This document shows, one piece after another, positions 1 to 64,000 of a stretch of 64,000 nt of DNA. Location: positions 3,438-67,437 of the forward strand of contig CAIOMK010000059.1 in NCBI GenBank assembly GCA_903859375.1, given 5' to 3'. Positions within the stretch are counted from its first letter, which is position 1. Each line of letters begins with the position of its first letter. This stretch comes from Candidatus Moraniibacteriota bacterium. GTDB lineage: Bacteria; Patescibacteriota; Minisyncoccia; Moranbacterales; UBA1568. The position numbers and the translations under genes were made by a program. The notes below the pieces were generated by a model. That model saw only the letters and a list, made by a program, of their open reading frames with translations. It ran no database searches and had not been told where the DNA came from.

Positions 1-1361
1 ATGTGTGCCCGACTGTTGAAATACACGAGTCTCCCCCGAAACGAATACATCAGCACGTCGTCATTTTCCTCGATCTCCTTTCCTTTCCCGTCCTCGGATT
101 CGGATTCGGATTCGGTCACGACTCCCGCGTCGGAACGGTTCGGTCGCATGTCATAGTGGCCGTGAGACATCTTGTCCACGGAGACAAGCAGGGACAGCAC
201 GACGCCGAGCAGGATGCCCGTTATCGGATCCTCGATAACCGTCACGACCGCGACTATCATCGAGATGAAGAAGATGGTTTTGTCGAAACGGAAAAATCGG
301 AAGAAGTGTTCCGCCTCGACCATCTGCACGGCGACGAATACGAGGATAGCCGCGATGACCGCCATCGGGATGAATTGGAAATATCGGAGCAGGAACAATG
401 ATATGACAGCGACCAGGAGTGAGTTGATGAAAGCGGATGTCTTGTGATTCGCGCCGGTCTTGACGTTGAGTGAGGTACGCGCCAAGGCGGCGGTCGCCGG
501 CATTCCGCCGAACAATCCGGAAACGACATTCGCCAAACCGAGACCGAGCATCTCCTTTCGTTCATCATGCCTCGTTTTCGTCATGCCGTCGGCGATCTTG
601 GCCGAGAGCATCGTCTCAAGTATCGCGATGAGTGCGATCACCAACGACGCCCGCAACAACGCCGCCGAATAAAAAAAGTGCGGCATCGCGAACAGATGGA
701 AATTCATCTCACCGTATTTCATACCGAGCGTCTCGAGTGGCAGTGCGATAGCATGCGTCTGACTGAGAAAACCAAGGTATATGCCGATCGGGGCAAGGAA
801 AATCGCGCCCGGAAGCTTCGGGACGAATCGCTTGAACAGGAAAAGACCGACAAGAAACGCCAGGAAAATGGCAAAGGCAGGCCAAGAAACGTCCGGGATA
901 TGACGGAATGACTCTATCAGGTTATCGGAAAATTTCTCATGGCTCGGAAGGCCTTTCAATCCGAGTGCGAAATTGAATTGATTGAGACCGATGATGAGCG
1001 CGACGCCCAACGTGAACCCGTGGATGACGCTCGACGGGACCAGGAGGAGATATCGCTCGAGTCGGAAAAAATAGGCCGCAAGGATAGCGATGCCGGCGGT
1101 GACCGCTAACATAGGAACACTGTCGACTCCCTGTGCGAAAACAAAGGTGGCGATGATTCCGGATAAGGCGCCTGTCGGTCCGACGATATTGAAATTACTC
1201 CCACCGAACATCGCCGCGACGAGTCCTGCCCAGACGGCGGTCACGATACCGACGAGCGGAGTGACGCCGGACGCGACGGCGAGGGACACGGACAAAGGAA
1301 TCGAGATGAGGGATACGGTCAATCCCGACTTGAGATTGTTTTTGATGTTTTCGATCGGCAT
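1..1361 (-). CDS. SulP-family anion permease with C-terminal STAS domain. The 3' end runs off the window; start ATG at 1361..1359.
   Basis: Manual minus-strand translation gives MPIENIKNNLKSGLTVSLISIPLSVSLAVASGV... with about 10 TM segments, then a soluble STAS-like tail. It is absent from the ORF track because no stop lies inside the window. All plus-strand ORFs in 3..1446 are antisense fragments of it. Confidence 0.75.
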   Translation of the reverse strand, partial: MPIENIKNNLKSGLTVSLISIPLSVSLAVASGVTPLVGIVTAVWAGLVAAMFGGSNFNIVGPTGALSGIIATFVFAQGVDSVPMLAVTAGIAILAAYFFRLERYLLLVPSSVIHGFTLGVALIIGLNQFNFALGLKGLPSHEKFSDNLIESFRHIPDVSWPAFAIFLAFLVGLFLFKRFVPKLPGAIFLAPIGIYLGFLSQTHAIALPLETLGMKYGEMNFHLFAMPHFFYSAALLRASLVIALIAILETMLSAKIADGMTKTRHDERKEMLGLGLANVVSGLFGGMPATAALARTSLNVKTGANHKTSAFINSLLVAVISLFLLRYFQFIPMAVIAAILVFVAVQMVEAEHFFRFFRFDKTIFFISMIVAVVTVIEDPITGILLGVVLSLLVSVDKMSHGHYDMRPNRSDAGVVTESESESEDGKGKEIEENDDVLMYSFRGRLVYFNSRAH

Positions 1362-1916
1362 AGGGCGTGTCGCTATAAATATATTTTGCAAGAAAGGCTT
1401 AGAATGGCCGTATATGATGAAACAGGAAAAAACTTTTCAAAAATAAAAAGACCCCTGACACGGAAATCATCCGACGAGATGATCGATCCGGTCCAAGATG
1501 GTCCTTTCTTCGCTCCATCAAACGACACCACCTTTTTTTCACGCGGAAGTATGACATGTTCCAGGATACCACAAGCATGAAACGGGGTAAAGAAGCTTTA
1601 CATACGGCTCAGACGACCCGACACACGTCATAATTCCTGCCACCATGCATTCTCGGGAGAAAACTCGGGAGAAAAAATTCGACTCAATAACGATTCCCGG
1701 TTTTTCGCCAAAAACACGATGAAACAAGTCGACGTAGCTCAGTCCTCGAGAAGACTGGCAGATCCGCAATCCACAACGCAGAAAAGCATTCGTACACATA
1801 CCGTCGAAGGTTTCGATATGAAAAACCATACGAAGGGAGAACGGTGCGTCGTTCCCCTCTTTTTTCCTTTACATGACACGATTCCCGTGTTAGGCTTGAA
1901 ATGATATTTTCTCCAT

Positions 1917-2447
1917 ATGGAAGGATTGATTTCGCCATCTTCCGCCATTTTGCTCTCACTTGGTGCCGCAGTCCTCGGATTATTCGGATTCGTCGTCTCG
2001 GTAGTGCTTCTTTTGCGCTTGCAAAAGCTCAGAAAAGACCTTTCCGCAGTCTTTGCCGGCAAGACCGGCACTGACCTCGAGGAGGTCATCTTGAAGCAAC
2101 GTGAGGGACTCAAGTCGCTCGATGAGGAAATACGCAAGCTTTATGGCATAGCCGAACAGCTGTATCGGCTTGGGAACGAGAGTATTCACAAAACGGAACT
2201 TCTACGGTTCAACCCGTTCAAGGAGGTGGGTGGAAACCAAAGTTTCGCCCTCGCGCTTCTCAATGGGAAAAACACCGGCTTCGTGATCTCGTCGATCCAT
2301 ACGCGTGAAGGGACACGCGTCTACGCCAAACCGATCGAGGCCGGCGCCGAAGTCAAAGAGTACCCTCTTTCGGAAGAGGAGAAACACGTGGTCGGCACCG
2401 CCGTACGGAAACAATCCACCGCGTTCACCCGCAAAGAGACGGAATAA
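1917..2447 (+). CDS. DUF4446-like small membrane-anchored protein
   Basis: N-terminal TM helix, coiled-coil KLRKDL...EEIRKLYG segment, and a conserved FALALLNGKNTGFVISSIHTREGTRVYAKP motif typical of DUF4446. Confidence 0.55.
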   Translation: MEGLISPSSAILLSLGAAVLGLFGFVVSVVLLLRLQKLRKDLSAVFAGKTGTDLEEVILKQREGLKSLDEEIRKLYGIAEQLYRLGNESIHKTELLRFNPFKEVGGNQSFALALLNGKNTGFVISSIHTREGTRVYAKPIEAGAEVKEYPLSEEEKHVVGTAVRKQSTAFTRKETE

Positions 2448-2465
2448 CGATCTAAGAACATACTC

Positions 2466-4238
2466 ATGGAAGAGCCCATAAAAGATGAAACCCCTCCGCA
2501 AAAGGTTTCTATCACGACAACTATCACGGTCAAAGAATTCTCCGAGCGTCTGGATTTGCCGGTCGGACGTGTCATCATGGAACTCATGAAGAACGGAATC
2601 CTCGCGACCATAAACGAGGAAATCGACTACGAGACGGCGAGTGTCATCGCTTCCGATCTCGGTTTTGAGGCTGTGCCGGCCGAGGAAACGGGCTCAGGAG
2701 ACAAACCGCTCGATCTCGAGGGACTCTTGACACTCTGTGTCAAAGAAAAGGATTCCGATCGCAAGCTCCCGGCGCGGGCACCGATCGTCACCATTTTGGG
2801 ACATGTCGACCACGGCAAGACAACCCTACTCGATACGCTCCGCAAGGCGAGCGTCGCCTCCAGCGAGGCCGGTGGCATCACCCAGCATCTCGGCACCTAT
2901 CAGGTCCGCAAGCGTGGCAAACTCATCACCTTCATCGACACGCCGGGACACGAGGCGTTCTCCGCGATGCGCAAACGAGGTGTCTCGATCGCAGACATCG
3001 CCATCCTGGTCGTCGCGGCGGATGACGGCATCCAGAAACAGACCAAGGAAGTCATTTCATACCTCAAAGAACGCGGCCTCCCGGTCATTGTCGCCATCAA
3101 CAAGATTGACAAACCCGAAGCGAACATCATCCGGGTGAAGCAGGAACTCGCCGAAAACGATATCCTCATCGAGGAATACGGAGGTAAGATCCTCTCCGCA
3201 GAAATCAGCGCCAAACAGAACATCGGCATCGATTCGCTGCTCGAAAATATCATCCTCCTCACCGACGTGGAGGAATTCGTGGCCGATCCGAAGCGCGACG
3301 GACTCGCCGTCGTCCTCGAATCACACCTCGACAAACAGAAAGGCCCAGTCGCGACGGTACTCGTCCGCACCGGGACACTCAAGGTGGGACAGGATGTCAT
3401 TGCCGGGTCCGCATTCGGACGCATCCGTCGTATGGAAGACTACACCGGGAAAAGTCTGGAGACGGCGTCACCGTCCACTCCGGCCATTATTTACGGTTTT
3501 CATGATGCGCCTCAGACGAACGACGTCGTACAGGTCGCGAGCGGCAAATCTTCCGCACGGGCCCGTTCCCAGGCGGTCGTCACAGCCAAGGGATTCAAAG
3601 CGAAGTCCGAGGGTGAGGACGAGCGAAAGAAACTTTCCTATATTCTCAAGGCTGACGTGCAGGGGTCTCTCGAGGCCATCGGTCAGATTCTCGGAGCCAT
3701 CGGATCCGACGAAGTCGCATTGGAAGAGATCTCATCCGATGTCGGCGCCGTCACGGAGTCCGATGTGAAGATGGCAGCCGGATCAAGCGCAGTCATTTTC
3801 GCTTTCAACGTGGAACCGACACCGGTCGCGAAACGCCTCGCCGAAAAACACGGCGTCTCCATAGAGACCTTCAATATTATCTACAAGCTGGTCGACAAGG
3901 CGAAGGAACGGCTTGCCGATCTTCTTCCTCCCGAAACGGTCCGAACCGACCTCGGCATACTGTCGGTACTTGCCGTTTTCAAGACAGGCAAACGTGACCA
4001 GATCGTCGGCGGACGCGTAAGCGAAGGCAAGATACTCAGGAATTCACTGATTGAAATCCGTCGTGACGGCGAACTGATCGGCCAAGGCAGGCTCCTCAAT
4101 CTTCAACAGAACAAACAGAACGTCGACGAGGTCGGCCACGGCAACGAATGTGGACTCGTATTCGAAGGCGGAGAAAAAGTACAGGCGGGCGACTCGCTCA
4201 CCTGCTACAAGGAAGAGACACGCCGTCGGACGCTCTAA
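2466..4238 (+). CDS. infB: Translation initiation factor IF-2, short form lacking the long N-terminal region
   Basis: GTPase G1 [12 protein letters not shown] and DTPGHEAF motifs, followed by IF2 domains II-IV to the C-terminus. Confidence 0.95.
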
Positions 4239-4347
4239 CCGTTTTCGGACTGCAACGAAGGCAGTTTGGTTCATCGGTCATCATTGTTCCCGGTCACAGA
4301 TCACCCGTTCCCAACAGAGTATTATCTGCCGCCTGTTTTTCTTTCCT

Positions 4348-5871
4348 ATGGACTATTCCGTCATCCCCTCACCCGTTCTCTCCGTGCTCGATGAGCTGAA
4401 GAAACGGAACTATCAGGGACATATCGTCGGTGGTTGCGTGCGGGATATATTTCTCGGACGCGAACCGAAAGATTGGGATGTCACCACGAATGCCAAACCG
4501 GAAGAGGTGTTGGCGATTTTTCCTGACAGCTTCTATGAGAACGATTTCGGGACGGTAGGCGTCAAAGTCGCCCCATTTCACAAAGATGGCCGGCTGGATC
4601 GGGAACACGATGTCATCGAAATCACCACCTATCGGACGGAGTCGGCATATTCCGATCGGAGACGACCGGACCAGGTCTCTTTCGTGATGTCTCTTCCCGA
4701 AGATCTCTCACGCCGGGACTTCACGATGAATGCCATCGCCCTCGAAGTCAGGGAGTCGGATCCGTCGGCGGAAGAAATCAGTCGGGTGGTCGATATCATC
4801 GATCCGTTTCACGGCCAAGAGGATATCCGGCAGAAACTCATCCGGACGGTCGGAAATCCGGAGCAACGATTCGGCGAGGATGCGCTCCGCATGATGCGCG
4901 CGGTCAGACTCTATGCCGAACTTCGCGATGCGAATGACGAAACGCCCTCCAACTGGAAGATAGACGAACCGACCATCGAGGCCGCGCAGAAACACGCCGG
5001 ACTGCTCGCGCATGTCTCCCGTGAACGTGTACGCGACGAATTTTCACGTATCATCCTCTCGCACAGCCCGTCGGAGGGAGTGGAGCTTCTTCGGACGACC
5101 AGACTGCTCGAGGAAATTATTCCGGAGCTCGTCCAAGGGGTCGGCATCGGACAAAACCTGCATCACACCTACACCGTCTACGAGCACAATCTCAGCGCCC
5201 TCAAACATTGCCCTTCACGAAGTCTGGAAGTCCGGCTCGCATCGCTCCTGCACGATATCGGCAAGCCGAAAAGCAAACGGGGTGACGGATACCGTTCGAC
5301 GTTCTACAATCATGACCACATCGGGGCCCGCATGACCAAAGACATTCTTCATCGTCTCCGTTATCCACTTTCGGTCATAGCCAAGGCCACCCTTCTCGTG
5401 GACAATCATCTTTTTTATTACAATGTCGGCGAGGTGACCGAAGCGTCGGTACGTCGACTTATCCGAAGGGTCGGACTCGAAAACATGAAAGACCTCATGG
5501 ACGTCCGCATCGCCGACCGACTCGGTTCAGGCGTTCCGAAAGCGAAGCCCTACAAGCTCCGCCACCTCGAGTATATGATCGAAAAGGTGTCCAAGGACCC
5601 TGTCTCGGTGAAAATGCTCGCCATAAACGGCACAAGCCTCATGAGCGACCTTGGCATGGCACCGGGACCGAAGATCGGAGCCATACTCGACGTACTTCTT
5701 TCCGAGGTGATCGAAGACCCTTCCCAAAACAGCAAAGAGACGTTGCTCGCCCGCGCGCAAGTCCTTTCCCAAGAGGATCTTGCGACGCTCCGTGACAAAG
5801 CCAAGGAAGTCATCGAGGAGAAGAGGGCTGATGACGACCACGGAATCAAGAACAGACACAAGGTGGCGTAG
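4348..5871 (+). CDS. cca: CCA-adding tRNA nucleotidyltransferase with HD domain. The ORF-track start at 4150 is rejected; the true start is the ATG at 4348.
   Basis: Pol-beta nucleotidyltransferase motif GGCVRDIFLGREPKDWDV and HD motif LLHDIGK. The upstream 66 codons overlap the infB 3' end and are low complexity. Confidence 0.85.
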   Translation: MDYSVIPSPVLSVLDELKKRNYQGHIVGGCVRDIFLGREPKDWDVTTNAKPEEVLAIFPDSFYENDFGTVGVKVAPFHKDGRLDREHDVIEITTYRTESAYSDRRRPDQVSFVMSLPEDLSRRDFTMNAIALEVRESDPSAEEISRVVDIIDPFHGQEDIRQKLIRTVGNPEQRFGEDALRMMRAVRLYAELRDANDETPSNWKIDEPTIEAAQKHAGLLAHVSRERVRDEFSRIILSHSPSEGVELLRTTRLLEEIIPELVQGVGIGQNLHHTYTVYEHNLSALKHCPSRSLEVRLASLLHDIGKPKSKRGDGYRSTFYNHDHIGARMTKDILHRLRYPLSVIAKATLLVDNHLFYYNVGEVTEASVRRLIRRVGLENMKDLMDVRIADRLGSGVPKAKPYKLRHLEYMIEKVSKDPVSVKMLAINGTSLMSDLGMAPGPKIGAILDVLLSEVIEDPSQNSKETLLARAQVLSQEDLATLRDKAKEVIEEKRADDDHGIKNRHKVA

Positions 5872-5941
5872 GAATACGAGTCGAAAGTATCAAGTCCAAA
5901 GTCTATACGCCTATGACCCGTCGCGGTTAGGCTGTATAAAC

Positions 5942-5969
5942 TTTACACTTTTCGATAACCTGTTAGAAT
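5942..5969 (+). promoter_or_regulatory. Sigma70-type promoter for tRNA-Pro (TTTACA-N16-TAGAAT)
   Basis: -35 TTTACA at 5942-5947 and -10 TAGAAT at 5964-5969, about 45 nt upstream of the mature tRNA 5' end. Confidence 0.4.
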
Positions 5970-6016
5970 GGGACCTGTTATCGAAAAGGACGGTTTTACG
6001 CTCAAAAAAGGCACAT

Positions 6017-6089
6017 CGGAGTGTGGTATAGTGGTATTACGCACGATTCGGGTTCGTGTAATCCGGGTTCGATTCCCGGCACTCCGACA
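6017..6089 (+). tRNA. tRNA-Pro, anticodon CGG
   Basis: Acceptor stem CGGAGTG/CACTCCG. Anticodon stem CACGA/TCGTG with loop UUCGGGU (anticodon CGG, G37). T-arm CCGGG-TTCGATT-CCCGG. Discriminator A, no encoded CCA. Confidence 0.8.
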
Positions 6090-6249
6090 AAACAAGACTT
6101 GAAAAATGCGCAGGGTTACGGGTTTGCGAAGCATCCGGCGCATGCTGGACGATTCCCGGCACTCCGACAAAACAAGACTTGAAAAATGCGCAGGGTGACG
6201 GGTTTGCGAAGCATCCGGCGCATGCTGGACGATTCCCGGCACTCCGACA
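6071..6249 (+). repeat. Tandem direct repeat, 80-bp unit, 2.2 copies. Each copy starts with the last 19 nt of tRNA-Pro (GATTCCCGGCACTCCGACA).
   Basis: Units at 6071-6150 and 6151-6230 differ by 1 nt, with a partial third copy at 6231-6249. The first copy is the genuine tRNA 3' end. Each unit contains an internal ATGCGC...GCGCAT inverted repeat. Confidence 0.85.
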
Positions 6250-6272
6250 TATTTTGACGGTCACAAACAATT

Positions 6273-6587
6273 ATGAAAATAACCGTACACACGCTTTCAG
6301 CTGATCCCGTGACCGTATTGCGTCGCCTCGGGTATGCCTTCCAAAGGAAAGAAGGTGCCGAGATGAGTTTCATCAGACCGCTTGCGCAAGCTGGGTTTCC
6401 CCGATTCCATTGCTACGCAAAAGTGGAAGGATTCGGTCTGATCATCAGCTTTCATCTCGATCAGAAGAAAGAGACATACGGAGACACGACACGACATCAT
6501 GGAGAATATGAAGCCGAGGGCCCGCTCAAGGAAGAAGCTGACAGGCTGATCGGCCTCCTCGGTCCGAGCGCCCGCATCACAGGCTGA
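6273..6587 (+). CDS. Hypothetical 104-aa protein between the two tRNAs
   Basis: Complete ORF. No recognisable SD and no recognisable domain. Confidence 0.3.
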   Translation: MKITVHTLSADPVTVLRRLGYAFQRKEGAEMSFIRPLAQAGFPRFHCYAKVEGFGLIISFHLDQKKETYGDTTRHHGEYEAEGPLKEEADRLIGLLGPSARITG

Positions 6588-6603
6588 TGGTATCGGTTTA
6601 TCT

Positions 6604-6690
6604 GCCGAAGTGGCGAAATTGGTAGACGCACCAGGTTTAGGGCCTGGCAGGAGCAATCCTATGGGAGTTCGATTCTCCCCTTCGGCACCA
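6604..6690 (+). tRNA. tRNA-Leu, anticodon TAG, long variable arm, CCA encoded
   Basis: Acceptor GCCGAAG/CTTCGGC. Anticodon stem CCAGG/CCTGG with loop UUUAGGG. Long variable arm. T-arm GGAG-TTCGATT-CTCC. Terminal ACCA. Confidence 0.85.
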
Positions 6691-6700
6691 AAGCATGTAT

Positions 6701-6736
6701 AAAAAAACACCACGATCACTCGTGGTGTTTTTTTCT
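6701..6736. terminator. Bidirectional rho-independent terminator between tRNA-Leu and the convergent surface-protein gene
   Basis: Stem ACACCACGA/TCGTGGTGT flanked by an A-run and a T-run. Confidence 0.6.
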
Positions 6737-6751
6737 TTCTCGATAAGTCAC

Positions 6752-9550
6752 TTATTCACGCCGAACGGATTCCGATGCCGTTTCCGGTATGAGGGAGAAC
6801 AGAAATCCGACCGTAAAGAGGAGCAGTCCTCCAGAAAGGAACATACGGAATGCGAACGATACGACCGGCGGTACATACCCCGACAAGGCGGCGTAGAATT
6901 TTTTCGTTCCCGAGTCCGCCGATACCAATGGCCGCACATTCGTCACTTGAACGGATTTGCCTATGGTAATTTCAGCTGTCTGCAACGAGTTTATTCCCCA
7001 GATGTTTCTCAGGGCACTTCTTTTCTCGACCGGCTGTGTCAGCGTGGCCGACAACGCTATGTTGGTCACGTCTCCGACCGCATCCCCTTCGGGAGTGATG
7101 TAATCGATACCGATATAATCGGTTCCGTTGATGTTCCACATCGTTTCGCTCTGGGGAACATCGTTCACCACCCATTGTCGCGTCGAAATCCGTTCCGCGA
7201 AAGTCGGCACGAACCGTGCCCGCAAGTCGATCGGGTTTCCGGGATATTTCTCGAAATAGTTTTCACTGAGATCATCATGTGTCGTCCCGTTGAGATCGAC
7301 ATACTGGCCGACGACACGAGGCCAGAGAGATGACGAGTCGGCCGTTTCCAACACGATGTCCGGAGTCACGATATTGAACATGCGGGTGAGGGTGACCACG
7401 TTTCCGGTCTTGATATCAACCGCATCGAGCTTCACTTTGATGGTCGTCCCAGGCTCTCCCGTCACCGCGATGAAGACTTCCGTCCCGCCCGCACACGCGG
7501 AGTCCGACGATACAAGCGAATTGCAGGGAAGATTTTTCCCATCGACCTTCCAACTGAAATCCGACAATCCGGAGTCGGAACTCAGTTTCAATCCGATAAT
7601 CTCGTTCTTCATGACCCGGCACGAGATACGGTCAAGATTCGTCATGGCATCCTGCGCGGTCTTCGGATCTGCGACATACGTGCTACAGATCTGGCTTCCG
7701 AGAAAGACATTCGAACCCGTATCCGTATCGGCTGCGTTAGCCGTGTACGCAAGAATCTTCTTGTCAGAATTGGAAACCTTGACGACCACGTCGCTTTTCC
7801 CGGTCCGACTGCCACGTGAATTGAAATTCTCAGTAGCAGTGGAAGTGAGTCGCAGGTAGAGAGGGTCCGCCGTTGAAAACCCGCCGAGGACGTCGGCACC
7901 CATGTTGAGCGGGATCGAGATAGTTTTCAGGTCGATGCCCTTGTTGATAGGAAGGAGTCCCTTGCTCTTCAGATCGGCCGTGATATTCCTTGCACCGCTC
8001 ATGCCTATGCTATTGCTCGCTTCCACTTTCCATTCGTATGTGACTTCGGCGTCGGTTTTCCCTGAGTTCGTAATGGACGCGACGGCTGTGAGGGTATCGC
8101 CAGCCTTCTCTCCGGACCGGTCATTGGTCGGATTGTCCGGCGTGGCCGACACGTCGAGTTCTATCTTCTTCGAATTTGCCTGACCGGTATCAAGTGGGTC
8201 GATAAGGTTCGTATATATACCGTTTTTCGTTCCTTCCATGCATCTGTTAAAATCATTCCGCCCCATTCCGGTGGTAGGAAAGTTTACGGAATATCCCTTG
8301 ATCGTCGTATTGTAGCTCCCTTTATTCACGACATCACACCCGTCTCCGGAAAATGCCCACATGACCATCATCGATGAATCGGGGTGCTGCGTATTCACCA
8401 TAGATGTCCCTTCCACGATGAGACCGAGAAGATCGCCGGTCTGATACGTCCACGTGAAGGTATCGAGCCCGAGCCCGACGACATTCGCCTCGTCCTTGCT
8501 ACCGTTGTCGGCAGTATCCGCATCGGCCGGATTCGTCCCCCAGAATCTTTCTTCATCAGCAGTGAACCTCCCATCACCGGTCGTCGCGCCGGTCGCATTC
8601 GGAAAAAGATGTATACAGCTGTCTCCGCCAGGAGACGCACTTGCCGAACAAGTCATGTTGTTCTCCACCACCGGATCATACGCGTAGTTCGGTGTCGCCA
8701 ACAGGGTTATCGGGTCGATGGCATCCGGATAGATCCGACGCTGTACCGTATCCGTCAACTGAAAAGTATTCCCCGCAGCCGGGTTGACACAACGTGGCGA
8801 TTCCAAATCCGGACAAGTGACCGAACCCGAGTCACCGCAGATCGGATCCCCATTGACCTTGTACGTGCCGGTTGAGGCGATTTCCCCACCTGTGCTCATG
8901 ACTTCCTTGATACATTTTGCGGCATAGCCACCCGTACCGCATGCAAAAGACGCGGACAGGGACGATGTCGGGCCGAGTTCATAAAACACGCCGGTTGAGA
9001 CATCTTTGACATAACACCACGACTTGTCGATATTCGTCTTGTCCGATCCTCCGAAGACGTTCCGCACATCATACCCATCGTCGTCATCCGGGCCCGGCAG
9101 GAAGAGGGCCGTGTCCGCCCCATCATTCGCTATGATCTTCATAGCCTCGGTCTTCCAATCTTCCGCGCTGTCCGAGGCATCTTTCCTCTTGAGAAACCAG
9201 GTATAGAACAGTTTGTCGTTGGAATTCGAAAAGTAAAGAGGGAAGGCCTTGGCGGTAATCTTCTGACCTTCCTTCGGATCTGTCGGACTGAAGGAAAGAG
9301 TCGTCCCGGGAGCGTATTTTTTCGTATCGGAAACATTGAAACTATGACCGAAATTCTGAATGGAACTCTTGTCAATATTGAGCGCACTCAGGGTATTGTC
9401 GATCATCGTTCCCTGTATGCCCGAGCTGATACCCCCCAGAGAAATACCCAAAAGCGCGTGCGCATCCCACACAGGGATGGATTGTCCGAGAAGTATGACC
9501 GCGACAAGCAAGACGGAGAACGCTCTCTTCATGAAGGAATTTTTTTTCAT
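6752..9550 (-). CDS. Large (932 aa) secreted surface protein with N-terminal signal peptide and C-terminal TM anchor. Putative adhesin of the T4SS-like island.
   Basis: N-terminal MKKNSFMKRAFSVLLVAVILLG signal sequence. Long T/S/G/D/N-rich beta-type sequence. C-terminal hydrophobic helix GGLLLFTVGFLFSLI followed by PETASESVRRE. Confidence 0.8.
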   Translation of the reverse strand: MKKNSFMKRAFSVLLVAVILLGQSIPVWDAHALLGISLGGISSGIQGTMIDNTLSALNIDKSSIQNFGHSFNVSDTKKYAPGTTLSFSPTDPKEGQKITAKAFPLYFSNSNDKLFYTWFLKRKDASDSAEDWKTEAMKIIANDGADTALFLPGPDDDDGYDVRNVFGGSDKTNIDKSWCYVKDVSTGVFYELGPTSSLSASFACGTGGYAAKCIKEVMSTGGEIASTGTYKVNGDPICGDSGSVTCPDLESPRCVNPAAGNTFQLTDTVQRRIYPDAIDPITLLATPNYAYDPVVENNMTCSASASPGGDSCIHLFPNATGATTGDGRFTADEERFWGTNPADADTADNGSKDEANVVGLGLDTFTWTYQTGDLLGLIVEGTSMVNTQHPDSSMMVMWAFSGDGCDVVNKGSYNTTIKGYSVNFPTTGMGRNDFNRCMEGTKNGIYTNLIDPLDTGQANSKKIELDVSATPDNPTNDRSGEKAGDTLTAVASITNSGKTDAEVTYEWKVEASNSIGMSGARNITADLKSKGLLPINKGIDLKTISIPLNMGADVLGGFSTADPLYLRLTSTATENFNSRGSRTGKSDVVVKVSNSDKKILAYTANAADTDTGSNVFLGSQICSTYVADPKTAQDAMTNLDRISCRVMKNEIIGLKLSSDSGLSDFSWKVDGKNLPCNSLVSSDSACAGGTEVFIAVTGEPGTTIKVKLDAVDIKTGNVVTLTRMFNIVTPDIVLETADSSSLWPRVVGQYVDLNGTTHDDLSENYFEKYPGNPIDLRARFVPTFAERISTRQWVVNDVPQSETMWNINGTDYIGIDYITPEGDAVGDVTNIALSATLTQPVEKRSALRNIWGINSLQTAEITIGKSVQVTNVRPLVSADSGTKKFYAALSGYVPPVVSFAFRMFLSGGLLLFTVGFLFSLIPETASESVRRE

Positions 9551-9563
9551 AGCGTTTTCCGGG

Positions 9564-10229
9564 TTATCGGATGATAAGGATAAGGACGTCGGACAAAAAT
9601 AATATAAGCCATGCCGACAACCACGAATAGGGAACCGATCGGGTATAGAACGCCACGAATCCAGAACCGAGTGACGCGAGTATCAGCGGGGCATCCTGCC
9701 AGGAAAAACCGACGCCGGAAGCTATCAGGAAAAGAGCAAAGAGTGCGGATTGGAAAAATACAGCCCAGATACCGGCTTTCCGAAGCCACAAGATGAGAAC
9801 GAATCCACGAAAGAACACCTCGTACAGGAAGGCTAACGCTCCAATCAGGATAATCTCGTACAAGAGGAAAAATGGAAACGAATCATGGATGATGGCAGGC
9901 AGATAGTATGACTCCGAAACCGGATAGGTTCGAAGAAGAACGTACCACACCAGAATAATCGGGATGACGACAGCCAAAACGGCGATAATCCCGAACCGGT
10001 GTTTACTTCCCTGAAAACCGAGAACCGACAGTGGCTCATGAAGTATGAGCTTCACAAAAAGAATCGGAAGAACAACGAAAAAAACCGTGCTCAGGAGGAT
10101 GGACTGCACAGTCACATCCAATCTCGACTCGGCTGGAAAAAGCACATATACGGCGAGTGTTCCGAATACAAGAATTGCGATCTGAAAAGATCGTTTCCAT
10201 TTGGAAAGAAGAGGCAGGAAAAAATTCAT
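9564..10229 (-). CDS. CPBP (CAAX/Abi) family intramembrane protease-like protein
   Basis: Polytopic membrane protein with YEVFFRGFV resembling CPBP motif 1 (EExxxR). Confidence 0.55.
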   Translation of the reverse strand: MNFFLPLLSKWKRSFQIAILVFGTLAVYVLFPAESRLDVTVQSILLSTVFFVVLPILFVKLILHEPLSVLGFQGSKHRFGIIAVLAVVIPIILVWYVLLRTYPVSESYYLPAIIHDSFPFFLLYEIILIGALAFLYEVFFRGFVLILWLRKAGIWAVFFQSALFALFLIASGVGFSWQDAPLILASLGSGFVAFYTRSVPYSWLSAWLILFLSDVLILIIR

Positions 10230-10292
10230 ATGTTTATTTCAGTATACCAATTTTTCTTTCTTTTTTGAAGACGACCACCGATTCATGTCGCA

Positions 10293-10784
10293 TTAGGTTC
10301 CTTTCATAGGTATTTTCACGATACGAAGCAGGAACATGGCGAGTGCCTCAAAGGGGATAACCTCACCGAGAAACGGTATTCCCTGAAACGCTCCGGCGAG
10401 AAACAATATCAATTCCCGCATCGCGATAACTTTGATCCGCGCTTTGATAGGCAGTTTCCGTGTCGATGGATCGTAATAGACGATAGCGGCCTGGATAGCC
10501 GTAAAGCAGAATGAGATAAGCCATGAAACTCCGGGGATCCACCCGAATATGAAGGCAAGTACCCATCCCAGAGCGCCGACCATAACGCCGAGCAACAGTG
10601 TCGTGGTCGACATTTTCCCGGCGCCTGCTCCGGCGCCGACCGGTACCGATGTGGGTGTCGCGTTCCTTTTCGGAGCGCTTTCACTCAGAACATCGTCATC
10701 GTTTGACTCATCGTCATCGACCGTGTCTTGGATATGTGTCGGCATAGGACGCTTATCGGTATCAGGATTCCCCTTGTTCCTCAT
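10293..10784 (-). CDS. Small membrane protein with an acidic N-terminus and 3 TM segments. Possibly starts at the internal Met MSTTTLL.
   Basis: ORF overlaps the VirB4 stop by 23 nt. Hydrophobic segments GVMVGALGWVLAFIF and LISFCFTAIQAAIVYY. Confidence 0.45.
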   Translation of the reverse strand: MRNKGNPDTDKRPMPTHIQDTVDDDESNDDDVLSESAPKRNATPTSVPVGAGAGAGKMSTTTLLLGVMVGALGWVLAFIFGWIPGVSWLISFCFTAIQAAIVYYDPSTRKLPIKARIKVIAMRELILFLAGAFQGIPFLGEVIPFEALAMFLLRIVKIPMKGT

Positions 10785-13140
10785 CGAACTCCTTCTTCGC
10801 TGCTTCGATCTCGATCATCTGACGGGGATCGGTAGTGATGATCTGGTCCTCACTGTAAGAGGCGATGACCTTGATGGCGACATGCTTGGTCCCGACGAAA
10901 AAGATCCCTTCACCGACGCTCGACTCAAGCAGGAGAAATTTCTCATGATCGGTCAGATAAAACGTTTCGGCGATAAGGTCGATTGACGATGGGGACTGCT
11001 TCAGGAGCAACTGTATGGACGAGTTCGTGATGATAGGCTTGCCGTATCGGGAAGAGAGGAAGTCACCGATGTCCTGTGTGATGGTCGTCAGTCCCGCATA
11101 GTATTTGCGACACCGTTTGGCGATTCCAAACATGAATGCGGCGGCATCCTCGTTCTGCATCATGATCCAAGCCTCATCGACAACGATCATCCGTTTCTTG
11201 GTCTCCGCGCGGATCTCGTTCCAGATGAATTGCAGGATGATGTACATCGCGACCGGCCGGAGTTCGTTCTCGAGATCGCGGATGTTGAAGATGACCATCT
11301 GCTTGTTCATCGAGATGTTGGTCTGATGATTAAGGAATCCTCCGAACACACCTTCGGTATATCGTTCAAGGCGCGCCGCAAGCGATTCCCCTCCTTCGAG
11401 ATTCCGGAGGACGGCATGCAGGTCGGACATCGTCGGGAACGACGATGCGTCGAGAGCGCGCAGGTCCGAGAGCTCTGTGATGTCCCTGATAGCATAGGTC
11501 TCACGGATCGAACGGTCGAGCACGGAATCCTCTTCCGGTGAAACCGCACCGAGCATAAGGTGTAGCAAGCCTATCAGGTTCGCGATATGGCTCCGGAACA
11601 CGCCCTCGTCATCGTCCGTCGTACCGATTTTCGGCAGATCGAACGGATTCAGGTGTGACTCGGACGAAAGAGAGATACCCAAGAACGACCCGCCGACAGT
11701 ATCACACAGATGTTGGTATTCGTTCTCCGGGTCGATGATGATCACAGACGTTCCGAACATCATTGCGCGCAACACCTCGAGCTTGATCGTATAGCTTTTT
11801 CCGGCACCGGACTTGGCAAAGACGACCATGTTCGCATTCTCCATCTTGAACCGGTCGAACAAGACGAGCGAATTATTGTGACGGTTGATGCCGTAGAGCA
11901 CGCCTTCATTCGACGACAGGTCAGATGAGACGAACGGGAACGTCGTCGAAAGCGGTGACGTATTGAGATTGTTTGCGATATCAAGCGTGTCCATGCCGAG
12001 CGGACGGGTCGAAATGAATCCCTGATCCATCCGAAGAATGGCCGGTTTAGAAAACACCATCTGTGCCTCAAGAATGGCCTCTATCCCCTGCGAGATATCC
12101 GAAAGAGTCTTCTCATCCTGAGCATAGACGGTTATATAGATTCCGAATCGGAAAAATTTCTCCGTCCCCTGCTGGAGACTGTCACGAAGTTCCTCGATAT
12201 TCTCGAGTGCGGATTCAAGGACGGGATCGCGTATTTTTCCGTCCTGGGACTCGATGGACATCTGCGACTGCACCTGTGTTGCGGACCGCCTCAGGTCCTT
12301 CATGATTTCCCGTGTGTCTATCGGATGTATGGAAAACGATATGTCCATCGGCGCATCCATGTTTATGATGGGCGAGAACCAGTTCGTTCCGAGATATTTC
12401 GGGTACGCGACGATAAACAATGTTTTTGCGAGCACATCACCCACTTGCATGGATGTAGGCGACAATCTGATCGCCGACGGCGCTATCAGGTCTCTCAATG
12501 TCGCCACGCCCTGGGAGTACAGGTCCCGGTTCGTCGCATCGGCGGTCTTCGCGGGATGTGGCAGACTTGGAAGTCCGAAGTGTCCAGACGACGCCTTGCG
12601 GGCTACGGGAGACACCTCCTTTGGAACGACGAATGCCGCGTTCGAAGCCGGCTTGATCGGCAAGACGGGATCTGTCAAAAGGGCATCTTGTTCAGGCCTC
12701 CACGCTGCTCGCGGTTGGGGAGCCGGCTCTACGGGAGCGACAGGCGCAGTTACTTGAGCCTCTGTATCGATTCCCCACGCCCCATAAACAGGAGCCTTAT
12801 TGACACTCCGCTCCGGAGCATGAAAAGGAAAGGGGGGGTTGCTCTCGACTGGGTGGACTTGTCCTTCACTACCTTGGTACATTCCTTCTTGCGGTACCTC
12901 CGGGAGGAAAAAAGGGTCGACCGGACGGGTCGGCTCGGAGTCACCGACAGTCGGAATATCAGAATACGGTGAAGTATCGGTTTGTGATTGGGACGGGAGT
13001 TGCGTTGACGGTTGGACAGACGGTGCGACCGGACTGCCGGAAGAATCCGCATTCATTCGTGATTGAGGCGTCAGTTTCCACGGATTGGATGAGGAGGTGA
13101 GATTCAGCCCGTCATCTTCGAAAACGATACTTTGTTTCAT
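10762..13140 (-). CDS. VirB4/TcpF/PrgJ-family type IV secretion ATPase with a ~230-aa Pro/Ser-rich disordered N-terminal extension
   Basis: Walker A FAKSGAGKSYT, IIIDPENEY (VirB4 D-P-E-x-E-Y), and Walker B MIVVDEAW. C-terminal TQ region. Confidence 0.8.
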   Translation of the reverse strand: MKQSIVFEDDGLNLTSSSNPWKLTPQSRMNADSSGSPVAPSVQPSTQLPSQSQTDTSPYSDIPTVGDSEPTRPVDPFFLPEVPQEGMYQGSEGQVHPVESNPPFPFHAPERSVNKAPVYGAWGIDTEAQVTAPVAPVEPAPQPRAAWRPEQDALLTDPVLPIKPASNAAFVVPKEVSPVARKASSGHFGLPSLPHPAKTADATNRDLYSQGVATLRDLIAPSAIRLSPTSMQVGDVLAKTLFIVAYPKYLGTNWFSPIINMDAPMDISFSIHPIDTREIMKDLRRSATQVQSQMSIESQDGKIRDPVLESALENIEELRDSLQQGTEKFFRFGIYITVYAQDEKTLSDISQGIEAILEAQMVFSKPAILRMDQGFISTRPLGMDTLDIANNLNTSPLSTTFPFVSSDLSSNEGVLYGINRHNNSLVLFDRFKMENANMVVFAKSGAGKSYTIKLEVLRAMMFGTSVIIIDPENEYQHLCDTVGGSFLGISLSSESHLNPFDLPKIGTTDDDEGVFRSHIANLIGLLHLMLGAVSPEEDSVLDRSIRETYAIRDITELSDLRALDASSFPTMSDLHAVLRNLEGGESLAARLERYTEGVFGGFLNHQTNISMNKQMVIFNIRDLENELRPVAMYIILQFIWNEIRAETKKRMIVVDEAWIMMQNEDAAAFMFGIAKRCRKYYAGLTTITQDIGDFLSSRYGKPIITNSSIQLLLKQSPSSIDLIAETFYLTDHEKFLLLESSVGEGIFFVGTKHVAIKVIASYSEDQIITTDPRQMIEIEAAKKEFDEEQGES

Positions 13141-13144
13141 AGGG

Positions 13145-13438
13145 TCAACGTTTGGAAAGTTCGAGCTGGTCGACGTTCTTGATGATGGTCGTAGCGAAGA
13201 CTGATGGGTTATAGGTGTTATAGAGCAGCTCGATAGTTTCTTCCGTCCCGAGCATCTTCGTCAGCACGCCGGTTCCGGAGAGTGCCGACGCGACCTGATC
13301 GGCACGCTGTAACAGCTGGTTCCGATAGGTTTCAAATGTCTCACTATGAGAAACCGACCCGGAACTCGGCTGAAAAATACCGGACAGTTTCCCGAGAAGT
13401 CCGCCGGACTCCGTTTCCGACGGTGCGAACGGAACCAC
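13145..13438 (-). CDS. Hypothetical 97-aa protein immediately upstream of the VirB4-like gene
   Basis: Complete ORF in operon context. No TM and no known motif. Confidence 0.4.
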   Translation of the reverse strand: MVPFAPSETESGGLLGKLSGIFQPSSGSVSHSETFETYRNQLLQRADQVASALSGTGVLTKMLGTEETIELLYNTYNPSVFATTIIKNVDQLELSKR

Positions 13439-13453
13439 GACATAAAAGAATTT

Positions 13454-13831
13454 CTACATGATATTCGAGACATCGGTCAGATTCCGAACGAAATTCCGAT
13501 ACTCGGAAATTTGAAACCGGAGCAGTTCGTTCTCCTGATGCTTCTCCTCTTCGACAAGCTTCTCAAGATACGGCTCGACTCGGAAACGACGGGAGTGGAC
13601 GATAATCTGCAACGGAAAATCGAGCGAATTCAGGAATCCCTGATATTGACTGATGATCGCATCCTGCTCATCGCTCGATTTCAGGTCGAAGTTAATCGAG
13701 GAAACAAGCAGTATACAACGAATCGAACCGTTTTTGAGCACGATAATACCGTCGCGGACATCTTCGACGTCCACGTACTTCTGCGTACTCGACGCATCCG
13801 ATTCATGTTTTTTTGGGGTAAGAAATTCCAT
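13454..13831 (-). CDS. Hypothetical 126-aa protein. Start taken at the internal Met (13831); the upstream part of the ORF is repeat-derived.
   Basis: The ORF-track N-terminus MKVTSRKRGRERGRK lies in the tandem-repeat array. MEFLTPKK is the first Met outside the repeats. Confidence 0.4.
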   Translation of the reverse strand: MEFLTPKKHESDASSTQKYVDVEDVRDGIIVLKNGSIRCILLVSSINFDLKSSDEQDAIISQYQGFLNSLDFPLQIIVHSRRFRVEPYLEKLVEEEKHQENELLRFQISEYRNFVRNLTDVSNIM

Positions 13832-13849
13832 AGGATCGATTCGTTTTCG

Positions 13850-14465
13850 TTTTTCTCTTTCTGTTCCTTTCCGTCCCCGCTCCCGTCCCCGCTTTCGACT
13901 TGTAACTTTCAACTTGTAACTTTCGACTATTCTTCCCCGTCCCCGTCCCCGCTTTCGACTACTCTCCCCCCGTCCCCGTCCCCGCTTTCAACTTGTAACT
14001 TTCGACTATTCTTCCCCTTCCCCACTTTCGACTTGTAACTTTCGACTTATGACTACTCTCCGACTTGTGACTATTCTCCGCTTTTCGACTTTTCACTTTT
14101 CACTTTCGACTACTCTCCCCCCGTTCCCGTTCCCGTCCCCACTTTCGACTTGTAACTTGTGACTACTCTCCTCCCGTTCCCGTCCCCGCTTTCGACTATT
14201 CTTCCCCGTTCCCGCTTTCGACTTGTGACTTGTGACTTGTGACTTGTGACTGTTCTCCGACTTGTGACTACTCTCCTCCCGTTCCCGTTCCCGTCCCCAC
14301 TTTCGACTATTCTTCCCCGCCCCCGCTTTCGACTTTCGACTATTCTTCCCCGTTCCCACTTTCGACTTGTAACTTTCGACTTATGACTACTCTCCGACTT
14401 ATGACTACTCTCCGACTTATGACTACTCTCCCCCCGTTCCCGTTCCCGCTTTTCATTTCCTATCT
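13850..14465. repeat. Complex ~600-bp microsatellite-like array built from CCCGT(C/T)CCCG, CTTTCGACT, TGTAACTTTCGACT, TGTGACT and ATGACTACTCTCCGACTT (3x) motifs
   Basis: Direct reading of 13861-14460. Intergenic within the T4SS-like operon. Overlapping minus ORFs 14093..14359 and 14110..14778 are repeat artefacts. Confidence 0.8.
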
Positions 14466-14936
14466 CGTATCCATAAGCTTCGCGACCCTTCGTATGTCCT
14501 CGGCACTGACCGTTTTCAAATGAACCGGTTCGTTTCCCGATTTCGCTTTCATCGGCTGATATCCCGGCAAAGAAGATGGCCTTCTCCACATGAGCACTTT
14601 CGGATGCAACATGAAGAAGAAAGCGTGAACCACGTAACTGAGAAGAGGCTGTCCCGCAGGTCGATAAAATGCCAGCAGAACGAACAATACCACGATCGGC
14701 ACAGCGACGACGAAAGTCACCGTACCGGGAAAAATCGCCGCAACCGACAAGACAGTCGCGAACATGCCGATCATCCAAAACAGTTGCTTGACTGTCAGTG
14801 GACCGGCAACCTTGTCCTCGACATCTATGAACTGCGGTACATTGAACATCATAACATGGAATTGAATAGTGAACCTACCGTTGAAAACCGACGGAATACG
14901 CATGGATAGCCGTTCAATTCCCGCACAGGTCATCAA
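14460..14936 (-). CDS. PrgI/VirB3-like small membrane protein (2 TM) of Gram-positive-type T4SS. Start uncertain.
   Basis: Motif KVAGPLTVKQLFWMIGMF followed by two TM helices resembles the PrgI family. Positioned in the T4SS operon. Confidence 0.45.
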   Translation of the reverse strand: MMTCAGIERLSMRIPSVFNGRFTIQFHVMMFNVPQFIDVEDKVAGPLTVKQLFWMIGMFATVLSVAAIFPGTVTFVVAVPIVVLFVLLAFYRPAGQPLLSYVVHAFFFMLHPKVLMWRRPSSLPGYQPMKAKSGNEPVHLKTVSAEDIRRVAKLMDTR

Positions 14937-14955
14937 CCGGCACTCTCGGCCAAGA

Positions 14956-16719
14956 TCATCTGTTCAAAATATTGTCGACATCTTCTTCGAGGCTGGTTGA
15001 TTTAGTTTGGAAACTTACAGGGTGAATACTGAACGGATTTACTCTGACAGCCGGCGTGGTGGTAGCGGGCTTCACAGTCTCCTGAACCAGCACGGGCTGG
15101 AAGGATGGGATCGACGGCACGAGCGGGGCTGGTGTCCCTGAAACATCGGCAATGACGGTCGGCACGGTTTTCGCGACGGGAGGAACCGAAACAGCCGGCG
15201 TGGCGGGCGCGACAGATGCAGGAGTATGAGCTTCGGGCTGTTTTCGACTGACACCGAACGCACTCAATCCGGATGGAAGGGACACAACTTCGTCTTTATG
15301 GATGGAAAAATCTCCCTGACCGTGAGTTTCAAATGGAAGGGAATGGCTTGAGGAAATAGTTATACTACCACCGGCCGACTGTATCGGCGTATCTGCGATT
15401 TCATCATGCCCGGCGGAAGAAAATGTTTCATTTTTTCCGTAAACAGATGGCGCCACATCGGGAGATTCTGCCTTTTGTGCCTTCTCGACAGTACGGGAAG
15501 AGAAACTTATCGAAGCGGTATTATCGATTCCTTTCACTGCACTTCCTTCGACACGAAGACTTTCGACTGGGAGGTTCGAAGGCGGTACGGGTTTGAACGA
15601 TACAGGTTGTCGGAGCGGCGCCTGCGGAGGTACTGCCGGCGTGACCGGAGCCGGTGATTGTGGCCATGCCGGAGCGGATACCGGAGCCGGTGCCGGTGCC
15701 GGTGTCGGTGTCGGTGTCGGAGCTGGTGCGGACGATATCGGCGTTGCAACTGAAACGGGCTTCACTGAGACCGGAGCAACAAACGGCCTGGCAGCGACAG
15801 CTTTCACAGAAGCAGGATTGGACACGTTGGGTGTCGGTGCCGGAGAGGTGACCGATCTCTCATAAAATCCGGTGGCAGGAAGAGGCGCGGTTTGAAACGG
15901 AGCCGTCACCGACACTGGTCGGGCCGAAACGGCATTCGGCGAAACGGGAACAGGCTTCGCTGCGGTCGGCGCGAATGTGGGGAAAACGATTTCGTATTTT
16001 TGTGCGTCGATATCAAGCGCGAAATTCTCCTCGATCGAACGGAGGATGAGATTGACCCGCTCACGTTCTTCCGAAGAAAGACGCTTACCGTTCTCGGAAT
16101 CGAACAGGAACTTGCCACGAATCATCGGCTCATGATAGCCGACACCGAGCTCGTCACGATATACCCGCATCCAGTTCATGAGACTCGGTCGGACAGACTC
16201 GGGCTGATTCCTTACGCGGATACGCTCCTTCGTGATCTGCTGTTCCCCAAGCCTCGGATACTTCCCCAGTGCCTGCACAATCGCAAGATGTTCCAGATTT
16301 GCATCGGTAGGATCGACATCGGCTTTCGGTCGCACAGAAAGTATTTTTCGCTGAAAGTCCCCTATCATGCCTTGTACGACTCCGGCCTCACGACCTTTTT
16401 GTGAAAAGAATTGGTAAATATTGTTTCCACATTCCTGAATGGACCATTCATGAAAATAGAATTTTCTGACAGCCTGACTTATGAAGGCGATTTCCCCATC
16501 ACCAAGATGTTGATTCTGTCCGAATGTGTAAATCGCCTCCGGAAGCTCTCTCGCGGTAAGGATATCCCGAATGTCAGTAGAAAGCGAATCATATTTCGCC
16601 CATAAAATACTATCTTCTTCCAAAGTAGTCTTATATTTCCCGTCGCCTTCGGTTATCGAAGCAAACATCGGGAAATAGCACCACTTCTTTTCATATTCTT
16701 TTTTATTTGTTCCATCCAT
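14956..16719 (-). CDS. Hypothetical 587-aa protein: folded ~240-aa N-terminal domain plus ~340-aa Pro/Ala/Val/Ser-rich disordered tail
   Basis: Complete ORF with repetitive PAPTPTPTPAPAPAPVSAP-type sequence. No catalytic motif. Confidence 0.6.
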   Translation of the reverse strand: MDGTNKKEYEKKWCYFPMFASITEGDGKYKTTLEEDSILWAKYDSLSTDIRDILTARELPEAIYTFGQNQHLGDGEIAFISQAVRKFYFHEWSIQECGNNIYQFFSQKGREAGVVQGMIGDFQRKILSVRPKADVDPTDANLEHLAIVQALGKYPRLGEQQITKERIRVRNQPESVRPSLMNWMRVYRDELGVGYHEPMIRGKFLFDSENGKRLSSEERERVNLILRSIEENFALDIDAQKYEIVFPTFAPTAAKPVPVSPNAVSARPVSVTAPFQTAPLPATGFYERSVTSPAPTPNVSNPASVKAVAARPFVAPVSVKPVSVATPISSAPAPTPTPTPAPAPAPVSAPAWPQSPAPVTPAVPPQAPLRQPVSFKPVPPSNLPVESLRVEGSAVKGIDNTASISFSSRTVEKAQKAESPDVAPSVYGKNETFSSAGHDEIADTPIQSAGGSITISSSHSLPFETHGQGDFSIHKDEVVSLPSGLSAFGVSRKQPEAHTPASVAPATPAVSVPPVAKTVPTVIADVSGTPAPLVPSIPSFQPVLVQETVKPATTTPAVRVNPFSIHPVSFQTKSTSLEEDVDNILNR

Positions 16720-16771
16720 AGGAAAATATTACCAATCTATTTGACGACGACTCAGTCTAATCCCTGAATTT

Positions 16772-19129
16772 CTATGGGACCAGGCCTTCTACTTTCCACG
16801 AATTCTTCTGATTTCCATCCAAGTGTTTATACGCTTCCTGCATATCTTGAATCGTCCAGACTCCGGCAGTATATTTGTCCTCAACAAATGTCTTCAAATG
16901 TGTGTTCATGCTTCCAGGTGTCCCATCTCCATGCATATCCTTCAGTTTGCCGATATCACCAGCTGTCATCTTTGCAAAATGATCGGTATACACTTGAGCA
17001 TCAGATGTCCCAGGGGGAGCAATGGAGATTTCATGCTGAATAATCGGTTCGATTCGGCCTTCCTTTCTCAGCCTGCCGTCAAATTTCTTCTTCAGCTCCG
17101 GATTGGCGGTAAAAGCGGGATTGTTCACCAGAGACTGATACTGGGCAAGATTCATCTTCATCGCATCGCCATCGACCTTGTCGAGAAGTGTAGCAATCGA
17201 TTTGAAATCATCCCCAAGATGCCCGATGGAGGCGATCATCCCTGCCGCATCTTGCATGACCTTCTTATCGACCTTACGGACGATATCAGCTTTCCCTTCA
17301 GGGCTCGCTACGGCATTGATAGCATTATCAAGATCGGACTGGTTCCGGATAGCATCCTTTTTGACAAGCATTCTGGCGGCGGCTTCCCTTTCTGCGACCG
17401 TCGCCTTCAAGTTACTGGGGTCGATATACTCGCGAAGCTTCGCATCATCATGCTTCTTTTCCTCAAATTGCTTTTCTGCATCCGTGACATTCCGTTTGTG
17501 AATCTCTGCGGATGCCGACTGAGTTCCCTTCGCCCATCCTTTTTCTGCGACGCTCTTTGCCTGCAATTCACGATCTTTCGCTGTTTCTTCCCTCTTTCCA
17601 ATCTTTTTAAGTTGATTTGCCCCCCATTCTCCACCCACATTCTTTCCGAACAACTGCCCTGTCTTGGTAACATTCTTCACACCCGCGACCGTACCTCTTG
17701 CAGTGGTCCTTGTAAAACTATTTTTGCCACTCTGACCGACCGTCCCAACAAACAAAGCACCTTTTCCGGCTTTTTTCGCCATCGACTTTGAGAATTTCTT
17801 CGCCGCACCGGCGACGGCCGACGCACCGGCGATGCCGGACGAACCCATGACCGAAATCGACATCCAGATAAAGATGACCGGCAACATGGTCGTGACTGCG
17901 GACGCGACATTTATCCCCCCTATATTCTTGGCTATATTGTCCAACTGCGTCCTGGCCGAGGAGCTGTTGAACTCACTCATCACCTTTACCGAAACCAGGA
18001 GCATCAACGCAGAAGTCGGTCCGAAAATGATATATTTCAGAAAATTATCCCACCACTGGCCGGAAAATTTCTGAAGTCCCGGAATAGCCGTCCCCACAAA
18101 TCCTATCGGTGAAAAGATAATCAGCGCCAAGAGAACGAGAATACGGATGAACAAGAGCGCACCGAGCGCGATAAGCGAGAACCCGAAGATAAAAATGAAA
18201 ACGATCGCGATCAGCATGTCTTTGATCTGATCGACTGATCCGTGTTGCACGAATGTGGACTTGTCCGCGTCTGTCAATATGTTGTTGACGATACCCGAAG
18301 TCTTGAATGCGGTCGAGGATATCGCATCGCCGGCACTTTTCGTCTTGTCCGCGGAAAGACTGTTCAGGAAGAAATACATCGGCACATTACCCGCATCGAT
18401 AAGGAATCGAGCTATAGGGAAACTGAAGTTGGTGAGGAGCGCCATCAGAATGAGGTTCCAGAGGAGTTTTTTGTAGTTGTAGGCCTGCACTTGGAATATC
18501 GTCGCAAACGCGATGAAGAGTATCGTCAGTATGAAGAATAGGTTGAAGAAATCCCGTACCATCCGCCACAGGGTGTATACCGCACTCAGATTGAACAGGC
18601 CGGTCACGGCGATCGGGTTCAGTACGAACGAAAGGAGGACTACACCTAAGGTGATAATAAAACTGACCAGACCGAGTACGGCATGTATCAACTTTGCGAG
18701 GGCCCACAGAAACGTTTCCCCAGGCCCTGAGCCTGATTGCTCGTATTTATTCGTTAGGCCAGCTTCCTCCCTCGCGGTTTTATCGTTCGTGAACTCCCCC
18801 CACCTCGCGATCTGAGCGGGTACGTTTCCTGAGCAAAACGTTACGCACGCTGCCAAGTCAGTCGTCGTTTGCGATGATAGCTCATGGAGGCGTGTCGTAT
18901 CAGTCGAGGCATAACATTGACACGTCCCTGCCGCGGATACAGGCGTCGGTGATGCGCTGATAAAAAAGAAAATACTTGCGACGAAAAACGCCGAAAGCAG
19001 GGCAGGGGAAAGACGGAAAAAAATGTTTCTCTTTTGTTTCACACTCAGAACGTCCCCAAAGGGGCGAAAATCCGTACAAAGAATCAACCGACAGAATCCA
19101 GACATATCATCACTGAAAGAATACCACAA
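16772..19129 (-). CDS. VirB6/TcpH-like polytopic membrane protein of the T4SS-like system. Probable true start is the GTG at 19042, which would give a signal peptide.
   Basis: More than 8 TM segments in the central region and a long soluble C-terminal domain. GTG at 19042..19040 is preceded by GGGGA and yields MKQKRNIFFRLSPALLSAFFVASIFFFISASPTPVSAAG. Confidence 0.65.
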   Translation of the reverse strand: MWYSFSDDMSGFCRLILCTDFRPFGDVLSVKQKRNIFFRLSPALLSAFFVASIFFFISASPTPVSAAGTCQCYASTDTTRLHELSSQTTTDLAACVTFCSGNVPAQIARWGEFTNDKTAREEAGLTNKYEQSGSGPGETFLWALAKLIHAVLGLVSFIITLGVVLLSFVLNPIAVTGLFNLSAVYTLWRMVRDFFNLFFILTILFIAFATIFQVQAYNYKKLLWNLILMALLTNFSFPIARFLIDAGNVPMYFFLNSLSADKTKSAGDAISSTAFKTSGIVNNILTDADKSTFVQHGSVDQIKDMLIAIVFIFIFGFSLIALGALLFIRILVLLALIIFSPIGFVGTAIPGLQKFSGQWWDNFLKYIIFGPTSALMLLVSVKVMSEFNSSSARTQLDNIAKNIGGINVASAVTTMLPVIFIWMSISVMGSSGIAGASAVAGAAKKFSKSMAKKAGKGALFVGTVGQSGKNSFTRTTARGTVAGVKNVTKTGQLFGKNVGGEWGANQLKKIGKREETAKDRELQAKSVAEKGWAKGTQSASAEIHKRNVTDAEKQFEEKKHDDAKLREYIDPSNLKATVAEREAAARMLVKKDAIRNQSDLDNAINAVASPEGKADIVRKVDKKVMQDAAGMIASIGHLGDDFKSIATLLDKVDGDAMKMNLAQYQSLVNNPAFTANPELKKKFDGRLRKEGRIEPIIQHEISIAPPGTSDAQVYTDHFAKMTAGDIGKLKDMHGDGTPGSMNTHLKTFVEDKYTAGVWTIQDMQEAYKHLDGNQKNSWKVEGLVP

Positions 19130-19263
19130 AATACGATATAAAAAAACTCCAAAACATCAAACGTTTCGGAGTTCATTCATACCATAACTCTCACGGTTAC
19201 ATTTCGTATTTTTCTCTTCCGTCTCAGTCTCATATTTTACACTTTTCTCTTTGCACTTTTCGC

Positions 19264-20502
19264 TTAATAGATATATCCCTTGATCGCACGACTGGCGATA
19301 GGAAGGACGCGGCGGTTAACCTTTCCCCAACCCTTGTAGTTCATCTCCGAGATGGTGATCGAGTCCCCGGAGACGCTTTCGACGATTGCGACATGCCCGT
19401 AGTATCGGTTCTCAGTCGTCACGATGATAGCTCCGCGAGACGGAACCCTTCCGGTCCGATATCCCATCGAACGTGCGTTAAATATCCATGTTCCAGCATT
19501 CCCACTCCACGGGACATAGCGTTTCTGAGCCACATACCACGTACAATATCCGTATGGGAACCGGTGTCCGTCCCCGGCCTTGCCATCAAGCGTCCTCCCA
19601 CCGCCCGACACGTCCGTCACCTCGCCGGCGGACGTGGCCGACGCATACTGCCTCCTCGCTATGCCTATCGTATCAACCGGTCTCGGTATCTCCTTGAGCC
19701 CGCCAGGGATCATGATGGAGTCACCGACAATCAGGTCACCGTTCGCAGGCAAGCTGTTGTATGACAATATTTTCTCACGGTCAGCCTTGTACTTCCCCGC
19801 AATGGAGTCGATAGTATCTCCGGACGTGACCGTATATGACAGTCCGGCAATCGGCAGGATGAAAATCTGGTCTCCGGGTTTTATGGAATCCACGTTGTCG
19901 AGGTTGTTCGCCCAGAGGATGGTATTCACGGTGATACCTTGATTCGCCGCAATCCCCGACACTGTATCACCTTCGGCCACGGTATAGATGCTCACGCCAC
20001 CTCCTTCTTCCGGATCTTTGGCAATGGAGTTGTCCGCATGAGCGGAAAGAAGCGCGCCTCCTTGGAATGCGATATTGTCCGCCTCGGCCGTATCTTTTGA
20101 GAGATCGACTGCGGTCGTCGCGGTCGAAAGATGGACAAGTGCAAGGCCTGCTTCCGCCTGACCCTTCAACGCGAACCGGTCACGGTATGTCGTCGGTACA
20201 GGCGTTCCGGTATCACGAAAATAACCGAATATAGCGCTCATTCCCTGCTCATGGGAGACATTCGTCAATGAAACGAGTAAAGCACTGGAGACAACCAGGG
20301 AAAACGCGCCGTACGTCCGGAATGATTCCAGCAATCGTCCGCCGAAACCACCCTTCAGTGTGTCGAGGACGAGACGTTGGGCGTGATGCGCCTCCATTTC
20401 AAAAACGGAGAAGCCTTCCCCGATTCGTTCCCACAGTCGGGAAAGTCCATTCTTGATACGTGACAAAACGGAGATAGGGATGGTCCCTTTCCTCAGGAAC
20501 AA
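19264..20502 (-). CDS. Membrane-anchored peptidoglycan hydrolase with two LysM domains and a C-terminal CHAP domain (TcpG/PrgK-like)
   Basis: LysM repeats YTVAEGDTVSGIAANQGITVNTILWANNL and YTVTSGDTIDSIAGKYKADREKILSYNSL. CHAP Cys motif GYCTWYV and His motif GHVAIVE. Confidence 0.85.
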   Translation of the reverse strand: MFLRKGTIPISVLSRIKNGLSRLWERIGEGFSVFEMEAHHAQRLVLDTLKGGFGGRLLESFRTYGAFSLVVSSALLVSLTNVSHEQGMSAIFGYFRDTGTPVPTTYRDRFALKGQAEAGLALVHLSTATTAVDLSKDTAEADNIAFQGGALLSAHADNSIAKDPEEGGGVSIYTVAEGDTVSGIAANQGITVNTILWANNLDNVDSIKPGDQIFILPIAGLSYTVTSGDTIDSIAGKYKADREKILSYNSLPANGDLIVGDSIMIPGGLKEIPRPVDTIGIARRQYASATSAGEVTDVSGGGRTLDGKAGDGHRFPYGYCTWYVAQKRYVPWSGNAGTWIFNARSMGYRTGRVPSRGAIIVTTENRYYGHVAIVESVSGDSITISEMNYKGWGKVNRRVLPIASRAIKGYIY

Positions 20503-20730
20503 GCTGTAGGCAAGACGCTTTTGACCAGAAAAGCCGTCGAAACCATCGACTCATTCCTTGAATATTTATATGGGATAGTGTACTCGAACAATCCGCTCAT
20601 GTCAACGGTTTTATGGCTCAATAAACTCATTTTTTACCTGGACAAAGCCGTTTATTCAAATCGTTTCCCGCGGCTTCATAGCATCTCGGGCCGATTTGGG
20701 GTACTCTTTGGACGAAAAATGCCGTGAGGA

Positions 20731-21714
20731 GTGTATACTAAGGATATGAACGGGATCAAACCGAAACATGAATCAATCGAAACGGACCCGGTCCGTCTTT
20801 TGGCGCGGAAATTCCTCGAACACCTCGAAATCGAACTCAGCCGATCTCCACGAACCATCGACAGTTACGGCCTTTCCCTGAAGAAATTTTTCGTAACGGC
20901 TCATATACGCACACCGGAAGACATCACTCTCGAACGCATCCGTGAGTACCGTCTCCATCTCAACCGAGAGACAACGCCCACCGGCGAACCACTCCGAAAG
21001 ACGACTCAGACCTATCATGTCGTCGTATTGCGTGCATTTCTCAAATATCTCGCCAAAGAGGACATCGTCACCGTGCCTGCGGAGAAAATAGAGGTCGGCA
21101 AGACCCCGACACGTCAGGTCGATTTCCTCGAACTCGAAGAGATCGAGCGGCTTCTCTCGTCCGCATCGGGGGATTCGCTCCGCTCTCTCCGAGACCGCGC
21201 CATCCTCGAGCTCCTGTTCTCGGCCGGACTGCGGGTATCCGAACTCACCTCGCTCGATCGCGACCATGTGAATCTCAATAAGGGCGAATTCAGCATCCGA
21301 GGCAAAGGTGCCAAGCTCCGCATAGTCTTTCTTTCCGACGATGCCGGCGATGCCCTCTTCCGGTACCTCGAAAAACGACGGGATATGGACCCCGCACTCT
21401 TCGTCGCAGTCCCGATCGCAAAAAAAGGCTTCGTCAAAGAGGGGGCTCTCGGGGATATCAGACTCACACAGCGGAGCGTGCAACGGCTGGTCAAGAAATA
21501 CGCAGCCAAGGCCGGCATCGTCAAAGACGTCCATCCGCACACATTGCGCCATTCTTTTGCGACCGACCTCCTCCAAAACGGTGCTGATATCCGATCAGTC
21601 CAAGCCATGCTCGGACACGCATCCATCACGACGACCCAGATATACACCCACGTGACCAATGAACACCTCCGAGAGATCCACGAGGCCTTCCACGCGAAGA
21701 AAAAGAAGAAATAA
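20731..21714 (+). CDS. Tyrosine recombinase, XerC/XerD/phage-integrase family
   Basis: C-terminal catalytic HPHTLRHSFATDLLQNGADIRSVQAMLGHASITTTQIYTHV, and the LRDRAILELLFSAGLRVSEL box. Confidence 0.9.
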   Translation: MYTKDMNGIKPKHESIETDPVRLLARKFLEHLEIELSRSPRTIDSYGLSLKKFFVTAHIRTPEDITLERIREYRLHLNRETTPTGEPLRKTTQTYHVVVLRAFLKYLAKEDIVTVPAEKIEVGKTPTRQVDFLELEEIERLLSSASGDSLRSLRDRAILELLFSAGLRVSELTSLDRDHVNLNKGEFSIRGKGAKLRIVFLSDDAGDALFRYLEKRRDMDPALFVAVPIAKKGFVKEGALGDIRLTQRSVQRLVKKYAAKAGIVKDVHPHTLRHSFATDLLQNGADIRSVQAMLGHASITTTQIYTHVTNEHLREIHEAFHAKKKKK

Positions 21715-21740
21715 AAAAACCCGACCGATATCGGGTTTTC
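21713..21740. terminator. Bidirectional terminator between the recombinase and convergent nrtR
   Basis: A7-CCCGA-ccgata-TCGGG-T4. Confidence 0.55.
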
Positions 21741-21759
21741 AGGTTCAAACACTCTCAAA

Positions 21760-22449
21760 TTACAACACGTCGACCATTCTCGGCTTACGCTCGGTAAACG
21801 AGTAGAGGCGTGCCGGACGGCTCTGTCCGGATTTCCTGACCTTTCCTGATTCCTTTACCAGGCCGATGTCCTGTATTTTCTTGCGGAAATTCCGCTTGTC
21901 GAGCTCGTGTCCGAGGATGATTTCATAGGCCGTCTGCAGTTCGGTCAGGGTGAATTCCTTCGGCAACAGTCCGTATGCGATATTGGAATACCCGAGCTTG
22001 CTCCGGAGGCGCTCGATGCCGGCTGAGACGATCTTCGTATGATCGAATGCCGTCTTAGGAAGACGCGCCGTATCGTACCAGGCGATATCGGAATAGTATT
22101 CGATCGTTGCCGGCAGACATCGGTCGCTGTTCACAAGCGCGAAATACGCCACCGAAATGCTCCGCCCGCGGATGTCGCGATCAACCCCTCCGAACGTATA
22201 CAATTGTTCGAGATAGATATCGTCGACACCCGCTTTCTCGGACAGCACCCGTTCAGCCGCTTGGTCAAGCGACTCGTCCATACGGACCAGTCCGCCCGGA
22301 AGCGCCCATTTTCCATCATACGGACCGCTTCCGATACGAATCAAAAGCACCTTAAGAGTACCGCCGATTACCGAAAAAATAACCATATCGACCGCAAGAA
22401 GCGGCGATGCGTTCAAAGACGGTGCGATGGTCGTTTTCCGGTCGGACAT
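21760..22449 (-). CDS. nrtR: NrtR-type Nudix-related transcriptional regulator. The ORF-track start at 22713 is rejected; start at 22449.
   Basis: Nudix box GKWALPGGLVRMDESLDQAAERVLSEKAG plus C-terminal winged-helix region. The longer ORF would overlap nadR by 218 nt. Confidence 0.7.
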   Translation of the reverse strand: MSDRKTTIAPSLNASPLLAVDMVIFSVIGGTLKVLLIRIGSGPYDGKWALPGGLVRMDESLDQAAERVLSEKAGVDDIYLEQLYTFGGVDRDIRGRSISVAYFALVNSDRCLPATIEYYSDIAWYDTARLPKTAFDHTKIVSAGIERLRSKLGYSNIAYGLLPKEFTLTELQTAYEIILGHELDKRNFRKKIQDIGLVKESGKVRKSGQSRPARLYSFTERKPRMVDVL

Positions 22450-22495
22450 AAGATGAGTGTTACTTCTACAGCATACCCCGGCGGTCCGAACCGCG

Positions 22496-23506
22496 TCAAT
22501 CATATCTTCTCGTCCTGTCGGGAAACGATTCGAAGAATCCGGCGCCATTATCCGAAAGCAACTCCGAACATTCTTGAATCGCCATTTGCAACCGGACATC
22601 ATGATCGCCAGACAGGACAATGAACGGTTTTTGTTCCTTCTCAAGAACTTCACGGAATCGCGCGTGCATGGCATGCCGTATCGATTCCCCGTCACGGATT
22701 CCGTCTTGGACAAACGGGATATCCACGTCGGTCAGAAGATACAAATCGTCGCTCTTTCCTGCATTCCGCTTCGCGACGGAAACGGACCTGGCGCCGAGAT
22801 ACCGTTCATGCCAAAGATCCGTCGCCCACGAATCGGTATCGCAGAACATCAGCTTATCGGCATATCCTATCAGAGCGTCTTCCATCCGGTTCTGTTCATC
22901 GGCGATGAATTCGAATTCGCCCGTAGCCCACGGTGTTCCGGAAGAAATCTTCCCTTCGGTATAGGTCCGACCGAATTCCGGAACCCATGTCGTCTTGAAA
23001 TACTCCGCCAAAGCCTTCGACATGGTCGTGGTTCCCGTCGATTCCGCCCCGACCACAACGACGCGCCTGACGAAATATGAACGGACGATCGGATGCAGAT
23101 ATTCCCAGTTCGCATACAGGTCTCCACGTATCATCGTGGCTGAAACAGGAATATGTTCCCGCTTCAAGTCAACCAAGACGTGTTCGGCTCCGAGAAGGCG
23201 CGCATATGTCTCGCCGTATGTTTCGGAAGTGAACACCTTGTCCGGACGGTATCCGAGAAACTGCACCGTATACTTCGCCCATGCCGCGGAATCGTCATCT
23301 TGCATAATATCGGCGACGACCAACACGGTGACGGATGGATGAATCGCTTTGATCCACCGGGCTCGGGTCTCCCCCGAGATACCTTGATCGGAGCGCTCAC
23401 AGACCGCGACTGTCACCGCGTCGGACTGTCGCAGCGCCTCCTCAATAAGGAACGAGTGCCCCTTATGGAGCGGATAAAACTTTCCTACGACGAATCCCCG
23501 TGTCAT
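22496..23506 (-). CDS. nadR: NadR-like bifunctional NMN adenylyltransferase / ribosylnicotinamide kinase, with no HTH domain
   Basis: NMNAT motif GKFYPLHKGH and RNK P-loop VVGAESTGTTT. Start is at the internal Met (MTRGFVVGKF), in an ATGA overlap with pnuC. Confidence 0.8.
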   Translation of the reverse strand: MTRGFVVGKFYPLHKGHSFLIEEALRQSDAVTVAVCERSDQGISGETRARWIKAIHPSVTVLVVADIMQDDDSAAWAKYTVQFLGYRPDKVFTSETYGETYARLLGAEHVLVDLKREHIPVSATMIRGDLYANWEYLHPIVRSYFVRRVVVVGAESTGTTTMSKALAEYFKTTWVPEFGRTYTEGKISSGTPWATGEFEFIADEQNRMEDALIGYADKLMFCDTDSWATDLWHERYLGARSVSVAKRNAGKSDDLYLLTDVDIPFVQDGIRDGESIRHAMHARFREVLEKEQKPFIVLSGDHDVRLQMAIQECSELLSDNGAGFFESFPDRTRRYD

Positions 23507-24210
23507 ATGGAAGACATCTCCTTTCTTGTAGGAATGACCGGTTCGGACACCGGCGCCCCCTTCTTCCGCGTTTCCCGTTTCCACTCGACCAGCCCCAAAG
23601 TGGCGAGTACGAGGAAGACGAGATACAGCATGGACACAAATCGGACTTCCTTCGCCGCATAGAGCCATATCCCGATGACATCCACTACGATCCACAAGTA
23701 CCAGTTATCAACGATCCGGAAGATCATGAGCATCTGTGCCGCGAAACTCATCACGGTCGTCACTGCATCGAGATATGGGAACGATGCCGGCTCCTGGAAA
23801 ATTGATGGCCACCATTCGTTCACGTGACCCATGAACCATCCGAGAGCAAGCGTACCGACAACGATGAATACCGTGGTGAACACCCGTTCCTTCAGTGTAC
23901 CGAAGCGGACGAGCGCCTCGCTGGATGAGACATCGCCGCCCTTCTCCACCTTGGCCCAGACCCACCATCCATAGAAACCAGACAGGAGATAGTAGATCTG
24001 TTCCACGAAATCGGAGTACAGACGGATCTGGAAGAAAAGTGCGCCGTACAGTATGACTGCGACAATCCCGATCGGCCAGTTCAGGATATGCTTTCTCGCC
24101 ACCAGCCAGACCGCGGCGATATTGAGAACCGTCCCAAAAAATTCCAGATAGCTCATCGGATATCCGAGAACCGAGAAGAGCACGTTGTCGATGCTGAAGA
24201 ATGAAATCAT
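23503..24210 (-). CDS. pnuC: PnuC nicotinamide riboside transporter
   Basis: 7-8 TM protein with the PnuC-type Trp-rich motifs SGFYGWWVW and VDNWYLWIVVD. Confidence 0.8.
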   Translation of the reverse strand: MISFFSIDNVLFSVLGYPMSYLEFFGTVLNIAAVWLVARKHILNWPIGIVAVILYGALFFQIRLYSDFVEQIYYLLSGFYGWWVWAKVEKGGDVSSSEALVRFGTLKERVFTTVFIVVGTLALGWFMGHVNEWWPSIFQEPASFPYLDAVTTVMSFAAQMLMIFRIVDNWYLWIVVDVIGIWLYAAKEVRFVSMLYLVFLVLATLGLVEWKRETRKKGAPVSEPVIPTRKEMSSI

Positions 24211-24307
24211 ACGGGCGTTCGATTAGACTGATGAATACTGTTCGGAACGGACTCTTCACTCTGTGCATATGCCGACTCGACCCTCGGCATACTTCTCCGT
24301 CCCTTTG

Positions 24308-24328
24308 TTAGTGTATTATACACACTAA
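24308..24328. promoter_or_regulatory. Candidate NrtR operator 1 (perfect 7-N7-7 palindrome TTAGTGTATTATACACACTAA) overlapping the -10 of the minus-strand pnuC promoter (TTGACA 24342..24337, N16, TATAAT 24320..24315)
   Basis: Inverted repeat read directly from the sequence. Near-identical to site 2. Located between divergent NAD-salvage operons next to nrtR. Confidence 0.5.
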
Positions 24329-24539
24329 ATAATTCCTGTCAATGATCCGTCGGGAAAAAACGCGCCTGACGATAGTCTTTCCACGTAACGGCGACGAGTG
24401 ATCCCGCGAGCGGCTCCCGATCGGGACCAACGCGACAGCATGTCAAAAAACGGCCCACAGAGCGATATTTCCGCATGTACGGAATCGATACGCCTCCGTA
24501 CCGGTCACCGTAGCCAGACTTTTCTTGACAACGATTATA

Positions 24540-24558
24540 TAGTGTGTATAATACACTT
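24540..24558. promoter_or_regulatory. Candidate NrtR operator 2 (TAGTGTGTATAATACACTT) overlapping the -10 of the plus-strand nadM promoter (TTGACA 24525-24530, N15, TATAAT 24546-24551)
   Basis: Shares the 17-mer core AGTGTGTATAATACACT with operator 1 read on the opposite strand. Confidence 0.5.
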
Positions 24559-24766
24559 AGTAAGGACAGGAAAGGAATACGGAAAGACAGATCGGAAAAA
24601 CGGCTCACGACAACCGACGGGACCCATATCAGTTCCCGGCATCGCTGCCACAAGCCTCATCGAAGATCTTCCCCCGATGCCACAGGCATCGGCACTCCGT
24701 TCCCTACTTAGTGTACTTACTACAATATTAGTATCTTCACAACCGAAAAATCATAAGGAGAACAGC

Positions 24767-25678
24767 ATGGGACAGAAACGACTCGCCGTCATCATCGGCC
24801 GATTTCAGGTCGCAAGGCTGCATGGGGGACATCGCCACCTCATCGAAACGGCACGTGCGGAAGCCGACATGGTGCTCATCCTTCTCGGAAGCACCTCCGG
24901 ATTCCCATCGTCGCGCAATCCGCTTCCGTATCTCGTACGGAAAGCGATGATCGAAACGGAATTTCCGGACATCATCGTCGCAGAGCTTCCAGATCGCCAC
25001 ACAAACAGACTGTGGTCGGACAGTATCGATCATATCGTCACGACGACCTTTCCCGGATATGAGGCCCGCCTTTACGGGTCCCGGGACAGTTTTATCCCCT
25101 GTTATGACGGACTCCTGCCATGCGTCCTCATCCGGCCGGCGATAGCGCCGTCCGGGACGGAGCTCCGAGCGGGAATTTCCTCTTCGGACTACGGGAAAAG
25201 CGATTTCCGGGCAGGCATCATCCATGCACAGACCCTCCGTGAACCGATTTCCTATCAGGCAGTCGACATCGCGGTCATCCGGTACCCGGGAAACGAGGTC
25301 TTGCTCGGAAAAAAGAACTGCGACGGAGGAAAACTCCGCTTCATCGGAGGATTCACTGATCCTTCGGATGCATCACTCGAGACGGCCGCCCTCCGGGAAT
25401 TGAACGAGGAGGCTGGTTGCATCGATTGCCATGCGGTCGATTACCTCGGTTCGTTCCGTGTACCGGATCATCGGTATCTCGGAGCGGAAGACCAGGTCAT
25501 GACGGCATTCTTCGCCGCTTATCACCTCTCCGGGCTTCCGAAAGCCGGCGACGACATCGACGAGGTCGCCTGGATCCTGATCGGGGACATCTCATCGTGC
25601 ATCGTGCAGAATCATCTGCCTCTCGCAAAGAGACTCATCACCTTCATCAACGAAACAAAAACAGGAGTCCCCGCATGA
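24767..25678 (+). CDS. nadM: NadM-like NMN adenylyltransferase fused to a Nudix (ADP-ribose pyrophosphatase) domain. Start at ATG 24767 after AAGGAG; the ORF-track start at 24398 is rejected.
   Basis: GRFQVARLHGGH nucleotidyltransferase motif and Nudix box GGFTDPSDASLETAALRELNEEAG. Confidence 0.7.
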   Translation: MGQKRLAVIIGRFQVARLHGGHRHLIETARAEADMVLILLGSTSGFPSSRNPLPYLVRKAMIETEFPDIIVAELPDRHTNRLWSDSIDHIVTTTFPGYEARLYGSRDSFIPCYDGLLPCVLIRPAIAPSGTELRAGISSSDYGKSDFRAGIIHAQTLREPISYQAVDIAVIRYPGNEVLLGKKNCDGGKLRFIGGFTDPSDASLETAALRELNEEAGCIDCHAVDYLGSFRVPDHRYLGAEDQVMTAFFAAYHLSGLPKAGDDIDEVAWILIGDISSCIVQNHLPLAKRLITFINETKTGVPA

Positions 25679-27063
25679 ACACCGACGAAAACATCATCCT
25701 CCTGACCGACAGCTACAAACCGTCACATTGGAGACAATACCCCGACAAGACGACCGGTATCTACGGTTTTCTCGAAAGCCGTGGCGGAGTTTTTCCGGAA
25801 ATACTGTTCTTCGGTCTCCAGTATTTCCTCAAGAAATATCTCTCCGGCTCGGTCGTCAGCAAGGAGAATATCATCGAGGCGCGCGAGCTCCTCGGTGAGC
25901 ATTTCGGAAACAGCTCGATTTTCAACGAAGCGGGCTGGACCAGGATCCTCGAACATCACGGCGGCCGTCTGCCTGTTCGGATCAAGGCGGTACCCGAAGG
26001 GACCGTCGTGCCGAACTCGAACGTCCTTCTGACTATGGAGAGCACCGATCCCGGACTGGCATGGCTCCCGAACTACCTTGATCCGCTCCTGACAGAGCTC
26101 TGGTACCCCTGTACTGCGGCGACCCAAAGCCGTGCGATGAAAGATATCATCCTCGAATACCTCGAGGAAACCGGAGATACTGGACTGATTGATTTCAAAC
26201 TGCACGACTTCGGATTCCGCGGATCGACCAGTCCCGAATCAGCCGGCATCGGAGGAGCCGCACACCTGGTGAACTTCAAGGGAAGCGACAACCTCACCGC
26301 GATCCGAATGCTCCGCCGGCTCTATTCCGAACCGATGGCGGGATTTTCCATCCCGGCGGCGGAACACAGCACGATAACGTCTTGGGGAAAGCAACACGAG
26401 GTGGACGCGTTTCGCAACATGCTCGAGCAATTCCCCGAAGGTCTGGCCGCTGTCGTTTCCGACAGCTACGACATATTCCATGCCTGTCGGACACTTTGGG
26501 GCAAGGAACTCAGGGAAAAAGTCCTCGGCAGGAACGGCACGCTCGTCGTCCGTCCGGACAGCGGCGACCCTGCTACGGTCGTCGTCGAAGTATTGAACAT
26601 CCTCGGTGAGGCCTTCGGTACGGAAATGAACGCGAAAGGTTACAAGGTGCTCGACCCGCATGTCCGAGTCATCCAAGGAGACGGCATCGACCTCCACTCG
26701 CTTCCACTAATCTTGTCTCATATGAAGAGACACGGGTGGTCGGCTGACAACGTCGCCTTCGGTTCCGGAGGCGGACTGCTCCAGAAAATGAACCGCGACA
26801 CGAACCGTTTCGCATTCAAATGCTCGGCAGCCGAAATCGACGGGGCTTGGAAAGATGACATCATGAAAGACCCGGTCACCGACCCCGGCAAACGTTCCAA
26901 AGCCGGCAGGATGAAACTCATCCAAGAAAACGGCACACTCCGGACGGTATGCGAAAGCGCACCCGGAGAAGACCGACTCGTAACGGTATTCGAGAACGGC
27001 CGGTTACTCCAAGACTGGTCGCTCGCGGAAATACGCGATCGGGCAAACGACAAGAACGAATAA
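25675..27063 (+). CDS. nadV: Nicotinamide phosphoribosyltransferase (NAMPT/NadV). Start in ATGA overlap with nadM; the ORF-track start at 25417 is rejected.
   Basis: [24 protein letters not shown]-terminus and full-length NAPRTase-family similarity (GTSPESAG, DSYD). Confidence 0.85.
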   Translation: MNTDENIILLTDSYKPSHWRQYPDKTTGIYGFLESRGGVFPEILFFGLQYFLKKYLSGSVVSKENIIEARELLGEHFGNSSIFNEAGWTRILEHHGGRLPVRIKAVPEGTVVPNSNVLLTMESTDPGLAWLPNYLDPLLTELWYPCTAATQSRAMKDIILEYLEETGDTGLIDFKLHDFGFRGSTSPESAGIGGAAHLVNFKGSDNLTAIRMLRRLYSEPMAGFSIPAAEHSTITSWGKQHEVDAFRNMLEQFPEGLAAVVSDSYDIFHACRTLWGKELREKVLGRNGTLVVRPDSGDPATVVVEVLNILGEAFGTEMNAKGYKVLDPHVRVIQGDGIDLHSLPLILSHMKRHGWSADNVAFGSGGGLLQKMNRDTNRFAFKCSAAEIDGAWKDDIMKDPVTDPGKRSKAGRMKLIQENGTLRTVCESAPGEDRLVTVFENGRLLQDWSLAEIRDRANDKNE

Positions 27064-27065
27064 AA

Positions 27066-27100
27066 AAAGCGTTCCGAAAACCATCGGAGCGCTTTTTCTT
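27066..27100. terminator. Bidirectional terminator between nadV and convergent uvrD
   Basis: Imperfect hairpin GCGTTCCGA/TCGGAGCGC with T-run, flanked by an A-run. Confidence 0.5.
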
Positions 27101-27113
27101 TTTCATCCGGTAT

Positions 27114-29405
27114 TTACACTTTCTTCAAAGGAGCCGTTCCGAGCATCAGTTTCTTCACACCGACCCGGCGGAAGGCGACCGTAGCAATCGTGCCGGCAAT
27201 CGCGACGACGATACCGCTACCGAAATCCGGATGTTCGACATTGTCACCCGGTCGGAGATTCGTTTCCTTGGTCGCCGGAGGCCCTCCGGATTTTGCCTTG
27301 GAATCGGGAGATTTCGGCAAATCCAACGAGTCGGAAATTTTGCGGTTCACCCCGCCCCTGTTCGCGAACAACGCGGAACTTCCGTACCGGGGCCGCTTCG
27401 ATTTCGGCATTGCCGACAAGAGGGACGGGCGTTCATCCTCAACCACTTCTTCCAAAAGATGCACCGGTATTTCCGCGACGAAACGGGACGCCGGATTCAC
27501 GCTTGTCGAGCCGAACAACATCCGTGACTCCGCCGAAAGCAGATACAGTTTCTCTTTGGCTCTGGTGAGTCCGACATACATGAGACGTCGTTCTTCCTCA
27601 AGGTCTTCTTCTGAAAATGCGCTCCTTGAATGAGGGAAGACGCCCTCTTCGAGTCCGACGAGGAAAACGATCGGAAACTCGAGCCCCTTTGAACTGTGGA
27701 GTGTCATGAGATGCACCGAATCGGCGGATTTGTCGATCGTATCCGTATCGGACGAGAGCGCGACATCCTCAAGAAATGCCTGAAGCGCTTCCCTGAGAGG
27801 CCGACCGTCGAATTTCTTGGCGACACTGAAAAGCTCGCGGACATTCTGTTCATGGTCTTCCCCTTCGGGAGTCCCATCACGGAGAGAAAGCAAATATCCG
27901 GAGTCGGTGGCAAGCCTCTCGACGAGAGCTGAGAACATGGGATCCGGTTGCTCCCGTTCGGTTTCTTCCCTCAACTCGCCCAAAAACGAGGCGAAATTCC
28001 GAATGATGATAATTTTCTTTTCCGGTATGCCGCTTTCCGACGTCGTGAGCGAACGTGCCGCGACGAATGGGTTCTCACCACGCGATTCGGCGAAGGTGAT
28101 CCACTTGGCAAGCGTCACGGAACCGATCGTCCTCTTCGGTTCGTTGATGACGCGTTCGAGCGCGAGGGAGTCCCACGGATTGAGAAGGAGTCTCGCATAC
28201 GCGATGACATCCTTCACTTCTTTGCGCTGATAAAATTTGAGGCCACCGACGATCCGATACTGTATGGAGTAACGCAAGAATGCCTCTTCGAGTACGCGCG
28301 ATTGGGCGTTCGTGCGGTAAAGCACCGCAAAATCCCCGAAGGCGCGACCATCCTTCACCCGTGCCGCGACCGTCCGTGCGACGAATTCCGCCTCGTCGGA
28401 CTCGTCTCGGAGCGTGCGGGCGGTGATGAGCTCGCCTTCCTTCACGTCGGTCCACAGTTTCTTCTCTCGTTGACTGCGGTTCTTGGCGATGACGCTCCCC
28501 GCCGCATCGAGAATGATCTGTGTCGATCGGTAGTTGCGTTCGAGCATGATGACCTCGGCCTCCGGATAATCCTTTTCGAATTCGAGAATATTGCGGATAT
28601 CCGCCTGTCGCCACCGATAGATGGACTGATAATCGTCGCCGATGACGAACAGGTTCCGCCGCTTCATCGCAAGCAACCTGATAAGCTCGTACTGGAGCGG
28701 GTTCGTATCCTGATATTCGTCCACCATCACGTACTCAAAAAGATCCTGATACCGGGCGAGCGCTTCCTCCGATGTCCGGAACAGTTTCACGACGAGTCTC
28801 AGGAGGTCATCAAAATCAAGGCTTTGCGTCTTGAGCAACTCCGCCTGATAGCGCCGATACACTTTCGCGACGAGCTCCTCATAATATCCGGATGCGCGGA
28901 GAGCATACCCCTCGGCTTCGAGTGAATCGCCCTTCGCACGGGAGATCGCCTCGAGTACGGACCGGGGCTTCACCTGATCGGCATCGATCTCGAGCGCCTT
29001 CATCGCCGTCCGGACGATACTGATCTGATCGTCCGCATCAAGGATGTTGAATCGCGGGTCGAGGCCGAGTATGCCGATATCGTTACGAAGAATCTTGGCC
29101 GAGATGGCATGGAAGGTCCCGATATGGGGAAATCCGCGAAACGATATCGGGTCGTCACTTTCATCTGCCGCAGTCGCTAACAAGCTTTCTATACGGTCGC
29201 GCATCTCGCCGGCCGCCTTGTTCGTGAACGTGACCGCGAGAATATTTCCCGGTTGCACGTTTTTCGCGGCGATGAGATAGGCGATCCGATGTGTCAGCGT
29301 TTTTGTCTTGCCTGATCCGGCACCAGCGAGGATAAGTACCGGCCCCTCCGTCTTAAGTACGGCCTTTTTTTGCTCGGGATTAAGCCCTTTTTCCCAGAAT
29401 TGCAT
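27114..29405 (-). CDS. uvrD: UvrD/PcrA-family ATP-dependent DNA helicase
   Basis: LNPEQKKAV...LAGAGSGKTKTLTHRIAYL Walker A, and UvrD motifs II-VI. Confidence 0.9.
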   Translation of the reverse strand: MQFWEKGLNPEQKKAVLKTEGPVLILAGAGSGKTKTLTHRIAYLIAAKNVQPGNILAVTFTNKAAGEMRDRIESLLATAADESDDPISFRGFPHIGTFHAISAKILRNDIGILGLDPRFNILDADDQISIVRTAMKALEIDADQVKPRSVLEAISRAKGDSLEAEGYALRASGYYEELVAKVYRRYQAELLKTQSLDFDDLLRLVVKLFRTSEEALARYQDLFEYVMVDEYQDTNPLQYELIRLLAMKRRNLFVIGDDYQSIYRWRQADIRNILEFEKDYPEAEVIMLERNYRSTQIILDAAGSVIAKNRSQREKKLWTDVKEGELITARTLRDESDEAEFVARTVAARVKDGRAFGDFAVLYRTNAQSRVLEEAFLRYSIQYRIVGGLKFYQRKEVKDVIAYARLLLNPWDSLALERVINEPKRTIGSVTLAKWITFAESRGENPFVAARSLTTSESGIPEKKIIIIRNFASFLGELREETEREQPDPMFSALVERLATDSGYLLSLRDGTPEGEDHEQNVRELFSVAKKFDGRPLREALQAFLEDVALSSDTDTIDKSADSVHLMTLHSSKGLEFPIVFLVGLEEGVFPHSRSAFSEEDLEEERRLMYVGLTRAKEKLYLLSAESRMLFGSTSVNPASRFVAEIPVHLLEEVVEDERPSLLSAMPKSKRPRYGSSALFANRGGVNRKISDSLDLPKSPDSKAKSGGPPATKETNLRPGDNVEHPDFGSGIVVAIAGTIATVAFRRVGVKKLMLGTAPLKKV

Positions 29406-29565
29406 ACGATATACGGTTCATTTTTTCGACAGTGGTCCCGTCCAGTGTACCATGCGAGGAAGAGGAGAGAAAGCGTACGTCCGGTCCGGACACACGCCGT
29501 AGAAACGGGTTCTTATAATAAAAGAAAGGTCTCCGTTCGGAAACCTTTCTCAAAAAATATTGTCG

Positions 29566-30342
29566 TTATTTACGACATTCATAAAACGATTGTGCCAAAA
29601 CCTCGGCTTCGATCTGTCGTACGGTCCGGACGATACCGCTGAATTCACCCCGTCTCGCGAACTGCGTGGAGCAAGACCGCATCAACGCGATCGATGACAA
29701 CTCGATGACGTCGAGCCACGCTCTTTGCGCAAGATAGAAAAAAGTCGATATCGCCGCGACATTATCGTCGAATCCCGGGGAATGCGTGCTGAGATACATA
29801 CTGACGTTCGCCCAGAGCTTACCGATACATTCGGGATGTCGCATGTAGAATCTGCGGGCGTCCTCCGAATCGAGATAACTTTCCGGGAACATCATCCGAC
29901 TGGTCGTTTCGATGTCGAAACATACATATTTTTTCGCTATCGGAAAGATATACCCGTAACTCATGCGGATGGAGTAGTTCTGTAGCAGGCCGGGGAAGCC
30001 GGAGGAACAACATATCCAATCGAGATCATACAGGAATGTCCTCATTCCCATCGCATGCTCGTCCCCGATACCGTGTGGCAGGAACGGGACGATGTCGGAC
30101 GGCAGGAGCGGTTCTCCGGAAACGAACCGTTCGGCGATCGGCTGTGAGACTGTCTGTTCACCGCTCTCTTCATCGGCATCATCATCGTTGGAAAAAATAC
30201 CGAGTGAGAGCATAAGCTCCTTATCCAAGAGAGCATCAAGAGCTTCATCTTCGGGGTAAATTGACATAAGATATCTCCATTTTGGGGGATTGGCAATCCT
30301 AATAGTAAAAGGACGGGGCCCGAATATTTCGAGCACCGACAT
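29566..30342 (-). CDS. Hypothetical 258-aa acidic protein
   Basis: Complete ORF divergent from the DUF212 gene. No known motif. Confidence 0.55.
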   Translation of the reverse strand: MSVLEIFGPRPFTIRIANPPKWRYLMSIYPEDEALDALLDKELMLSLGIFSNDDDADEESGEQTVSQPIAERFVSGEPLLPSDIVPFLPHGIGDEHAMGMRTFLYDLDWICCSSGFPGLLQNYSIRMSYGYIFPIAKKYVCFDIETTSRMMFPESYLDSEDARRFYMRHPECIGKLWANVSMYLSTHSPGFDDNVAAISTFFYLAQRAWLDVIELSSIALMRSCSTQFARRGEFSGIVRTVRQIEAEVLAQSFYECRK

Positions 30343-30438
30343 TCTTCCACAAATATCGCGATTATGGCAAGAGCCGGCGGAAAGATGCTATACTGGAATC
30401 GTTCGACGGATCAGTCGTCTAAACCTAAACACAGTGAT

Positions 30439-30876
30439 ATGAACTCGCTTCAACCATATTTCGTCATCCTGGTCCCGATCGCGGTCGGCGTCATAACCCA
30501 GGCCCTCAAATTCATCATCTTTACGGTGAAGCACGGCTGGAAGCCGGAATACATGCTCACACACGGTCATATGCCGTCGGCGCACACCGCGTTCGCCATC
30601 TCACTCGCCGTCAGCGTCGGATGGTACGAGGGGGTCGGTTCCGGATCGTTCGCCGTAGCCGCAGCGCTCGCCTTCATCCTCGTGGACGACGCCGCCCGTA
30701 TCCGTATGTACCTGGGTGATCAGGGCCGCTACCTCAATATGCTCGTCGAACAGCTCGACGTCGATGGGAGCAAGTTTCCCCGTCTCAAGGAACGCGTAGG
30801 GCATCGCGTCAGTGAGGTCATCGTCGGCGGACTCATCGGCCTGTTCGCCACCCTCCTCATAGTCACGACCATATAG
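30439..30876 (+). CDS. DUF212 / divergent PAP2-like membrane protein. Start at internal ATG 30439.
   Basis: HMPSAHTAF motif (DUF212 signature) and 3-4 TM helices. Confidence 0.6.
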   Translation: MNSLQPYFVILVPIAVGVITQALKFIIFTVKHGWKPEYMLTHGHMPSAHTAFAISLAVSVGWYEGVGSGSFAVAAALAFILVDDAARIRMYLGDQGRYLNMLVEQLDVDGSKFPRLKERVGHRVSEVIVGGLIGLFATLLIVTTI

Positions 30877-30898
30877 CCATTCGTACCGAAACAAAAAA

Positions 30899-30932
30899 CG
30901 GACTCCTCACAGGGTCCGTTTTTCATCGGCAA
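30899..30932. terminator. Bidirectional terminator AAAAACGGACTCCTCACAGGGTCCGTTTTT
   Basis: Perfect hairpin flanked by A5 and T5. The same sequence family occurs at 38130-38164. Confidence 0.65.
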
Positions 30933-30989
30933 TTTTCCAAGGTATGAAAATAGCGTAAGAAAGATTTCTCTCTTACGCTCAAACTGCGA

Positions 30990-31442
30990 CTAATACCGAA
31001 ACGAATCCGGAATCGGCGGAGGAGTATTCTCCTCGACGACAAAGTCGTTAAGCTCGATAATCCTGAGCCCGACCTCCTCCCATGCCCCCTCGAACCCAAG
31101 GAACTTCGCATACCGTCCATATAGGGCCGGCTCTTTCTCTCTCCTCTCGCCAGAGAAGAACCAATCGTCGATGCAAGCGGTTCCTCCCTTACGAAAGTAG
31201 GCCGCCAGCATGAGATGGTCATGCGAGTCTGCAAAAGGATCGAGACACATATGGATCTCCATCAGATTGCCCTGATTCACCACGTTTCGACCGTCCCGAT
31301 GGAGTGTGAACGAACCGGCTCTTATGGCATTGCTCGTAAGCACCGTCTCCCACGCCTCGACCACAGTACGTTCCTGCTGATAATTGAACGCGCGCTGGGC
31401 TTCTGCCGCTTCGATGAATTCCTGTAAAGGCTTGCTAATCAT
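30990..31442 (-). CDS. Hypothetical 150-aa cytoplasmic protein (cassette gene A)
   Basis: RBS AAGGGAG 8 nt before ATG. Directly preceded by the two-hairpin repeat element. Confidence 0.6.
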   Translation of the reverse strand: MISKPLQEFIEAAEAQRAFNYQQERTVVEAWETVLTSNAIRAGSFTLHRDGRNVVNQGNLMEIHMCLDPFADSHDHLMLAAYFRKGGTACIDDWFFSGERREKEPALYGRYAKFLGFEGAWEEVGLRIIELNDFVVEENTPPPIPDSFRY

Positions 31443-31571
31443 GGCTCGTCTCCCTTGTATTTAATTGTGAAATGAACTGTTTCCATCTTCAGAAGTACGT
31501 ACGAGACATACCGCTGAAGATGGAGCCGACAAGAATTATTCACGTCGGCACTCCGTAAAGGTTTTTTCGAG
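31443..31571 (-). repeat. Copy A of the conserved intergenic module: leader CAGTTCATTTCACAATTAAATACAAGGGAG, hairpin 2 (CCATCTTCAG...CTGAAGATGG), hairpin 1 (GCCGAC...GTCGGC), then AGGTTTTTTCGAGG
   Basis: Near-identical copies at 32507-32636 and 33009-33113. Divergent copy with compensatory changes at 34731-34794. Confidence 0.85.
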
Positions 31572-31663
31572 GCCATCAAATCGTCGATCTCCTTCGGGAA
31601 GATCTCCTTCTTTTCCCTCTCGAAAGGGTTCTTGCGCCAACGGGTGAAGTATTCCCGTCCGAC

Positions 31664-32506
31664 CTACTCCCACTTGACGCGGAAGGTATTGGTCTCCTGC
31701 CAACCCTGTCCCTTGTTACCTACCTCGAAGGCAAATTCAAGGAAGTCCGGGCCGCGATCGGTGATCGCCGTGCTCAGCACCCGCATCCCCACGGAGTAAA
31801 ATTTCCCTCCGGGGTGGCGGAGACCGGTCCAGGACGATCCTGTGGAACAGAACCCTTTGCCTTTTACCCAGACAAAGAGTTTGTACTGATCCACGATAGC
31901 GTCGTAATCCCGGTCGTAATGAACGGCAAGCAGCGCGACGACGTCACTCTCCACGACGGTCTCGGAGTCCTTCGACCACCGATTTCCGAGGCTTTTCTCG
32001 ACATACGAACGGAACGCCTTGATGTCATCAACGACATCACTGAGCAATTTCATTCGCGCCTGAGTCGCCTCATAATCGCGGACGGAGAATACCGACAGGG
32101 TTTCGAGACCCTTCTCCGAGCTGAAGCGGTACGCCTTCACGTTGCCCCCGCCAGTGCGAAGACCGAACGTGACCGCAACCTCCGTCTCCTCGAGAATCGA
32201 GGGTGAACTGAGGCAAAGGTCCCAGTTGTCGATCTCGTGGCTGTACGCTCCGCGGTACTGTCGCATCGGACCCTCGTGTACCCGAGTCCACACATCACCG
32301 TCGCGTTTCTCAACGCAAAGAGCGTGCGAGTATGCCATGCCACCGCCGGACTTCGACACATTCTCACCGCCAATGACGATTCGGAACTGCTCTCCTTCCG
32401 GAACACGCGTTTCCGTATCGAGGTAGCGCTGTACGAGCGCTGGAACCATTGAAAGGTTCTCGCGCGTGGCAAGCGTAGCGGCGGTCTGTAGGCTGACTTC
32501 TTTCAT
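31664..32506 (-). CDS. Hypothetical 280-aa protein (cassette gene B). Start at internal Met MKEVSL; the ORF-track N-terminus METVHFTIQ is repeat-element sequence.
   Basis: RBS CAGGAG before ATG at 32506. Stop immediately followed by the conserved GGACGGG-N9-CCCGTTGGC hairpin (31632-31663). Confidence 0.6.
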   Translation of the reverse strand: MKEVSLQTAATLATRENLSMVPALVQRYLDTETRVPEGEQFRIVIGGENVSKSGGGMAYSHALCVEKRDGDVWTRVHEGPMRQYRGAYSHEIDNWDLCLSSPSILEETEVAVTFGLRTGGGNVKAYRFSSEKGLETLSVFSVRDYEATQARMKLLSDVVDDIKAFRSYVEKSLGNRWSKDSETVVESDVVALLAVHYDRDYDAIVDQYKLFVWVKGKGFCSTGSSWTGLRHPGGKFYSVGMRVLSTAITDRGPDFLEFAFEVGNKGQGWQETNTFRVKWE

Positions 32507-32636
32507 TTTTGTTTCTCCTGTTTGAATTGTGAAATGAACTGTTTCCATCTTCAGGAGTACGTACGAGACATACCGCTGAAGAGAGGGCCGACGGAATTAT
32601 TCACGTCGGCCACCAATCAGGTTTTTTCGAGATCCC
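32507..32636 (-). repeat. Copy B of the two-hairpin intergenic module
   Basis: See copy A. Fills the entire 130-nt spacer between the gene C stop and the gene B start. Confidence 0.85.
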
Positions 32637-33008
32637 TCAACTCGGCCCCTGGTTATTGAACGGGCCCGGAAAATTCCGCCACTCCCGCCTCGGCCAGACC
32701 ATCCAAAGGAAGATCCCTATCATTCCTATGGAGCCTTTACACCAGATCTCCAGCCAGAGAGGCGCCCCCTCTAGATAGGTCGGGTTGGCGATGACAAGAA
32801 TGCCGGCCCAGCACACGAGGCTGGTCATCGCGAACCAGAGGAACCCCATCATCCCCCAGTACCGCAAGAGGACGACGTCCTCACCATTCGCAATGCGCGC
32901 CCGGACAAGCTGGCGCGTTCTAACCGCCACTTTTCCAAACATCATCGCAGCCATAACCATCATGGTTGCTAGAACAGCAACGTCCTGACTAACTGTATTC
33001 ATATTCAT
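32637..33008 (-). CDS. Small (124 aa) membrane protein with 3 TM (cassette gene C). Start at MNMNTVSQ; the upstream in-frame MNNSCRLHLQRYV...METVHFTIQ is repeat-derived.
   Basis: RBS CAGGAG. Hydrophobic segments VAVLATMMVMAAMMF, GMMGFLWFAMTSLVCWAGILVI and IGMIGIFLWMVW. Confidence 0.5.
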   Translation of the reverse strand: MNMNTVSQDVAVLATMMVMAAMMFGKVAVRTRQLVRARIANGEDVVLLRYWGMMGFLWFAMTSLVCWAGILVIANPTYLEGAPLWLEIWCKGSIGMIGIFLWMVWPRREWRNFPGPFNNQGPS

Positions 33009-33113
33009 GTGTATATCTCCTGTTTGAATTGTGAAATGAACTGTTTCCATCTTCAGAAGTACGTCCAAGACATACCGCTGAAGATGGAGCCGACAAGAAT
33101 TATTCAAGTCGGC
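33009..33113 (-). repeat. Copy C of the two-hairpin intergenic module
   Basis: See copy A. The hairpin-2 loop differs slightly (GTCCAAG vs GTACGAG). Confidence 0.85.
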
Positions 33114-33818
33114 TCAAATTTTAACCAATAACAGGGACCGCATAGTTCACGCTACGGTCTACGATGTGCCAGGAGTCGCAACGTATAGTTGCATCTCCAG
33201 ACATATCGCCTTGCTCTGTTATCGGTGTTGGTATCCGGCCGGCATATGAAGAAATGTCGTTGACACTCCTTCATAAGATCCTTAGCCGAGATGCCCTGTG
33301 ATGGGAGAACTCAATCTCCGTATTCGTAGCGGGGCTTGCTCGGAAGACGTCTAGCGTGGACGCTCCACTGTTCGTCGAGACATGAACAAAAATTCATATC
33401 TCAAACGACCACCTCCTACCTACGAACCATCACCTCCTCTAGCAACGAGGCCTGTTCTCTTTGCTTCATTTCCCCTTTCGACTCAACAGAGAGAGAAAGG
33501 GTCTTCTGTTCCTGGCGGGTGAAGCGTCCCCGCCATGGGTATCCGTCTTTATGAGTCGCGCCATTGCGACCGACGGTTTGCCCATAGAATCCATAATGGA
33601 TTCTCCTCTGACTATCAAATTATCGCGCCATGCCGATGAGACAGGTGCAAATGAGTGAGTCCTCATCGCGGCTCAAGAGTACGCGTGTACCATGAGCATG
33701 ATAGCCTTCTGATTGCTACTGTTAACGGCGCACCAGGTTTCCCTGTTCAGAACGCGAATTTTTCAATTCACAGCCTGAATGAGGAGGAGAAGATACTGCG
33801 TTGATATATCTTCTCCGA

Positions 33819-34022
33819 TTACGGGGAGCACTGCCGTATATGTCTGTTATGCTCCTTCAACATCCGCGCCCACTCCTTCATGGACGGGGCCGTACGAAGA
33901 CGGGCTTCGAACATCCGCTCCGCATGAGACGCACGATGAGGACTCCTCTTCGGCGCCTTCTTGCCCCCGTTGGCCAAAATGGCAATCTGAAGCAATGTCG
34001 TCGGTCTTGCTATGTGTTTCAT
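33819..34022 (-). CDS. Hypothetical 67-aa basic protein
   Basis: ATG preceded by AAACAGGAGAAAA, the same leader/RBS context as cassette genes B and D. Conserved stop-adjacent hairpin module lies upstream at 34106-34135. Confidence 0.3.
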   Translation of the reverse strand: MKHIARPTTLLQIAILANGGKKAPKRSPHRASHAERMFEARLRTAPSMKEWARMLKEHNRHIRQCSP

Positions 34023-34171
34023 TTTTCTCCTGTTTATTTTTTGGAAAATTTGTGTGTTCGATCCGTTCGGTCGGATCTCCTTCTGTTTCCTCTTCCGGGG
34101 ATTCTGTTGCCAACGGGAGAAGTGGTCCCGTCCGAGTCTCGCTCATCGCCCTCCGCGGACGGAACAGGAGA

Positions 34172-34527
34172 TTACTTCTCCCGTTCTTTCTGGAGTCGCC
34201 GATAGTCAGCTACCGCCTCTTTGACGGCATCACTGAGTTTCGCGGCTTCCCCATGCCCATGGACTCCCCTGTCTCCGATATAGTCGACACGATATGGAAT
34301 TCTCCCGATATGGTCAGTTACCCTGACTTTCTGGAGGTTCATCCCAAGAGTGTCGACTCCCGCGAAATTCGCAGGATTATTCATCGGAAAGAAGTTGACT
34401 GCCTCATCGGTCCAGCGCAGGACCGAATCAACATCTACTTTCTTCTGCCACAGGACTGTGGCTCCGACGGACAAAATCGCGGTGACGATGACGGAAAGAA
34501 CGATACCTTTTGTATTTTCGATATACA
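34172..34527 (-). CDS. Hypothetical 118-aa N-terminally membrane-anchored protein (cassette gene D). Start at internal Met MYIENTKG.
   Basis: Strong RBS AACAGGAGATAAAC-ATG. TM GIVLSVIVTAILSVGATVLW. The leader shares AGTTCATTACACAAATTAAAACAGGAG with copies A-C. Confidence 0.55.
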
Positions 34528-34730
34528 TGTTTATCTCCTGTTTTAATTTGTGTAATGAACTCACTCTGTAACGGGATAGTATACCCTCTTTTGACCCTGC
34601 TGTCCATAGTATCGATACGTTTTGTAAATATTTATACAACATATTGACTTATTTTAGCCAATATTTGCTGTCGTAAAATACTTTACAAATATATGATATT
34701 CTTGGGTCATATCAGATATATTTCTCAATC

Positions 34731-34794
34731 CCATCTTCAAAGGCACGTAAAGTACCTGTCCTTGAAGATGGAGCCGATAGAATTTTCATATCGG
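34731..34794 (-). repeat. Copy E of the two-hairpin element (CCATCTTCAAAGG...CCTTGAAGATGG plus GCCGAT...ATCGGC). It is separated from gene D by a ~180-nt AT-rich insertion.
   Basis: Stem positions changed in a pairing-preserving way relative to copies A-C (CAG/CTG to CAAAGG/CCTTG; GCCGAC/GTCGGC to GCCGAT/ATCGGC). Confidence 0.75.
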
Positions 34795-34910
34795 CGTGTC
34801 TTGAGGTTTGTCCGAGCCCTCAACTCGTCGATCCGCTTCGGCCGGACCTCCTTCGTTTACTCCTTCCGGAGCTTCTGTTGCCAACGGGTGAAGTAGGCCC
34901 GTCCGGAGTA

Positions 34911-35312
34911 TCACCACGATGAGATTTCTCGAAGTTGCCCAGTATCATAGAGGACGGCTTGACCCCGAAAACGGGTCCAGCAATCGACTTCAACGGTGAC
35001 AATGCCTTCGTGATCGACCATAAACAGGCCGATTTCACAGTCGCACGTACCGTCGTCGTCATCGTCGTCCTCAACAATAATAGAGCACCAATCAAGCTCA
35101 TCCTCTCCAACCCTGCTTACGAGAAACGCGATGATTTTCATCTCATCCGGATCTCGTACGAGAAAGGCGCAAAGCCCTTCGCGGTCCTCTGAAAAAACCA
35201 GAGAACTTGCATGGAGTGTGGCGCCATCCGGCATCGTCTCTCCCATCACAAGCATCACAAGCTTAGAGAGAAATAATGCGCGTTCTTCCCCGACAAGAGC
35301 TTCCATTGCCAT
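34911..35312 (-). CDS. Hypothetical 133-aa acidic protein with a poly-Asp tract (cassette gene E)
   Basis: Strong RBS AGGAGGAAAC-ATG. Stop followed directly by the GGACGGG-N9-CCCGTTGGCAACAGAA hairpin module (34873-34908). Confidence 0.55.
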   Translation of the reverse strand: MAMEALVGEERALFLSKLVMLVMGETMPDGATLHASSLVFSEDREGLCAFLVRDPDEMKIIAFLVSRVGEDELDWCSIIVEDDDDDDGTCDCEIGLFMVDHEGIVTVEVDCWTRFRGQAVLYDTGQLREISSW

Positions 35313-35457
35313 GTTTCCTCCTATTTGAGGGTTGAAAAGAAAAATATTTCTTTGTATCCCGCTCCCCCGCCTGCCTCAACGGGGTCCCTTCGGGAAGGGG
35401 AGCTGTCGAGTCTTCGAGACTCTTGATCCGCGAATGCTGGGTGAGGGGTGGGAGACA

Positions 35458-35628
35458 TCAGGATCCGGCAAGCCGTTTCCTGAGCTCGGCTTTGGACCGT
35501 TTCCGGTCGTAGCCCTTTCCTCCACTCTTCGTAGAATGGGCTCCGCCCTTGTGCCGAAGAAGTTCGACAACCTCCATCGGGATGCGCCACTTCGACGGCT
35601 TCCTGACCTTTTTTATAGTCTTCGCCAT
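35458..35628 (-). CDS. Small (56 aa) highly basic protein MAKTIKKVRKPSKWRIPMEVVELLRHKGGAHSTKSGGKGYDRKRSKAELRKRLAGS
   Basis: AAGGAGG 7 nt upstream of ATG. Hairpins plus T-run terminator downstream. The longer ORF 35458..35748 is rejected. Confidence 0.5.
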   Translation of the reverse strand: MAKTIKKVRKPSKWRIPMEVVELLRHKGGAHSTKSGGKGYDRKRSKAELRKRLAGS

Positions 35629-36071
35629 CTCTACCTCCTTTTTTGTTCTTCGATTGTAAAAGTTCATCACCGGACATCGGCATTCCTTCGGGAACCATGT
35701 GCCAGAAGGCTTCATGGGGGGTATGAATATTTTGAATATTACCCCCATCCGCCAAGGCGCATGGCTCTACCAAGTGACCGACCAATCCTGCCATTCATAT
35801 CAATTCCGTCTGACAGGAGGCGTATAACCCAGTTATCCGAGAGAATACCTATCTTTTGAGGTGCCGGATTCATCAAGCTTTTCAACTTGACTCCACAGTA
35901 TATCGTATGATTCAAATCTTGTCAAGTGTTACTGACTAAATATGTGAGTATATAGTAAATAATGCTTTTGTGAAGCAATATTTTGTATATAATTATGTTC
36001 ATTATTGTTGTCATACAATGGACAATACTACGCCTAAAGAAGCCTTCGAACTGTATTCTGTTTATGACGCT

Positions 36072-36100
36072 TGACAGAACTGTTTTCCGGTGCTACTATA
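36072..36100 (+). promoter_or_regulatory. Consensus sigma70 promoter TTGACA-N17-TACTAT
   Basis: -35 at 36072-36077 and -10 at 36095-36100 within an AT-rich 35.9-36.1 kb region. Confidence 0.55.
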
Positions 36101-36107
36101 CGGGGTA

Positions 36108-36351
36108 ACGTAATTTCAGTTTTTTCACAATTAACCAAGGGAGGAAGTCATGGGGGACTATTGATACGCTCCAAGAAGATGAGCGGCACACAGAAGTGCG
36201 CTCATCTCCAAGAAGGGACCACATCAATTAATCTTCATGAAAGAACCCTCAATCTCCAATAACATCAAAAAAACGACCATGTCTGACTAGTAGAAAAAAT
36301 CATTCGACTGTCTCGTGAAAAACTCACGAATTGATGGTCTCAAAGAAGCGG
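36108..36351 (+). ncRNA. Candidate ~300-nt promoter-to-terminator transcript without a credible ORF (only a 4-codon MGDY and a 17-codon ORF). sRNA or leader-peptide RNA candidate.
   Basis: Begins with leader CAGTTTTTTCACAATTAACCAAGGGAGGAAGTC-ATG, which resembles the cassette-gene leaders. Internal hairpin GATGAGCGGCACACAGAAGTGCGCTCATC. Ends at a strong bidirectional terminator. Confidence 0.3.
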
Positions 36352-36415
36352 AATCGAAAAAAGGGCCCCGGAACAATATACTTTATGTATATCCGGAGGC
36401 CCTTCTTTTTATTTC
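36352..36415. terminator. Bidirectional terminator (GGGCCCCGGA...TCCGGAGGCCC with T-runs on both sides)
   Basis: A6 upstream and TTCTTTTTATTT downstream. Serves the plus-strand transcript and the convergent TrmB gene. Confidence 0.6.
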
Positions 36416-36418
36416 AAT

Positions 36419-37183
36419 CTATTCCTGATATTTTTCCGCTCCCTCCCATGCCAGATCAAGGATTGCCCGCACAGAATCCGCGATTTCCTTATCTTCAATG
36501 ATGATACCGAGTAATCGGTCGCCAAGCGAAGCTATCCGAACCTTATCATCGAGAATAGCGATGTCGCTTTTTATCGGAAACTTATCAAATGGTACTTTTC
36601 TTCGCTCGCCATCAACAGTACTCTCCAAAACACCGTTTTTATAGGTATATATCACCCTCGTCTTGATTTTTTTGTCGAGCCTTTTCGTTTTTGCCCGAGC
36701 CCGTTCCTCTTTCATGAAAACATTATCAACCGCATCAACCGAATACGCCATAGGAACGACGCTTCCGGATGCGACCTTTATCGTCTCTTCGTTCATGGCC
36801 GATATACCTTCCTTTCCCTCGAAATACTTCACGACTGGTCGACCGGACTGCTTGTTGTTTATCGATTGAAGTTGCGGGATAAGCTTTTTCAGCTCTTCCG
36901 ATTTCCGCTCCATTTCCCGCTTCTGTTCATCGAGTATTTCGACGAGCCGATCCGGATCGGTCGCGATAAAAAATTGCTTCTTTCCCTGATGGAAACTGCT
37001 GATAAGCCCTTTGGCCGTGAGTCCCTCGATGATAAAATAGGTCGTCGCGCGGTTCACGCCGGACCTGCTCGAGATTCCCTGTACTGCCGACTGCCCCAAC
37101 TCCAAAGAGGCCAGATAGACCTTCGCTTCCTTTTCATTGAGTCCGATTTCCACCAGTTCCCGTTCGAACATACCGGTTTGCAT
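36419..37183 (-). CDS. TrmB-family transcriptional regulator (254 aa)
   Basis: N-terminal HTH LNEKEAKVYLASLELGQSAVQGISSRSGVNRATTYFIIEGL, TrmB-type. Confidence 0.7.
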   Translation of the reverse strand: MQTGMFERELVEIGLNEKEAKVYLASLELGQSAVQGISSRSGVNRATTYFIIEGLTAKGLISSFHQGKKQFFIATDPDRLVEILDEQKREMERKSEELKKLIPQLQSINNKQSGRPVVKYFEGKEGISAMNEETIKVASGSVVPMAYSVDAVDNVFMKEERARAKTKRLDKKIKTRVIYTYKNGVLESTVDGERRKVPFDKFPIKSDIAILDDKVRIASLGDRLLGIIIEDKEIADSVRAILDLAWEGAEKYQE

Positions 37184-37353
37184 TATTTCGATTGTACGCC
37201 ATTATACCACGGATACAGACCGCATTTCCACGTTCCGCTGTCGAAAGGGCCGATACATCGGGAAAGAATCGACAGATGGACGCCCTGTGCAAAAACAAAT
37301 TCCAGCACCCTTTCGGCATTTTACGGATGTCGTATTTTTTGTCATGATACACC

Positions 37354-38113
37354 TATGATCGAAGAAAAGCTTCAACAACTCGGCTTACGTGAAAATGAGA
37401 CACTCGTGTACTTATGCGTTCTTGAGAATGCGGAAATCGCACCTTCGGAAGTGGCCAAGAAAACCAATCTCAGCCGGCCGACAGTCTATGCCATCGGCAA
37501 GGAGCTTGTGAAGAAAGGCTTGATACTCGAGGAAGACCGCTCCTCGGGGCTCCGATTCCTTGCCACACCACCCGAAACCATTCTCCGCGAAGTCGAAGCC
37601 TCGAAGCGTGAAGCCGAGGCACGGCTCGTCCTCGCAAAATCACTGGTGCCCGAGCTGTCCCTTCTGCCGAAATCGCAGAGCTATTCGGTTCCGAAAGTCC
37701 GCTTCATCGAGGAATCGCAGATGCTGGAGTATATATACAAGAAATCCGATGACTGGGACAAAAGCGCCCTCGGTCGGGATGCGACCTGGTGGGGCGTGCA
37801 GGACAGTTCCCTGGTCAGACAACTCAACGAATGGCTCACATGGTATTGGAAGCGCTCCGACCCGATGATCCAGACGAAAATCATAACGAATGAGAAGGAA
37901 GAAGGTCATTCGTTCGAGGGTCAGGCCAATTTCCGCCGGCAGATGAAATACTGGAACATGGGAGGCAATATCCGGACGACCCAACTGGTCTTCGGTGACT
38001 ACATCCTCATCGTGAATACGCATACCACACCGCACTCCCTCTTTGAGATTCATGACGCCGTCACCGCCGAAGGCCTTCGTCAGGTCTTTCGCGGGATCTG
38101 GGAAACGCTGTAG
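37354..38113 (+). CDS. TrmB-family transcriptional regulator (253 aa), divergent paralogue. The ORF-track start at 36866 is rejected.
   Basis: HTH LRENETLVYLCVLENAEIAPSEVAKKTNLSRPTVYAIGKEL. The upstream part of the long ORF is antisense to the other TrmB gene. Confidence 0.7.
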
Positions 38114-38129
38114 CCACCCGTGCGGGAAC

Positions 38130-38164
38130 AAAAAACGGACCCTCATGAGGGGAGTCCGTTTTTC
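38130..38164. terminator. Bidirectional terminator AAAAACGGACCCTCATGAGGGGAGTCCGTTTTT
   Basis: Hairpin CGGACCCTC/GAGGGGAGTCCG with A5/T5 flanks. Same family as 30899-30932. Confidence 0.6.
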
Positions 38165-38526
38165 GGTTGGAGAATGAACTTATAACAGTCCCATATTCCC
38201 GAACAAAGTGAGGGTGATGACCGGCATCAGGGCCAGAAGAAAAGCGAACGCCATTTCTTCCTGCTCCTGGGCCCGACTGCACCGCTCGCACGGCTGTGAC
38301 CCCGTGGCCTCACTGTGCACGTCACTCGAGGTGACCATAGAGTTTGTACTCATATGTTTGTGTTACGGTTTACTCTTTTGTAGCTCTTCAAAAAGAAAAA
38401 CGGATTCCCTGACAAGAGGGCACCCGTTTCCACTACAAACCTAGTATACACCTTTTATAGGTCCGAGTCAAATGGTGTGGTGGGAATAATCTTTCCCGCC
38501 ACACCATGATTTCATCGGAGCGCTCA

Positions 38527-39165
38527 TCATATGGACCGTTCCGACACTTTGACATTACAGAGCGGGAGAAGTTTCATCGCCACTTCTCTCCAATTCCCTT
38601 CGAAATGAACAGTGCCGTCCTTGACCATCGCGATGTTTTCATCCAGGAAGATGGCGATAGCCGAGCATTCCGATTCCCATGTGGAGCCGTTCCGAAATTG
38701 GATACCGAACGCTCCGAGTGGCAATCCGCTTATCAGCGATGAAAAGCTGACATGTTTCAGGAGATATTCGCCCCATGCGGCAGCCGTTCTCGGAAGAGCG
38801 AACAGTCCGGACAAAAACGGCGGGAGTTCCGAGCCGTCATAGACCAGTATGTTCACCGACGGATGCACGGTTCCGGAGATATATTCGAGTATGCCCTTGT
38901 ACCGGGTCTCAGCCTTGCGAAGGTCGAAGAACAGCATCCGTCCATGGGAAGAGAGTTCCTCATAGGTGAACGGTGAGACATCAAACCCTTTCTGCCTGTA
39001 AAAGTCGCGTATCACATTCGTGATGTCCTTCAGTGAGATGCGGAGATCATCGGTACAGGCAAATTGAAGGCTGAGAGTTTCCCAGTATGGAACTTCCAGA
39101 TAATGTAACTTCGAACGCAGGACCGAAGACAGCCCGTCGGCATCCAATACCATTTTTTTCGCCAT
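38527..39165 (-). CDS. Hypothetical 212-aa protein. Start at internal Met MAKKMVLD after AGGAGCTCAC.
   Basis: RBS-supported start. The upstream 44 codons of the ORF-track model lack an RBS. Confidence 0.55.
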   Translation of the reverse strand: MAKKMVLDADGLSSVLRSKLHYLEVPYWETLSLQFACTDDLRISLKDITNVIRDFYRQKGFDVSPFTYEELSSHGRMLFFDLRKAETRYKGILEYISGTVHPSVNILVYDGSELPPFLSGLFALPRTAAAWGEYLLKHVSFSSLISGLPLGAFGIQFRNGSTWESECSAIAIFLDENIAMVKDGTVHFEGNWREVAMKLLPLCNVKVSERSI

Positions 39166-39350
39166 GTGAGCTCCTGTGTATATCGATTGATGTAAAAGAT
39201 CCGTTCTTATTTTCTGCTTTATTCCTAGCACCAAAAACCGCTTCCTGTCAATCAGGACTGCCGGCTCCCGCCTGGAAAAATCATCGAAAAAAACCACCCC
39301 GGATCAATCGGGGTGGTGTGAACGGACGTCGTAGTTCCTCAAACCGGACC

Positions 39351-40562
39351 TTACTTTTTGTTCTTATTCTTACCCGGCCTCATCGAGTTAAACTTGTCTT
39401 TCAGTTTGCCTAACTGATGTATTGTCGCAGGCATTTTTTTCACCGATTCCTGTTTCGATACGGGCTTCAGCGCAGTACCCTTCTCGGGAAGTATCCGTAT
39501 CTTCGACTCGTCATCCGCTGTCAGACGGATTTTAGGCGGTACGGCGAAGCCTTCCTTCCTTGGGAACAGCAAAGGATACCAACGTCGCGCCTTCTGTTCG
39601 GTATCGTCCTGGAATCTCCTTATTTCCGCGGACAGATACCCGAACGTTTTCATATTATCCTCGTCCAACGCACTGATGGCTCTCGAGAGCATATCATAGT
39701 ATTTCATTCCCTCTTGGGAAAGATATTTTTCCAATTCCATCCTCTGACTTTCCACCCGGTCTGCATTTTCGCCTTCCGATTTCGTATTCCCGGCCTCTTC
39801 CCAGAGCCGTTCGATCACCTCCGAGCCGACGAGGTCTTCCTCTTTCGCCTCGCGGAACCCCCGCTTAAGAGACAGCCGGATTTTCAACTCCCGCATCGCA
39901 TCCCTCGCTTCAGATTCGGCGTCCAAACTCTTTTTTTCTTTTCCCTGATTCCGCAACGAGACGGAACGGTTGAAAGCCACTTCGATTTTCGCCATCATCC
40001 CGTCGAGTGATTCCTTTCGGGTCATCCCTCCGAATTCTTCTTTCCGAGACAGGAACAATCCGGTTTTCTTCATTTTCATGATATGCGAATCCAACGCTTC
40101 CTGTGCCTGCATGCGCCCCTTGCTCGCGTCATCATATTCGTTGACCGCGTCTTGCAACCGCAACAGGGCCTCGTGGTCTATCGTGTCCGCCTGAAGGTCG
40201 AACTCCCGTCTCATTTCCCGGAGAAATTCCTCTTCTTCGGTTCCTTCCAGTATGAAATTCGGTACTATGCCCTCATCCATACCGAGCTCCTTTCCGACAA
40301 GGCGCAGCGCGCCCAACTGCCTCACGGTGAAATCATCCACTGCGGTGACGAGTTCCCGATGCGTCTCAAGAAGGCCGTCCGGATCGACAGCTTCGAAATC
40401 ATCATTCACGGAACCGCTGTTCGGCTCCGACTGACTTCGCTCAGGTGATGGCGTGGCTGGGACCACCTGGTCCCGATCGTCGCCGCTGTTTGGGTATTCT
40501 TCCATATACGTCGTATCTTTGTTTTTATGATCCTTATCGTTCATGCGGTGTGCGCCGGGCAT
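39351..40562 (-). CDS. Hypothetical acidic coiled-coil protein of about 400 aa. Start uncertain: the ORF-track start at 40655 overlaps the Mur ligase gene by 58 nt.
   Basis: E/K/D-rich with predicted coiled coils. No catalytic motif. Confidence 0.5.
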   Translation of the reverse strand: MPGAHRMNDKDHKNKDTTYMEEYPNSGDDRDQVVPATPSPERSQSEPNSGSVNDDFEAVDPDGLLETHRELVTAVDDFTVRQLGALRLVGKELGMDEGIVPNFILEGTEEEEFLREMRREFDLQADTIDHEALLRLQDAVNEYDDASKGRMQAQEALDSHIMKMKKTGLFLSRKEEFGGMTRKESLDGMMAKIEVAFNRSVSLRNQGKEKKSLDAESEARDAMRELKIRLSLKRGFREAKEEDLVGSEVIERLWEEAGNTKSEGENADRVESQRMELEKYLSQEGMKYYDMLSRAISALDEDNMKTFGYLSAEIRRFQDDTEQKARRWYPLLFPRKEGFAVPPKIRLTADDESKIRILPEKGTALKPVSKQESVKKMPATIHQLGKLKDKFNSMRPGKNKNKK

Positions 40563-40597
40563 CCCGTCTTCTTCGTAAGGATAGCATGATTCCACTA

Positions 40598-41869
40598 TCA
40601 AAGCGCGGCGGATATCGAACCGAGCTCCTCGATGATGACGACGCGATCGTTCCACGCGATGCGTCGGTCGCCGACAGCCATCGTTTCTTCGGCTCCCTTT
40701 CCGGTGACGAGCAGTATGTCTCCCGAAGAAAGAAGTGCAAGCCCTTTGCGGATCGCCTCGCGGCGGTCGCGGATACGGAAAAGCGTCGTGTCTGTTTCCT
40801 TGTTCCGGATTCCCGATTCCACCTCATCGAGAATCTGTTCCGGGTCTTCGAAATATGGATCCTCATCGGTCAGGATGATGATATCCGCGCTCGAAGAGAC
40901 AATCTCACCCATGATCGGACGTTTGCCACGGTCACGATCGCCGCACGCCCCGAATACGGAAATGATTTTCGATCCGTCCTTCTTCATGGTCGAGACAAGA
41001 TCGTACAGTTTACCGAGTGAATCCGGCGTCACTGCGTAATCGACGATGATGGTCGCCCCGAGTCCGTTCGGAACGGATTCCATCCTGCCACGGATGAGCG
41101 ATACTTCCGATATCGCCCGGGCGGCCGTTTCTGCCGGCACACCGAGAAGCGATGCGGTGGCCGTCGCCGCAAGAGCATTCTCCACATTGAACGTGCCCGG
41201 CAATCGGAGAATGAAATCGGTTTCCGCAACGGAGAAGGTCGACCCTCCGAGTGTGAGCGTGATGTTTTCTGCGAGAAAATCAGCTTCGGTTTCGACGAGT
41301 GAATACGTCACTTTCCGTTTCGCTTTTTCCAGAAAAAACTCGGGCTCCCACATGTCGAGGTTCACGACGGCGGCATCCGACAAATCGAACAGGCGCCCCT
41401 TCGCCCGGCGATATTCTTCCATGGTCTTGTGATAATCGAGATGCTCGCGTGTCACGTTGGTGATCACTGCGACCGCAAAGCGCACTCCAGCGATACGCCC
41501 CTGATCAAGCGCGTGTGATGACACTTCGAGCACGACATGCGTACATCCGGCATCCGCAGCGGTACGAAGGAATGATTGGAGTTTGTATCCGCCGAGCGTC
41601 GTGAATTTCGATGCGTTTGTTTTTTCGTTTCCCGCGATGCGGAACGAAACGGTCGACGCGAGCGCGACAACGTGCCCGTTTTTCTCAAGGATCCGGGTGA
41701 GCAGATTCGCGGTTGTCGTCTTGCCGTTCGTCCCAGTGATGCCGACGATGGTCAATCCTCTCGCCGGAAACCGGAACCACACAGCGGCCGACAATGCCTC
41801 GACGACATGAGCCGCATTTTTTATCCGTTGCGGGATCACCGCTGAAAGGATGCGCTTTGGATTATCCAT
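40598..41869 (-). CDS. murE: Mur ligase family protein, most like MurE (UDP-MurNAc-L-Ala-D-Glu:meso-DAP/L-Lys ligase) but with a short N-terminal domain
   Basis: P-loop GITGTNGKTTT, central DYAVTPDSL, C-terminal TDEDPYFEDPEQI resembling the MurE DNPR region. Confidence 0.7.
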   Translation of the reverse strand: MDNPKRILSAVIPQRIKNAAHVVEALSAAVWFRFPARGLTIVGITGTNGKTTTANLLTRILEKNGHVVALASTVSFRIAGNEKTNASKFTTLGGYKLQSFLRTAADAGCTHVVLEVSSHALDQGRIAGVRFAVAVITNVTREHLDYHKTMEEYRRAKGRLFDLSDAAVVNLDMWEPEFFLEKAKRKVTYSLVETEADFLAENITLTLGGSTFSVAETDFILRLPGTFNVENALAATATASLLGVPAETAARAISEVSLIRGRMESVPNGLGATIIVDYAVTPDSLGKLYDLVSTMKKDGSKIISVFGACGDRDRGKRPIMGEIVSSSADIIILTDEDPYFEDPEQILDEVESGIRNKETDTTLFRIRDRREAIRKGLALLSSGDILLVTGKGAEETMAVGDRRIAWNDRVVIIEELGSISAAL

Positions 41870-41900
41870 AGATCCTCACTCAGAAAATTATGGGTCCGCC

Positions 41901-42908
41901 TTATCGTTTCCCGAAGGAAGACAACAGGGTCCGGATTCGTTGCAGGAAAAGGTAGGTCGCATATCGTGACGGCGATACGACGATATCGTATGCGCCAGGA
42001 AACACAGTCGATCGCGTATCCGGAGAAAATCCGAATTTGAATCTCGTTATACCGAGCCATTTTCCCTCGGATGCCTCGAACTCGGCCGTGCTCACCCCGC
42101 CGAAATCATACCAGGAACAACCCCGTCGTTTCGCTTCGCGGAGGCCTTCCCACTGGAGCAAAAACGGTGCCATATCGGCCCGGTGACGGTCATCGGATCC
42201 GCCGTGCAGATAGGTCGCCGTATCTCCGAAAAAGGTGAGCAGGTTCGCCGCGACCACCTCACCGTCCTTTTCAGCCGCAAGGATAGTCGCATCGGCACCG
42301 AGCAATGTCTCAAGCATGGCTTCGTAATACAGGACGGGATGTGGCGCGATGCCCTTACGTTCCGCGGTGCCGGTTACGAGACGGATAAACTCGTCCCGAT
42401 ATCTCTTCTCGGTCGAAGAGATGATTTTCACGCCGCGCTTTTCGGCGATACGGATATTATATCGCGTCTTCGACTTCATGCTGGCAAGAAGCTCCTCCTC
42501 CGACAAGGCGAGTGAGACCCGGAATGTCTCACGTGGCTGCATATCATGCGGCGCCTTCACAAGTTTCAAAGAAACGCTGTTCCGTATTTCGGCAAGGACC
42601 TCGTCCGTCTCCGGTTCTATCCGTATCCATCCCGCGTCTTCTTCCTTCGCCTTCGCGGACAGTGATTCCATCATCGACTTCACCAGGCCTCCCTCTTTGA
42701 CTCCCGTCTCCTGACTCCGGATTCTTCCGAGTGGTCCCTTCGGCACGTACAGATATTTCCCGACAAACGGAAGGGAGTGTACGACCCCGTTCGCACTCCA
42801 ATTGTCAGTGAAAAAACGGATGACCTGTTTCCCGGCCGCTTCCTGAAATTTCAACCACTTCTCCGATTGGAGCAACTCATTACCCCGATTGTTTTTTCTG
42901 GATTCCAT
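41901..42908 (-). CDS. FemAB-family peptidoglycan aminoacyl/peptidyl transferase. Start at internal Met MESRKNN.
   Basis: FemAB (PF02388)-like sequence throughout. The ORF-track N-terminus would overlap ruvA. Confidence 0.7.
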   Translation of the reverse strand: MESRKNNRGNELLQSEKWLKFQEAAGKQVIRFFTDNWSANGVVHSLPFVGKYLYVPKGPLGRIRSQETGVKEGGLVKSMMESLSAKAKEEDAGWIRIEPETDEVLAEIRNSVSLKLVKAPHDMQPRETFRVSLALSEEELLASMKSKTRYNIRIAEKRGVKIISSTEKRYRDEFIRLVTGTAERKGIAPHPVLYYEAMLETLLGADATILAAEKDGEVVAANLLTFFGDTATYLHGGSDDRHRADMAPFLLQWEGLREAKRRGCSWYDFGGVSTAEFEASEGKWLGITRFKFGFSPDTRSTVFPGAYDIVVSPSRYATYLFLQRIRTLLSSFGKR

Positions 42909-43035
42909 GAAATTCGATATTACACTTCCTCGTCCCCGGTTCTGATTGTATGGACGACAGACCCTATCCATCCCGGGTATCGGTCGCATGTCATCAATTG
43001 TCGGTTGTATCGACGTTACGCTTTGTGGAGTCTTC

Positions 43036-43611
43036 CTACTTTTTCTTCCCAAGTAGCCTGAGCGCCGCACGGACTTTTTCACCAACGTCCTTCACGCCGT
43101 CCGGCACGGCCTTGAGCGCATCACGCGCCTCGGAAACCTTGTAGCCGAGCGAGAGCAAAGCCTCGATCGCATCCCCGTCAGCCGTAGTGGACCGGGCACC
43201 CATGTTCACCGGTGCAGCGACCTTGTTCTGCAGTTCGACGATGACCCGCTCCGCCGTCTTCTTGCCGACACCGGAAACCTGAGTCAGCAAAGAGGGGTCT
43301 TTATTGACGATTGCGGTCCGGATCGTATCCGTATCCGCGATGGAGAGGATGCCGAGCGCCGCTTTGGGCCCGATGCCGGACACAGAGATAAGCGACTCGA
43401 ATATGGAAAGTTCATCCTCGGAGAGAAAACCGTACAAAGCGAGAATATCCTCACGCACGTGCGTGTGGATATGAAACGATACTTCCTCCGCCCCGGCCAC
43501 TTTGCCGAGCACATAGGCCGACACACTCACCTTATATCCGATACCACCGACCTCTACGATGAAGGAGCCGTTCCTGATACCGAGGTTTTTTCCGGAAAGC
43601 CAGGCTATCAT
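43036..43611 (-). CDS. ruvA: Holliday junction DNA helicase RuvA. Start at MIAWLSGK.
   Basis: N-terminal OB fold MIAWLSGKNLGIRNGSFIVEVGGIGYKV, HhH motifs SVSGIGPKAALGIL and VSGVGKKTAERVI, and a C-terminal domain. Confidence 0.85.
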   Translation of the reverse strand: MIAWLSGKNLGIRNGSFIVEVGGIGYKVSVSAYVLGKVAGAEEVSFHIHTHVREDILALYGFLSEDELSIFESLISVSGIGPKAALGILSIADTDTIRTAIVNKDPSLLTQVSGVGKKTAERVIVELQNKVAAPVNMGARSTTADGDAIEALLSLGYKVSEARDALKAVPDGVKDVGEKVRAALRLLGKKK

Positions 43612-43792
43612 ATTCATTCTCATAACAAGTGAAATCCCCTCTATGATAGCGGAATTCGCCCAAAAACGCCAAAACAGATCAACACCGCTCACCATGTCAT
43701 TCAAAGACGTCATGGCTTGCCAGAATCCCGAAGCCGTGATACAAAAGAGGAGACCTCTTTCGGGTCGTTTTTTCATCATCAAGACAACGGAT

Positions 43793-44062
43793 ATGCCTAT
43801 CAAAGAGAATGCCAAGAAGTACATGCGCGTGACCGAGCACAAGACGGCTCAGAACAAGATCGTCAAAGGTGTGTTCAAGAGCGCTATCAAGGCCACCCGT
43901 GAAGCGGTGACCAACGGCAAGATCGATTCCGCCACAGACCTCTTCAAAAGGGCTCAGAAGGCGATCGACAAAGCGGTCGCGAAGGGAACACTCAAGAAGA
44001 ACACCGCCGCCCGCAAGAAATCCCGCCTCAATGCCTTCATCAAGAAGGCCGCCGGGAAATAA
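43793..44062 (+). CDS. rpsT: 30S ribosomal protein S20. Start at MPIKENAKK; the ORF-track start at 43559 is rejected.
   Basis: Basic 89-aa helical protein whose C-terminal TLKKNTAARKKSRLNAFIKK is typical of S20. Confidence 0.75.
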   Translation: MPIKENAKKYMRVTEHKTAQNKIVKGVFKSAIKATREAVTNGKIDSATDLFKRAQKAIDKAVAKGTLKKNTAARKKSRLNAFIKKAAGK

Positions 44063-44083
44063 TAACATCCAGATTTCCACGAA

Positions 44084-44107
44084 CCCCGCCTCTTGGTGGG
44101 GTTTTTG
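44084..44107 (+). terminator. rpsT terminator CCCCGCC-TCTT-GGTGGGG-T5
   Basis: GC-rich hairpin plus T-run 20 nt after the stop. Confidence 0.65.
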
Positions 44108-44192
44108 TTATCTTGACAATGTAACTACAAAGTGTCACGATATACCCTGTCACGAAATCACAGGACGAATACCCGTCAAGCACCTTTAAAAT

Positions 44193-44504
44193 ATGGACAC
44201 ATTGAAAAACACCGTTTCTATCAAGAACCTCGACAAAGCTGTCGTCTTGGCAGCATTGTACAACGCCGCAAAACCTATCTATGAGTACATGAGAGTGAAA
44301 CCGGAAACGATGTCACCAGAGGAAGCACGGCTTTTCCTCAAGAACAAAACGGTCGTTTTTGGCGAATTTATCGGTCGTATTTTGAAAATCAAACTCGACA
44401 CCGATGTGATTCACACCGAAGGATACGATGCCGCCAACGGCGCTGGCAAGGCGAGACAGGCCATCGAACAGGCGCGTGAACAAATCTTGAATTTCGCGAC
44501 ATAA
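44193..44504 (+). CDS. Hypothetical 103-aa protein
   Basis: Complete ORF downstream of a TTGACA box (44112-44117). No motif. Confidence 0.45.
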   Translation: MDTLKNTVSIKNLDKAVVLAALYNAAKPIYEYMRVKPETMSPEEARLFLKNKTVVFGEFIGRILKIKLDTDVIHTEGYDAANGAGKARQAIEQAREQILNFAT

Positions 44505-44570
44505 CATCTTCAGCAAGACGAACGAGAAACGGTAAAAAAGACCGGGCATAATACCCGGTCTTTTTTCTTT

Positions 44571-45524
44571 TTACCATTTTTCGACGAGAAGCGTCAGCGC
44601 GAGTTCCGGATCGATCTTGCCGACTTTCATATCGGCATCGAGATCGGCGAGGAGTGTGAGTCCGGATTTGAGTCGGGTGAGAGGAAAAGTGCTCATCTTC
44701 GCAAGCAACTTGCCGGCGACGAACGGGTTCATTCCGGTCACACGGGCGATATCGTCTTGGCGCATATTGCCGCGATCATACTCCCCCCGCACTTTGAACA
44801 TTTCCCGCATCTGCCACGCGAGAAGACCGAATAATTTCTGTACACCGCCACTATCGCCACGGGATTCCCGAAGCAAGAGCTCGATAGCCCTCCCTCTATT
44901 GCCGACCACGAGCGCATCAAGCGCGACGAATACTTTCTCTTGCGGGTTCTCATGGATGAACATATCGACATCCGAGAGGGACACCTCCCCCTCTCCCTTG
45001 AACAGCGCCAATTTCACAGCCTCGGAAGAAAGTCTGGCCGAGTCGGTGCCACATGCGACAAGAATTTTAGCAATAGCATTACGGGAAAAAGTTATCCCGG
45101 GAACAACGTCACGCGCTTCGGAAACGACGAAGGCTTCGGCTTCCCTGGGCGTCAGGAAATCGAATTGCTCAGCCCTCCCCGCATGTTTCTTCAGATAGGC
45201 AAAAACGGGATCTTTTGCTTTTGGAGGTTCTGATTCTGAAAATATCATGGAGGATTCCGATCCAAGCCTTTTGATTGCGTCCTTCACGCTTTTGGCGTCG
45301 GCATCTTCGAGAGAGAGCACCTCCCTGATATCAAGCAGGCATTCCGAAGAGAACAAGTCGGCTGAACCGGCCTCAATCATTCGCTGCGCCACAGTAAGAG
45401 GATCCCCTGCCACGTCGACAGTCACCACCGTCCCCGACGGATACTTTGCGAGAAAACCTTTTCTCAATTCCGTTCGACGACGCACGAGCAGGAACCGATC
45501 TTTCCCGAAGAGGAGAACAATCAT
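44571..45524 (-). CDS. holA: DNA polymerase III delta subunit (HolA-like)
   Basis: N-terminal MIVLLFGKDRFLLVRRRTEL and the three-domain architecture typical of delta subunits. Confidence 0.7.
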   Translation of the reverse strand: MIVLLFGKDRFLLVRRRTELRKGFLAKYPSGTVVTVDVAGDPLTVAQRMIEAGSADLFSSECLLDIREVLSLEDADAKSVKDAIKRLGSESSMIFSESEPPKAKDPVFAYLKKHAGRAEQFDFLTPREAEAFVVSEARDVVPGITFSRNAIAKILVACGTDSARLSSEAVKLALFKGEGEVSLSDVDMFIHENPQEKVFVALDALVVGNRGRAIELLLRESRGDSGGVQKLFGLLAWQMREMFKVRGEYDRGNMRQDDIARVTGMNPFVAGKLLAKMSTFPLTRLKSGLTLLADLDADMKVGKIDPELALTLLVEKW

Positions 45525-45638
45525 ATGGACATATAAATCAGAAAAGAGAGTCGCCTGACTCTCTTCAGTATATCAGACTCGACTCGTCCGGAGATTCGGC
45601 TCAAATAAAGCCGTTTTTCTCATTAGAACTACGGGTTG

Positions 45639-46754
45639 TCAGCTTGCCGGCGTCCACCGCAACGTCTGTCCGGGATCGATGATATCGACCCACACCTGAC
45701 CGGGAACGAACTTGATTTCCTGACCGGAGTCATCGGTAAAGAGGAGCTTGCTGTCTATCTTGCTCTTGTCTTTCTTCCACGTTCCCTTGTACTGTTGACC
45801 GTTCATATAGAAATACGCCGCACCGGAATCCGCCTGGTCGAACCACGGGTCCCCTATCTGCACGTTCACATACTGCTCACCGACCTTGATAGGTGCGGCG
45901 TCCGCGATCATCACGACGACGTTTTTCGGTGCGATTTTCTGGCTGTTGTTGCGATCGGTATCGACGACGCCTCCCCACGTCCTGACATAAGAATTGCTTG
46001 CTTTGTCGTAATCATACTCGACATCAAACGGTTTCGCATACGCGACCCGCAGATTGCCTCCGCTCGGACGCTGATCCAAAGCCGCTTCAGACTGATGAGG
46101 ATATCCGAGAAACGTATTTTCCGTCCGGTATCCAAACGCTTTTGCTCCCTCAAGCAGGCTGGTGAATTTTGCATATCCGGTATCGACACCACGCATGTTT
46201 CCGGTCGCGTCCTTGCGGTAACAATATTGCCCGGCTGATTTTCCGGCATCATTATTGCAATTCATATCGTCTATGATGCCACTGTCGAGTACCGACTTGA
46301 ACTGTTCGATGTCGGCCCTTCCCCAATGGACATATATGGCATCGAAGCTTTTCGCGATATGGACGAAATCATGACGGGCGCTTCGAAGCGATCCGACTTC
46401 CTCCGGGATAGTACACCCATAGACACCCATAAGACGGGTGATACTGCCGTACACCGCCACCATCTCGACCACCATGTCAGCCTGGGACAGCCCGGCGAGA
46501 GGACGAGCCGACACGTCGGCCGGCTGCATGACCGCAAAGGAACGCTTGTTCCAATTCTCGCAGGGTAGACCGGAAATAGGACTCACGTTCCCATCGTTAA
46601 GAGGGGCGACCGGCGTCTGGAGCGTCGTATTGTCCATCCGAATACGACTGACGTTGTTTTTCCGAAGCATATCCCTCCCAAACGCAAAAAAGACGACGAC
46701 AAGTGCGACCGCGATCGCTATCGCCGCGACGGTAAACTTCATTCTTTTGTCCAT
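45639..46754 (-). CDS. Secreted or membrane-anchored hypothetical protein (N-terminal TM anchor, 371 aa), possibly DUF3048-like
   Basis: TM FTVAAIAIAVALVVVFFAF followed by a soluble domain. Confidence 0.55.
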   Translation of the reverse strand: MDKRMKFTVAAIAIAVALVVVFFAFGRDMLRKNNVSRIRMDNTTLQTPVAPLNDGNVSPISGLPCENWNKRSFAVMQPADVSARPLAGLSQADMVVEMVAVYGSITRLMGVYGCTIPEEVGSLRSARHDFVHIAKSFDAIYVHWGRADIEQFKSVLDSGIIDDMNCNNDAGKSAGQYCYRKDATGNMRGVDTGYAKFTSLLEGAKAFGYRTENTFLGYPHQSEAALDQRPSGGNLRVAYAKPFDVEYDYDKASNSYVRTWGGVVDTDRNNSQKIAPKNVVVMIADAAPIKVGEQYVNVQIGDPWFDQADSGAAYFYMNGQQYKGTWKKDKSKIDSKLLFTDDSGQEIKFVPGQVWVDIIDPGQTLRWTPAS

Positions 46755-46845
46755 ACGAGGTGATTACGATGATAATGAAATCAGTATACCATATGCCTGA
46801 AATAAAAAAGAAACGGGTCTGTAGGGACCCGTTTCAACGGTTTTG

Positions 46846-47190
46846 TCATCCTGCAAGCCGTATGTACTTCGCATGCGAACGTGCTGGGGAGAAGAAGAGG
46901 ACTTTCTTCCTGTGCGCAAAGGGAACCTTGTCAACGGACGCTATTTTTTTGAAAGAAACCGCGGATATATCGCGATCCTTCCAACGGCCGTTTTCAACCG
47001 ATGCAATAAATGTAATCCCGGCATGTTCATACTGATACTCGACTTTTCCGAACCCTCTGACGGTTTCACCGACCGTTCTTTGGTCCGGGATGACCGATTG
47101 GGAAAAATACTTCCGAAAAAAACGGTTGATGGCCAATGAGACCATCTCGCGTGAAAGCATTGAATCGGTTGGTGTTTCCATTGTATTCAT
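46846..47190 (-). CDS. Hypothetical 114-aa protein. Start at MNTMETPT after AAGGGAGG.
   Basis: Strong RBS 6 nt upstream of the internal ATG. Confidence 0.45.
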   Translation of the reverse strand: MNTMETPTDSMLSREMVSLAINRFFRKYFSQSVIPDQRTVGETVRGFGKVEYQYEHAGITFIASVENGRWKDRDISAVSFKKIASVDKVPFAHRKKVLFFSPARSHAKYIRLAG

Positions 47191-47299
47191 GGGGGGCCTC
47201 CCTTTGTTGTTAATGGATACTACGCTTCGAACATGGGGGGATAGTACATCGTCCATGGAAATAAATCAACTTCTTTCCGATAAGAAAACGGAGCCCTGT

Positions 47300-48808
47300 T
47301 CAGGACTCCGGTTTTATAAGGTTTCTCGATACCCGATCGAAGTGGAACCGGAAAATCCAGTGTTCCACGACCGCGGAGAACGCCGCGGGATTTCTCCTCG
47401 CCGTTTCGATAAAGCTTCTCCAATACCATGAACGCGCCTGGGAAAGTATGCCGATCCGTACGACGGAAAACACAAATGCCCGCATGCTTCCCCACGAGAA
47501 ATGATGTCTCAAAAGCGGATTCGGTCGATACTCGTCAAGAAAGGTGAGGAGTCTCCCATAATACATCTCCGGGGAATAGATCGTCGAAACGACATTTCTG
47601 TAACCGACAGCCAACTCTTCTCTGGTCATTCCCTTCGGCGTGAAGTTGACGGTCCCGTCGGTATTGTCACCGGTCGAGTTTCCGAGAAGTCTCCCTTCCG
47701 CAGACAACCGGTGATACAACCTCGTGCCTGGCAACGCCTGTAGAGGCCCGACCATCGCCGTCAGCACTCCGGTAGTCTGGATAAGATCGATCATTTTTCG
47801 CGGTGTCTCCACGGTATCCTGATCGAATCCGAGCACATACCCTCCTTGTACCTGTATCCCTCTTTGGAACAGGTGTTTCACCGACGCAGGCATATCGACC
47901 CCCGCATTCAGGTGTTTATTGGCACCTTTCAGACTCTCGATTTCCGGTGTCTCGATACCGATGAAGACGCGGAAGAATCCTGCCCGTGCCATCATCGAGA
48001 TAAGTTCATCGTCATCAGCCAGACTGATATCGACCTGGGTATAGAACTGAAAAGGATACCCGTACGTCTGTTGGAAAACGGCTATTTCCGAGAGTACGCC
48101 CTTCGCCTTTTTTTTGTGTCCGATGAAATTGTCATCCGCGAAGAAGACCGACCCACGCCAACCGGCATAATACATGACGGATAATTCCTCGATGACCCGC
48201 GTGGCCGTTTTCAACCGCATGATACGCCCGTTCAATCCCGTCACGTTGCAGAATTCGCAATCATGAGGACAGCCTTTGCCGAACTGCAGGGACACTGATG
48301 AATAGCTTCGCATCGTCCCCTGCAGGAGATCCCAGCGGGGAATCGGGCTTATCATGATATCGCAATACACCTTCGCTTCCGACGCATACACCGGTTTCGC
48401 ATGACCCTGTTTCAGATCCTCCAAAAAATATGGGAGTGACCGCTCGGCTTCCCCGAGGACAAGATGATCGACCAACCCGGAAAATCGATCCGGGTCCGAC
48501 GTAAACATCGCTCCGCCAGCTACCGTATCCCTTCGAAAGAGCCGGCATCGGGCAAGCATCTCAACCGTCGCCTTGCTTTGCGCAAGCATCGCGCTTATGA
48601 ATACCAGGTCGGCCCAAAGGATATCCTCGTCCGAAATCTCACCGATATTCTCATCCAGCAACCGCAGAGTCCACTCTTTCGGGAGCATGGCGGCGATAGT
48701 CAACAGTCCGAGTGGCGGAAAAGCCGCTTTCTTTCCAGTGAATGCAAGCGCGTGCCTAAAGCTCCAGAACGTGTCCGGGTATTTCGGGTATACCAATAAT
48801 ACCTTCAT
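47300..48808 (-). CDS. B12-binding-domain radical SAM protein (class B rSAM)
   Basis: N-terminal B12-binding fold MKVLLVYPKYPDTFWSF... and radical SAM cluster CPHDCEFCNV. Confidence 0.85.
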   Translation of the reverse strand: MKVLLVYPKYPDTFWSFRHALAFTGKKAAFPPLGLLTIAAMLPKEWTLRLLDENIGEISDEDILWADLVFISAMLAQSKATVEMLARCRLFRRDTVAGGAMFTSDPDRFSGLVDHLVLGEAERSLPYFLEDLKQGHAKPVYASEAKVYCDIMISPIPRWDLLQGTMRSYSSVSLQFGKGCPHDCEFCNVTGLNGRIMRLKTATRVIEELSVMYYAGWRGSVFFADDNFIGHKKKAKGVLSEIAVFQQTYGYPFQFYTQVDISLADDDELISMMARAGFFRVFIGIETPEIESLKGANKHLNAGVDMPASVKHLFQRGIQVQGGYVLGFDQDTVETPRKMIDLIQTTGVLTAMVGPLQALPGTRLYHRLSAEGRLLGNSTGDNTDGTVNFTPKGMTREELAVGYRNVVSTIYSPEMYYGRLLTFLDEYRPNPLLRHHFSWGSMRAFVFSVVRIGILSQARSWYWRSFIETARRNPAAFSAVVEHWIFRFHFDRVSRNLIKPES

Positions 48809-48940
48809 GTAAGCCTCCTTTTAAGTGTCGTTGTCTATAAGCTGTTAAGGTTCGAAACGCTTTTCTCCCTGCTTTTCCTTATCTTGTAAGGACATTTCAT
48901 AGTACTCGCATCACCATCCGTTCGCAAGCCGTGCGTTTTT

Positions 48941-51586
48941 CTATAATTCTCCCCAATTTTTCCCGACCGCCGTTTCGACGATAAGCGGCACACGAAGTGC
49001 ATAAGCCGACTCCATGATCCGCTTCACTTCAACCGCGAATGCTTCCGCGATATCTTCCTTCACTTCGAAAATGAGTTCATCGTGTACCTGAAGCAACATC
49101 CGAACGGCATCGCCATACTTCGGAAGCATCGATGCAACATGCAACATCGACAGTTTCATAATATCCGCCGCGAGTCCCTGTATCGGCATATTGATTGCCA
49201 TACGCTCCCCTGACTGCGCAAGATTCCGATTATCACTGTTTATTTCTGGCACGTATCGTCTCCTTCCAAGCTCCGTTTCAACCAGGCCCTTTTCGCGCGC
49301 ACTCACTTTCATCCCTTCCATATAGCCCGTCACGCCTGGAAATTTCTTGAAGTATGTCTCGATGAACTCAGCCGCCTCCGCAGGCGTGATACCGAGGCTC
49401 TGCGAGAGTCCGTACGCACTCATGCCATACATGAGTCCGAAGTTGAACACCTTTGCCTGCCGCCGCATATCACTTGTCACGTCCGTAGGCACGACCCCGT
49501 ATACGGCCGATGCCGTCGCGGTGTGCACGTCTTCCCCGTTTTCAAACGCGGACACGAGTGATTGGTCCCCGCTCACATGCGCCATCACGCGGAGTTCGAT
49601 CTGTGAATAATCGGCACCGACCAACACCCATCCCGGCTCGGCTTCAAACGCTCCTCGGATCGCGGCACTCCATTTTTCACGTGCGGGAATATTCTGCAGA
49701 TTCGGCTCAGTCGAGGAAAGCCGGCCGGTCGCCGTAACTGCCTGCTGGAAAGTCGTATGGATTCTCGATTCCGCATCGACCAGTGAAGGGAATGCATCGA
49801 GATACGTGGTCTTCAGTTTGAATAATTCCCGCTCGTCTTCCACGAGTGCCACGATCGGATATTCCTTCAACTTCGCGAGCTCCGGCGACGCGGTCGAGAT
49901 GCCTGTTTTTGTCCGCTTGATGCCTTTCGTCGGGATACCGAGTTCATCAAACAATATCTCCGAGAGTTGTTTCGGCGAGTTCACATTGAATTCCTTCCCT
50001 GCGAGGACATACATCTCCTTTTCTATGCGCGCTATTTCCAGACCGATCGTGTCGGACAGCGTTCGGAATATATCGGTATTCAGTCGGATACCCTCTTCTT
50101 CCATGCGCGCGAGCACGAATATGAGCGGCATTTCCACCTCGTCGAACAATCGGCTGAGCGTCCACGCCTTTTGTTGCTCTCCGGATATCGTCGCCAGCTT
50201 CTCTCTCAATCGTTTTTCGAGACGATATATCCCTTCCGCGACGGTTCCAAAAGATTCACCGTCACATTCCTCGAGAAGAAGGTGCGACAGTTCGATGCGT
50301 GTTCCGGCTCGAAGCAGATATCCGGCAATCAGTGTATCGAAAGAAAGTCCTTTCAGGGTGATCGTCTCGGCCCGAAGCGTGTGCCATGCGGATTTTGCGT
50401 CATGAAAAACTTTTGGCGCCGCTTCGTTCTCAAGGAAAAGTTTCAGCGACGGCTTCGTTTCATCATTCCACTCTACGGAAACAGTCCCTCCCTCATGTGC
50501 CAATTCGACGGAAACCACACCGGCAGAGCCGAAAAGAGACGCCTCTCCGGAAACGACATTCACCGCGACCGGCGTTCCTTTCGTTCCCGTGAGAAAAGTC
50601 GCCACGTCTTCAGCCGTCTTCAGTACTTTCGTCTTTTTTTTCTTTCCTTCGTTTTTTTGCATCCCTGCTTCTGTCCGGCTTGATTCTTTATTCTCTATTC
50701 TTGATTCCTCTCCACCTGGCACACGCTTCAACAGGCTATAAAATCCCATTTCCCTGAATAATTCAGAAACGATAGCCGTGTCAAAATCACGGGCGACACA
50801 GGCCTCCGGGTCGAATGTGACCGGAGCATCGGTGTCGATGGTTCCCAGCTCCTTGGAGAAAAACGCCATCTCCTTATCGGATACGAGCTTCTTCCGTACC
50901 GATTCTTTCACCGATTCGAGTGAATCATAGATTTTTTCAAGCGACCCGAATTCGCGGAGCAGGTCCGTTGCCGTCTTCACTCCGATACCGGCCACTCCGG
51001 GAATATTGTCCGAGTTGTCCCCTGCGAGTCCTTTGTAGTCCGGAATGGCCGTCGGAGGAAAACCGTATTTTTCCCGCACGGCGATCTCGTCATACAACAC
51101 GATGTCTTTCACCCCTTTGCGCAGAGCGAAAACCTTTACCAACGGGGTCACGAGTTGGAGAGCGTCATTATCCCCCGTCACGATGACCGCGGGGATGCCC
51201 CGCTCGGAAGCCTGTCTCGCCAATGTGCCGACACAATCATCCGCTTCGAATCCCTCCTGTTCATAGATCGGGATATTGAATGCACGGACCAAGTCCTTCA
51301 CCAAAGGTATCTGCGCATACAGATCGTCCGGGGCCTTCACCCGGGTAGCCTTATAGTCCGCGAACTTCTTGTGCCGGAAGGTCGGTGCGGACAGGTCGAA
51401 CGACGCGGCAATGTATTCCGGATGAAACTTTTCCAACACAGACAAAAGCGTCATCGCTACGCCGTATACCGCCCCGACTGTCTGTCCGGCTTTGTTCGTC
51501 AACGGGGGAAGGGCGTGATATGCACGATGAATGAGCGCATTCCCGTCCAGCAACACCAGTATTTTTTCGTCCGTTTTCTTCGCCAT
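48941..51586 (-). CDS. polA: DNA polymerase I
   Basis: 5'-3' exonuclease N-terminus, and polymerase motifs RRQAKVFNFGLMYG and LLQVHDELIFE. Confidence 0.95.
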   Translation of the reverse strand: MAKKTDEKILVLLDGNALIHRAYHALPPLTNKAGQTVGAVYGVAMTLLSVLEKFHPEYIAASFDLSAPTFRHKKFADYKATRVKAPDDLYAQIPLVKDLVRAFNIPIYEQEGFEADDCVGTLARQASERGIPAVIVTGDNDALQLVTPLVKVFALRKGVKDIVLYDEIAVREKYGFPPTAIPDYKGLAGDNSDNIPGVAGIGVKTATDLLREFGSLEKIYDSLESVKESVRKKLVSDKEMAFFSKELGTIDTDAPVTFDPEACVARDFDTAIVSELFREMGFYSLLKRVPGGEESRIENKESSRTEAGMQKNEGKKKKTKVLKTAEDVATFLTGTKGTPVAVNVVSGEASLFGSAGVVSVELAHEGGTVSVEWNDETKPSLKLFLENEAAPKVFHDAKSAWHTLRAETITLKGLSFDTLIAGYLLRAGTRIELSHLLLEECDGESFGTVAEGIYRLEKRLREKLATISGEQQKAWTLSRLFDEVEMPLIFVLARMEEEGIRLNTDIFRTLSDTIGLEIARIEKEMYVLAGKEFNVNSPKQLSEILFDELGIPTKGIKRTKTGISTASPELAKLKEYPIVALVEDERELFKLKTTYLDAFPSLVDAESRIHTTFQQAVTATGRLSSTEPNLQNIPAREKWSAAIRGAFEAEPGWVLVGADYSQIELRVMAHVSGDQSLVSAFENGEDVHTATASAVYGVVPTDVTSDMRRQAKVFNFGLMYGMSAYGLSQSLGITPAEAAEFIETYFKKFPGVTGYMEGMKVSAREKGLVETELGRRRYVPEINSDNRNLAQSGERMAINMPIQGLAADIMKLSMLHVASMLPKYGDAVRMLLQVHDELIFEVKEDIAEAFAVEVKRIMESAYALRVPLIVETAVGKNWGEL

Positions 51587-51693
51587 AAATATTTTCAGGG
51601 TTGATTCCTCCTCTATTAGAGCCTTTTTCCTGAAGAATGTAAACCAGACAAGAACCGAACACGGTTTTGACGACTACGGATAGTGTCGGCGAT

Positions 51694-52137
51694 TCATTCC
51701 GAATCGCATACCGATATCCCGCGTTCCGTCTCTGAAACGGTTTCAATTGAGACGGTCACGATTTTTTTCGGAAGAATACTTTCGACACGCTCCGGCCATT
51801 CAAGTAATACCAGCCCTTCTGGATCCGAAATCCACTCTTCGAAACCGAGTCTGGCGAGATCATCCGAAGCATTGATGCGATAGGCGTCGATATGATAGAT
51901 ACGGCGGATACCCTGCGGGGACGGTAAAGCGAAATCGTAACGATGCATGATGACGAACGTCGGGCTTTGAAACGGCCCGACTGCGCCGAGCGCGGTCAAA
52001 ATTCCGGATGCAAATGCCGTCTTGCCCGCACCGAGATCTCCCCGGAGAGCGACGACACTTCCCGCGGGAAGGCGTGTTACGAGCTCCGCGGCGATACTTT
52101 TTGTCTCCTCTTCCGAACGTGAAATGATTTCAGACAT
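51694..52137 (-). CDS. tsaE: tRNA threonylcarbamoyladenosine biosynthesis protein TsaE
   Basis: P-loop LRGDLGAGKTAFASGIL and TsaE length. Confidence 0.85.
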   Translation of the reverse strand: MSEIISRSEEETKSIAAELVTRLPAGSVVALRGDLGAGKTAFASGILTALGAVGPFQSPTFVIMHRYDFALPSPQGIRRIYHIDAYRINASDDLARLGFEEWISDPEGLVLLEWPERVESILPKKIVTVSIETVSETERGISVCDSE

Positions 52138-52384
52138 AATCTATCGTATAATACTTCGACTTCCATACTATCAGATGCGCGCTCTCTCTTCCACCCGCTC
52201 TTTCTACCGTACGCTTTTGACTTTCGACTTTTGACTTTCGGCTGACCAGCTTCACCGGCCTGATATTTGACACAACCCTTTTTCCTTGCTATTTTACCTC
52301 TTCACAGGCGTTTTCCGGCGCACGCAAAGAGGGGCTCCGGAGATTCTGCGAAACTCCGTTTCCGACTTTTCTGATATTCCGCCT

Positions 52385-53539
52385 ATGTCCCTCTCTCCGG
52401 TCGAGCAGTTCTCCGAACTCGTACGGAAAAGCGTCCACCCGCTCATCCTTCTTCCAGCCCACCCGTCAAAAGATACGGTCGCATCGGCACTCGCGCTCGA
52501 AAGGTTCATCGCCTTATCGGGAAAACCGGTAACCGTCGCCGGAGACGATTTCTCCTCGCACACGCACGAACTCGGATTTTTGGAAATGCCGACAAATCCG
52601 CTCGATTCTCTTTCCGGTACGCGCGAATTCGTCCTTTCTTTCAACACGGAACGCAACCCCATACTCGGCACCAGGAGTGAACAGGTCGGGAATGAATTTC
52701 TTATACATATCACCCCGGAAAAAGGAACGATCGACCCCCGTGACTTTTCATTCATTCCGGCACGGCTTCAGTATGATGTCGCCTTCGTGCTTGGTGCCGC
52801 TGACAAAGAGTCTCTCGGATCCCTGTATGCCGAAAACTCGGACATCTTCTACGAAATCCCCATCGTGAATATCGACACGTCTGCCGGGAACGAGCGGTTC
52901 GGACAGGTAAACTTGGTCGATATGACCGCGTCTTCCATCGCCGAGATTCTTTTTGAGGCGATTCTTTCCATCGATGCGACCAAGGTGGACGAAGCCGTCG
53001 CGGAAGACCTGCTCACGGGAATAATCGCGGCGACCGAGAGCTTCCAACGCAAAAATACGACTCCGAAAGCGTTACAGGCGGCCTCCCGTCTTATCGAGCT
53101 CGGCGCAGATCGGGGAAAAATCGTACTCGCCCTCTATAAAACCCAGCCATTCGGAGTCCTCAAACTATGGGGCCGATTCATGTCCGCGCTTCGCTGGAGC
53201 GAAGAGCTCCGCCTTGCCTATGCGACCCTCTCACTTGATGATTTCATACAGAGTCGGACCCGTCCGGAAGATCTTCCCGAGATTCTCGACAAAGTCCGTG
53301 CCAATTTCTCATCAGGCACGTTGTTCGCGGCGGTTTACCCCGAAACGCCGACTGTGTCCGCGGTCGTTATCCGCGCCACGGATGCCGGTATCGCCGCGTC
53401 ACTCTCGACGAAAATTCCGGGGTCGAATCTGCGCGGAGACATGCTGTCATTTGCCATCCCTCTGCCTGCCGGAGAGGATGCGGAGTCGGGCCTGATTTCC
53501 ATTATTTCTTCCGCTCTCGCCGAGAACCAGCCAATTTGA
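52385..53539 (+). CDS. DHH/DHHA1-family phosphoesterase (NrnA-like nanoRNase/pAp phosphatase). Start at internal ATG 52385.
   Basis: DHH-type N-terminal domain (LLLPAHPSKDTVASALAL, AGDDF) and C-terminal DHHA1-like region. Confidence 0.65.
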   Translation: MSLSPVEQFSELVRKSVHPLILLPAHPSKDTVASALALERFIALSGKPVTVAGDDFSSHTHELGFLEMPTNPLDSLSGTREFVLSFNTERNPILGTRSEQVGNEFLIHITPEKGTIDPRDFSFIPARLQYDVAFVLGAADKESLGSLYAENSDIFYEIPIVNIDTSAGNERFGQVNLVDMTASSIAEILFEAILSIDATKVDEAVAEDLLTGIIAATESFQRKNTTPKALQAASRLIELGADRGKIVLALYKTQPFGVLKLWGRFMSALRWSEELRLAYATLSLDDFIQSRTRPEDLPEILDKVRANFSSGTLFAAVYPETPTVSAVVIRATDAGIAASLSTKIPGSNLRGDMLSFAIPLPAGEDAESGLISIISSALAENQPI

Positions 53540-53631
53540 CTTTTAACCGCACAATTGGTACTCTTTTCTTGAAGTATGGCACGCCATACTTTTTTGTTCT
53601 TTCATAATTCAACCCCTAAACAATGTAACTC

Positions 53632-54312
53632 ATGTCACGACTCCCCAAACACCCTCACGTTCCGATATCAAAGATAGCGGATCGATTGTTCGCTCATTTA
53701 AAAAATATTGCGGATAAACGGTATCACCTCACGCATCCCAGGAAATCAAACCTCTCTTCGTCAAGGCAGAACAAGAATTCCTTCATGTACTTCGACGAGA
53801 TTCTTTTTTTTCAGATCTCCAAGGAAAGCGTGTGGATCGCAATACTCGGACAAGGTCGAAAACTGATCAACTCGGAGCCTCCCACGACGGAACCGCTCGA
53901 CCAATTTCGAATCGCGTTCATGCCGCTCCCCCTTTCTTCGCACAAACTTTGCAATCTGTTCGTGCGGGAAACAAAATCAAGGAAAAAACAAAGTAACACC
54001 GGAGACATCACCATCGAACCTTTTTCTGAAATTTCACGTCTCACACTCGCGAGCGGGACCGAGAAAAAACTTTCCGAGGCACTTGGAGTCACAGACACGG
54101 GAAAAGACATGCTCATACTCAATCTCGAAGAAAAATTTCCGATGTGTTTTTTCTCCGGAAGTCACAGTATGGACGACAAGGCTCACATGTTGAACGGTAT
54201 TTTTAAAGGAGACCCCACCTCCTTGAACGACGCCACCGTTCTCGATATGGCACACCACCTCACTGCAGAGGTTCTCAAAGTCATTCACAGTATCCCCCAG
54301 GAACAACAATGA
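53632..54312 (+). CDS. Hypothetical 226-aa protein
   Basis: Complete ORF. Weak RBS. No motif. Confidence 0.4.
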   Translation: MSRLPKHPHVPISKIADRLFAHLKNIADKRYHLTHPRKSNLSSSRQNKNSFMYFDEILFFQISKESVWIAILGQGRKLINSEPPTTEPLDQFRIAFMPLPLSSHKLCNLFVRETKSRKKQSNTGDITIEPFSEISRLTLASGTEKKLSEALGVTDTGKDMLILNLEEKFPMCFFSGSHSMDDKAHMLNGIFKGDPTSLNDATVLDMAHHLTAEVLKVIHSIPQEQQ

Positions 54313-54448
54313 CATTCTATCGACGAACTGACCCGGCAACGTGACAAACGCGCTACCGGGTTTTTATTATGGGAATCCGTACCGAAACGTTCCATTTTTC
54401 GCCCTTTTCGGTTACAATGATGGAAGAAACTCCTCTTAAGAGGATGTA

Positions 54449-57400
54449 TTGTATCCTCCAAAAAAATCTTTTCCTAAACAGAATCCTATGGTTCAGGTCG
54501 TTTCAAAATCGTCGCAGGACTGGAGAGACGTAAAAACGAAAAAAGCGGCGACCGTTCTTCACGCACTCGAAGGCGCGTCCAAAGAGCAGGAGGCCGCCCA
54601 GAAAGCCGCGTTGCTCGGTGTTCCGTATCTTGACCTCAATATCTTTCCAGCAAACCCGATCGATGTGACTATTATTCCGAAGGAAGACGCGACAAGGCTC
54701 CATATAGCCATATTCGACAAGACAAAAGGCGTCGTCCGGGTAGCGTTCGACGATCCGACAGATTCCGAGGCCACTCAGTTTATCGAAAAACTGGCCAAAG
54801 AAAACGATTGGGTAGTCGAACCGTACGTCGTCTCGATGCAGTCACTTGAGAAGGTCTGGACGATCTATGACACCGCCCCGTTTCTACAGAGTCTCGATCT
54901 GTTCCGCGTTTCCCTCTCCGGAGAAGACCTGCGCCGGTTCGAAGAAAATTTCAGTGAACTTCTCAAACTGAAAAGCTCGTCTTCCATTTCCATTTCCCAA
55001 ACCATCGAAATCATTCTTGCCGGAGCGAACAAACTCCGGGCAAGCGACATCCATATCGAGCCGGAAACCGGTTCCGTGCGTCTCCGTTATCGTATAGACG
55101 GCGTCTTGCAGGATATAGGAGAACTCTCGAAGGACATCTATCGGTTGACGCTTTCGCGGGTGAAAATGCTTGCCGGCATGAAGATAAACATCCGGGACCG
55201 GTCTCAGGACGGCCATTTCGGCATCGAGCTCGACGGAAAAAAAGTCGACCTCCGAGTGAACATCATACCAGGCAGTCACGGTGAAAGCATCAACCTTCGC
55301 ATACTCAACGCCGAAAGTATCCTCTTGGATCTGAAAACGATTGGGCTGGACGGTGAAACCTTGGAAAAGGTTCTCCGCGCCATAGGAAAACCACATGGGA
55401 TGATCCTGAACACCGGGCCGACCGGTTCCGGCAAAACGACGACCCTCTATAGTCTTCTTCACACGCTCAACAAGCCAGAAATCAAGATCATCACTATCGA
55501 GGATCCGGTCGAATATCAGCTCCAGGGTGTTGTTCAGACCGAAGTATCCAAAAATCAGACATATACGTTCGCAGCCGCACTTCGGGCCATCGTCCGGCAA
55601 GATCCGGATGTGATTCTCGTCGGCGAAATCCGAGACGACGAGACCGCAGATATCTCAGTGAATGCCGCGCTCACCGGACACCTCCTCCTCTCGACGATTC
55701 ATGCGAACAGCGCGCCGGGTGCCGTAGGACGACTCATCGAGCTCGGAGTGAAGCCGTCACTCATAGCCTCCGCAACGGATATCATCATCGGACAAAGACT
55801 GGTTCGGATCCTCTGCCCGGATTGCAAGGAATCGTATGAGCCGGCGAAAGAAACCATCAGCTCCATAGAGCGCATCCTTTCAGTCATTTCTCCGAAGGCC
55901 CATATCGAGGTGCCTCACAACGTGAAGGAGCTCTGGAAGCCGGTCGGTTGCGTCAAATGCAATCTTACGGGCTATCATGGCCGAATCGGTATTTTCGAGG
56001 CATTCACGATCACGCCTCCGATAGAGGAGCTCATCGTGAACATGGGCACAGAAAGAGAGATCATGAGAGCCGCCATCGAAGACGGCATGGTGACCATGTT
56101 GCAAGACGGCATGATCAAGGCGCTCCGTGGCACGACGACACTCGAGGAGATATGGCGTGCGACCGGACAAAAGGAGAGCATGCAGGAACTCTACGAGGAG
56201 CTCATGCCGAGTCTTCTTTCGCGGGCATCGGACATCCCCGCCTCAGCATTCATATCGGCGCGGGAGAATATCTCGTCTTTCGAAATATTCGCAAAATACA
56301 CGGCGACACTCAATGATCATGACCTGATTCGCGTAATCTTTGCCGCCGCACTCTTTCTTCGGGCTGGTGATGTCCACTTCGAACCGACAGATGAATCCAT
56401 TCTCGTCCGATTCCGTATCGACGGCATCCTTCAGACCATCCTGTCTTTCCCAAAGAACATCTATCCGTCGATTCTCGGTGAGATCAAGCTTTGGAGCGGC
56501 CTGAAGACCGGGCAACGTTCCGGCGTAACGGATGGCCGGTTCACACTCTCCGTCGAAGAACCGTTCGAGCAGGTAAAGCCGGGGAAAATAGATGTCCGTC
56601 TTTCGATAATCCTGGGCGGATTCGGGGAAACGGCCGTCATGAGAATTTTAGGCGGTTCATCAATCACGTTGTCACTCGACGCGCTCGAGTTTCGAAAAGA
56701 GAATTTGTCCCGCATCGATGCTGCGCTCCGGAAGCCGAACGGGATGATCGTGAACGTCGGTCCGACCGGTTCCGGTAAGACGACAACACTCTATAGCATG
56801 CTTTCCAAACTCAATACCCCCGAAGTGAAGATCATCACAGTCGAGGACCCGATCGAATACCAGCTTCCGGGAGTATTGCAGACACAGGTGAACGAAGCGG
56901 AAGGGTATTCTTTCGCCGAAGCGCTCCGAGCACTTCTCCGTCAGAACCCGGATATCCTTATGCTCGGAGAAATCCGCGACGAGGAGACGGCCCGCATAGC
57001 CGTCCAGGCAGCCGTCACAGGACACCTCGTCCTCTCGACGGTTCACGCGAACAGCGCTGCCGGAGCTGTATCCCGTATTATCGGCATGGGCGTTCCGACC
57101 GACGACCTCGCGAATGCGATAAACTGTTTCATTTCCCAACGTCTCGTCCGAAGACTCTGTCCGAATTGTCGCAAGGAAGAACAGCCCACCCAGGAAGAAA
57201 CAACCCTGATCGAACGCATCCTTGGAAAAGTCGACAACGCGCTCCTCACGGAAGTTCCCCCGACAGACAAGGTATTCCGCACGGTCGGATGTCCGAAATG
57301 TAACGGAGTCGGTTATTCCGGACAGATCGTCTTATCGGAGGTCTTATTGAAAGATCCTGATATCGAAGGACTTATCGCGGGGAACGCACTTTCGTCAGAA

Positions 57401-57514
57401 ATAAACGCGACAGCCGTAAAGAACGGCATGATTCCCCTTTCGGTCGACGGAATACTCGCCGTACTTGAAGGAAGGACGACCATCGATGAGGTTCGCCGCG
57501 TCACAGACGAATAA
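54449..57514 (+). CDS. Tandem-duplicated GspE/PilB-type secretion ATPase: two complete ATPase modules fused in one 1021-aa polypeptide
   Basis: Walker A GPTGSGKTTTLYS at about residue 330 and again at about 770. Asp box and His box present twice. Zn tetracysteine motifs CPDC...CVKC and CPNC...CPKC present twice. GspE_N-like N-terminus. Confidence 0.85.
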   Translation: MYPPKKSFPKQNPMVQVVSKSSQDWRDVKTKKAATVLHALEGASKEQEAAQKAALLGVPYLDLNIFPANPIDVTIIPKEDATRLHIAIFDKTKGVVRVAFDDPTDSEATQFIEKLAKENDWVVEPYVVSMQSLEKVWTIYDTAPFLQSLDLFRVSLSGEDLRRFEENFSELLKLKSSSSISISQTIEIILAGANKLRASDIHIEPETGSVRLRYRIDGVLQDIGELSKDIYRLTLSRVKMLAGMKINIRDRSQDGHFGIELDGKKVDLRVNIIPGSHGESINLRILNAESILLDLKTIGLDGETLEKVLRAIGKPHGMILNTGPTGSGKTTTLYSLLHTLNKPEIKIITIEDPVEYQLQGVVQTEVSKNQTYTFAAALRAIVRQDPDVILVGEIRDDETADISVNAALTGHLLLSTIHANSAPGAVGRLIELGVKPSLIASATDIIIGQRLVRILCPDCKESYEPAKETISSIERILSVISPKAHIEVPHNVKELWKPVGCVKCNLTGYHGRIGIFEAFTITPPIEELIVNMGTEREIMRAAIEDGMVTMLQDGMIKALRGTTTLEEIWRATGQKESMQELYEELMPSLLSRASDIPASAFISARENISSFEIFAKYTATLNDHDLIRVIFAAALFLRAGDVHFEPTDESILVRFRIDGILQTILSFPKNIYPSILGEIKLWSGLKTGQRSGVTDGRFTLSVEEPFEQVKPGKIDVRLSIILGGFGETAVMRILGGSSITLSLDALEFRKENLSRIDAALRKPNGMIVNVGPTGSGKTTTLYSMLSKLNTPEVKIITVEDPIEYQLPGVLQTQVNEAEGYSFAEALRALLRQNPDILMLGEIRDEETARIAVQAAVTGHLVLSTVHANSAAGAVSRIIGMGVPTDDLANAINCFISQRLVRRLCPNCRKEEQPTQEETTLIERILGKVDNALLTEVPPTDKVFRTVGCPKCNGVGYSGQIVLSEVLLKDPDIEGLIAGNALSSEINATAVKNGMIPLSVDGILAVLEGRTTIDEVRRVTDE

Positions 57515-57566
57515 AAAGGCCTCATCTTTGACGATGAAGCCTTATCCAAATCTTGAACATGAAGCA

Positions 57567-58073
57567 TTATCCCATATGGGATGTGGCGTGCTTATGCGTC
57601 TCGGAAAATCTTTTTGTTGTCTCGATAGCCTCTCTCATATCTCCAACATCCGCTACAACCACGACCGTTCCGGTCGCCATCATCTGCTCAATGGGTGACA
57701 AGACCCGGTGGACCACTCCCGGCGGTAGCCAGAACCCGCATCGGTCGGCGCCGGTCTCTGCACAATCCCATCTCATACAACCGACAAGCTTGATCGGATT
57801 TTCGGAGTATCTCACGGCGTACTCCGGAATCTGAAAATTCTTCTCTGCCGAGGAATACAAAGTCACCGGGTCACCGATGAAGATAGGTTTTCCGCACCAC
57901 GCACAACGGATAGCCATTTTTTCGAGACACCCGTGACAGAACGGCGTCTTATTCCCCTTGATCGGTATTTTCGTCTTCGATCTTCCGCCGAACGCCACAA
58001 CCGTTCCGTCTCTCCATGTCTTGTGACCGCAATCGGCGATGATGGGGTACAGTATTCCGCTAAAAATCGACAT
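57567..58073 (-). CDS. Hypothetical Cys-rich 168-aa protein
   Basis: CxxC pairs (CHGC, CAWCGKP, CMRWDC) suggest metal binding. Confidence 0.45.
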   Translation of the reverse strand: MSIFSGILYPIIADCGHKTWRDGTVVAFGGRSKTKIPIKGNKTPFCHGCLEKMAIRCAWCGKPIFIGDPVTLYSSAEKNFQIPEYAVRYSENPIKLVGCMRWDCAETGADRCGFWLPPGVVHRVLSPIEQMMATGTVVVVADVGDMREAIETTKRFSETHKHATSHMG

Positions 58074-58155
58074 TTTCGTCTCCTGTTTTTAAGGATTCAT
58101 GAAACCTTTCTCGTGCAAGAAATATGACAAAAATGACAAATTTCGTCAATATGTA

Positions 58156-58764
58156 TCATCTGTCGGCGCATTTTACACAACGGCATCCGTGCGGACGGAT
58201 AAGCTCATTCACATATTCCGAACCGTAATCGTAAGAGATTTCCTCGCCGACAAGAATACGGCGTCGGGCAACGATAAAGATTCTTCCTCGACGGTTCACT
58301 GCTTCGCAATTCGGTCGACATGAATGATTCACGTATCTTGCGATATTCCACCGCGGGCTCCCATCGATGTCCCAACGTGAATTCACCTGAAAAAGGTACC
58401 GGTTCATGCGATCAGTCGACTTCGTCGATGCGATCCGATTACCGACATATTCGATCACATCCTCTCCTTTTCGAAATTCACGGACAGTGAACAGGCCGAG
58501 TCCGGAGAGAGACCGACGTACGACGACATCCGATGGCGCTGTAAACGGAATGATGACAGCGCTGTCTTCATTGTTTCCCATAGCATTCGACTTACCGATA
58601 AAAACAAAGGCCCCGCGAAGCGGAGCCTTGTATCCCGACGGACAATTCAGCTGCAGGTAATCCGAGACGTCAAGGACATCTCGGGAAGGGACAGTGTCGA
58701 GGAGGAGCGCAGCCGAAACCACCCAACCCATGTCTGGACATCTCGCGCTTGCCACATCCCACAA
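58156..58764 (-). CDS. SET-domain protein (putative protein lysine methyltransferase). N-terminus uncertain; possible start at Met 58581.
   Basis: SET signatures GLGLFTVREF, NHSCRPNC, and EEISYDYG, plus post-SET-like Cys CRCVKC. Confidence 0.65.
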   Translation of the reverse strand: MWDVASARCPDMGWVVSAALLLDTVPSRDVLDVSDYLQLNCPSGYKAPLRGAFVFIGKSNAMGNNEDSAVIIPFTAPSDVVVRRSLSGLGLFTVREFRKGEDVIEYVGNRIASTKSTDRMNRYLFQVNSRWDIDGSPRWNIARYVNHSCRPNCEAVNRRGRIFIVARRRILVGEEISYDYGSEYVNELIRPHGCRCVKCADR

Positions 58765-58986
58765 TGATTGCGGGAAACGGTAAGCGCGAGGGTAAGCCCC
58801 CTGTCTTGAGGATAAAAGATAGGAATCCCCAATTTACCTGCAGGTGAAAGGTCCTTCGTGTGAGCGTCCGTTTTTCAACAGGACTTTTCATATTAGCATA
58901 GCTTTGTATTCCTGTCAAGAAGTGGTAGAATGTCCCTAGAATCACAATGGAACGGCTAAAAAAAGCCATTTTTAAAAGCAATATCC

Positions 58987-60000
58987 ATGCTTACCTCACC
59001 GGAAAAAAGCGAACCCGAAGACATCATACTGGAAACGACATTGCGTCCCGGTTCCTTTTCGGAATACGTCGGACAAGAAAAAATCAAGCGCAATCTCGGT
59101 ATTTTCATCGAGGCGGCCAAACGACGAGGTGAAAGCGTCGATCACGTTCTCCTCTACGGGCCGGCAGGACTCGGTAAAACGACACTCGCCAATATTATCG
59201 CACGCGAAATGGGAGTGAACATCCGCGTCACTTCAGGACCGGCGATAGAGCGCGTCGGGGATCTCGGGTCCATCCTGACAAATCTCGAAGAAGGCGATGT
59301 ATTGTTCATTGACGAGATCCACCGTCTCAATAAGACGATCGAAGAAGTGCTCTACCCCGCCATGGAGGACTACAAACTCGATATCATCATAGGTAAAGGC
59401 CCTTCCGCGAGAACCATCCAGCTCGACCTTCCCAGATTCACACTCGTCGGTGCGACCACCCGGCTCGGATCCATATCGAATCCGCTTCGGAACCGTTTCG
59501 GCACGACGAGCCGTCTCGAGTTCTATGAGCATGACGAGATGAAGAAAATCATCACCAGATCGGCACGGATACTCGGTGTCGAACTCGGTGACGGTGGTGC
59601 CGATGCGATCGCCGCCGCGAGCAGGCAGACACCGCGCGTCGCGAACCGCCTCTTGAAAAGAGTCAGGGACTTCGCGGAGATCAACGAGCGCACGATCATC
59701 ACGAGAGAGGTCGCACGCGAAGCGCTCACATTGTTCGAGGTGGACGAGATCGGTCTCGAGCCGACAGACAGGGCCATCCTGAGGGCTATCGCAAAGAAAT
59801 TCAACGGAGGACCAGCCGGCATCCAGGCCATAGCCGCCGTTACCGGCGAAGAAACCGAAACTATCGAGGACGTCTATGAGCCATACCTCATCCAGCTCGG
59901 CTTCCTGATCCGTACCCCGCGAGGACGGGTCGTCACGCCGGACGGGTTTATCCATATCGGGCTTCCCATTCCGGAAGACCACCAATCAAAACTCCTATGA
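58987..60000 (+). CDS. ruvB: Holliday junction DNA helicase RuvB
   Basis: AAA+ Walker [12 protein letters not shown], Walker B DEIHRL, sensor and winged-helix C-terminus. Confidence 0.95.
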
Positions 60001-60248
60001 TCGGCATCATCAATCTTCTCTATCTCGTCCTTATCATCGGTATCTCCGCTATCGGGTTGTATATCTGCTATCATATTCTCCGGTACTCCCTCTCCAAGCA
60101 GAATGCCGTCATCACTACGTTTGTCTTCGCGACACTTTTTCTTTTTTTCCTCTTCACCAACGTCATTCTTTTTTTCCGGATCGATTGGGACAGGCTATTA
60201 GGCAGCGCCGGATCGTTCACTTCGTTCCCCTCGTCATATTCCCGTTAA
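59997..60248 (+). CDS. Small (83 aa) hydrophobic protein in ATGA overlap with the ruvB stop
   Basis: Two predicted TM helices. Translational coupling context. Confidence 0.35.
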
Positions 60249-60257
60249 CACACTTCT

Positions 60258-60827
60258 ATGCTCAACCTTTCAAAAGTACGCTTTCCCGGCAAACATGATG
60301 AGGAACAGGTCCTTGCGGTGTACCACCGTCATTGGTTCGATCTTTTTATACACCTTTTTCTTTCGGTTTTTCTTTCCGTTCTCCTTCTGGGAGGCTTCCT
60401 CATCATGCCGAGCTTCTTTCCGGAGATTGCAGGCGGCCCGAATGCGGCATTCTTTTTCTTCCTGGAGAATTCCTTCCTGCTGTTTCTGTGGATCACCTTG
60501 TTTCTCATCTGGATCGACATCTATTTCGATGTCTGGATAATCACCAATGAACGCATCGTGAACATCGAACAGAAAGACCTGTTCACGAGACGCGTGAGTG
60601 AACTCCGTTTCCACACGATTCAGGATGTGACGAGCGAGGTCAGCGGTATTATACCGAGCATCCTTGATTTTGGTGACGTACTCGTCCAGACGGCAGGCGA
60701 AAATCCCCGGTTTATCTTTCATAATATTCCCAATCCGGTCGGAGTGAAGGATCTCATCATGAAACTCGCTGAAAGAAGAGGCGGATCAGCCACAAAGACG
60801 CAAAGGGCCGATGCCCGGGTTATTTGA
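60258..60827 (+). CDS. Membrane protein with 2 TM and a bacterial PH (YdbS/YdbT-like) domain
   Basis: N-terminal TM pair followed by a IITNERIVNIEQKDLFTR...ELRFHTIQDV bPH-like fold. Confidence 0.55.
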   Translation: MLNLSKVRFPGKHDEEQVLAVYHRHWFDLFIHLFLSVFLSVLLLGGFLIMPSFFPEIAGGPNAAFFFFLENSFLLFLWITLFLIWIDIYFDVWIITNERIVNIEQKDLFTRRVSELRFHTIQDVTSEVSGIIPSILDFGDVLVQTAGENPRFIFHNIPNPVGVKDLIMKLAERRGGSATKTQRADARVI

Positions 60828-60890
60828 GTTTTCTACCGATACGGGATACCATACGTAGTCGTACGTCGTAAATTATTGGTAGCTCATGTT

Positions 60891-61610
60891 ATGTCAGGAC
60901 ACTCCCATTGGGCAGGCATCCGCCACAAAAAAGCTCTTACCGACACGAAGCGGTCTTCCGTTTTCACGAAGCTCGGCAATATGGTATCCATCGCCGCCCG
61001 CCATGGTGGGGATCCGAACATGAACTTCCGGCTTCGGCTTGCCATCGATCAGGCGCGGGCTGCGAACATGCCCAAAGACCGTATTGAAAAAGCTATCAAG
61101 AAGGGCACCGGAGAGTTGAAAGATGGCACTGATTTCGAGGAACTCATTTATGAGGCGTATGGCCCCGGACAGGTAGCCCTCCTTATTGGAACCGCGACAG
61201 ACAACCGGAATCGGACTTTCGGGGAGATTCGCACACTTCTTACGAAGAATGGTGGGAAAATAGTTCCGGAAGGGTCTGTTTCTTTTCTTTTTCGAGAAGT
61301 GGGTGAGATAGAACTCTCACTCGACAAACATTCTGTCGATGAGGCTGAAATGCTCGCGATAGAATCCGGTGCGGAAGATGTCGAACCGACACCCGACTCA
61401 CTTTTTGTCTACACGAAGCCGGAAGACCTCCAGGCTGTGAAAGAATCCCTCGAAAAGGAAGGCCTCCGCGTCATCTCAGCGACACTCTCCCGACTCCCTC
61501 TTCAAAAAGCGACCCTATCGCAGGAAAATATCGAGATGTTCGAGCGTTTGCTTGAAATTCTTGAAGATCATCAGGACGTCCAGATGATATGGGACAATCT
61601 TGAAGCATGA
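60891..61610 (+). CDS. yebC: YebC/PmpR-family transcriptional regulator
   Basis: MSGHSHWAGIRHKKALTDTKRSSVFTKL N-terminus is diagnostic. Start at the internal Met. Confidence 0.9.
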   Translation: MSGHSHWAGIRHKKALTDTKRSSVFTKLGNMVSIAARHGGDPNMNFRLRLAIDQARAANMPKDRIEKAIKKGTGELKDGTDFEELIYEAYGPGQVALLIGTATDNRNRTFGEIRTLLTKNGGKIVPEGSVSFLFREVGEIELSLDKHSVDEAEMLAIESGAEDVEPTPDSLFVYTKPEDLQAVKESLEKEGLRVISATLSRLPLQKATLSQENIEMFERLLEILEDHQDVQMIWDNLEA

Positions 61611-61691
61611 GGTTTCAAGAGAAAACGGACCATTCTCTGTCCGGAAATTCAGGATTACATCTATTTACGCTTTCTTTTTAGGTTTTTCAGT

Positions 61692-62186
61692 ATGAAAATC
61701 ATCGGCATCGATCCCGGGACGGCGATCATAGGGTGGGGTATCGTCGAGGAGCGGGGTGGGAACCTCACGCCGGTCGCCTACGGACATATCACCACGGCAA
61801 AAGGTACCGATCCAGCGGACCGTCTCTGCACGCTTGCCGATGAGCTTGAAAACATACTCAAGCTTCATATTCCGGATGAAGCCTCCGTCGAGGAGCTTTT
61901 CTTTTCAACGAACGCAAAAACAGCCATTTCCGTCGCTCAGGCTCGTGGCGTTATCCTCTTGACTCTTCGCCGATTTGGTGTTACTATTGCCGGTTACACC
62001 CCGAATCAGGTCAAGCAATCGGTGACCGGCTACGGTGGCGCGGACAAGAAACAGATACAGATGATGACAAAAAACATTCTCCATCTTTCCGAGATTCCTA
62101 AACCGGACGATACGGCGGATGCGCTCGCTATCTCCATCTGTCATGCGTTCTCGCGCAAATCACGTCGAATTCTCGCCGAATCGTAA
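61692..62186 (+). CDS. ruvC: Crossover junction endodeoxyribonuclease RuvC
   Basis: MKIIGIDPGTAIIGWGIV and catalytic acidic residues of the RNase H-like fold. Confidence 0.9.
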   Translation: MKIIGIDPGTAIIGWGIVEERGGNLTPVAYGHITTAKGTDPADRLCTLADELENILKLHIPDEASVEELFFSTNAKTAISVAQARGVILLTLRRFGVTIAGYTPNQVKQSVTGYGGADKKQIQMMTKNILHLSEIPKPDDTADALAISICHAFSRKSRRILAES

Positions 62187-62256
62187 CAGCCTTCTTCTTG
62201 CGGAGTCGCGCTCATACGAGGATAATGAAAGAATGAATATCATATAATGTAATCGT

Positions 62257-62913
62257 ATGGAATACAGTCCGATCACGCAATTTATCGTTGACCAGAATGT
62301 GCCGGCGCAGACGATGGCACTTCTCTTACTGCTTCCGGTCGTCGCGACACTCGCATCTTTCTTCCGCCAAGTCGTCGGCATCAAGGCGTTCGGCATATAC
62401 ACGCCGTCGATCATCACGTTCGCACTCCTCGCCTTCAACCCGAACGGCCTCAAATACGGCATCGCCGTCTTTACGAGCGTCATCTTCATCGGCATGGTCA
62501 CACGGTATATCCTGCGCCGATTCCGTCTCCTGTATCTCCCCCGTGTCGCGATAACACTCTCGGTCATCTCTTTCGCTATGTTGGGCATCCTTATTCTCGG
62601 CGGATCCTTCAACCGGACCGGCCTTGCCGGCGTATCGATTTTCCCCCTCCTTATCATGATCACCATTACCGAGAAATTCGTGGCCGTACAGATTGAGAAA
62701 GGAACACGAGCCGCATTGATTCTCGCCATCGAAACACTCGGCATATCACTGGTCGGCTATTTCCTCATTTCATGGCCATCATTTATCTCATTCATACTCG
62801 CGTACCCATGGACCGTTCTGTTCACCATTCCGCTCAATGTCCTCCTCGGAAAATGGACCGGCCTTCGTCTTACCGAATATCTTCGATTCGCCCGCGTATT
62901 GAGCCAGAAATAG
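62257..62913 (+). CDS. Polytopic (6-7 TM) membrane protein, likely partner of the downstream ATP-grasp/retropepsin protein
   Basis: Highly hydrophobic 218 aa. Stop 2 nt before the next ATG. Confidence 0.6.
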   Translation: MEYSPITQFIVDQNVPAQTMALLLLLPVVATLASFFRQVVGIKAFGIYTPSIITFALLAFNPNGLKYGIAVFTSVIFIGMVTRYILRRFRLLYLPRVAITLSVISFAMLGILILGGSFNRTGLAGVSIFPLLIMITITEKFVAVQIEKGTRAALILAIETLGISLVGYFLISWPSFISFILAYPWTVLFTIPLNVLLGKWTGLRLTEYLRFARVLSQK

Positions 62914-62915
62914 CT

Positions 62916-64000
62916 ATGTTCGCACTGCTCAAAAACAGCCGGGAGCTTCTCGGTATGAACGAACGCAATCTCACATACGTCCGTCCGCTCAACAAACGGC
63001 GTGGTCGTGAGTTTGCCGACAATAAACTTATCGCGAAACGACTTCTCCGAAAAAACGGCCTCCCCGTTCCAGCGCTCATTACTCGTATACGGACACATGC
63101 CGAACTTGAAAATTTCAATTGGGAAACCCTTCCTGAAAGTTTCGCCCTCAAACCGAATCGTGGGTTTGGCGGTGAGGGTATCCTTATCGTATACGGACGC
63201 AAGCGCAACCGGACTGACGCATGGGTCAAGGCGAGTGGATCGATAGTGACCACAGAGGACCTCAAGGCGCACATACGCAACATCCTTGACGGCTCATTCT
63301 CTCTCACCAACACTCCCGATATCGCCTTTTTTGAGGAACGCCTCAAACTTCTCAAGCTTTTCAAACCATACGCGTATCGTGGCATTCCCGATATCCGAGT
63401 CATCGTATTCAATCGCGTTCCCGTCATGGCGATGCTGCGTCTCCCGACCAGGGATTCCGACGGCAAGGCAAATCTCCAACAGGGTGCCATCGGAACCGGT
63501 ATCGACCTCGCGACCGGAACCACCACAAGCGCGGTAGTCGGCAAATCCCACATCATAGAATACGTACCGAAAACGCGCCTTGCCCTGTCGGGTATCCGTA
63601 TTCCGTATTGGAATGAGATTCTCCGTATCGCCGTCGAATCACAGGCTGTTTCCGGTCTTGGGTTTCTTGGGGCGGACATCGCTATCGACCGCGACCGTGG
63701 TCCCGTACTTCTCGAACTCAACGCCCGTCCAGGACTCTCCATACAGATAGCGAACCTCTCCGGCCTCAAAAGCCGACTTAATCGGGTAAAAGGACTGAAG
63801 GTTAAAACGACCGAGCGGGGTATCTTATTGGGGAAGAATCTTTTCGGCGGGGAAATCGAGGAAGAAATTGAGGAATTGTCCGGAAAACGCGTCATCGGAT
63901 CGATAGAAAAGGTCAAACTTATCGGTAAAGACGGAAAAGAAATCATCGTCGATGCCAAAATCGATACCGGTGCAGATTCGACGTCGATCGATACCGAACT
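62916..64000 (+). CDS. RimK-like ATP-grasp ligase fused to a C-terminal retropepsin-like (DTGA) domain. The 3' end runs off the window and it is not in the ORF track.
   Basis: Manual translation gives MFALLKNSRELLGMNERNLTYVRPLNKRRGREFADNKLIAKRLL...FALKPNRGFGGEGILIV...LELNARPG (ATP-grasp), then GKRVIGSIEKVKLIGKDGKEIIVDAKIDTGADSTSID (aspartic-protease-like). Confidence 0.6.
   Translation, partial: MFALLKNSRELLGMNERNLTYVRPLNKRRGREFADNKLIAKRLLRKNGLPVPALITRIRTHAELENFNWETLPESFALKPNRGFGGEGILIVYGRKRNRTDAWVKASGSIVTTEDLKAHIRNILDGSFSLTNTPDIAFFEERLKLLKLFKPYAYRGIPDIRVIVFNRVPVMAMLRLPTRDSDGKANLQQGAIGTGIDLATGTTTSAVVGKSHIIEYVPKTRLALSGIRIPYWNEILRIAVESQAVSGLGFLGADIAIDRDRGPVLLELNARPGLSIQIANLSGLKSRLNRVKGLKVKTTERGILLGKNLFGGEIEEEIEELSGKRVIGSIEKVKLIGKDGKEIIVDAKIDTGADSTSIDTE

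What the first reader, a model, noticed from the sequence alone, without database searches (positions are those of the whole stretch)
36072..36415. Strongly promoted ~300-nt ORF-less transcript sharing the cassette-gene leader
A near-consensus promoter (TTGACA-N17-TACTAT) is followed by the same leader motif used by the cassette genes (CAGTTTTTTCACAATTAACCAAGGGAGG), with an ATG opening only a 4-codon ORF (MGDY-stop).

The next ~250 nt contain a strong internal hairpin (GATGAGCG...CGCTCATC) and end at a robust bidirectional terminator.

This fits either a small regulatory RNA or a leader-peptide attenuator detached from any structural gene. The downstream gene is convergent.

The shared leader hints at a regulatory link with the repeat-bearing cassette array. 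One possibility is an RNA that base-pairs with the conserved leader.
Basis: seen in the sequence. Interest (0 to 1): 0.5.

Follow-up and report, generated by a model that had tools for sequence, protein, structure and literature searches.

The report
Conserved small RNA carrying two mini-ORFs
The flagged stretch is a real small RNA gene, conserved in at least 14 related candidate-phyla (Moranbacteria-like) genomes, and it carries two ultra-short reading frames of 2-4 codons that almost always contain aspartate, which fits no described RNA family.

Summary

The same transcription unit sits at the same position in 14 distinct Patescibacteria genomes (TrmB 63-85% identical). It is not a decayed gene and it is not truly ORF-less.

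All 14 carry two tiny ORFs of 2-4 codons, of the form M-(x)-D/E-(x)-stop. In the window these are MGDY (36150-36164) and MSD (36279-36290).
- Start, acidic codon and in-frame stop are conserved.
- All three stop codons are used, Gly, Asp and Ser codons change synonymously, and length changes in whole codons.
- ORF1 always has a strong Shine-Dalgarno sequence.
- A covarying hairpin follows ORF1 in every genome.

Rfam has no match. I found no conserved complementarity to the cassette leaders.

Best reading: an abundant, ribosome-engaged "minigene" RNA whose act of translation, not its peptide, is the signal. It is probably tied to the neighbouring regulator and small-gene array. Its function is inferred, not shown.

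The parts
36071..36099 (+). Sigma-70 promoter: TTGACA, 17-nt spacer, TG-n-TACTAT (extended -10). Predicted transcription start about 36105-36107.
   Evidence: Promoter scan. The -35 box and the TGCTA...T -10 are kept in all 14 homologues.
36106..36149 (+). 44-nt 5' leader containing the motif CAGTTTTTTCACAATTAAC (36117-36135) shared with cassette-gene leaders, and the Shine-Dalgarno sequence GGAGG (36140-36144).
   Evidence: TT[CA]ACAATT occurs only 4 times in the window, always just upstream of a start codon. The motif is kept in the RNA in L001, L024, L149, L002, L003, L147 and L150. It also lies in front of cassette genes in L003/L148 and L150.
36150..36164 (+). Mini-ORF1: ATG GGG GAC TAT TGA (MGDY-stop).
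   Evidence: Orthologous mini-ORF in 14 genomes: MGDY, MGDH, MGD, MND, MD, ME, MDD, MGDL. Stops are TGA, TAA or TAG, always 5-8 nt after a strong Shine-Dalgarno sequence.
36178..36206 (+). Hairpin 1: GAUGAGCGGCAC / GUGCGCUCAUC.
   Evidence: A hairpin is present after ORF1 in all 14 genomes, with different sequences in the distant ones. On 8 sequences: 90% of cells paired, 7 pairs with changes on both sides, 0/500 shuffles reach the score.
36236..36263 (+). Conserved block CATGAAAGAACCCTCAATCTCCAATAAC in the spacer. It is conserved at the nucleotide level, and its reading frame is not conserved.
   Evidence: Alignments A1-A3: shared with L001, L024 and L149 but frame-shifted relative to them. 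RNAalifold proposes pairing with the ORF1 Shine-Dalgarno/AUG region, but only 3 of 5 sequences support it.
36279..36290 (+). Mini-ORF2: ATG TCT GAC TAG (MSD-stop). No obvious Shine-Dalgarno sequence in this genome.
   Evidence: Orthologous second mini-ORF in all 14 genomes: MSD, MGDG, MND, MGD, MEG, MD, MDD, (V)CD, (V)GD. It has a strong Shine-Dalgarno sequence in 9 of 14. The pattern ATG-NNN-GAY-(NNN)-stop is expected 0.012 times per 300 nt.
36313..36347 (+). Hairpin TCGTGA-AAAAC-TCACGA followed by ATTGATGGTCTCAAAGAA. This resembles the 3' end of the ~99-nt repeat that follows cassette stop codons.
   Evidence: blastn match of 36326-36347 to 31584-31563 on the minus strand. Fold. This 3' domain is variable among homologues.
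36364..36412 (.). Bidirectional intrinsic terminator shared with the convergent TrmB-family gene.
   Evidence: Fold. A terminator sits in the same place in 13 of the 14 homologues; the extracted L154 region ends at a hairpin without a T-run.
36419..37171 (-). Convergent TrmB-family winged-helix regulator gene (250 aa). It is the constant neighbour of the RNA.
   Evidence: Pfam PF01978. P0001 is 100% identical. The RNA lies next to the orthologue in every locus, including the two loci found by DNA pattern alone, L024 and L114.
35897..35925 (-). Back-to-back sigma-70 promoter (TTGACA-17-TATACT) that drives the array of small genes. It lies 146 nt from the RNA promoter.
   Evidence: Promoter scan, 11 of 12 positions. 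Conserved in L004, L005 and L151-L154 at 178-278 nt from the RNA -35 box.

Best explanation
This is a conserved, independently transcribed small RNA gene of about 305 nt in this genome and up to roughly 440 nt in relatives. It belongs to a Moranbacteria-like clade of Patescibacteria.

The RNA runs from its own near-consensus promoter to a bidirectional terminator. It carries two strong translation-initiation sites, each opening a 2-4-codon ORF of the form Met-(x)-Asp/Glu-(x)-stop, and a stable hairpin follows ORF1.

Most likely mechanism:
- Ribosomes load on these minigenes.
- The event of translating them is the functional output, not the di- to tetrapeptide. That event could be ribosome occupancy, pausing, slow termination or peptidyl-tRNA drop-off on an acidic residue placed right after fMet.
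- The RNA thereby acts as a translation-coupled sensor or regulator for its own locus: the convergent TrmB-family regulator, and the divergently transcribed array of small genes whose mRNAs carry the same 5' leader module.

Shown: conservation, synteny, the coding-type conservation pattern of the mini-ORFs, and hairpin covariation.

Inferred: that the RNA is transcribed, that the mini-ORFs are translated, and all of the downstream function.
For: Conservation and synteny:
- The same unit is found in 14 distinct genomes, always convergent with the TrmB orthologue. Two of these loci were found by a DNA pattern that did not use TrmB.
- The 5' core is 65-79% identical between genomes. Third-codon positions of the adjacent gene are only 40-60% identical.

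Coding-type signature in all 28 mini-ORFs:
- ATG or GTG start, with a strong Shine-Dalgarno sequence before every ORF1 and before 9 of 14 ORF2 copies.
- The in-frame stop is always kept but is interchangeably TAA, TAG or TGA.
- Length changes only in whole codons (2, 3 or 4).
- Synonymous changes occur: GGG/GGA/GGC/GGT, GAC/GAT, TCT/TCC.
- An acidic codon is present in 28 of 28 (Asp in 26, Glu in 2).
- The pattern is expected 0.012 times per 300 nt, and only 4 copies occur in 128 kb of both strands, two of them here.

The spacer between the ORFs is not coding: spacing of 98-142 nt, not in multiples of three.

Hairpin 1 covaries.

Other support:
- Single copy in the window (covariance model R1, 113 bits).
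- The leader motif is specific to this locus and shared with cassette genes in at least three lineages.
- Published work shows that acidic residues very early in a nascent chain pause or destabilise bacterial ribosomes, and that cells use this for regulation: EttA and MgtL (PMC11282234) and the intrinsic-ribosome-destabilisation papers listed.
- Minigenes of 2-8 codons are known to sequester tRNA as peptidyl-tRNA (PMC2490762).
Against: - There are no expression or ribosome-profiling data. Transcription and translation are both inferred from sequence.
- ORF2 lacks a recognisable Shine-Dalgarno sequence in 5 of 14 genomes, including this one.
- A third CATG-NNN-GA motif at 36236 has no conserved frame. 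So part of the 'AUG...GA' signal could be an RNA-level motif.
- The distance from the ORF1 stop to the hairpin varies from 0 to about 20 nt, so there is no fixed geometry between ribosome and hairpin.
- No target has been identified. No alternative terminator/antiterminator fold was seen by inspection, and no conserved complementarity to neighbouring transcripts was found.
- A single Asp or Glu is much weaker than the runs of acidic residues studied experimentally.
- The sample was collected mainly through TrmB orthologues, so linkage to TrmB is partly ascertainment.
Confidence: 0.55

Rival explanations
1. It is an untranslated structured sRNA or a protein/ribosome sponge. On this view the Shine-Dalgarno-like and AUG...GAY elements are binding motifs, for a leader-binding regulator, for 30S subunits or for a CsrA-like protein. 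The RNA would act as a decoy for the factor that recognises the shared cassette leader.
For: - The 5' leader module is shared with the cassette mRNAs and evolves together with them.
- There is nucleotide-level conservation without a reading frame in the spacer block 36236-36263, and a third CATG-NNN-GA motif there.
- ORF2 has no Shine-Dalgarno sequence in 5 genomes.
- The RNA is strongly structured (z = -5.7) and its hairpin covaries.
Against: - Interchange of the three stop codons, indels in whole codons and synonymous codon changes are hard to explain without a reading frame.
- There are only 2-3 GGA motifs.
- No Rfam family matches.
- No candidate binding protein has been identified.
Confidence: 0.2
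2. It is an attenuator-type unit that controls convergent (antisense) transcription into the TrmB-family gene. Ribosome behaviour on the mini-ORFs would decide how much transcription reads through the shared terminator and interferes with TrmB expression.
For: - The convergent arrangement with a shared terminator is found in all 14 genomes.
- It has a strong promoter and leader-peptide-like mini-ORFs followed by hairpins.
Against: - The terminators are long and GC-rich.
- By inspection of the window sequence I saw no upstream segment complementary to the 5' arm of the terminator stem. This was not tested by computation.
- The 3' domain between ORF2 and the terminator is poorly conserved and 100-300 nt long.
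Confidence: 0.12
3. It is a decayed gene cassette: a cassette leader and start codon left behind after the coding region eroded, with no function of its own.
For: - The leader resembles the cassette leaders.
- The 3' part resembles the repeat that follows cassette stop codons.
- The RNA is built from the same kind of modules as cassette junctions: small hairpin, A-rich leader, Shine-Dalgarno sequence, ATG.
Against: - It is kept in 14 genomes whose TrmB orthologues are only 63-85% identical at the protein level, with the core conserved above the neutral rate.
- None of the 14 homologous loci has an intact gene in its place.
- L002, L147 and others keep the RNA leader although their cassettes use other leaders.
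Confidence: 0.04
4. It is a DNA-level regulatory region, with operators or cruciform-forming repeats for the TrmB-family regulators, rather than an RNA gene.
For: - It lies next to two TrmB-family genes.
- The hairpin 1 arms form an inverted repeat.
- There is a conserved AT-rich block between the two promoters.
Against: - Promoter, Shine-Dalgarno sequence, start, stop and terminator are conserved together.
- Hairpin arms change by compensatory substitutions, and they are replaced by unrelated sequences that still pair.
- Stop-codon interchange makes no sense for a protein-binding site.
Confidence: 0.05

Closest known systems
Phage lambda bar minigenes and synthetic 2-8-codon minigenes
   Same: A Shine-Dalgarno sequence followed by a 2-4-codon ORF and a stop, inside a transcript that encodes no protein. 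The effect is attributed to the act of translation (peptidyl-tRNA drop-off, tRNA and ribosome sequestration), not to the peptide (PMC2490762; own knowledge for bar).
   Different: Here there are two minigenes in a dedicated, conserved chromosomal RNA gene with its own promoter and terminator. The conserved codon is Asp or Glu, not Ile or Arg. Toxicity and drop-off are untested.
Leader-peptide attenuators and their trans-acting derivatives (trpL/rnTrpL type), and MgtL
   Same: A short translated ORF followed by hairpins. In MgtL, acidic or proline residues near the N-terminus destabilise the ribosome and turn translation into a sensor (PMC11282234; papers listed).
   Different: There is no co-oriented structural gene downstream, and no alternative terminator/antiterminator was seen by inspection. 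The ORFs are 2-4 codons instead of 14-30, with one or two acidic codons only.
Start-stop and very short upstream ORFs found by retapamulin ribosome profiling
   Same: A ribosome-binding site with an almost immediate stop codon, so a ribosome initiates and terminates in place (bioRxiv 10.1101/520783 and PMC13285730, listed).
   Different: Those lie inside or upstream of genes and are mostly not conserved. Here the two sites are the most conserved features of a free-standing RNA, and an acidic sense codon is always kept.
Dual-function sRNAs (SgrS/SgrT, RNAIII/hld, SR1/SR1P)
   Same: A stand-alone sRNA gene that also contains a translated ORF (own knowledge).
   Different: Their ORFs encode peptides of about 26-43 residues with their own activity, plus a defined base-pairing region. 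Here the ORFs are too short and too variable for a peptide function, and no pairing region was found.

Membership tests
Any curated Rfam family (riboswitch, ribozyme, 6S, tmRNA, RNase P, SRP, T-box, known sRNAs) | Covariance-model score at or above the family gathering threshold | tested here: not met
   No hit in 36000-36450 at gathering thresholds. None even at E<=5 on 30900-36500. None in seven homologous loci (L001-L005, L024, L114) at gathering thresholds.
Leader-peptide transcription attenuator | Co-oriented structural gene(s) downstream of the leader | tested here: not met
   The next gene is convergent in all 14 genomes.
Leader-peptide transcription attenuator | Short translated ORF containing the sensed codon(s) | tested here: inconclusive
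   Two 2-4-codon ORFs with a conserved Asp or Glu codon. Translation and sensing are not testable here.
Leader-peptide transcription attenuator | Mutually exclusive terminator/antiterminator structures | not tested
   No computation was run. By eye, no upstream segment of the window sequence is complementary to the 5' arm of the terminator stem. The MFE and centroid folds were read only to locate the terminator.
Minigene (lambda bar type) | Shine-Dalgarno sequence, then a start codon, 1-7 sense codons and a stop, in a non-coding transcript | tested here: met
   ORF1 is GGAGG, 5 nt, then ATG GGG GAC TAT TGA. ORF2 is ATG TCT GAC TAG.
Minigene (lambda bar type) | Peptidyl-tRNA drop-off or tRNA sequestration on expression | not testable with these tools
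   Needs expression in a host with limiting peptidyl-tRNA hydrolase, or peptidyl-tRNA profiling.
Hammerhead ribozyme (considered because hairpin 1 reads GAUGAGC and a related array contains hammerheads) | CUGANGA ... GAAA core around three stems | tested here: not met
   The sequence is AGAUGAGCG or GGAUGAGCG, lacking C3, and no GAAA junction follows. There is no Rfam hammerhead hit in the window. Genuine type III hammerheads were found only in the L002 array.
Base-pairing sRNA targeting the cassette leader | Conserved complementarity to the target | tested here: not met
   The leader copy has the same sense as the cassette leaders. No plus/plus matches were found. Duplex energies are within the range of shuffles. 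The best local duplex is not conserved.
Degenerate gene or pseudogene | Frame-conserving similarity to an intact homologue elsewhere | tested here: not met
   None of the 14 homologous loci has a gene here. Spacer lengths differ by non-multiples of three.

The most novel reading that the evidence does not exclude
It could be a dedicated 'minigene RNA'. On this reading a cell deliberately makes an abundant RNA whose only coding content is two Met-(x)-Asp mini-ORFs. Ribosome pausing, slow termination or peptidyl-tRNA(Asp) drop-off on them would report translational or energy status. That signal would control a neighbouring array of small genes punctuated by hairpins or ribozymes, together with its TrmB-type regulator, in ultra-small CPR bacteria. 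This would be a new class of translation-coupled riboregulator.
Probability: 0.2. Interest if true: 0.8.

Novelty: new variant of a known kind. Interest (0 to 1): 0.6.

Why it matters
Very short ORFs of 2-4 codons are usually dismissed as noise. The known natural example, the lambda bar minigenes, has no established physiological role.

Here two such ORFs are the best-conserved features of a free-standing RNA gene. The conservation pattern (start, acidic codon, interchangeable stops, whole-codon indels) is one that only a reading frame explains.

If they are translated, this is a natural and evolutionarily maintained use of minigenes. It would also give a concrete handle on how early acidic residues are exploited for regulation.

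Finally, it marks a conserved locus in uncultivated Patescibacteria: a TrmB-family regulator, this RNA, and a small-gene array with structured junctions that include hammerhead ribozymes in one relative. Almost nothing is known about gene regulation in these organisms.

Tried and rejected
- **Rfam.** Searched at gathering and at permissive thresholds, on the window and on homologous loci. Nothing was found for this RNA.
- **TGA recoding or read-through into one 46-codon ORF.** ORF1 and ORF2 are in frame in the window (129 nt apart). I rejected this because other genes in the window end in TGA, and the ORF1-ORF2 spacing is out of frame in most homologues.
- **Hairpin 1 as a hammerhead core.** Rejected: no C3 and no GAAA junction.
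- **Pairing with cassette leaders, junctions or the array 5'UTR.** No signal above shuffles and no conservation. Full-length duplexfold output is not physically meaningful, so I used it only as a null check. My first script with a home-made dinucleotide shuffle timed out.
- **Integron attC reading of the cassette repeats.** By eye, the repeats show no R''/R' core sites. The 17 ORFs submitted to Pfam around the array and across the window include no tyrosine recombinase, but most ORFs in the window were not scanned. Not pursued further.
- **ArfA-like identity of the divergent 55-aa basic protein.** This came from memory of a KGKGSY-type motif. There are no Pfam, NCBIfam or PDB-sequence hits, so I dropped it.
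- **Metagenome DNA-pattern scan.** GATGAGC. Only L024 and L114 were genuine. The viral scan gave no genuine hit.
- **Covariance model R1.** It recovers only the eight sequences it was trained on. It reaches the distant clade only at E about 0.2.
- **Exact look-up of the 254-aa TrmB ORF.** It failed because the real gene starts 4 codons later.

Full report

Yes. Reading 35400-37200 and the consensus scan give the following features.
- Promoter: TTGACA at 36071-36076, a 17-nt spacer, and an extended -10 (TG at 36091-92, TACTAT at 36094-36099).
- Leader: CAGTTTTTTCACAATTAACCAAGGGAGG at 36117-36144.
- ORF1: ATG GGG GAC TAT TGA at 36150-36164, five bases after GGAGG.
- Hairpin: GATGAGCGGCAC/GTGCGCTCATC at 36178-36206.
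- Terminator: a long GC-rich stem at 36364-36412 with T-runs on both strands.
- Downstream gene: a convergent TrmB-family gene (Pfam PF01978). Its true extent is 36419-37171, because a 250-aa database protein is 100% identical.

The 308-nt RNA folds at -88.3 kcal/mol, z = -5.7.

The exact 28-nt leader is unique in the window. Its core TT[CA]ACAATT occurs only four times in 64 kb. One copy is here. The other three lie 18-24 nt before the start codons of cassette genes on the minus strand, at 31471, 32533 and 33035. The shared leader is therefore real and specific to this locus.

**2. Context**

The window is a bacterial chromosome. It encodes PolA, UvrD/PcrA, a type II/IV secretion ATPase, a VirB4/TraG-like ATPase and a Mur ligase. 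Homologous loci identify it as a Moranbacteria-like member of the Patescibacteria.

The cassette array lies on the minus strand, from its own promoter (TTGACA-17-TATACT, 35925-35897) down to about 30990.
- The first gene encodes a 55-aa basic protein. Small hypothetical genes with no Pfam or NCBIfam match follow it.
- The genes are separated by repeated structured junctions: a ~99-nt three-hairpin repeat after stop codons, a GCCGAC...GTCGGC hairpin, a CCATCTTCAG...CTGAAGATGG hairpin, and then the leader.

The flagged RNA is transcribed in the opposite direction. Its promoter is back-to-back with the array promoter, 146 nt away.

**3. Relatives**

I collected related loci in three ways.
- A genome scan anchored on the TrmB protein.
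- One metagenome pattern scan.
- Contig look-ups for TrmB homologues.

This gave 14 distinct genomes carrying the same unit: window = L155, L001, L024, L149, L002, L003 = L114 = L148, L147, L150, L151, L152, L153, L154, L004 and L005. The TrmB orthologues are 63-85% identical to the window protein.

In every genome the unit lies between the 3' end of the TrmB orthologue and the promoter region of the downstream small-gene array. That array promoter was located explicitly in the window and in L004, L005 and L151-L154. The RNA unit has a TTGACA-N17-TGCTA...T promoter in all 14 and an intrinsic terminator in 13 of them; the L154 region extracted ends at a hairpin without a T-run.

The left flank of TrmB differs between genomes: Mur ligase/FemAB, a helicase, PolA, YebC/RuvC, or an S1-domain protein. 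So TrmB, the RNA and the array travel together.

The 5' core of the RNA is 65-79% identical to the window sequence. Third-codon positions of the adjacent TrmB gene are only 40-60% identical. This indicates purifying selection.

More distant TrmB neighbourhoods differ.
- L008 (48% identity) has a single mini-ORF, MDHGS.
- L009, L011 and L013 (40-44%) have a strongly promoted convergent RNA with a conserved 27-codon ORF.
- Others have ordinary genes.

**4. It is not ORF-less**

Every member has two tiny ORFs.

| | Peptides in the 14 genomes |
|---|---|
| ORF1 | MGDY, MGDH, MGDH, MGD, MGD, MND, MD, MD, ME, MDD, MND, MGDL, MDD, MDD |
| ORF2 | MSD, MSD, MGDG, MGDG, MND, MGD, MND, MEG, MD, MGD, MDD, (V)CD, (V)GD, MND |

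In the window, ORF2 is ATG TCT GAC TAG at 36279-36290.

The conservation pattern is that of a reading frame.
- The start codon is kept.
- An acidic codon is kept in 28 of 28 (Asp in 26).
- An in-frame stop is always kept, but is freely TAA, TAG or TGA.
- Length changes only in whole codons (2-4).
- Gly, Asp and Ser codons change synonymously.

ORF1 always follows a strong Shine-Dalgarno sequence at 5-8 nt. ORF2 does so in 9 of 14 genomes, but not in the window.

The pattern ATG-NNN-GAY-(NNN)-stop is expected 0.012 times per 300 nt. It occurs only four times on both strands of the window, and two of those are here.

The 98-142-nt spacing between the two ORFs varies by non-multiples of three. 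The spacer is therefore not coding, and the idea of one read-through ORF with in-frame TGAs fails.

**5. Structure**

A stable hairpin follows ORF1 in all 14 genomes.
- In the closer clade it is GAUGAGC.../...GCUCAUC, with compensatory changes. For example, L002 has GAUGAGCAGC/GCUGCUCAUC and L151 has GGUGAGC/GCUCACC.
- In L004, L005, L152 and L154 it is replaced by unrelated sequences that still pair.

On eight sequences, 90% of cells are paired, seven pairs show changes on both sides, and 0 of 500 shuffles reach the score. Sliding the pairing partners destroys the signal.

RNAalifold also proposes a longer-range pairing of the ORF1 Shine-Dalgarno/AUG region with the conserved block 36236-36263. 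Only three of five sequences support it, so I do not rely on it.

The 3' domain after ORF2 is variable. In the window it contains a hairpin followed by ATTGATGGTCTC, which resembles the end of the repeat that follows cassette stop codons.

**6. Relation to the cassettes**

The RNA is built from the same modules as the cassette junctions: a small hairpin, an A/U-rich leader, a Shine-Dalgarno sequence and ATG.
- The TT[ACT]ACAATT leader lies in front of cassette genes in the window, in L003/L148 and in L150. It also lies in the RNA of eight genomes, including some whose cassettes use other leaders.
- In the distant clade the cassette junctions are CUCUCUC...GAGAGGG hairpins followed by AAAUAAAAA and a Shine-Dalgarno sequence. 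The RNA's second ribosome-binding site has a similar A-rich context.
- In L002 the junction repeats contain bona fide type III hammerhead ribozymes (48.5 and 42.6 bits, E = 9e-9 and 4e-7). The array transcripts are therefore probably processed at their junctions.
- The window's junction repeats have no Rfam match.

**7.

An independent regulatory or leader-peptide-like RNA is the right class. The degraded-gene alternative is close to excluded.

Pairing with the cassette leader is not supported.
- The copy has the same sense as the cassette leaders.
- No complementary stretch was found.
- Duplex energies against five junctions are within the range of shuffles.
- One strong local duplex exists, UCAUGGGGG with CCCCCAUGA in the array 5'UTR. 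It depends on the window-specific GGGGGA codons and is absent in other genomes.

**8. Mechanism**

My preferred reading is that ribosomes load on two minigenes, and that the translation event itself is the signal. Several observations point this way.
- The peptides are too short and too variable (MD to MGDY) to be the product under selection.
- What is constant is fMet followed at once, or after one residue, by an acidic residue and then a stop.
- Published experiments show that acidic residues very early in a nascent chain pause or destabilise bacterial ribosomes, and that cells use this for regulation. Examples are EttA-dependent genes, MgtL, and intrinsic ribosome destabilisation (PMC11282234; papers listed).
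- Minigenes can trap tRNA as peptidyl-tRNA (PMC2490762).

The constant neighbours and the shared leader module suggest that the output concerns the TrmB-type regulator and the array. This could work by competition for ribosomes or for a leader-binding factor. All of this is inference.

Rivals, with my confidence in each:
- An untranslated structured RNA or sponge: 0.2.
- An attenuator of convergent transcription into TrmB: 0.12.
- A DNA-level operator region: 0.05.
- A decayed cassette: 0.04.

**9. Novelty**

No Rfam family and no paper in the searched library describes this.

The closest known things are the lambda bar minigenes, leader-peptide attenuators (including MgtL and trans-acting trpL derivatives), start-stop ORFs and dual-function sRNAs. 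It differs from each.
- It is a free-standing, conserved RNA gene.
- It has two 2-4-codon ORFs.
- It has a conserved acidic codon.
- It has no downstream gene.

I rate it a new variant of a known kind.

**10. Limits**
- There are no expression data.
- The sample is biased towards TrmB-linked loci.
- The metagenome scan was truncated.
- The covariance model does not reach the distant clade.
- The function is unknown.

Noticed in passing
L002 2983-3037 and 3715-3769 (+): The inter-gene repeats of the homologous small-gene array in a related genome (Kiruna_bin-03023) contain type III hammerhead ribozymes. Scores are 42.6 and 48.5 bits, E = 4e-7 and 9e-9. The array mRNAs are therefore probably self-cleaved between genes.
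   Followed up: partly
window 31443-31663, 32507-32636, 33007-33160, 34023-34171, 34528-34905 (minus strand): The cassette junctions are long structured repeats. Each has a ~99-nt three-hairpin unit after stop codons (with compensatory changes among its three copies), a GCCGAC..GTCGGC hairpin and a CCATCTTCAG..CTGAAGATGG hairpin. There is no Rfam match at E<=5. Relatives have the same architecture with other sequences (CUCUCUC...GAGAGGG). These are candidates for an undescribed processing element or ribozyme.
   Followed up: partly
window 35626-35890 (minus strand): There is a ~265-nt 5'UTR between the array promoter and the 55-aa basic-protein gene. Blocks such as GGAGTCA...CCTCAAAAGATAG...ATGGCAG are conserved even in L004 and L005. 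It is a candidate structured leader with no Rfam match.
   Followed up: no
window 35458-35625 (minus strand): A 55-aa very basic protein (KWRLPxEVVxLLRHKGGAHSTKSGKxGYDRKRSKAELR) is the first gene of the array in the closer clade. It is 71-86% identical in six distinct related genomes, and a weaker match (48%, E = 2e-10) lies elsewhere in L154. It has no Pfam, NCBIfam or PDB-sequence match.
   Followed up: partly
L009, L011, L013 (within about 700 nt downstream of the TrmB gene, convergent strand): In more distant genomes the TrmB orthologue faces a different strongly promoted RNA of about 450 nt. It contains a conserved 27-codon ORF (MFWGYRATGKKWLQKRRTEHCGSEGG). L014 has a 57-codon ORF ending in HCPAGG.
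   Followed up: no
window 35957-36070: An AT-rich block between the two back-to-back promoters is conserved with L002 (83% identity). Its core (TATATnTATGTTnAT...TTGTCAT) is also recognisable by eye in L024 and L001. A TGTCCATAA motif just upstream of the RNA -35 box is conserved in L001, L002 and L003. Both are possible operators for the adjacent TrmB-family regulators.
   Followed up: no
window 33120-33800 (minus strand): This part of the array has no convincing ORF, yet it is 79-90% identical to L003. L003 holds two diverged copies of it. It may be a non-coding cassette or a pseudogene.
   Followed up: no
window 6017-6249: tRNA-Pro (CGG) is followed by 80-nt tandem repeats that each begin with the last ~20 nt of the tRNA (CGATTCCCGGCACTCCGACA, three copies). 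This looks like repeated integration-site duplications.
   Followed up: no
window 13843-14471: A dense array of degenerate direct repeats (CCCGTCCCCGCTTTCGACTTGTAACTTTCGACT-like units, periods 14-111 nt) overlaps ORFs on both strands.
   Followed up: no

What the first reader, a model, noticed from the sequence alone, without database searches (positions are those of the whole stretch)
54449..57514. Tandem fusion of two complete PilB/GspE secretion ATPases in one 1021-aa protein
Both halves retain Walker A (GPTGSGKTTTLYS), Asp and His boxes, and the tetracysteine zinc motif. Canonical PilB/GspE proteins are single-module hexameric ATPases of about 550 aa.

A covalently duplicated motor could form a pseudo-hexamer from three chains, with the two modules specialised (one catalytic, one regulatory). 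No other pilus or T2SS genes are adjacent in this window, so its partner machinery is unknown. It may relate to the nearby T4SS-like system or to type IV pili encoded elsewhere.
Basis: seen in the sequence. Interest (0 to 1): 0.6.

Follow-up and report, generated by a model that had tools for sequence, protein, structure and literature searches.

The report
Tandem double PilB pilus motor ATPase
This is a real, conserved gene in Moranbacteria and related ultra-small (Parcubacteria/CPR) bacteria that joins two complete, intact copies of the ATPase that builds type IV pili into one protein, a natural "covalent dimer" of a motor normally made of six separate chains.

Summary
One uninterrupted ORF (54449-57514, +) carries two full PilB/GspE-type modules. 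The conserved start is the ATG at 54488, giving 1008 aa.

It is not an assembly artefact:
- The modules are only 45-46% identical in protein.
- The longest DNA repeat between them is 152 nt at 76%.
- The identical protein is indexed in 145 blocks of public assemblies.

About 146 double-module homologues (39-100% identity) occur in Moranbacteria, Parcubacteria and Paceibacterota, always at the same housekeeping site (PolA, TsaE | DHH-like | PilBx2 | RuvB). A single-module orthologue and a three-module variant sit at that same site, so the resident pilB was duplicated in place.

Both modules keep every catalytic residue defined in Geobacter PilB. Both are under strong purifying selection (dN/dS 0.045 and 0.074), so "one catalytic, one regulatory" is not supported for this protein. 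A sister sub-lineage and an unrelated fusion do have a degenerate module.

A single ring of three chains is the most likely assembly. It is inferred, not shown, and the structure predictions were inconclusive. No pilus genes lie nearby, and a link to the distant T4SS-like cluster is unsupported.

I found no paper describing this architecture. I rate it a new variant of a known kind, of moderate interest.

The parts
54488..57514 (+). Gene for the tandem PilB-PilB protein (1008 codons plus stop), from the conserved ATG
   Evidence: P0001 (1008 aa) is 100% identical and is indexed in 145 assembly blocks.
54449..54487 (+). Extra 13 codons of the maximal ORF (TTG start), probably not translated
   Evidence: Homologues start at the Met14 equivalent. 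This stretch is not conserved in L016 or L003.
54413..54418 (+). TACAAT, a conserved -10-like promoter element about 70 nt upstream of the ATG
   Evidence: GGTACAATG is invariant in the window, L016 (84% protein identity) and L003 (54%). Function is inferred.
54614..54835 (+). N1 / MshEN-like domain (aa 56-129), present once per chain
   Evidence: Pfam PF05157, E = 7.7e-8. The c-di-GMP-binding MshEN motif is absent.
54974..55318 (+). Module A N2 domain (aa ~176-290) with Arg fingers R269 and R284, and H256 at the PilB_Gm R257 position
   Evidence: Alignment to G. metallireducens PilB, mapped onto the residues named in PMC5424180. Family conservation.
55319..56173 (+). Module A C-terminal ATPase domain (aa 291-575): Walker A 55415-55438, Asp box 55499-55513, Walker B/catalytic Glu 55610-55636, His box 55673-55702, CxxC 55814-55825 and 55949-55960
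   Evidence: The model matches PilB_Gm chains at TM 0.91-0.93.
56174..56314 (+). Inter-module linker (aa 576-622), homologous to the N1-N2 linker of ordinary PilB, with the conserved motif Y..LMPS.LSR
   Evidence: B-half residues 2-50 align to M. xanthus PilB 134-180. Y569 is invariant. AlphaFold shows only a short low-confidence hinge at aa 574-578 of the 1008-aa form. dN/dS is 0.16.
56315..56683 (+). Module B N2 domain (aa ~623-745) with Arg fingers R717 and R732, and R697 at the PilB_Gm R257 position
56684..57511 (+). Module B C-terminal ATPase domain (aa 746-1021): Walker A 56759-56782, Asp box 56843-56857, Walker B/catalytic Glu 56954-56980, His box 57017-57046, CxxC 57158-57169 and 57290-57301
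57516..57543 (.). G+C-rich hairpin directly after the stop codon, between the convergent genes (terminator-like)
   Evidence: This is a consensus scan only, and the count of such sites is not above the shuffled expectation.
52385..53539 (+). Conserved upstream neighbour: a ~384-aa DHH-family (distantly NrnA-like) protein
   Evidence: It sits on the same strand as, and upstream of, the PilB gene in L001, L002, L003, L011, L012, L014 and L016. It is directly adjacent except in L001 and L016, where, as in the window, one small ORF intervenes. Orthologues hit PF01368 DHH. The window copy gives only a weak NrnA hit (E = 0.0018). A functional link is not shown.

Best explanation
The gene encodes a natural tandem duplication of the lineage's resident PilB-type (type IV filament extension) ATPase. 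Its layout is N1 domain, [N2 + ATPase domain] module A, a ~45-residue linker derived from the N1-N2 linker, then [N2 + ATPase domain] module B.

Shown:
- The fusion is real and old, and it is vertically inherited at one syntenic site in Moranbacteria/Parcubacteria.
- Both modules keep the complete catalytic and inter-subunit residue set of PilB.
- Both modules are under strong purifying selection.

Inferred:
- Three chains assemble into one six-module ring in the order A-B-A-B-A-B, carrying three rather than six N1 domains.
- All six sites bind and hydrolyse ATP, as in ordinary PilB.
- The ring turns and lifts a PilC-type platform, encoded elsewhere in the genome, to polymerise pilins. In CPR bacteria such pili are thought to serve attachment and/or DNA uptake.
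- Covalent pairing fixes the neighbour of every module, so A and B can diverge. B evolves faster here and has begun to degenerate in a sister sub-lineage.
For: Real and not an artefact:
- The ORF is continuous.
- The modules are 45-46% identical in protein, and the longest inter-module DNA repeat is 152 nt at 76%.
- The identical protein is indexed in 145 assembly blocks.

Conserved family:
- 120 of 120 best hits are multi-module: 119 doubles (979-1044 aa, all but three of them 1003-1022 aa) plus one 1460-aa triple.
- There are about 13 clusters at 50% identity, reaching down to 39% identity.
- Source names are Moranbacteria, Parcubacteria and Paceibacterota, with entries deposited since 2015.

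Old duplication:
- In a bootstrapped NJ tree the A modules and B modules of the core family form separate clades, at 98% and 97% support.

In-place origin:
- The flanks TsaE | DHH | PilBx2 ... RuvB recur in seven other loci.
- The single-module P0138 sits at DHH | PilB | RuvB.
- The triple P0009 sits at TsaE | DHH | PilBx3.

Both modules competent:
- Equivalents of PilB_Gm T327, E357, R271, R286, E395, D398/E400, T411, H413, H420 and R455 (PMC5424180) are present in both modules.
- Of 93 columns conserved in single-module PilBs, A keeps 87 and B keeps 80.
- dN/dS against the 84%-identical orthologue is 0.045 for A and 0.074 for B.

PilB type:
- The best solved relatives are PilB, PilF and GspE.
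- The fold matches at TM 0.91-0.93.
- The tetracysteine motif specific to the PilB/GspE clade is present in both modules.

Single ring:
- Chains with 1, 2 and 3 modules occur at one locus.
- Pore-loop-1 acidic residues are kept in both modules.
- The chimeric middle module of the triple has a B-type N2 domain and an A-type C-terminus. If each N2 packs on the preceding module's ATPase domain, this preserves B-on-A and A-on-B pairings.
Against: - No assembly-state evidence was obtained. AlphaFold gave pTM 0.48 for the full chain and 0.57 for the ATPase domain A + N2 domain B construct, so no confident inter-module packing was predicted.
- No pilC, pilM, pilT, pilD or pilin gene lies within the 64-kb window or within ~10 kb in seven related loci. 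The partner machine is therefore assumed.
- A PilC search returned no Moranbacteria-labelled hit, which is inconclusive.
- Taken alone, each module scores below the NCBIfam PilB and GspE equivalog cut-offs.
- dS is about 1.3, near saturation, so the dN/dS values are approximate.
- Module A has His instead of the PilB_Gm R257-equivalent Arg in the Moranbacteria subgroup, a minor asymmetry of unknown effect.
Confidence: 0.6

Rival explanations
1. Stacked double ring. Six chains form two coaxial hexameric rings (A6 on B6), as in KaiC, p97/NSF or ClpB. Only one ring would touch the membrane platform, and the other would act as a second engine or regulator.
For: Tandem P-loop ATPases commonly stack in this way (established knowledge). 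AlphaFold did not predict a confident side-by-side packing of the ATPase domain of A with the N2 domain of B.
Against: - PilB-type rings are built from N2-on-neighbour-ATPase-domain packing units joined like beads on a string (PMC5424180). A tandem chain simply extends that string.
- Pore-loop acidic residues are conserved in both modules, which is unexpected for a ring that never meets PilC.
- A three-module variant fits 2 x 3 = 6 better than it fits a triple stack.
- The low-confidence hinge between the modules is only about 5-10 residues long.
Confidence: 0.15
2. Division of labour. One module, most likely B, is a catalytically weak or inactive regulatory or structural module, so the ring has only three working sites.
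For: - Module B evolves faster: column entropy is 1.28 against 0.99, and identity to the closest orthologue is 84% against 91%.
- The sub-lineage P0041/P0059/P0072/P0094/P0106 has a module B in which the second His-box His is Gln, the second Arg finger is Lys, and Walker B GE is SE.
- The unrelated fusion P0136 has a first module with Walker A Lys changed to Thr.
Against: In this window's protein and its core family, module B keeps every catalytic residue. Its dN/dS of 0.074 indicates strong constraint over the whole domain.
Confidence: 0.15
3. The motor serves something other than a type IV pilus. One option is the T4SS-like system in the same window. Another is a DNA-processing or uptake role, suggested by its neighbours (PolA, HolA, RuvA/B/C, DHH phosphoesterase).
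For: - The gene is never next to pilus genes in the eight loci examined.
- It is embedded among DNA replication and recombination genes.
- A VirB4-like ATPase lies at 10762-13140.
- In L014 a T4SS_pilin-domain gene follows RuvB.
Against: - VirB11 and TrbB models score 114 and 106 bits for the whole protein, against cut-offs of 250 and 305.
- The N1 + N2 + ATPase domain + Zn-tetracysteine layout is that of the PilB/GspE clade.
- Close single-module relatives sit beside pilins, PilC and PilM.
- T4P genes are known to be scattered in many genomes (PMC6668835).
- A competence pilus is itself a type IV filament, so a 'DNA uptake' role would not contradict the main explanation.
Confidence: 0.1
4. 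Assembly or annotation artefact: two adjacent pilB genes merged by a missed stop, a frameshift or a collapsed repeat.
For: None found.
Against: - The frame is continuous.
- The modules are diverged at the DNA level.
- The identical protein is indexed in 145 assembly blocks.
- 146 homologues have the same architecture, down to 39% identity.
- The junction carries a conserved motif.
Confidence: 0.01

Closest known systems
PilB, the type IVa pilus extension ATPase (e.g. Geobacter metallireducens PilB, PDB 5TSH/5TSG/6OLJ; Myxococcus xanthus PilB, 3JC8)
   Same: - Domain types are the same: N1/MshEN-like, N2, and an ATPase domain with a Zn tetracysteine.
- All catalytic and inter-chain residues are shared.
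- The fold matches at TM 0.91-0.93, with 42-43% identity per module.
   Different: - There are two motor modules on one chain, and N1 is present only once.
- The gene is not in a pilus operon.
- Each module scores below the TIGR02538 cut-off: 445 and 375 bits against 675.65.
GspE, the type II secretion ATPase (Vibrio EpsE/GspE, PDB 1P9R, 4KSR, 4PHT)
   Same: It shares the same clade-level features, including the 'construction unit' packing concept and the tetracysteine. Similarity scores are comparable: TIGR02533 gives 463 and 409 bits per module.
   Different: CPR bacteria lack an outer membrane and a secretin (PMC6744442), so a true T2SS is unlikely. The tandem architecture and the sub-cut-off scores also differ.
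Thermus thermophilus PilF (PDB 6F8L, 5OIU)
   Same: It is another PilB-family motor whose chain was enlarged by internal duplication.
   Different: PilF multiplies the N-terminal GSPII/MshEN domains and keeps a single ATPase module. Here the ATPase module itself is duplicated and N1 is single.
Covalently duplicated ring ATPases and platform proteins: KaiC, p97/NSF, and the internally duplicated PilC/GspF platform
   Same: These are tandem duplications of an oligomerising unit within one chain. PilC/GspF itself carries two T2SSF repeats (PMC6668835).
   Different: KaiC and p97 stack their two rings, whereas a side-by-side arrangement in one ring is the favoured (unproven) model here. The resemblance comes from established knowledge and was not tested.
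Single-module orthologue at the same locus (P0138, 565 aa, L014) and three-module variant (P0009, 1460 aa, L002)
   Same: Both share the synteny (DHH | PilB | RuvB, or TsaE | DHH | PilB). They are 47-48% identical to the window protein, with all motifs intact.
   Different: They carry one or three modules instead of two. The middle module of the triple is a chimera of a B-type N2 domain and an A-type C-terminus.

Membership tests
PilB/GspE clade of PilT-like secretion ATPases (Pfam T2SSE PF00437) | Walker A GxxxxGK[ST] | tested here: met
   GPTGSGKT is present at aa 323-330 and 771-778. A stricter pattern, G..G.GK[ST], is intact in 145/146 A modules and 134/146 B modules. Most of the 12 B exceptions still fit GxxxxGK[ST].
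PilB/GspE clade of PilT-like secretion ATPases (Pfam T2SSE PF00437) | Asp box with the Mg-coordinating Glu (PilB_Gm E357) | tested here: met
   EDPVE ending in E355 (module A) and EDPIE ending in E803 (module B). The motif is present in 144/146 A modules and 146/146 B modules.
PilB/GspE clade of PilT-like secretion ATPases (Pfam T2SSE PF00437) | Atypical Walker B followed by the catalytic Glu (GEIRD), and pore-loop-1 acidic residues | tested here: met
   E393/D396/E398 in module A and E841/D844/E846 in module B.
PilB/GspE clade of PilT-like secretion ATPases (Pfam T2SSE PF00437) | His box (PilB_Gm T411, H413, H420) | tested here: met
   T409/H411/H418 in module A and T857/H859/H866 in module B.
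PilB/GspE clade of PilT-like secretion ATPases (Pfam T2SSE PF00437) | Two N2-domain arginine fingers (PilB_Gm R271, R286) | tested here: met
   R269/R284 in module A and R717/R732 in module B, both conserved in the family.
PilB/GspE clade of PilT-like secretion ATPases (Pfam T2SSE PF00437) | Tetracysteine Zn motif and the clade-specific inter-chain Arg (PilB_Gm R455) | tested here: met
   CPDC/CVKC with R453 in module A, and CPNC/CPKC with R901 in module B. These features are specific to the PilB/GspE clade according to PMC5424180.
PilB/GspE clade of PilT-like secretion ATPases (Pfam T2SSE PF00437) | One N1 domain per motor module | tested here: not met
   There is a single MshEN/N1 match, at aa 56-129. 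Module B is preceded only by a linker.
PilB/GspE clade of PilT-like secretion ATPases (Pfam T2SSE PF00437) | Hexamer of six identical single-module chains | not testable with these tools
   The architecture makes this impossible as stated. The assembly state (3 x 2 ring or stacked rings) could not be determined: AlphaFold pTM was 0.48 and 0.57.
Type IVa pilus assembly ATPase PilB (NCBIfam TIGR02538 equivalog) | Score at or above the curated cut-off (675.65 bits) | tested here: not met
   Module A (with N1) scores 445.5 bits and module B 375.0. The whole protein reaches 815.5 only because two modules add up. A bona fide operon PilB from WWE3 also falls short, at 585.7 bits.
Type IVa pilus assembly ATPase PilB (NCBIfam TIGR02538 equivalog) | Encoded with, or shown to work with, PilC/PilM/pilins | tested here: not met
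   No T2SSF, PilM or N_methyl gene and no prepilin motif was found in the 64-kb window, nor within ~10 kb in L001-L003, L011, L012, L016 and L019. The rest of the genome could not be searched.
Type II secretion ATPase GspE (NCBIfam TIGR02533 equivalog) | Score at or above the cut-off (630.25 bits) and a T2SS context | tested here: not met
   The modules score 463.5 and 408.7 bits. There is no T2SS gene nearby, and CPR bacteria lack the secretin (PMC6744442).
PilT/PilU retraction ATPases (TIGR01420) | Score at or above 319.1 bits; AIRNLIRE motif; no N1 and no tetracysteine | tested here: not met
   The modules score 186 and 153 bits. There is no AIRNLIRE-like motif, and the tetracysteine is present.
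VirB11/TrbB type IV secretion ATPases | Score at or above the family cut-offs (TIGR02788 249.95; TIGR02782 304.55) | tested here: not met
   The whole protein scores 114 and 106 bits.
c-di-GMP-binding MshEN domain | The 24-residue motif RLGxx(L/V/I)(L/V/I)xxG(L/V/I)(L/V/I)xxxxLxxxLxxQ (from my own recollection of the literature) | tested here: not met
   0 of 132 long (>=950 aa) homologues checked match even a relaxed form of the motif in the first 160 residues.

The most novel reading that the evidence does not exclude
Parcubacteria carry a natural series of covalently linked PilB motors with 1, 2 and 3 modules per chain. These would assemble as 6x1, 3x2 and 2x3 single rings, so that every position in the ring is genetically fixed. 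Relatives in which one module has degenerated would then show that a type IV filament motor can run on three active sites, or with only two or three N1 domains. This would make the long-debated symmetry (C2 or C3) and site-cooperativity of PilB/GspE motors directly testable with natural proteins.
Probability: 0.45. Interest if true: 0.7.

Novelty: new variant of a known kind. Interest (0 to 1): 0.55.

Why it matters
How PilB/GspE hexamers couple ATP turnover at six sites to rotation of the platform protein is still argued from symmetric or C2/C3 structures of identical chains.

A naturally fused dimer fixes which module neighbours which. The same applies to its three-module and single-module orthologues at the same locus, and to its relatives with one degenerate module.
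- It halves the number of N1 adaptor domains per ring.
- It allows site-specific mutation of alternate ring positions without engineering linkers, the strategy that was decisive for ClpX and other ring motors.

It also bears on CPR biology. Type IV pili are considered central to the episymbiotic lifestyle and to DNA or nucleotide scavenging, and this appears to be the PilB orthologue that Moranbacteria keep at a conserved housekeeping locus.

On the practical side, automated annotation passes the 'GspE' and 'PilB' equivalog thresholds here only because two modules add their scores.

Tried and rejected
- **Assembly collapse or missed stop:** rejected.
- **Genome-contig scan with the single protein:** the back-translated patterns were too specific. 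It returned only six loci, all single-module PilBs of other Patescibacteria or unrelated hits.
- **Looking for a Moranbacteria pilus platform with a Magasanikbacteria PilC query:** none of the top 120 hits was labelled Moranbacteria, so this is inconclusive and not evidence of absence.
- **Prepilin-motif scan of all six frames of the window:** no hits.
- **AlphaFold of the full chain (pTM 0.48) and of the ATPase domain A + linker + N2 domain B construct (pTM 0.57):** the domains are confident but their relative placement is not.
- **c-di-GMP regulation through MshEN:** the motif is absent.
- **Catalytic asymmetry from the Arg-to-His change at the PilB_Gm R257 position in module A:** the change is confined to the Moranbacteria subgroup and also occurs in some single-module PilBs, so it is not a family-wide specialisation.
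- **Eight literature searches for a described tandem or fused PilB/GspE (papers read):** none found. The library does not cover most subscription journals.
- **Independent duplications (P0125, P0129, P0136):** for P0125 and P0129, which lie at or near the same syntenic site, intragenic gene conversion is an equally good explanation. I could not separate the two.


Full report
**1. The observation**

- The ORF 54449..57514 (+) is continuous and 1021 aa long from a TTG.
- Pfam finds two full-length T2SSE matches plus one N-terminal MshEN/N1 match at aa 56-129.
- Regex and BLASTP on the translated sequence show that each half carries:
  - Walker A, GPTGSGKT (aa 323 and 771)
  - the Asp box, EDPxE (351 / 799)
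  - Walker B with the catalytic Glu, GEIRD (392 / 840)
  - the His box (409-418 / 857-866)
  - two CxxC pairs
- The two halves align over 417 residues at 45% identity (E = 2e-123).
- The second half lacks an N1 domain. It begins with a ~45-residue segment that aligns to the N1-N2 linker of M. xanthus PilB.
- The true start is the ATG at 54488, giving 1008 aa. Nearly all homologues are 1003-1018 aa and begin at that Met. Nucleotide conservation with two orthologous loci resumes exactly there, after a conserved TACAAT at 54413-54418.

**2. Not an artefact**

- At the DNA level, the longest repeat between the modules is 152 nt at 76% identity, 1344 nt apart. A collapsed recent duplication is therefore excluded.
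- The identical 1008-aa protein is indexed in 145 blocks of public assemblies, on contigs up to 112 kb long.

**3. A conserved family**

- All 120 best hits in the 5.8-billion-protein collection are multi-module. 119 are doubles of 979-1044 aa (all but three of them 1003-1022 aa), at 43-100% identity. One is a 1460-aa triple.
- Where a source name is given, it is Moranbacteria/Moraniibacteriota, Patescibacteria or Minisyncoccota.
- In the library clustered at 50% identity there are about 13 double-module clusters, reaching down to 39% identity.
- Members of these clusters are labelled Parcubacteria (KKU82539.1, deposited in 2015 as 'General secretory pathway protein E') and Paceibacterota.
- In total, 146 double-module sequences were collected.

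**4. Origin**

Every double examined lies in the same housekeeping block: PolA and TsaE on the minus strand, then a ~380-aa DHH-family gene and the fusion on the plus strand, then (often after a SET-domain gene) RuvB, YebC and RuvC.
- This holds for L001, L003, L011, L012 and L016.
- L019 has PolA-TsaE directly upstream.
- L013 has RuvB downstream.

A single-module 565-aa PilB (P0138) occupies the same slot, DHH | PilB | RuvB. The three-module P0009 occupies TsaE | DHH | PilBx3. The resident pilB was therefore duplicated in place.

By contrast, single-module PilBs of other Patescibacteria sit in ordinary pilus operons:
- pilB-pilT-pilC in a WWE3 contig
- pilB-pilC-pilM in Magasanikbacteria
- pilB next to a pilin gene

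The module tree (neighbour-joining, 400 columns, 168 modules, 100 bootstraps) gives the following.
- The A modules and the B modules of the core Moranbacteria-level family form separate clades, at 98% and 97% support. The duplication therefore predates their radiation.
- The deeper A/B split across all lineages is only moderately supported (51-68%).
- In P0125, P0129 and P0136 the two modules are each other's closest relatives (96%, 100% and 86% support; module identities 56%, 73% and 44%).
- P0136 comes from a clearly different genomic background and is an independent fusion.
- For P0125 and P0129, which lie at or next to the same site, either independent duplication or intragenic gene conversion would explain the pattern.
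- The middle module of the triple is a chimera. Its N2 domain is B-like (65% against 36%) and its C-terminal third is A-like (63% against 43%). This is the product expected from unequal crossing-over between two A-B copies.

**5. Are both modules functional?**

I mapped the residues that McCallum et al. (PMC5424180) identify in G. metallireducens PilB through the alignments. The PDB chain numbering equals native numbering plus 20.

| PilB_Gm residue | Role | Module A | Module B |
|---|---|---|---|
| T327 | Walker A region | T325 | T773 |
| E357 | Asp box, binds Mg | E355 | E803 |
| R271, R286 | arginine fingers | R269, R284 | R717, R732 |
| E395 | catalytic Glu | E393 | E841 |
| D398, E400 | pore loop 1 | D396, E398 | D844, E846 |
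| T411, H413, H420 | His box | T409, H411, H418 | T857, H859, H866 |
| R455 | inter-chain Arg | R453 | R901 |

- All of these residues are present in both modules and conserved across the family.
- The only difference among the named residues is at R257. It is His256 in module A of the Moranbacteria subgroup and Arg697 in module B. Other doubles have Arg in A, and a few single-module PilBs also have His.
- Of 93 alignment columns conserved at 85% or more in 119 single-module PilBs, module A keeps 87 and module B keeps 80.
- Against the 84%-identical orthologue (L016), Nei-Gojobori dN/dS is 0.045 for module A, 0.074 for module B, 0.14 for N1 and 0.16 for the linker. dS is about 1.3 and near saturation, so these ratios are approximate.
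- Both modules are thus strongly constrained over their whole length, with B somewhat freer (column entropy 1.28 against 0.99).
- The model of each module superposes on PilB_Gm chains at TM 0.91-0.93 and rmsd 2.2-2.8 Å.

**6. Relatives with an asymmetric pair**

- Five clusters (P0041, P0059, P0072, P0094, P0106) keep a normal module A, 71% identical to this one. P0106 is from an 826-kb Moranbacteria contig.
- Their module B is only 40% identical to this protein's module B. In it, the second His-box His is Gln, the second Arg finger is Lys, Walker A reads GPDGSGKT, Walker B GE is SE, and QRLVR is VRLVR.
- P0136 is an independent fusion in a non-CPR-like neighbourhood (ECF sigma factor, MoxR, BatA). 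It has an N-terminal T2SSF-like domain and a first module with Walker A Lys changed to Thr and the Asp-box Glu changed to Gln, followed by an intact second module.
- The 'catalytic plus regulatory' idea therefore applies to some tandems, but not to the one in this window.

**7. How it probably works**

Established knowledge: - PilB rings are six 'packing units', each made of the N2 domain of one chain on the ATPase domain of its neighbour, connected like beads on a string.
- Nucleotide is held between the N2 domain and the ATPase domain of the same chain.
- The ring cycles through closed and open interfaces and drives PilC.

Inference:
- A tandem chain is simply two beads already joined, so three chains would close a ring A-B-A-B-A-B.

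Supporting but indirect evidence:
- Chains with 1, 2 and 3 modules occur at one orthologous locus, and all are divisors of six.
- The pore-loop acidic residues that face PilC are kept in both modules.
- The low-confidence hinge between modules is only about 5-10 residues long.
- The chimeric middle module of the triple would preserve B-on-A and A-on-B packing pairs, provided each N2 domain sits on the preceding ATPase domain.
- PDB entries show that this ATPase family can adopt both C2 ('ccocco', PilB) and C3 ('ocococ', PilT4) rings (titles). A 3x2 chain is compatible with C3 alternation and the 2x3 triple with C2.

Not shown:
- AlphaFold gave confident domains (mean pLDDT 81 and 77) but a low pTM, 0.48 for the full chain and 0.57 for the ATPase domain A + N2 domain B construct. 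The assembly therefore remains inference, and a stacked double ring is the main rival.
- A consequence of the single-ring model is three N1 domains per ring instead of six.

**8. Which machine does it serve?**

- No PilC, PilM, PilT, prepilin peptidase or pilin is encoded in the 64-kb window or within ~10 kb in the related loci.
- The T4SS-like cluster lies about 41 kb away. It comprises a VirB4-like gene at 10762-13140, large unannotated ORFs and a LysM-CHAP hydrolase.
- The protein scores far below the VirB11 and TrbB cut-offs.
- Type IV pilus components are widespread in CPR bacteria, and the secretin is absent (PMC6744442). A pilus, possibly a competence-type pilus, is therefore the most likely client.
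- This is inferred. I could not search the rest of the genome, and a PilC search gave no Moranbacteria-labelled hit.

**9. Membership**

- The protein has all the defining sequence and fold features of the PilB/GspE clade, in duplicate.
- It departs from the family in three ways: N1 is present only once, there are two modules per chain, and it has no operon context.
- Per module it falls below the NCBIfam PilB and GspE equivalog cut-offs, at 445/463 and 375/409 bits against 675.65/630.25. The whole protein passes only by summation.
- A bona fide operon PilB from WWE3 also falls below the cut-offs (586 and 581 bits). The shortfall therefore reflects CPR divergence rather than a different function.
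- It is not PilT-like: 186 and 153 bits against 319, no AIRNLIRE motif, and the tetracysteine is present.
- It lacks the c-di-GMP-binding MshEN motif.

**10. Novelty**

- The sequences have been public since 2015 under generic names.
- Eight full-text searches and four papers read found no description of a tandem or triple PilB/GspE motor. The papers included the TFF-superfamily survey, the archaeal T4P census, the CPR protein-family study and the PilB mechanism paper.
- The library is incomplete for subscription journals, so prior mention cannot be excluded.
- I rate it a new variant of a known kind. It is of moderate interest for CPR biology and of real interest to people working on the mechanism of type IV filament motors.

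Noticed in passing
L002:10001-14383 (P0009, 1460 aa): A three-module PilB (A, a chimeric B/A module, then B) sits at the same TsaE | DHH | PilB locus in a JGI metagenome contig. All three modules have Walker A, Asp box, Walker B and His box. The first and third modules have CxC in place of the first CxxC.
   Followed up: partly
L003:10001-13018 (P0106), plus P0041, P0059, P0072 and P0094: A sister sub-lineage of Moranbacteria doubles has a strongly diverged module B, 40% identical to this protein's module B against 71% for module A. The second His-box His, the second Arg finger and the Walker B Gly are all substituted, which points to a possibly inactive or regulatory module.
   Followed up: partly
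L018:8001-11144 (P0136, 1047 aa, GCA_964384625.1): An independent tandem in a non-CPR-like neighbourhood (ECF sigma/anti-sigma, MoxR, BatA, sulfatase). It has an N-terminal T2SSF (PilC-like) domain, then a T2SSE module lacking the Walker A Lys and the Asp-box Glu, then an intact T2SSE module.
   Followed up: partly
window 52385-53539 (+), and the equivalent genes in L001-L003, L011, L012, L014 and L016: A ~380-aa DHH-family phosphoesterase (weakly NrnA-like) sits upstream of the PilB gene on the same strand, across lineages only 43-48% identical in PilB, whether the PilB has one, two or three modules. It is directly adjacent except in the window, L001 and L016, where one small ORF intervenes. 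This may be a functional link or just conserved housekeeping synteny.
   Followed up: partly
window 53632-54312 (+) and 57567-58073 (-): Two ORFs with no Pfam or NCBIfam match flank the fusion: one of 226 aa, and one Cys-rich ORF of 168 aa. The 226-aa ORF has a counterpart only in close relatives (L001, and a 204-aa ORF in L016). The Cys-rich ORF was seen only in L001. Neither is present at the same positions in more distant orthologous loci.
   Followed up: no
window 54449-57514 (annotation issue): The whole protein passes the NCBIfam 'equivalog' cut-offs for both GspE (864 against 630) and PilB (815 against 676) only because two modules add their scores. Each module alone is well below both cut-offs, so automatic names for such tandems are unreliable.
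   Followed up: yes
window 6752-20502 (-): A T4SS-like block: a VirB4/TraG-type P-loop ATPase (10762-13140), three large ORFs without Pfam matches (6752-9550, 14956-16719, 16772-19129) and a LysM-CHAP cell-wall hydrolase (19264-20502). It is not linked to the PilB fusion by any evidence found.
   Followed up: no
window 21760-27063: A cluster that looks like NAD salvage and regulation: an NrtR-like Nudix + winged-helix protein (21760-22713), an AAA_28 / cytidylyltransferase-like NadR-type protein (22496-23695), a Nudix protein (24398-25678) and a NAMPT/NAPRTase (25417-27063).
   Followed up: no
L014:4605-5819: In the genome with the single-module orthologue, a 404-aa protein with a T4SS_pilin (PF18895) domain lies directly after RuvB, two genes downstream of PilB.
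   Followed up: no
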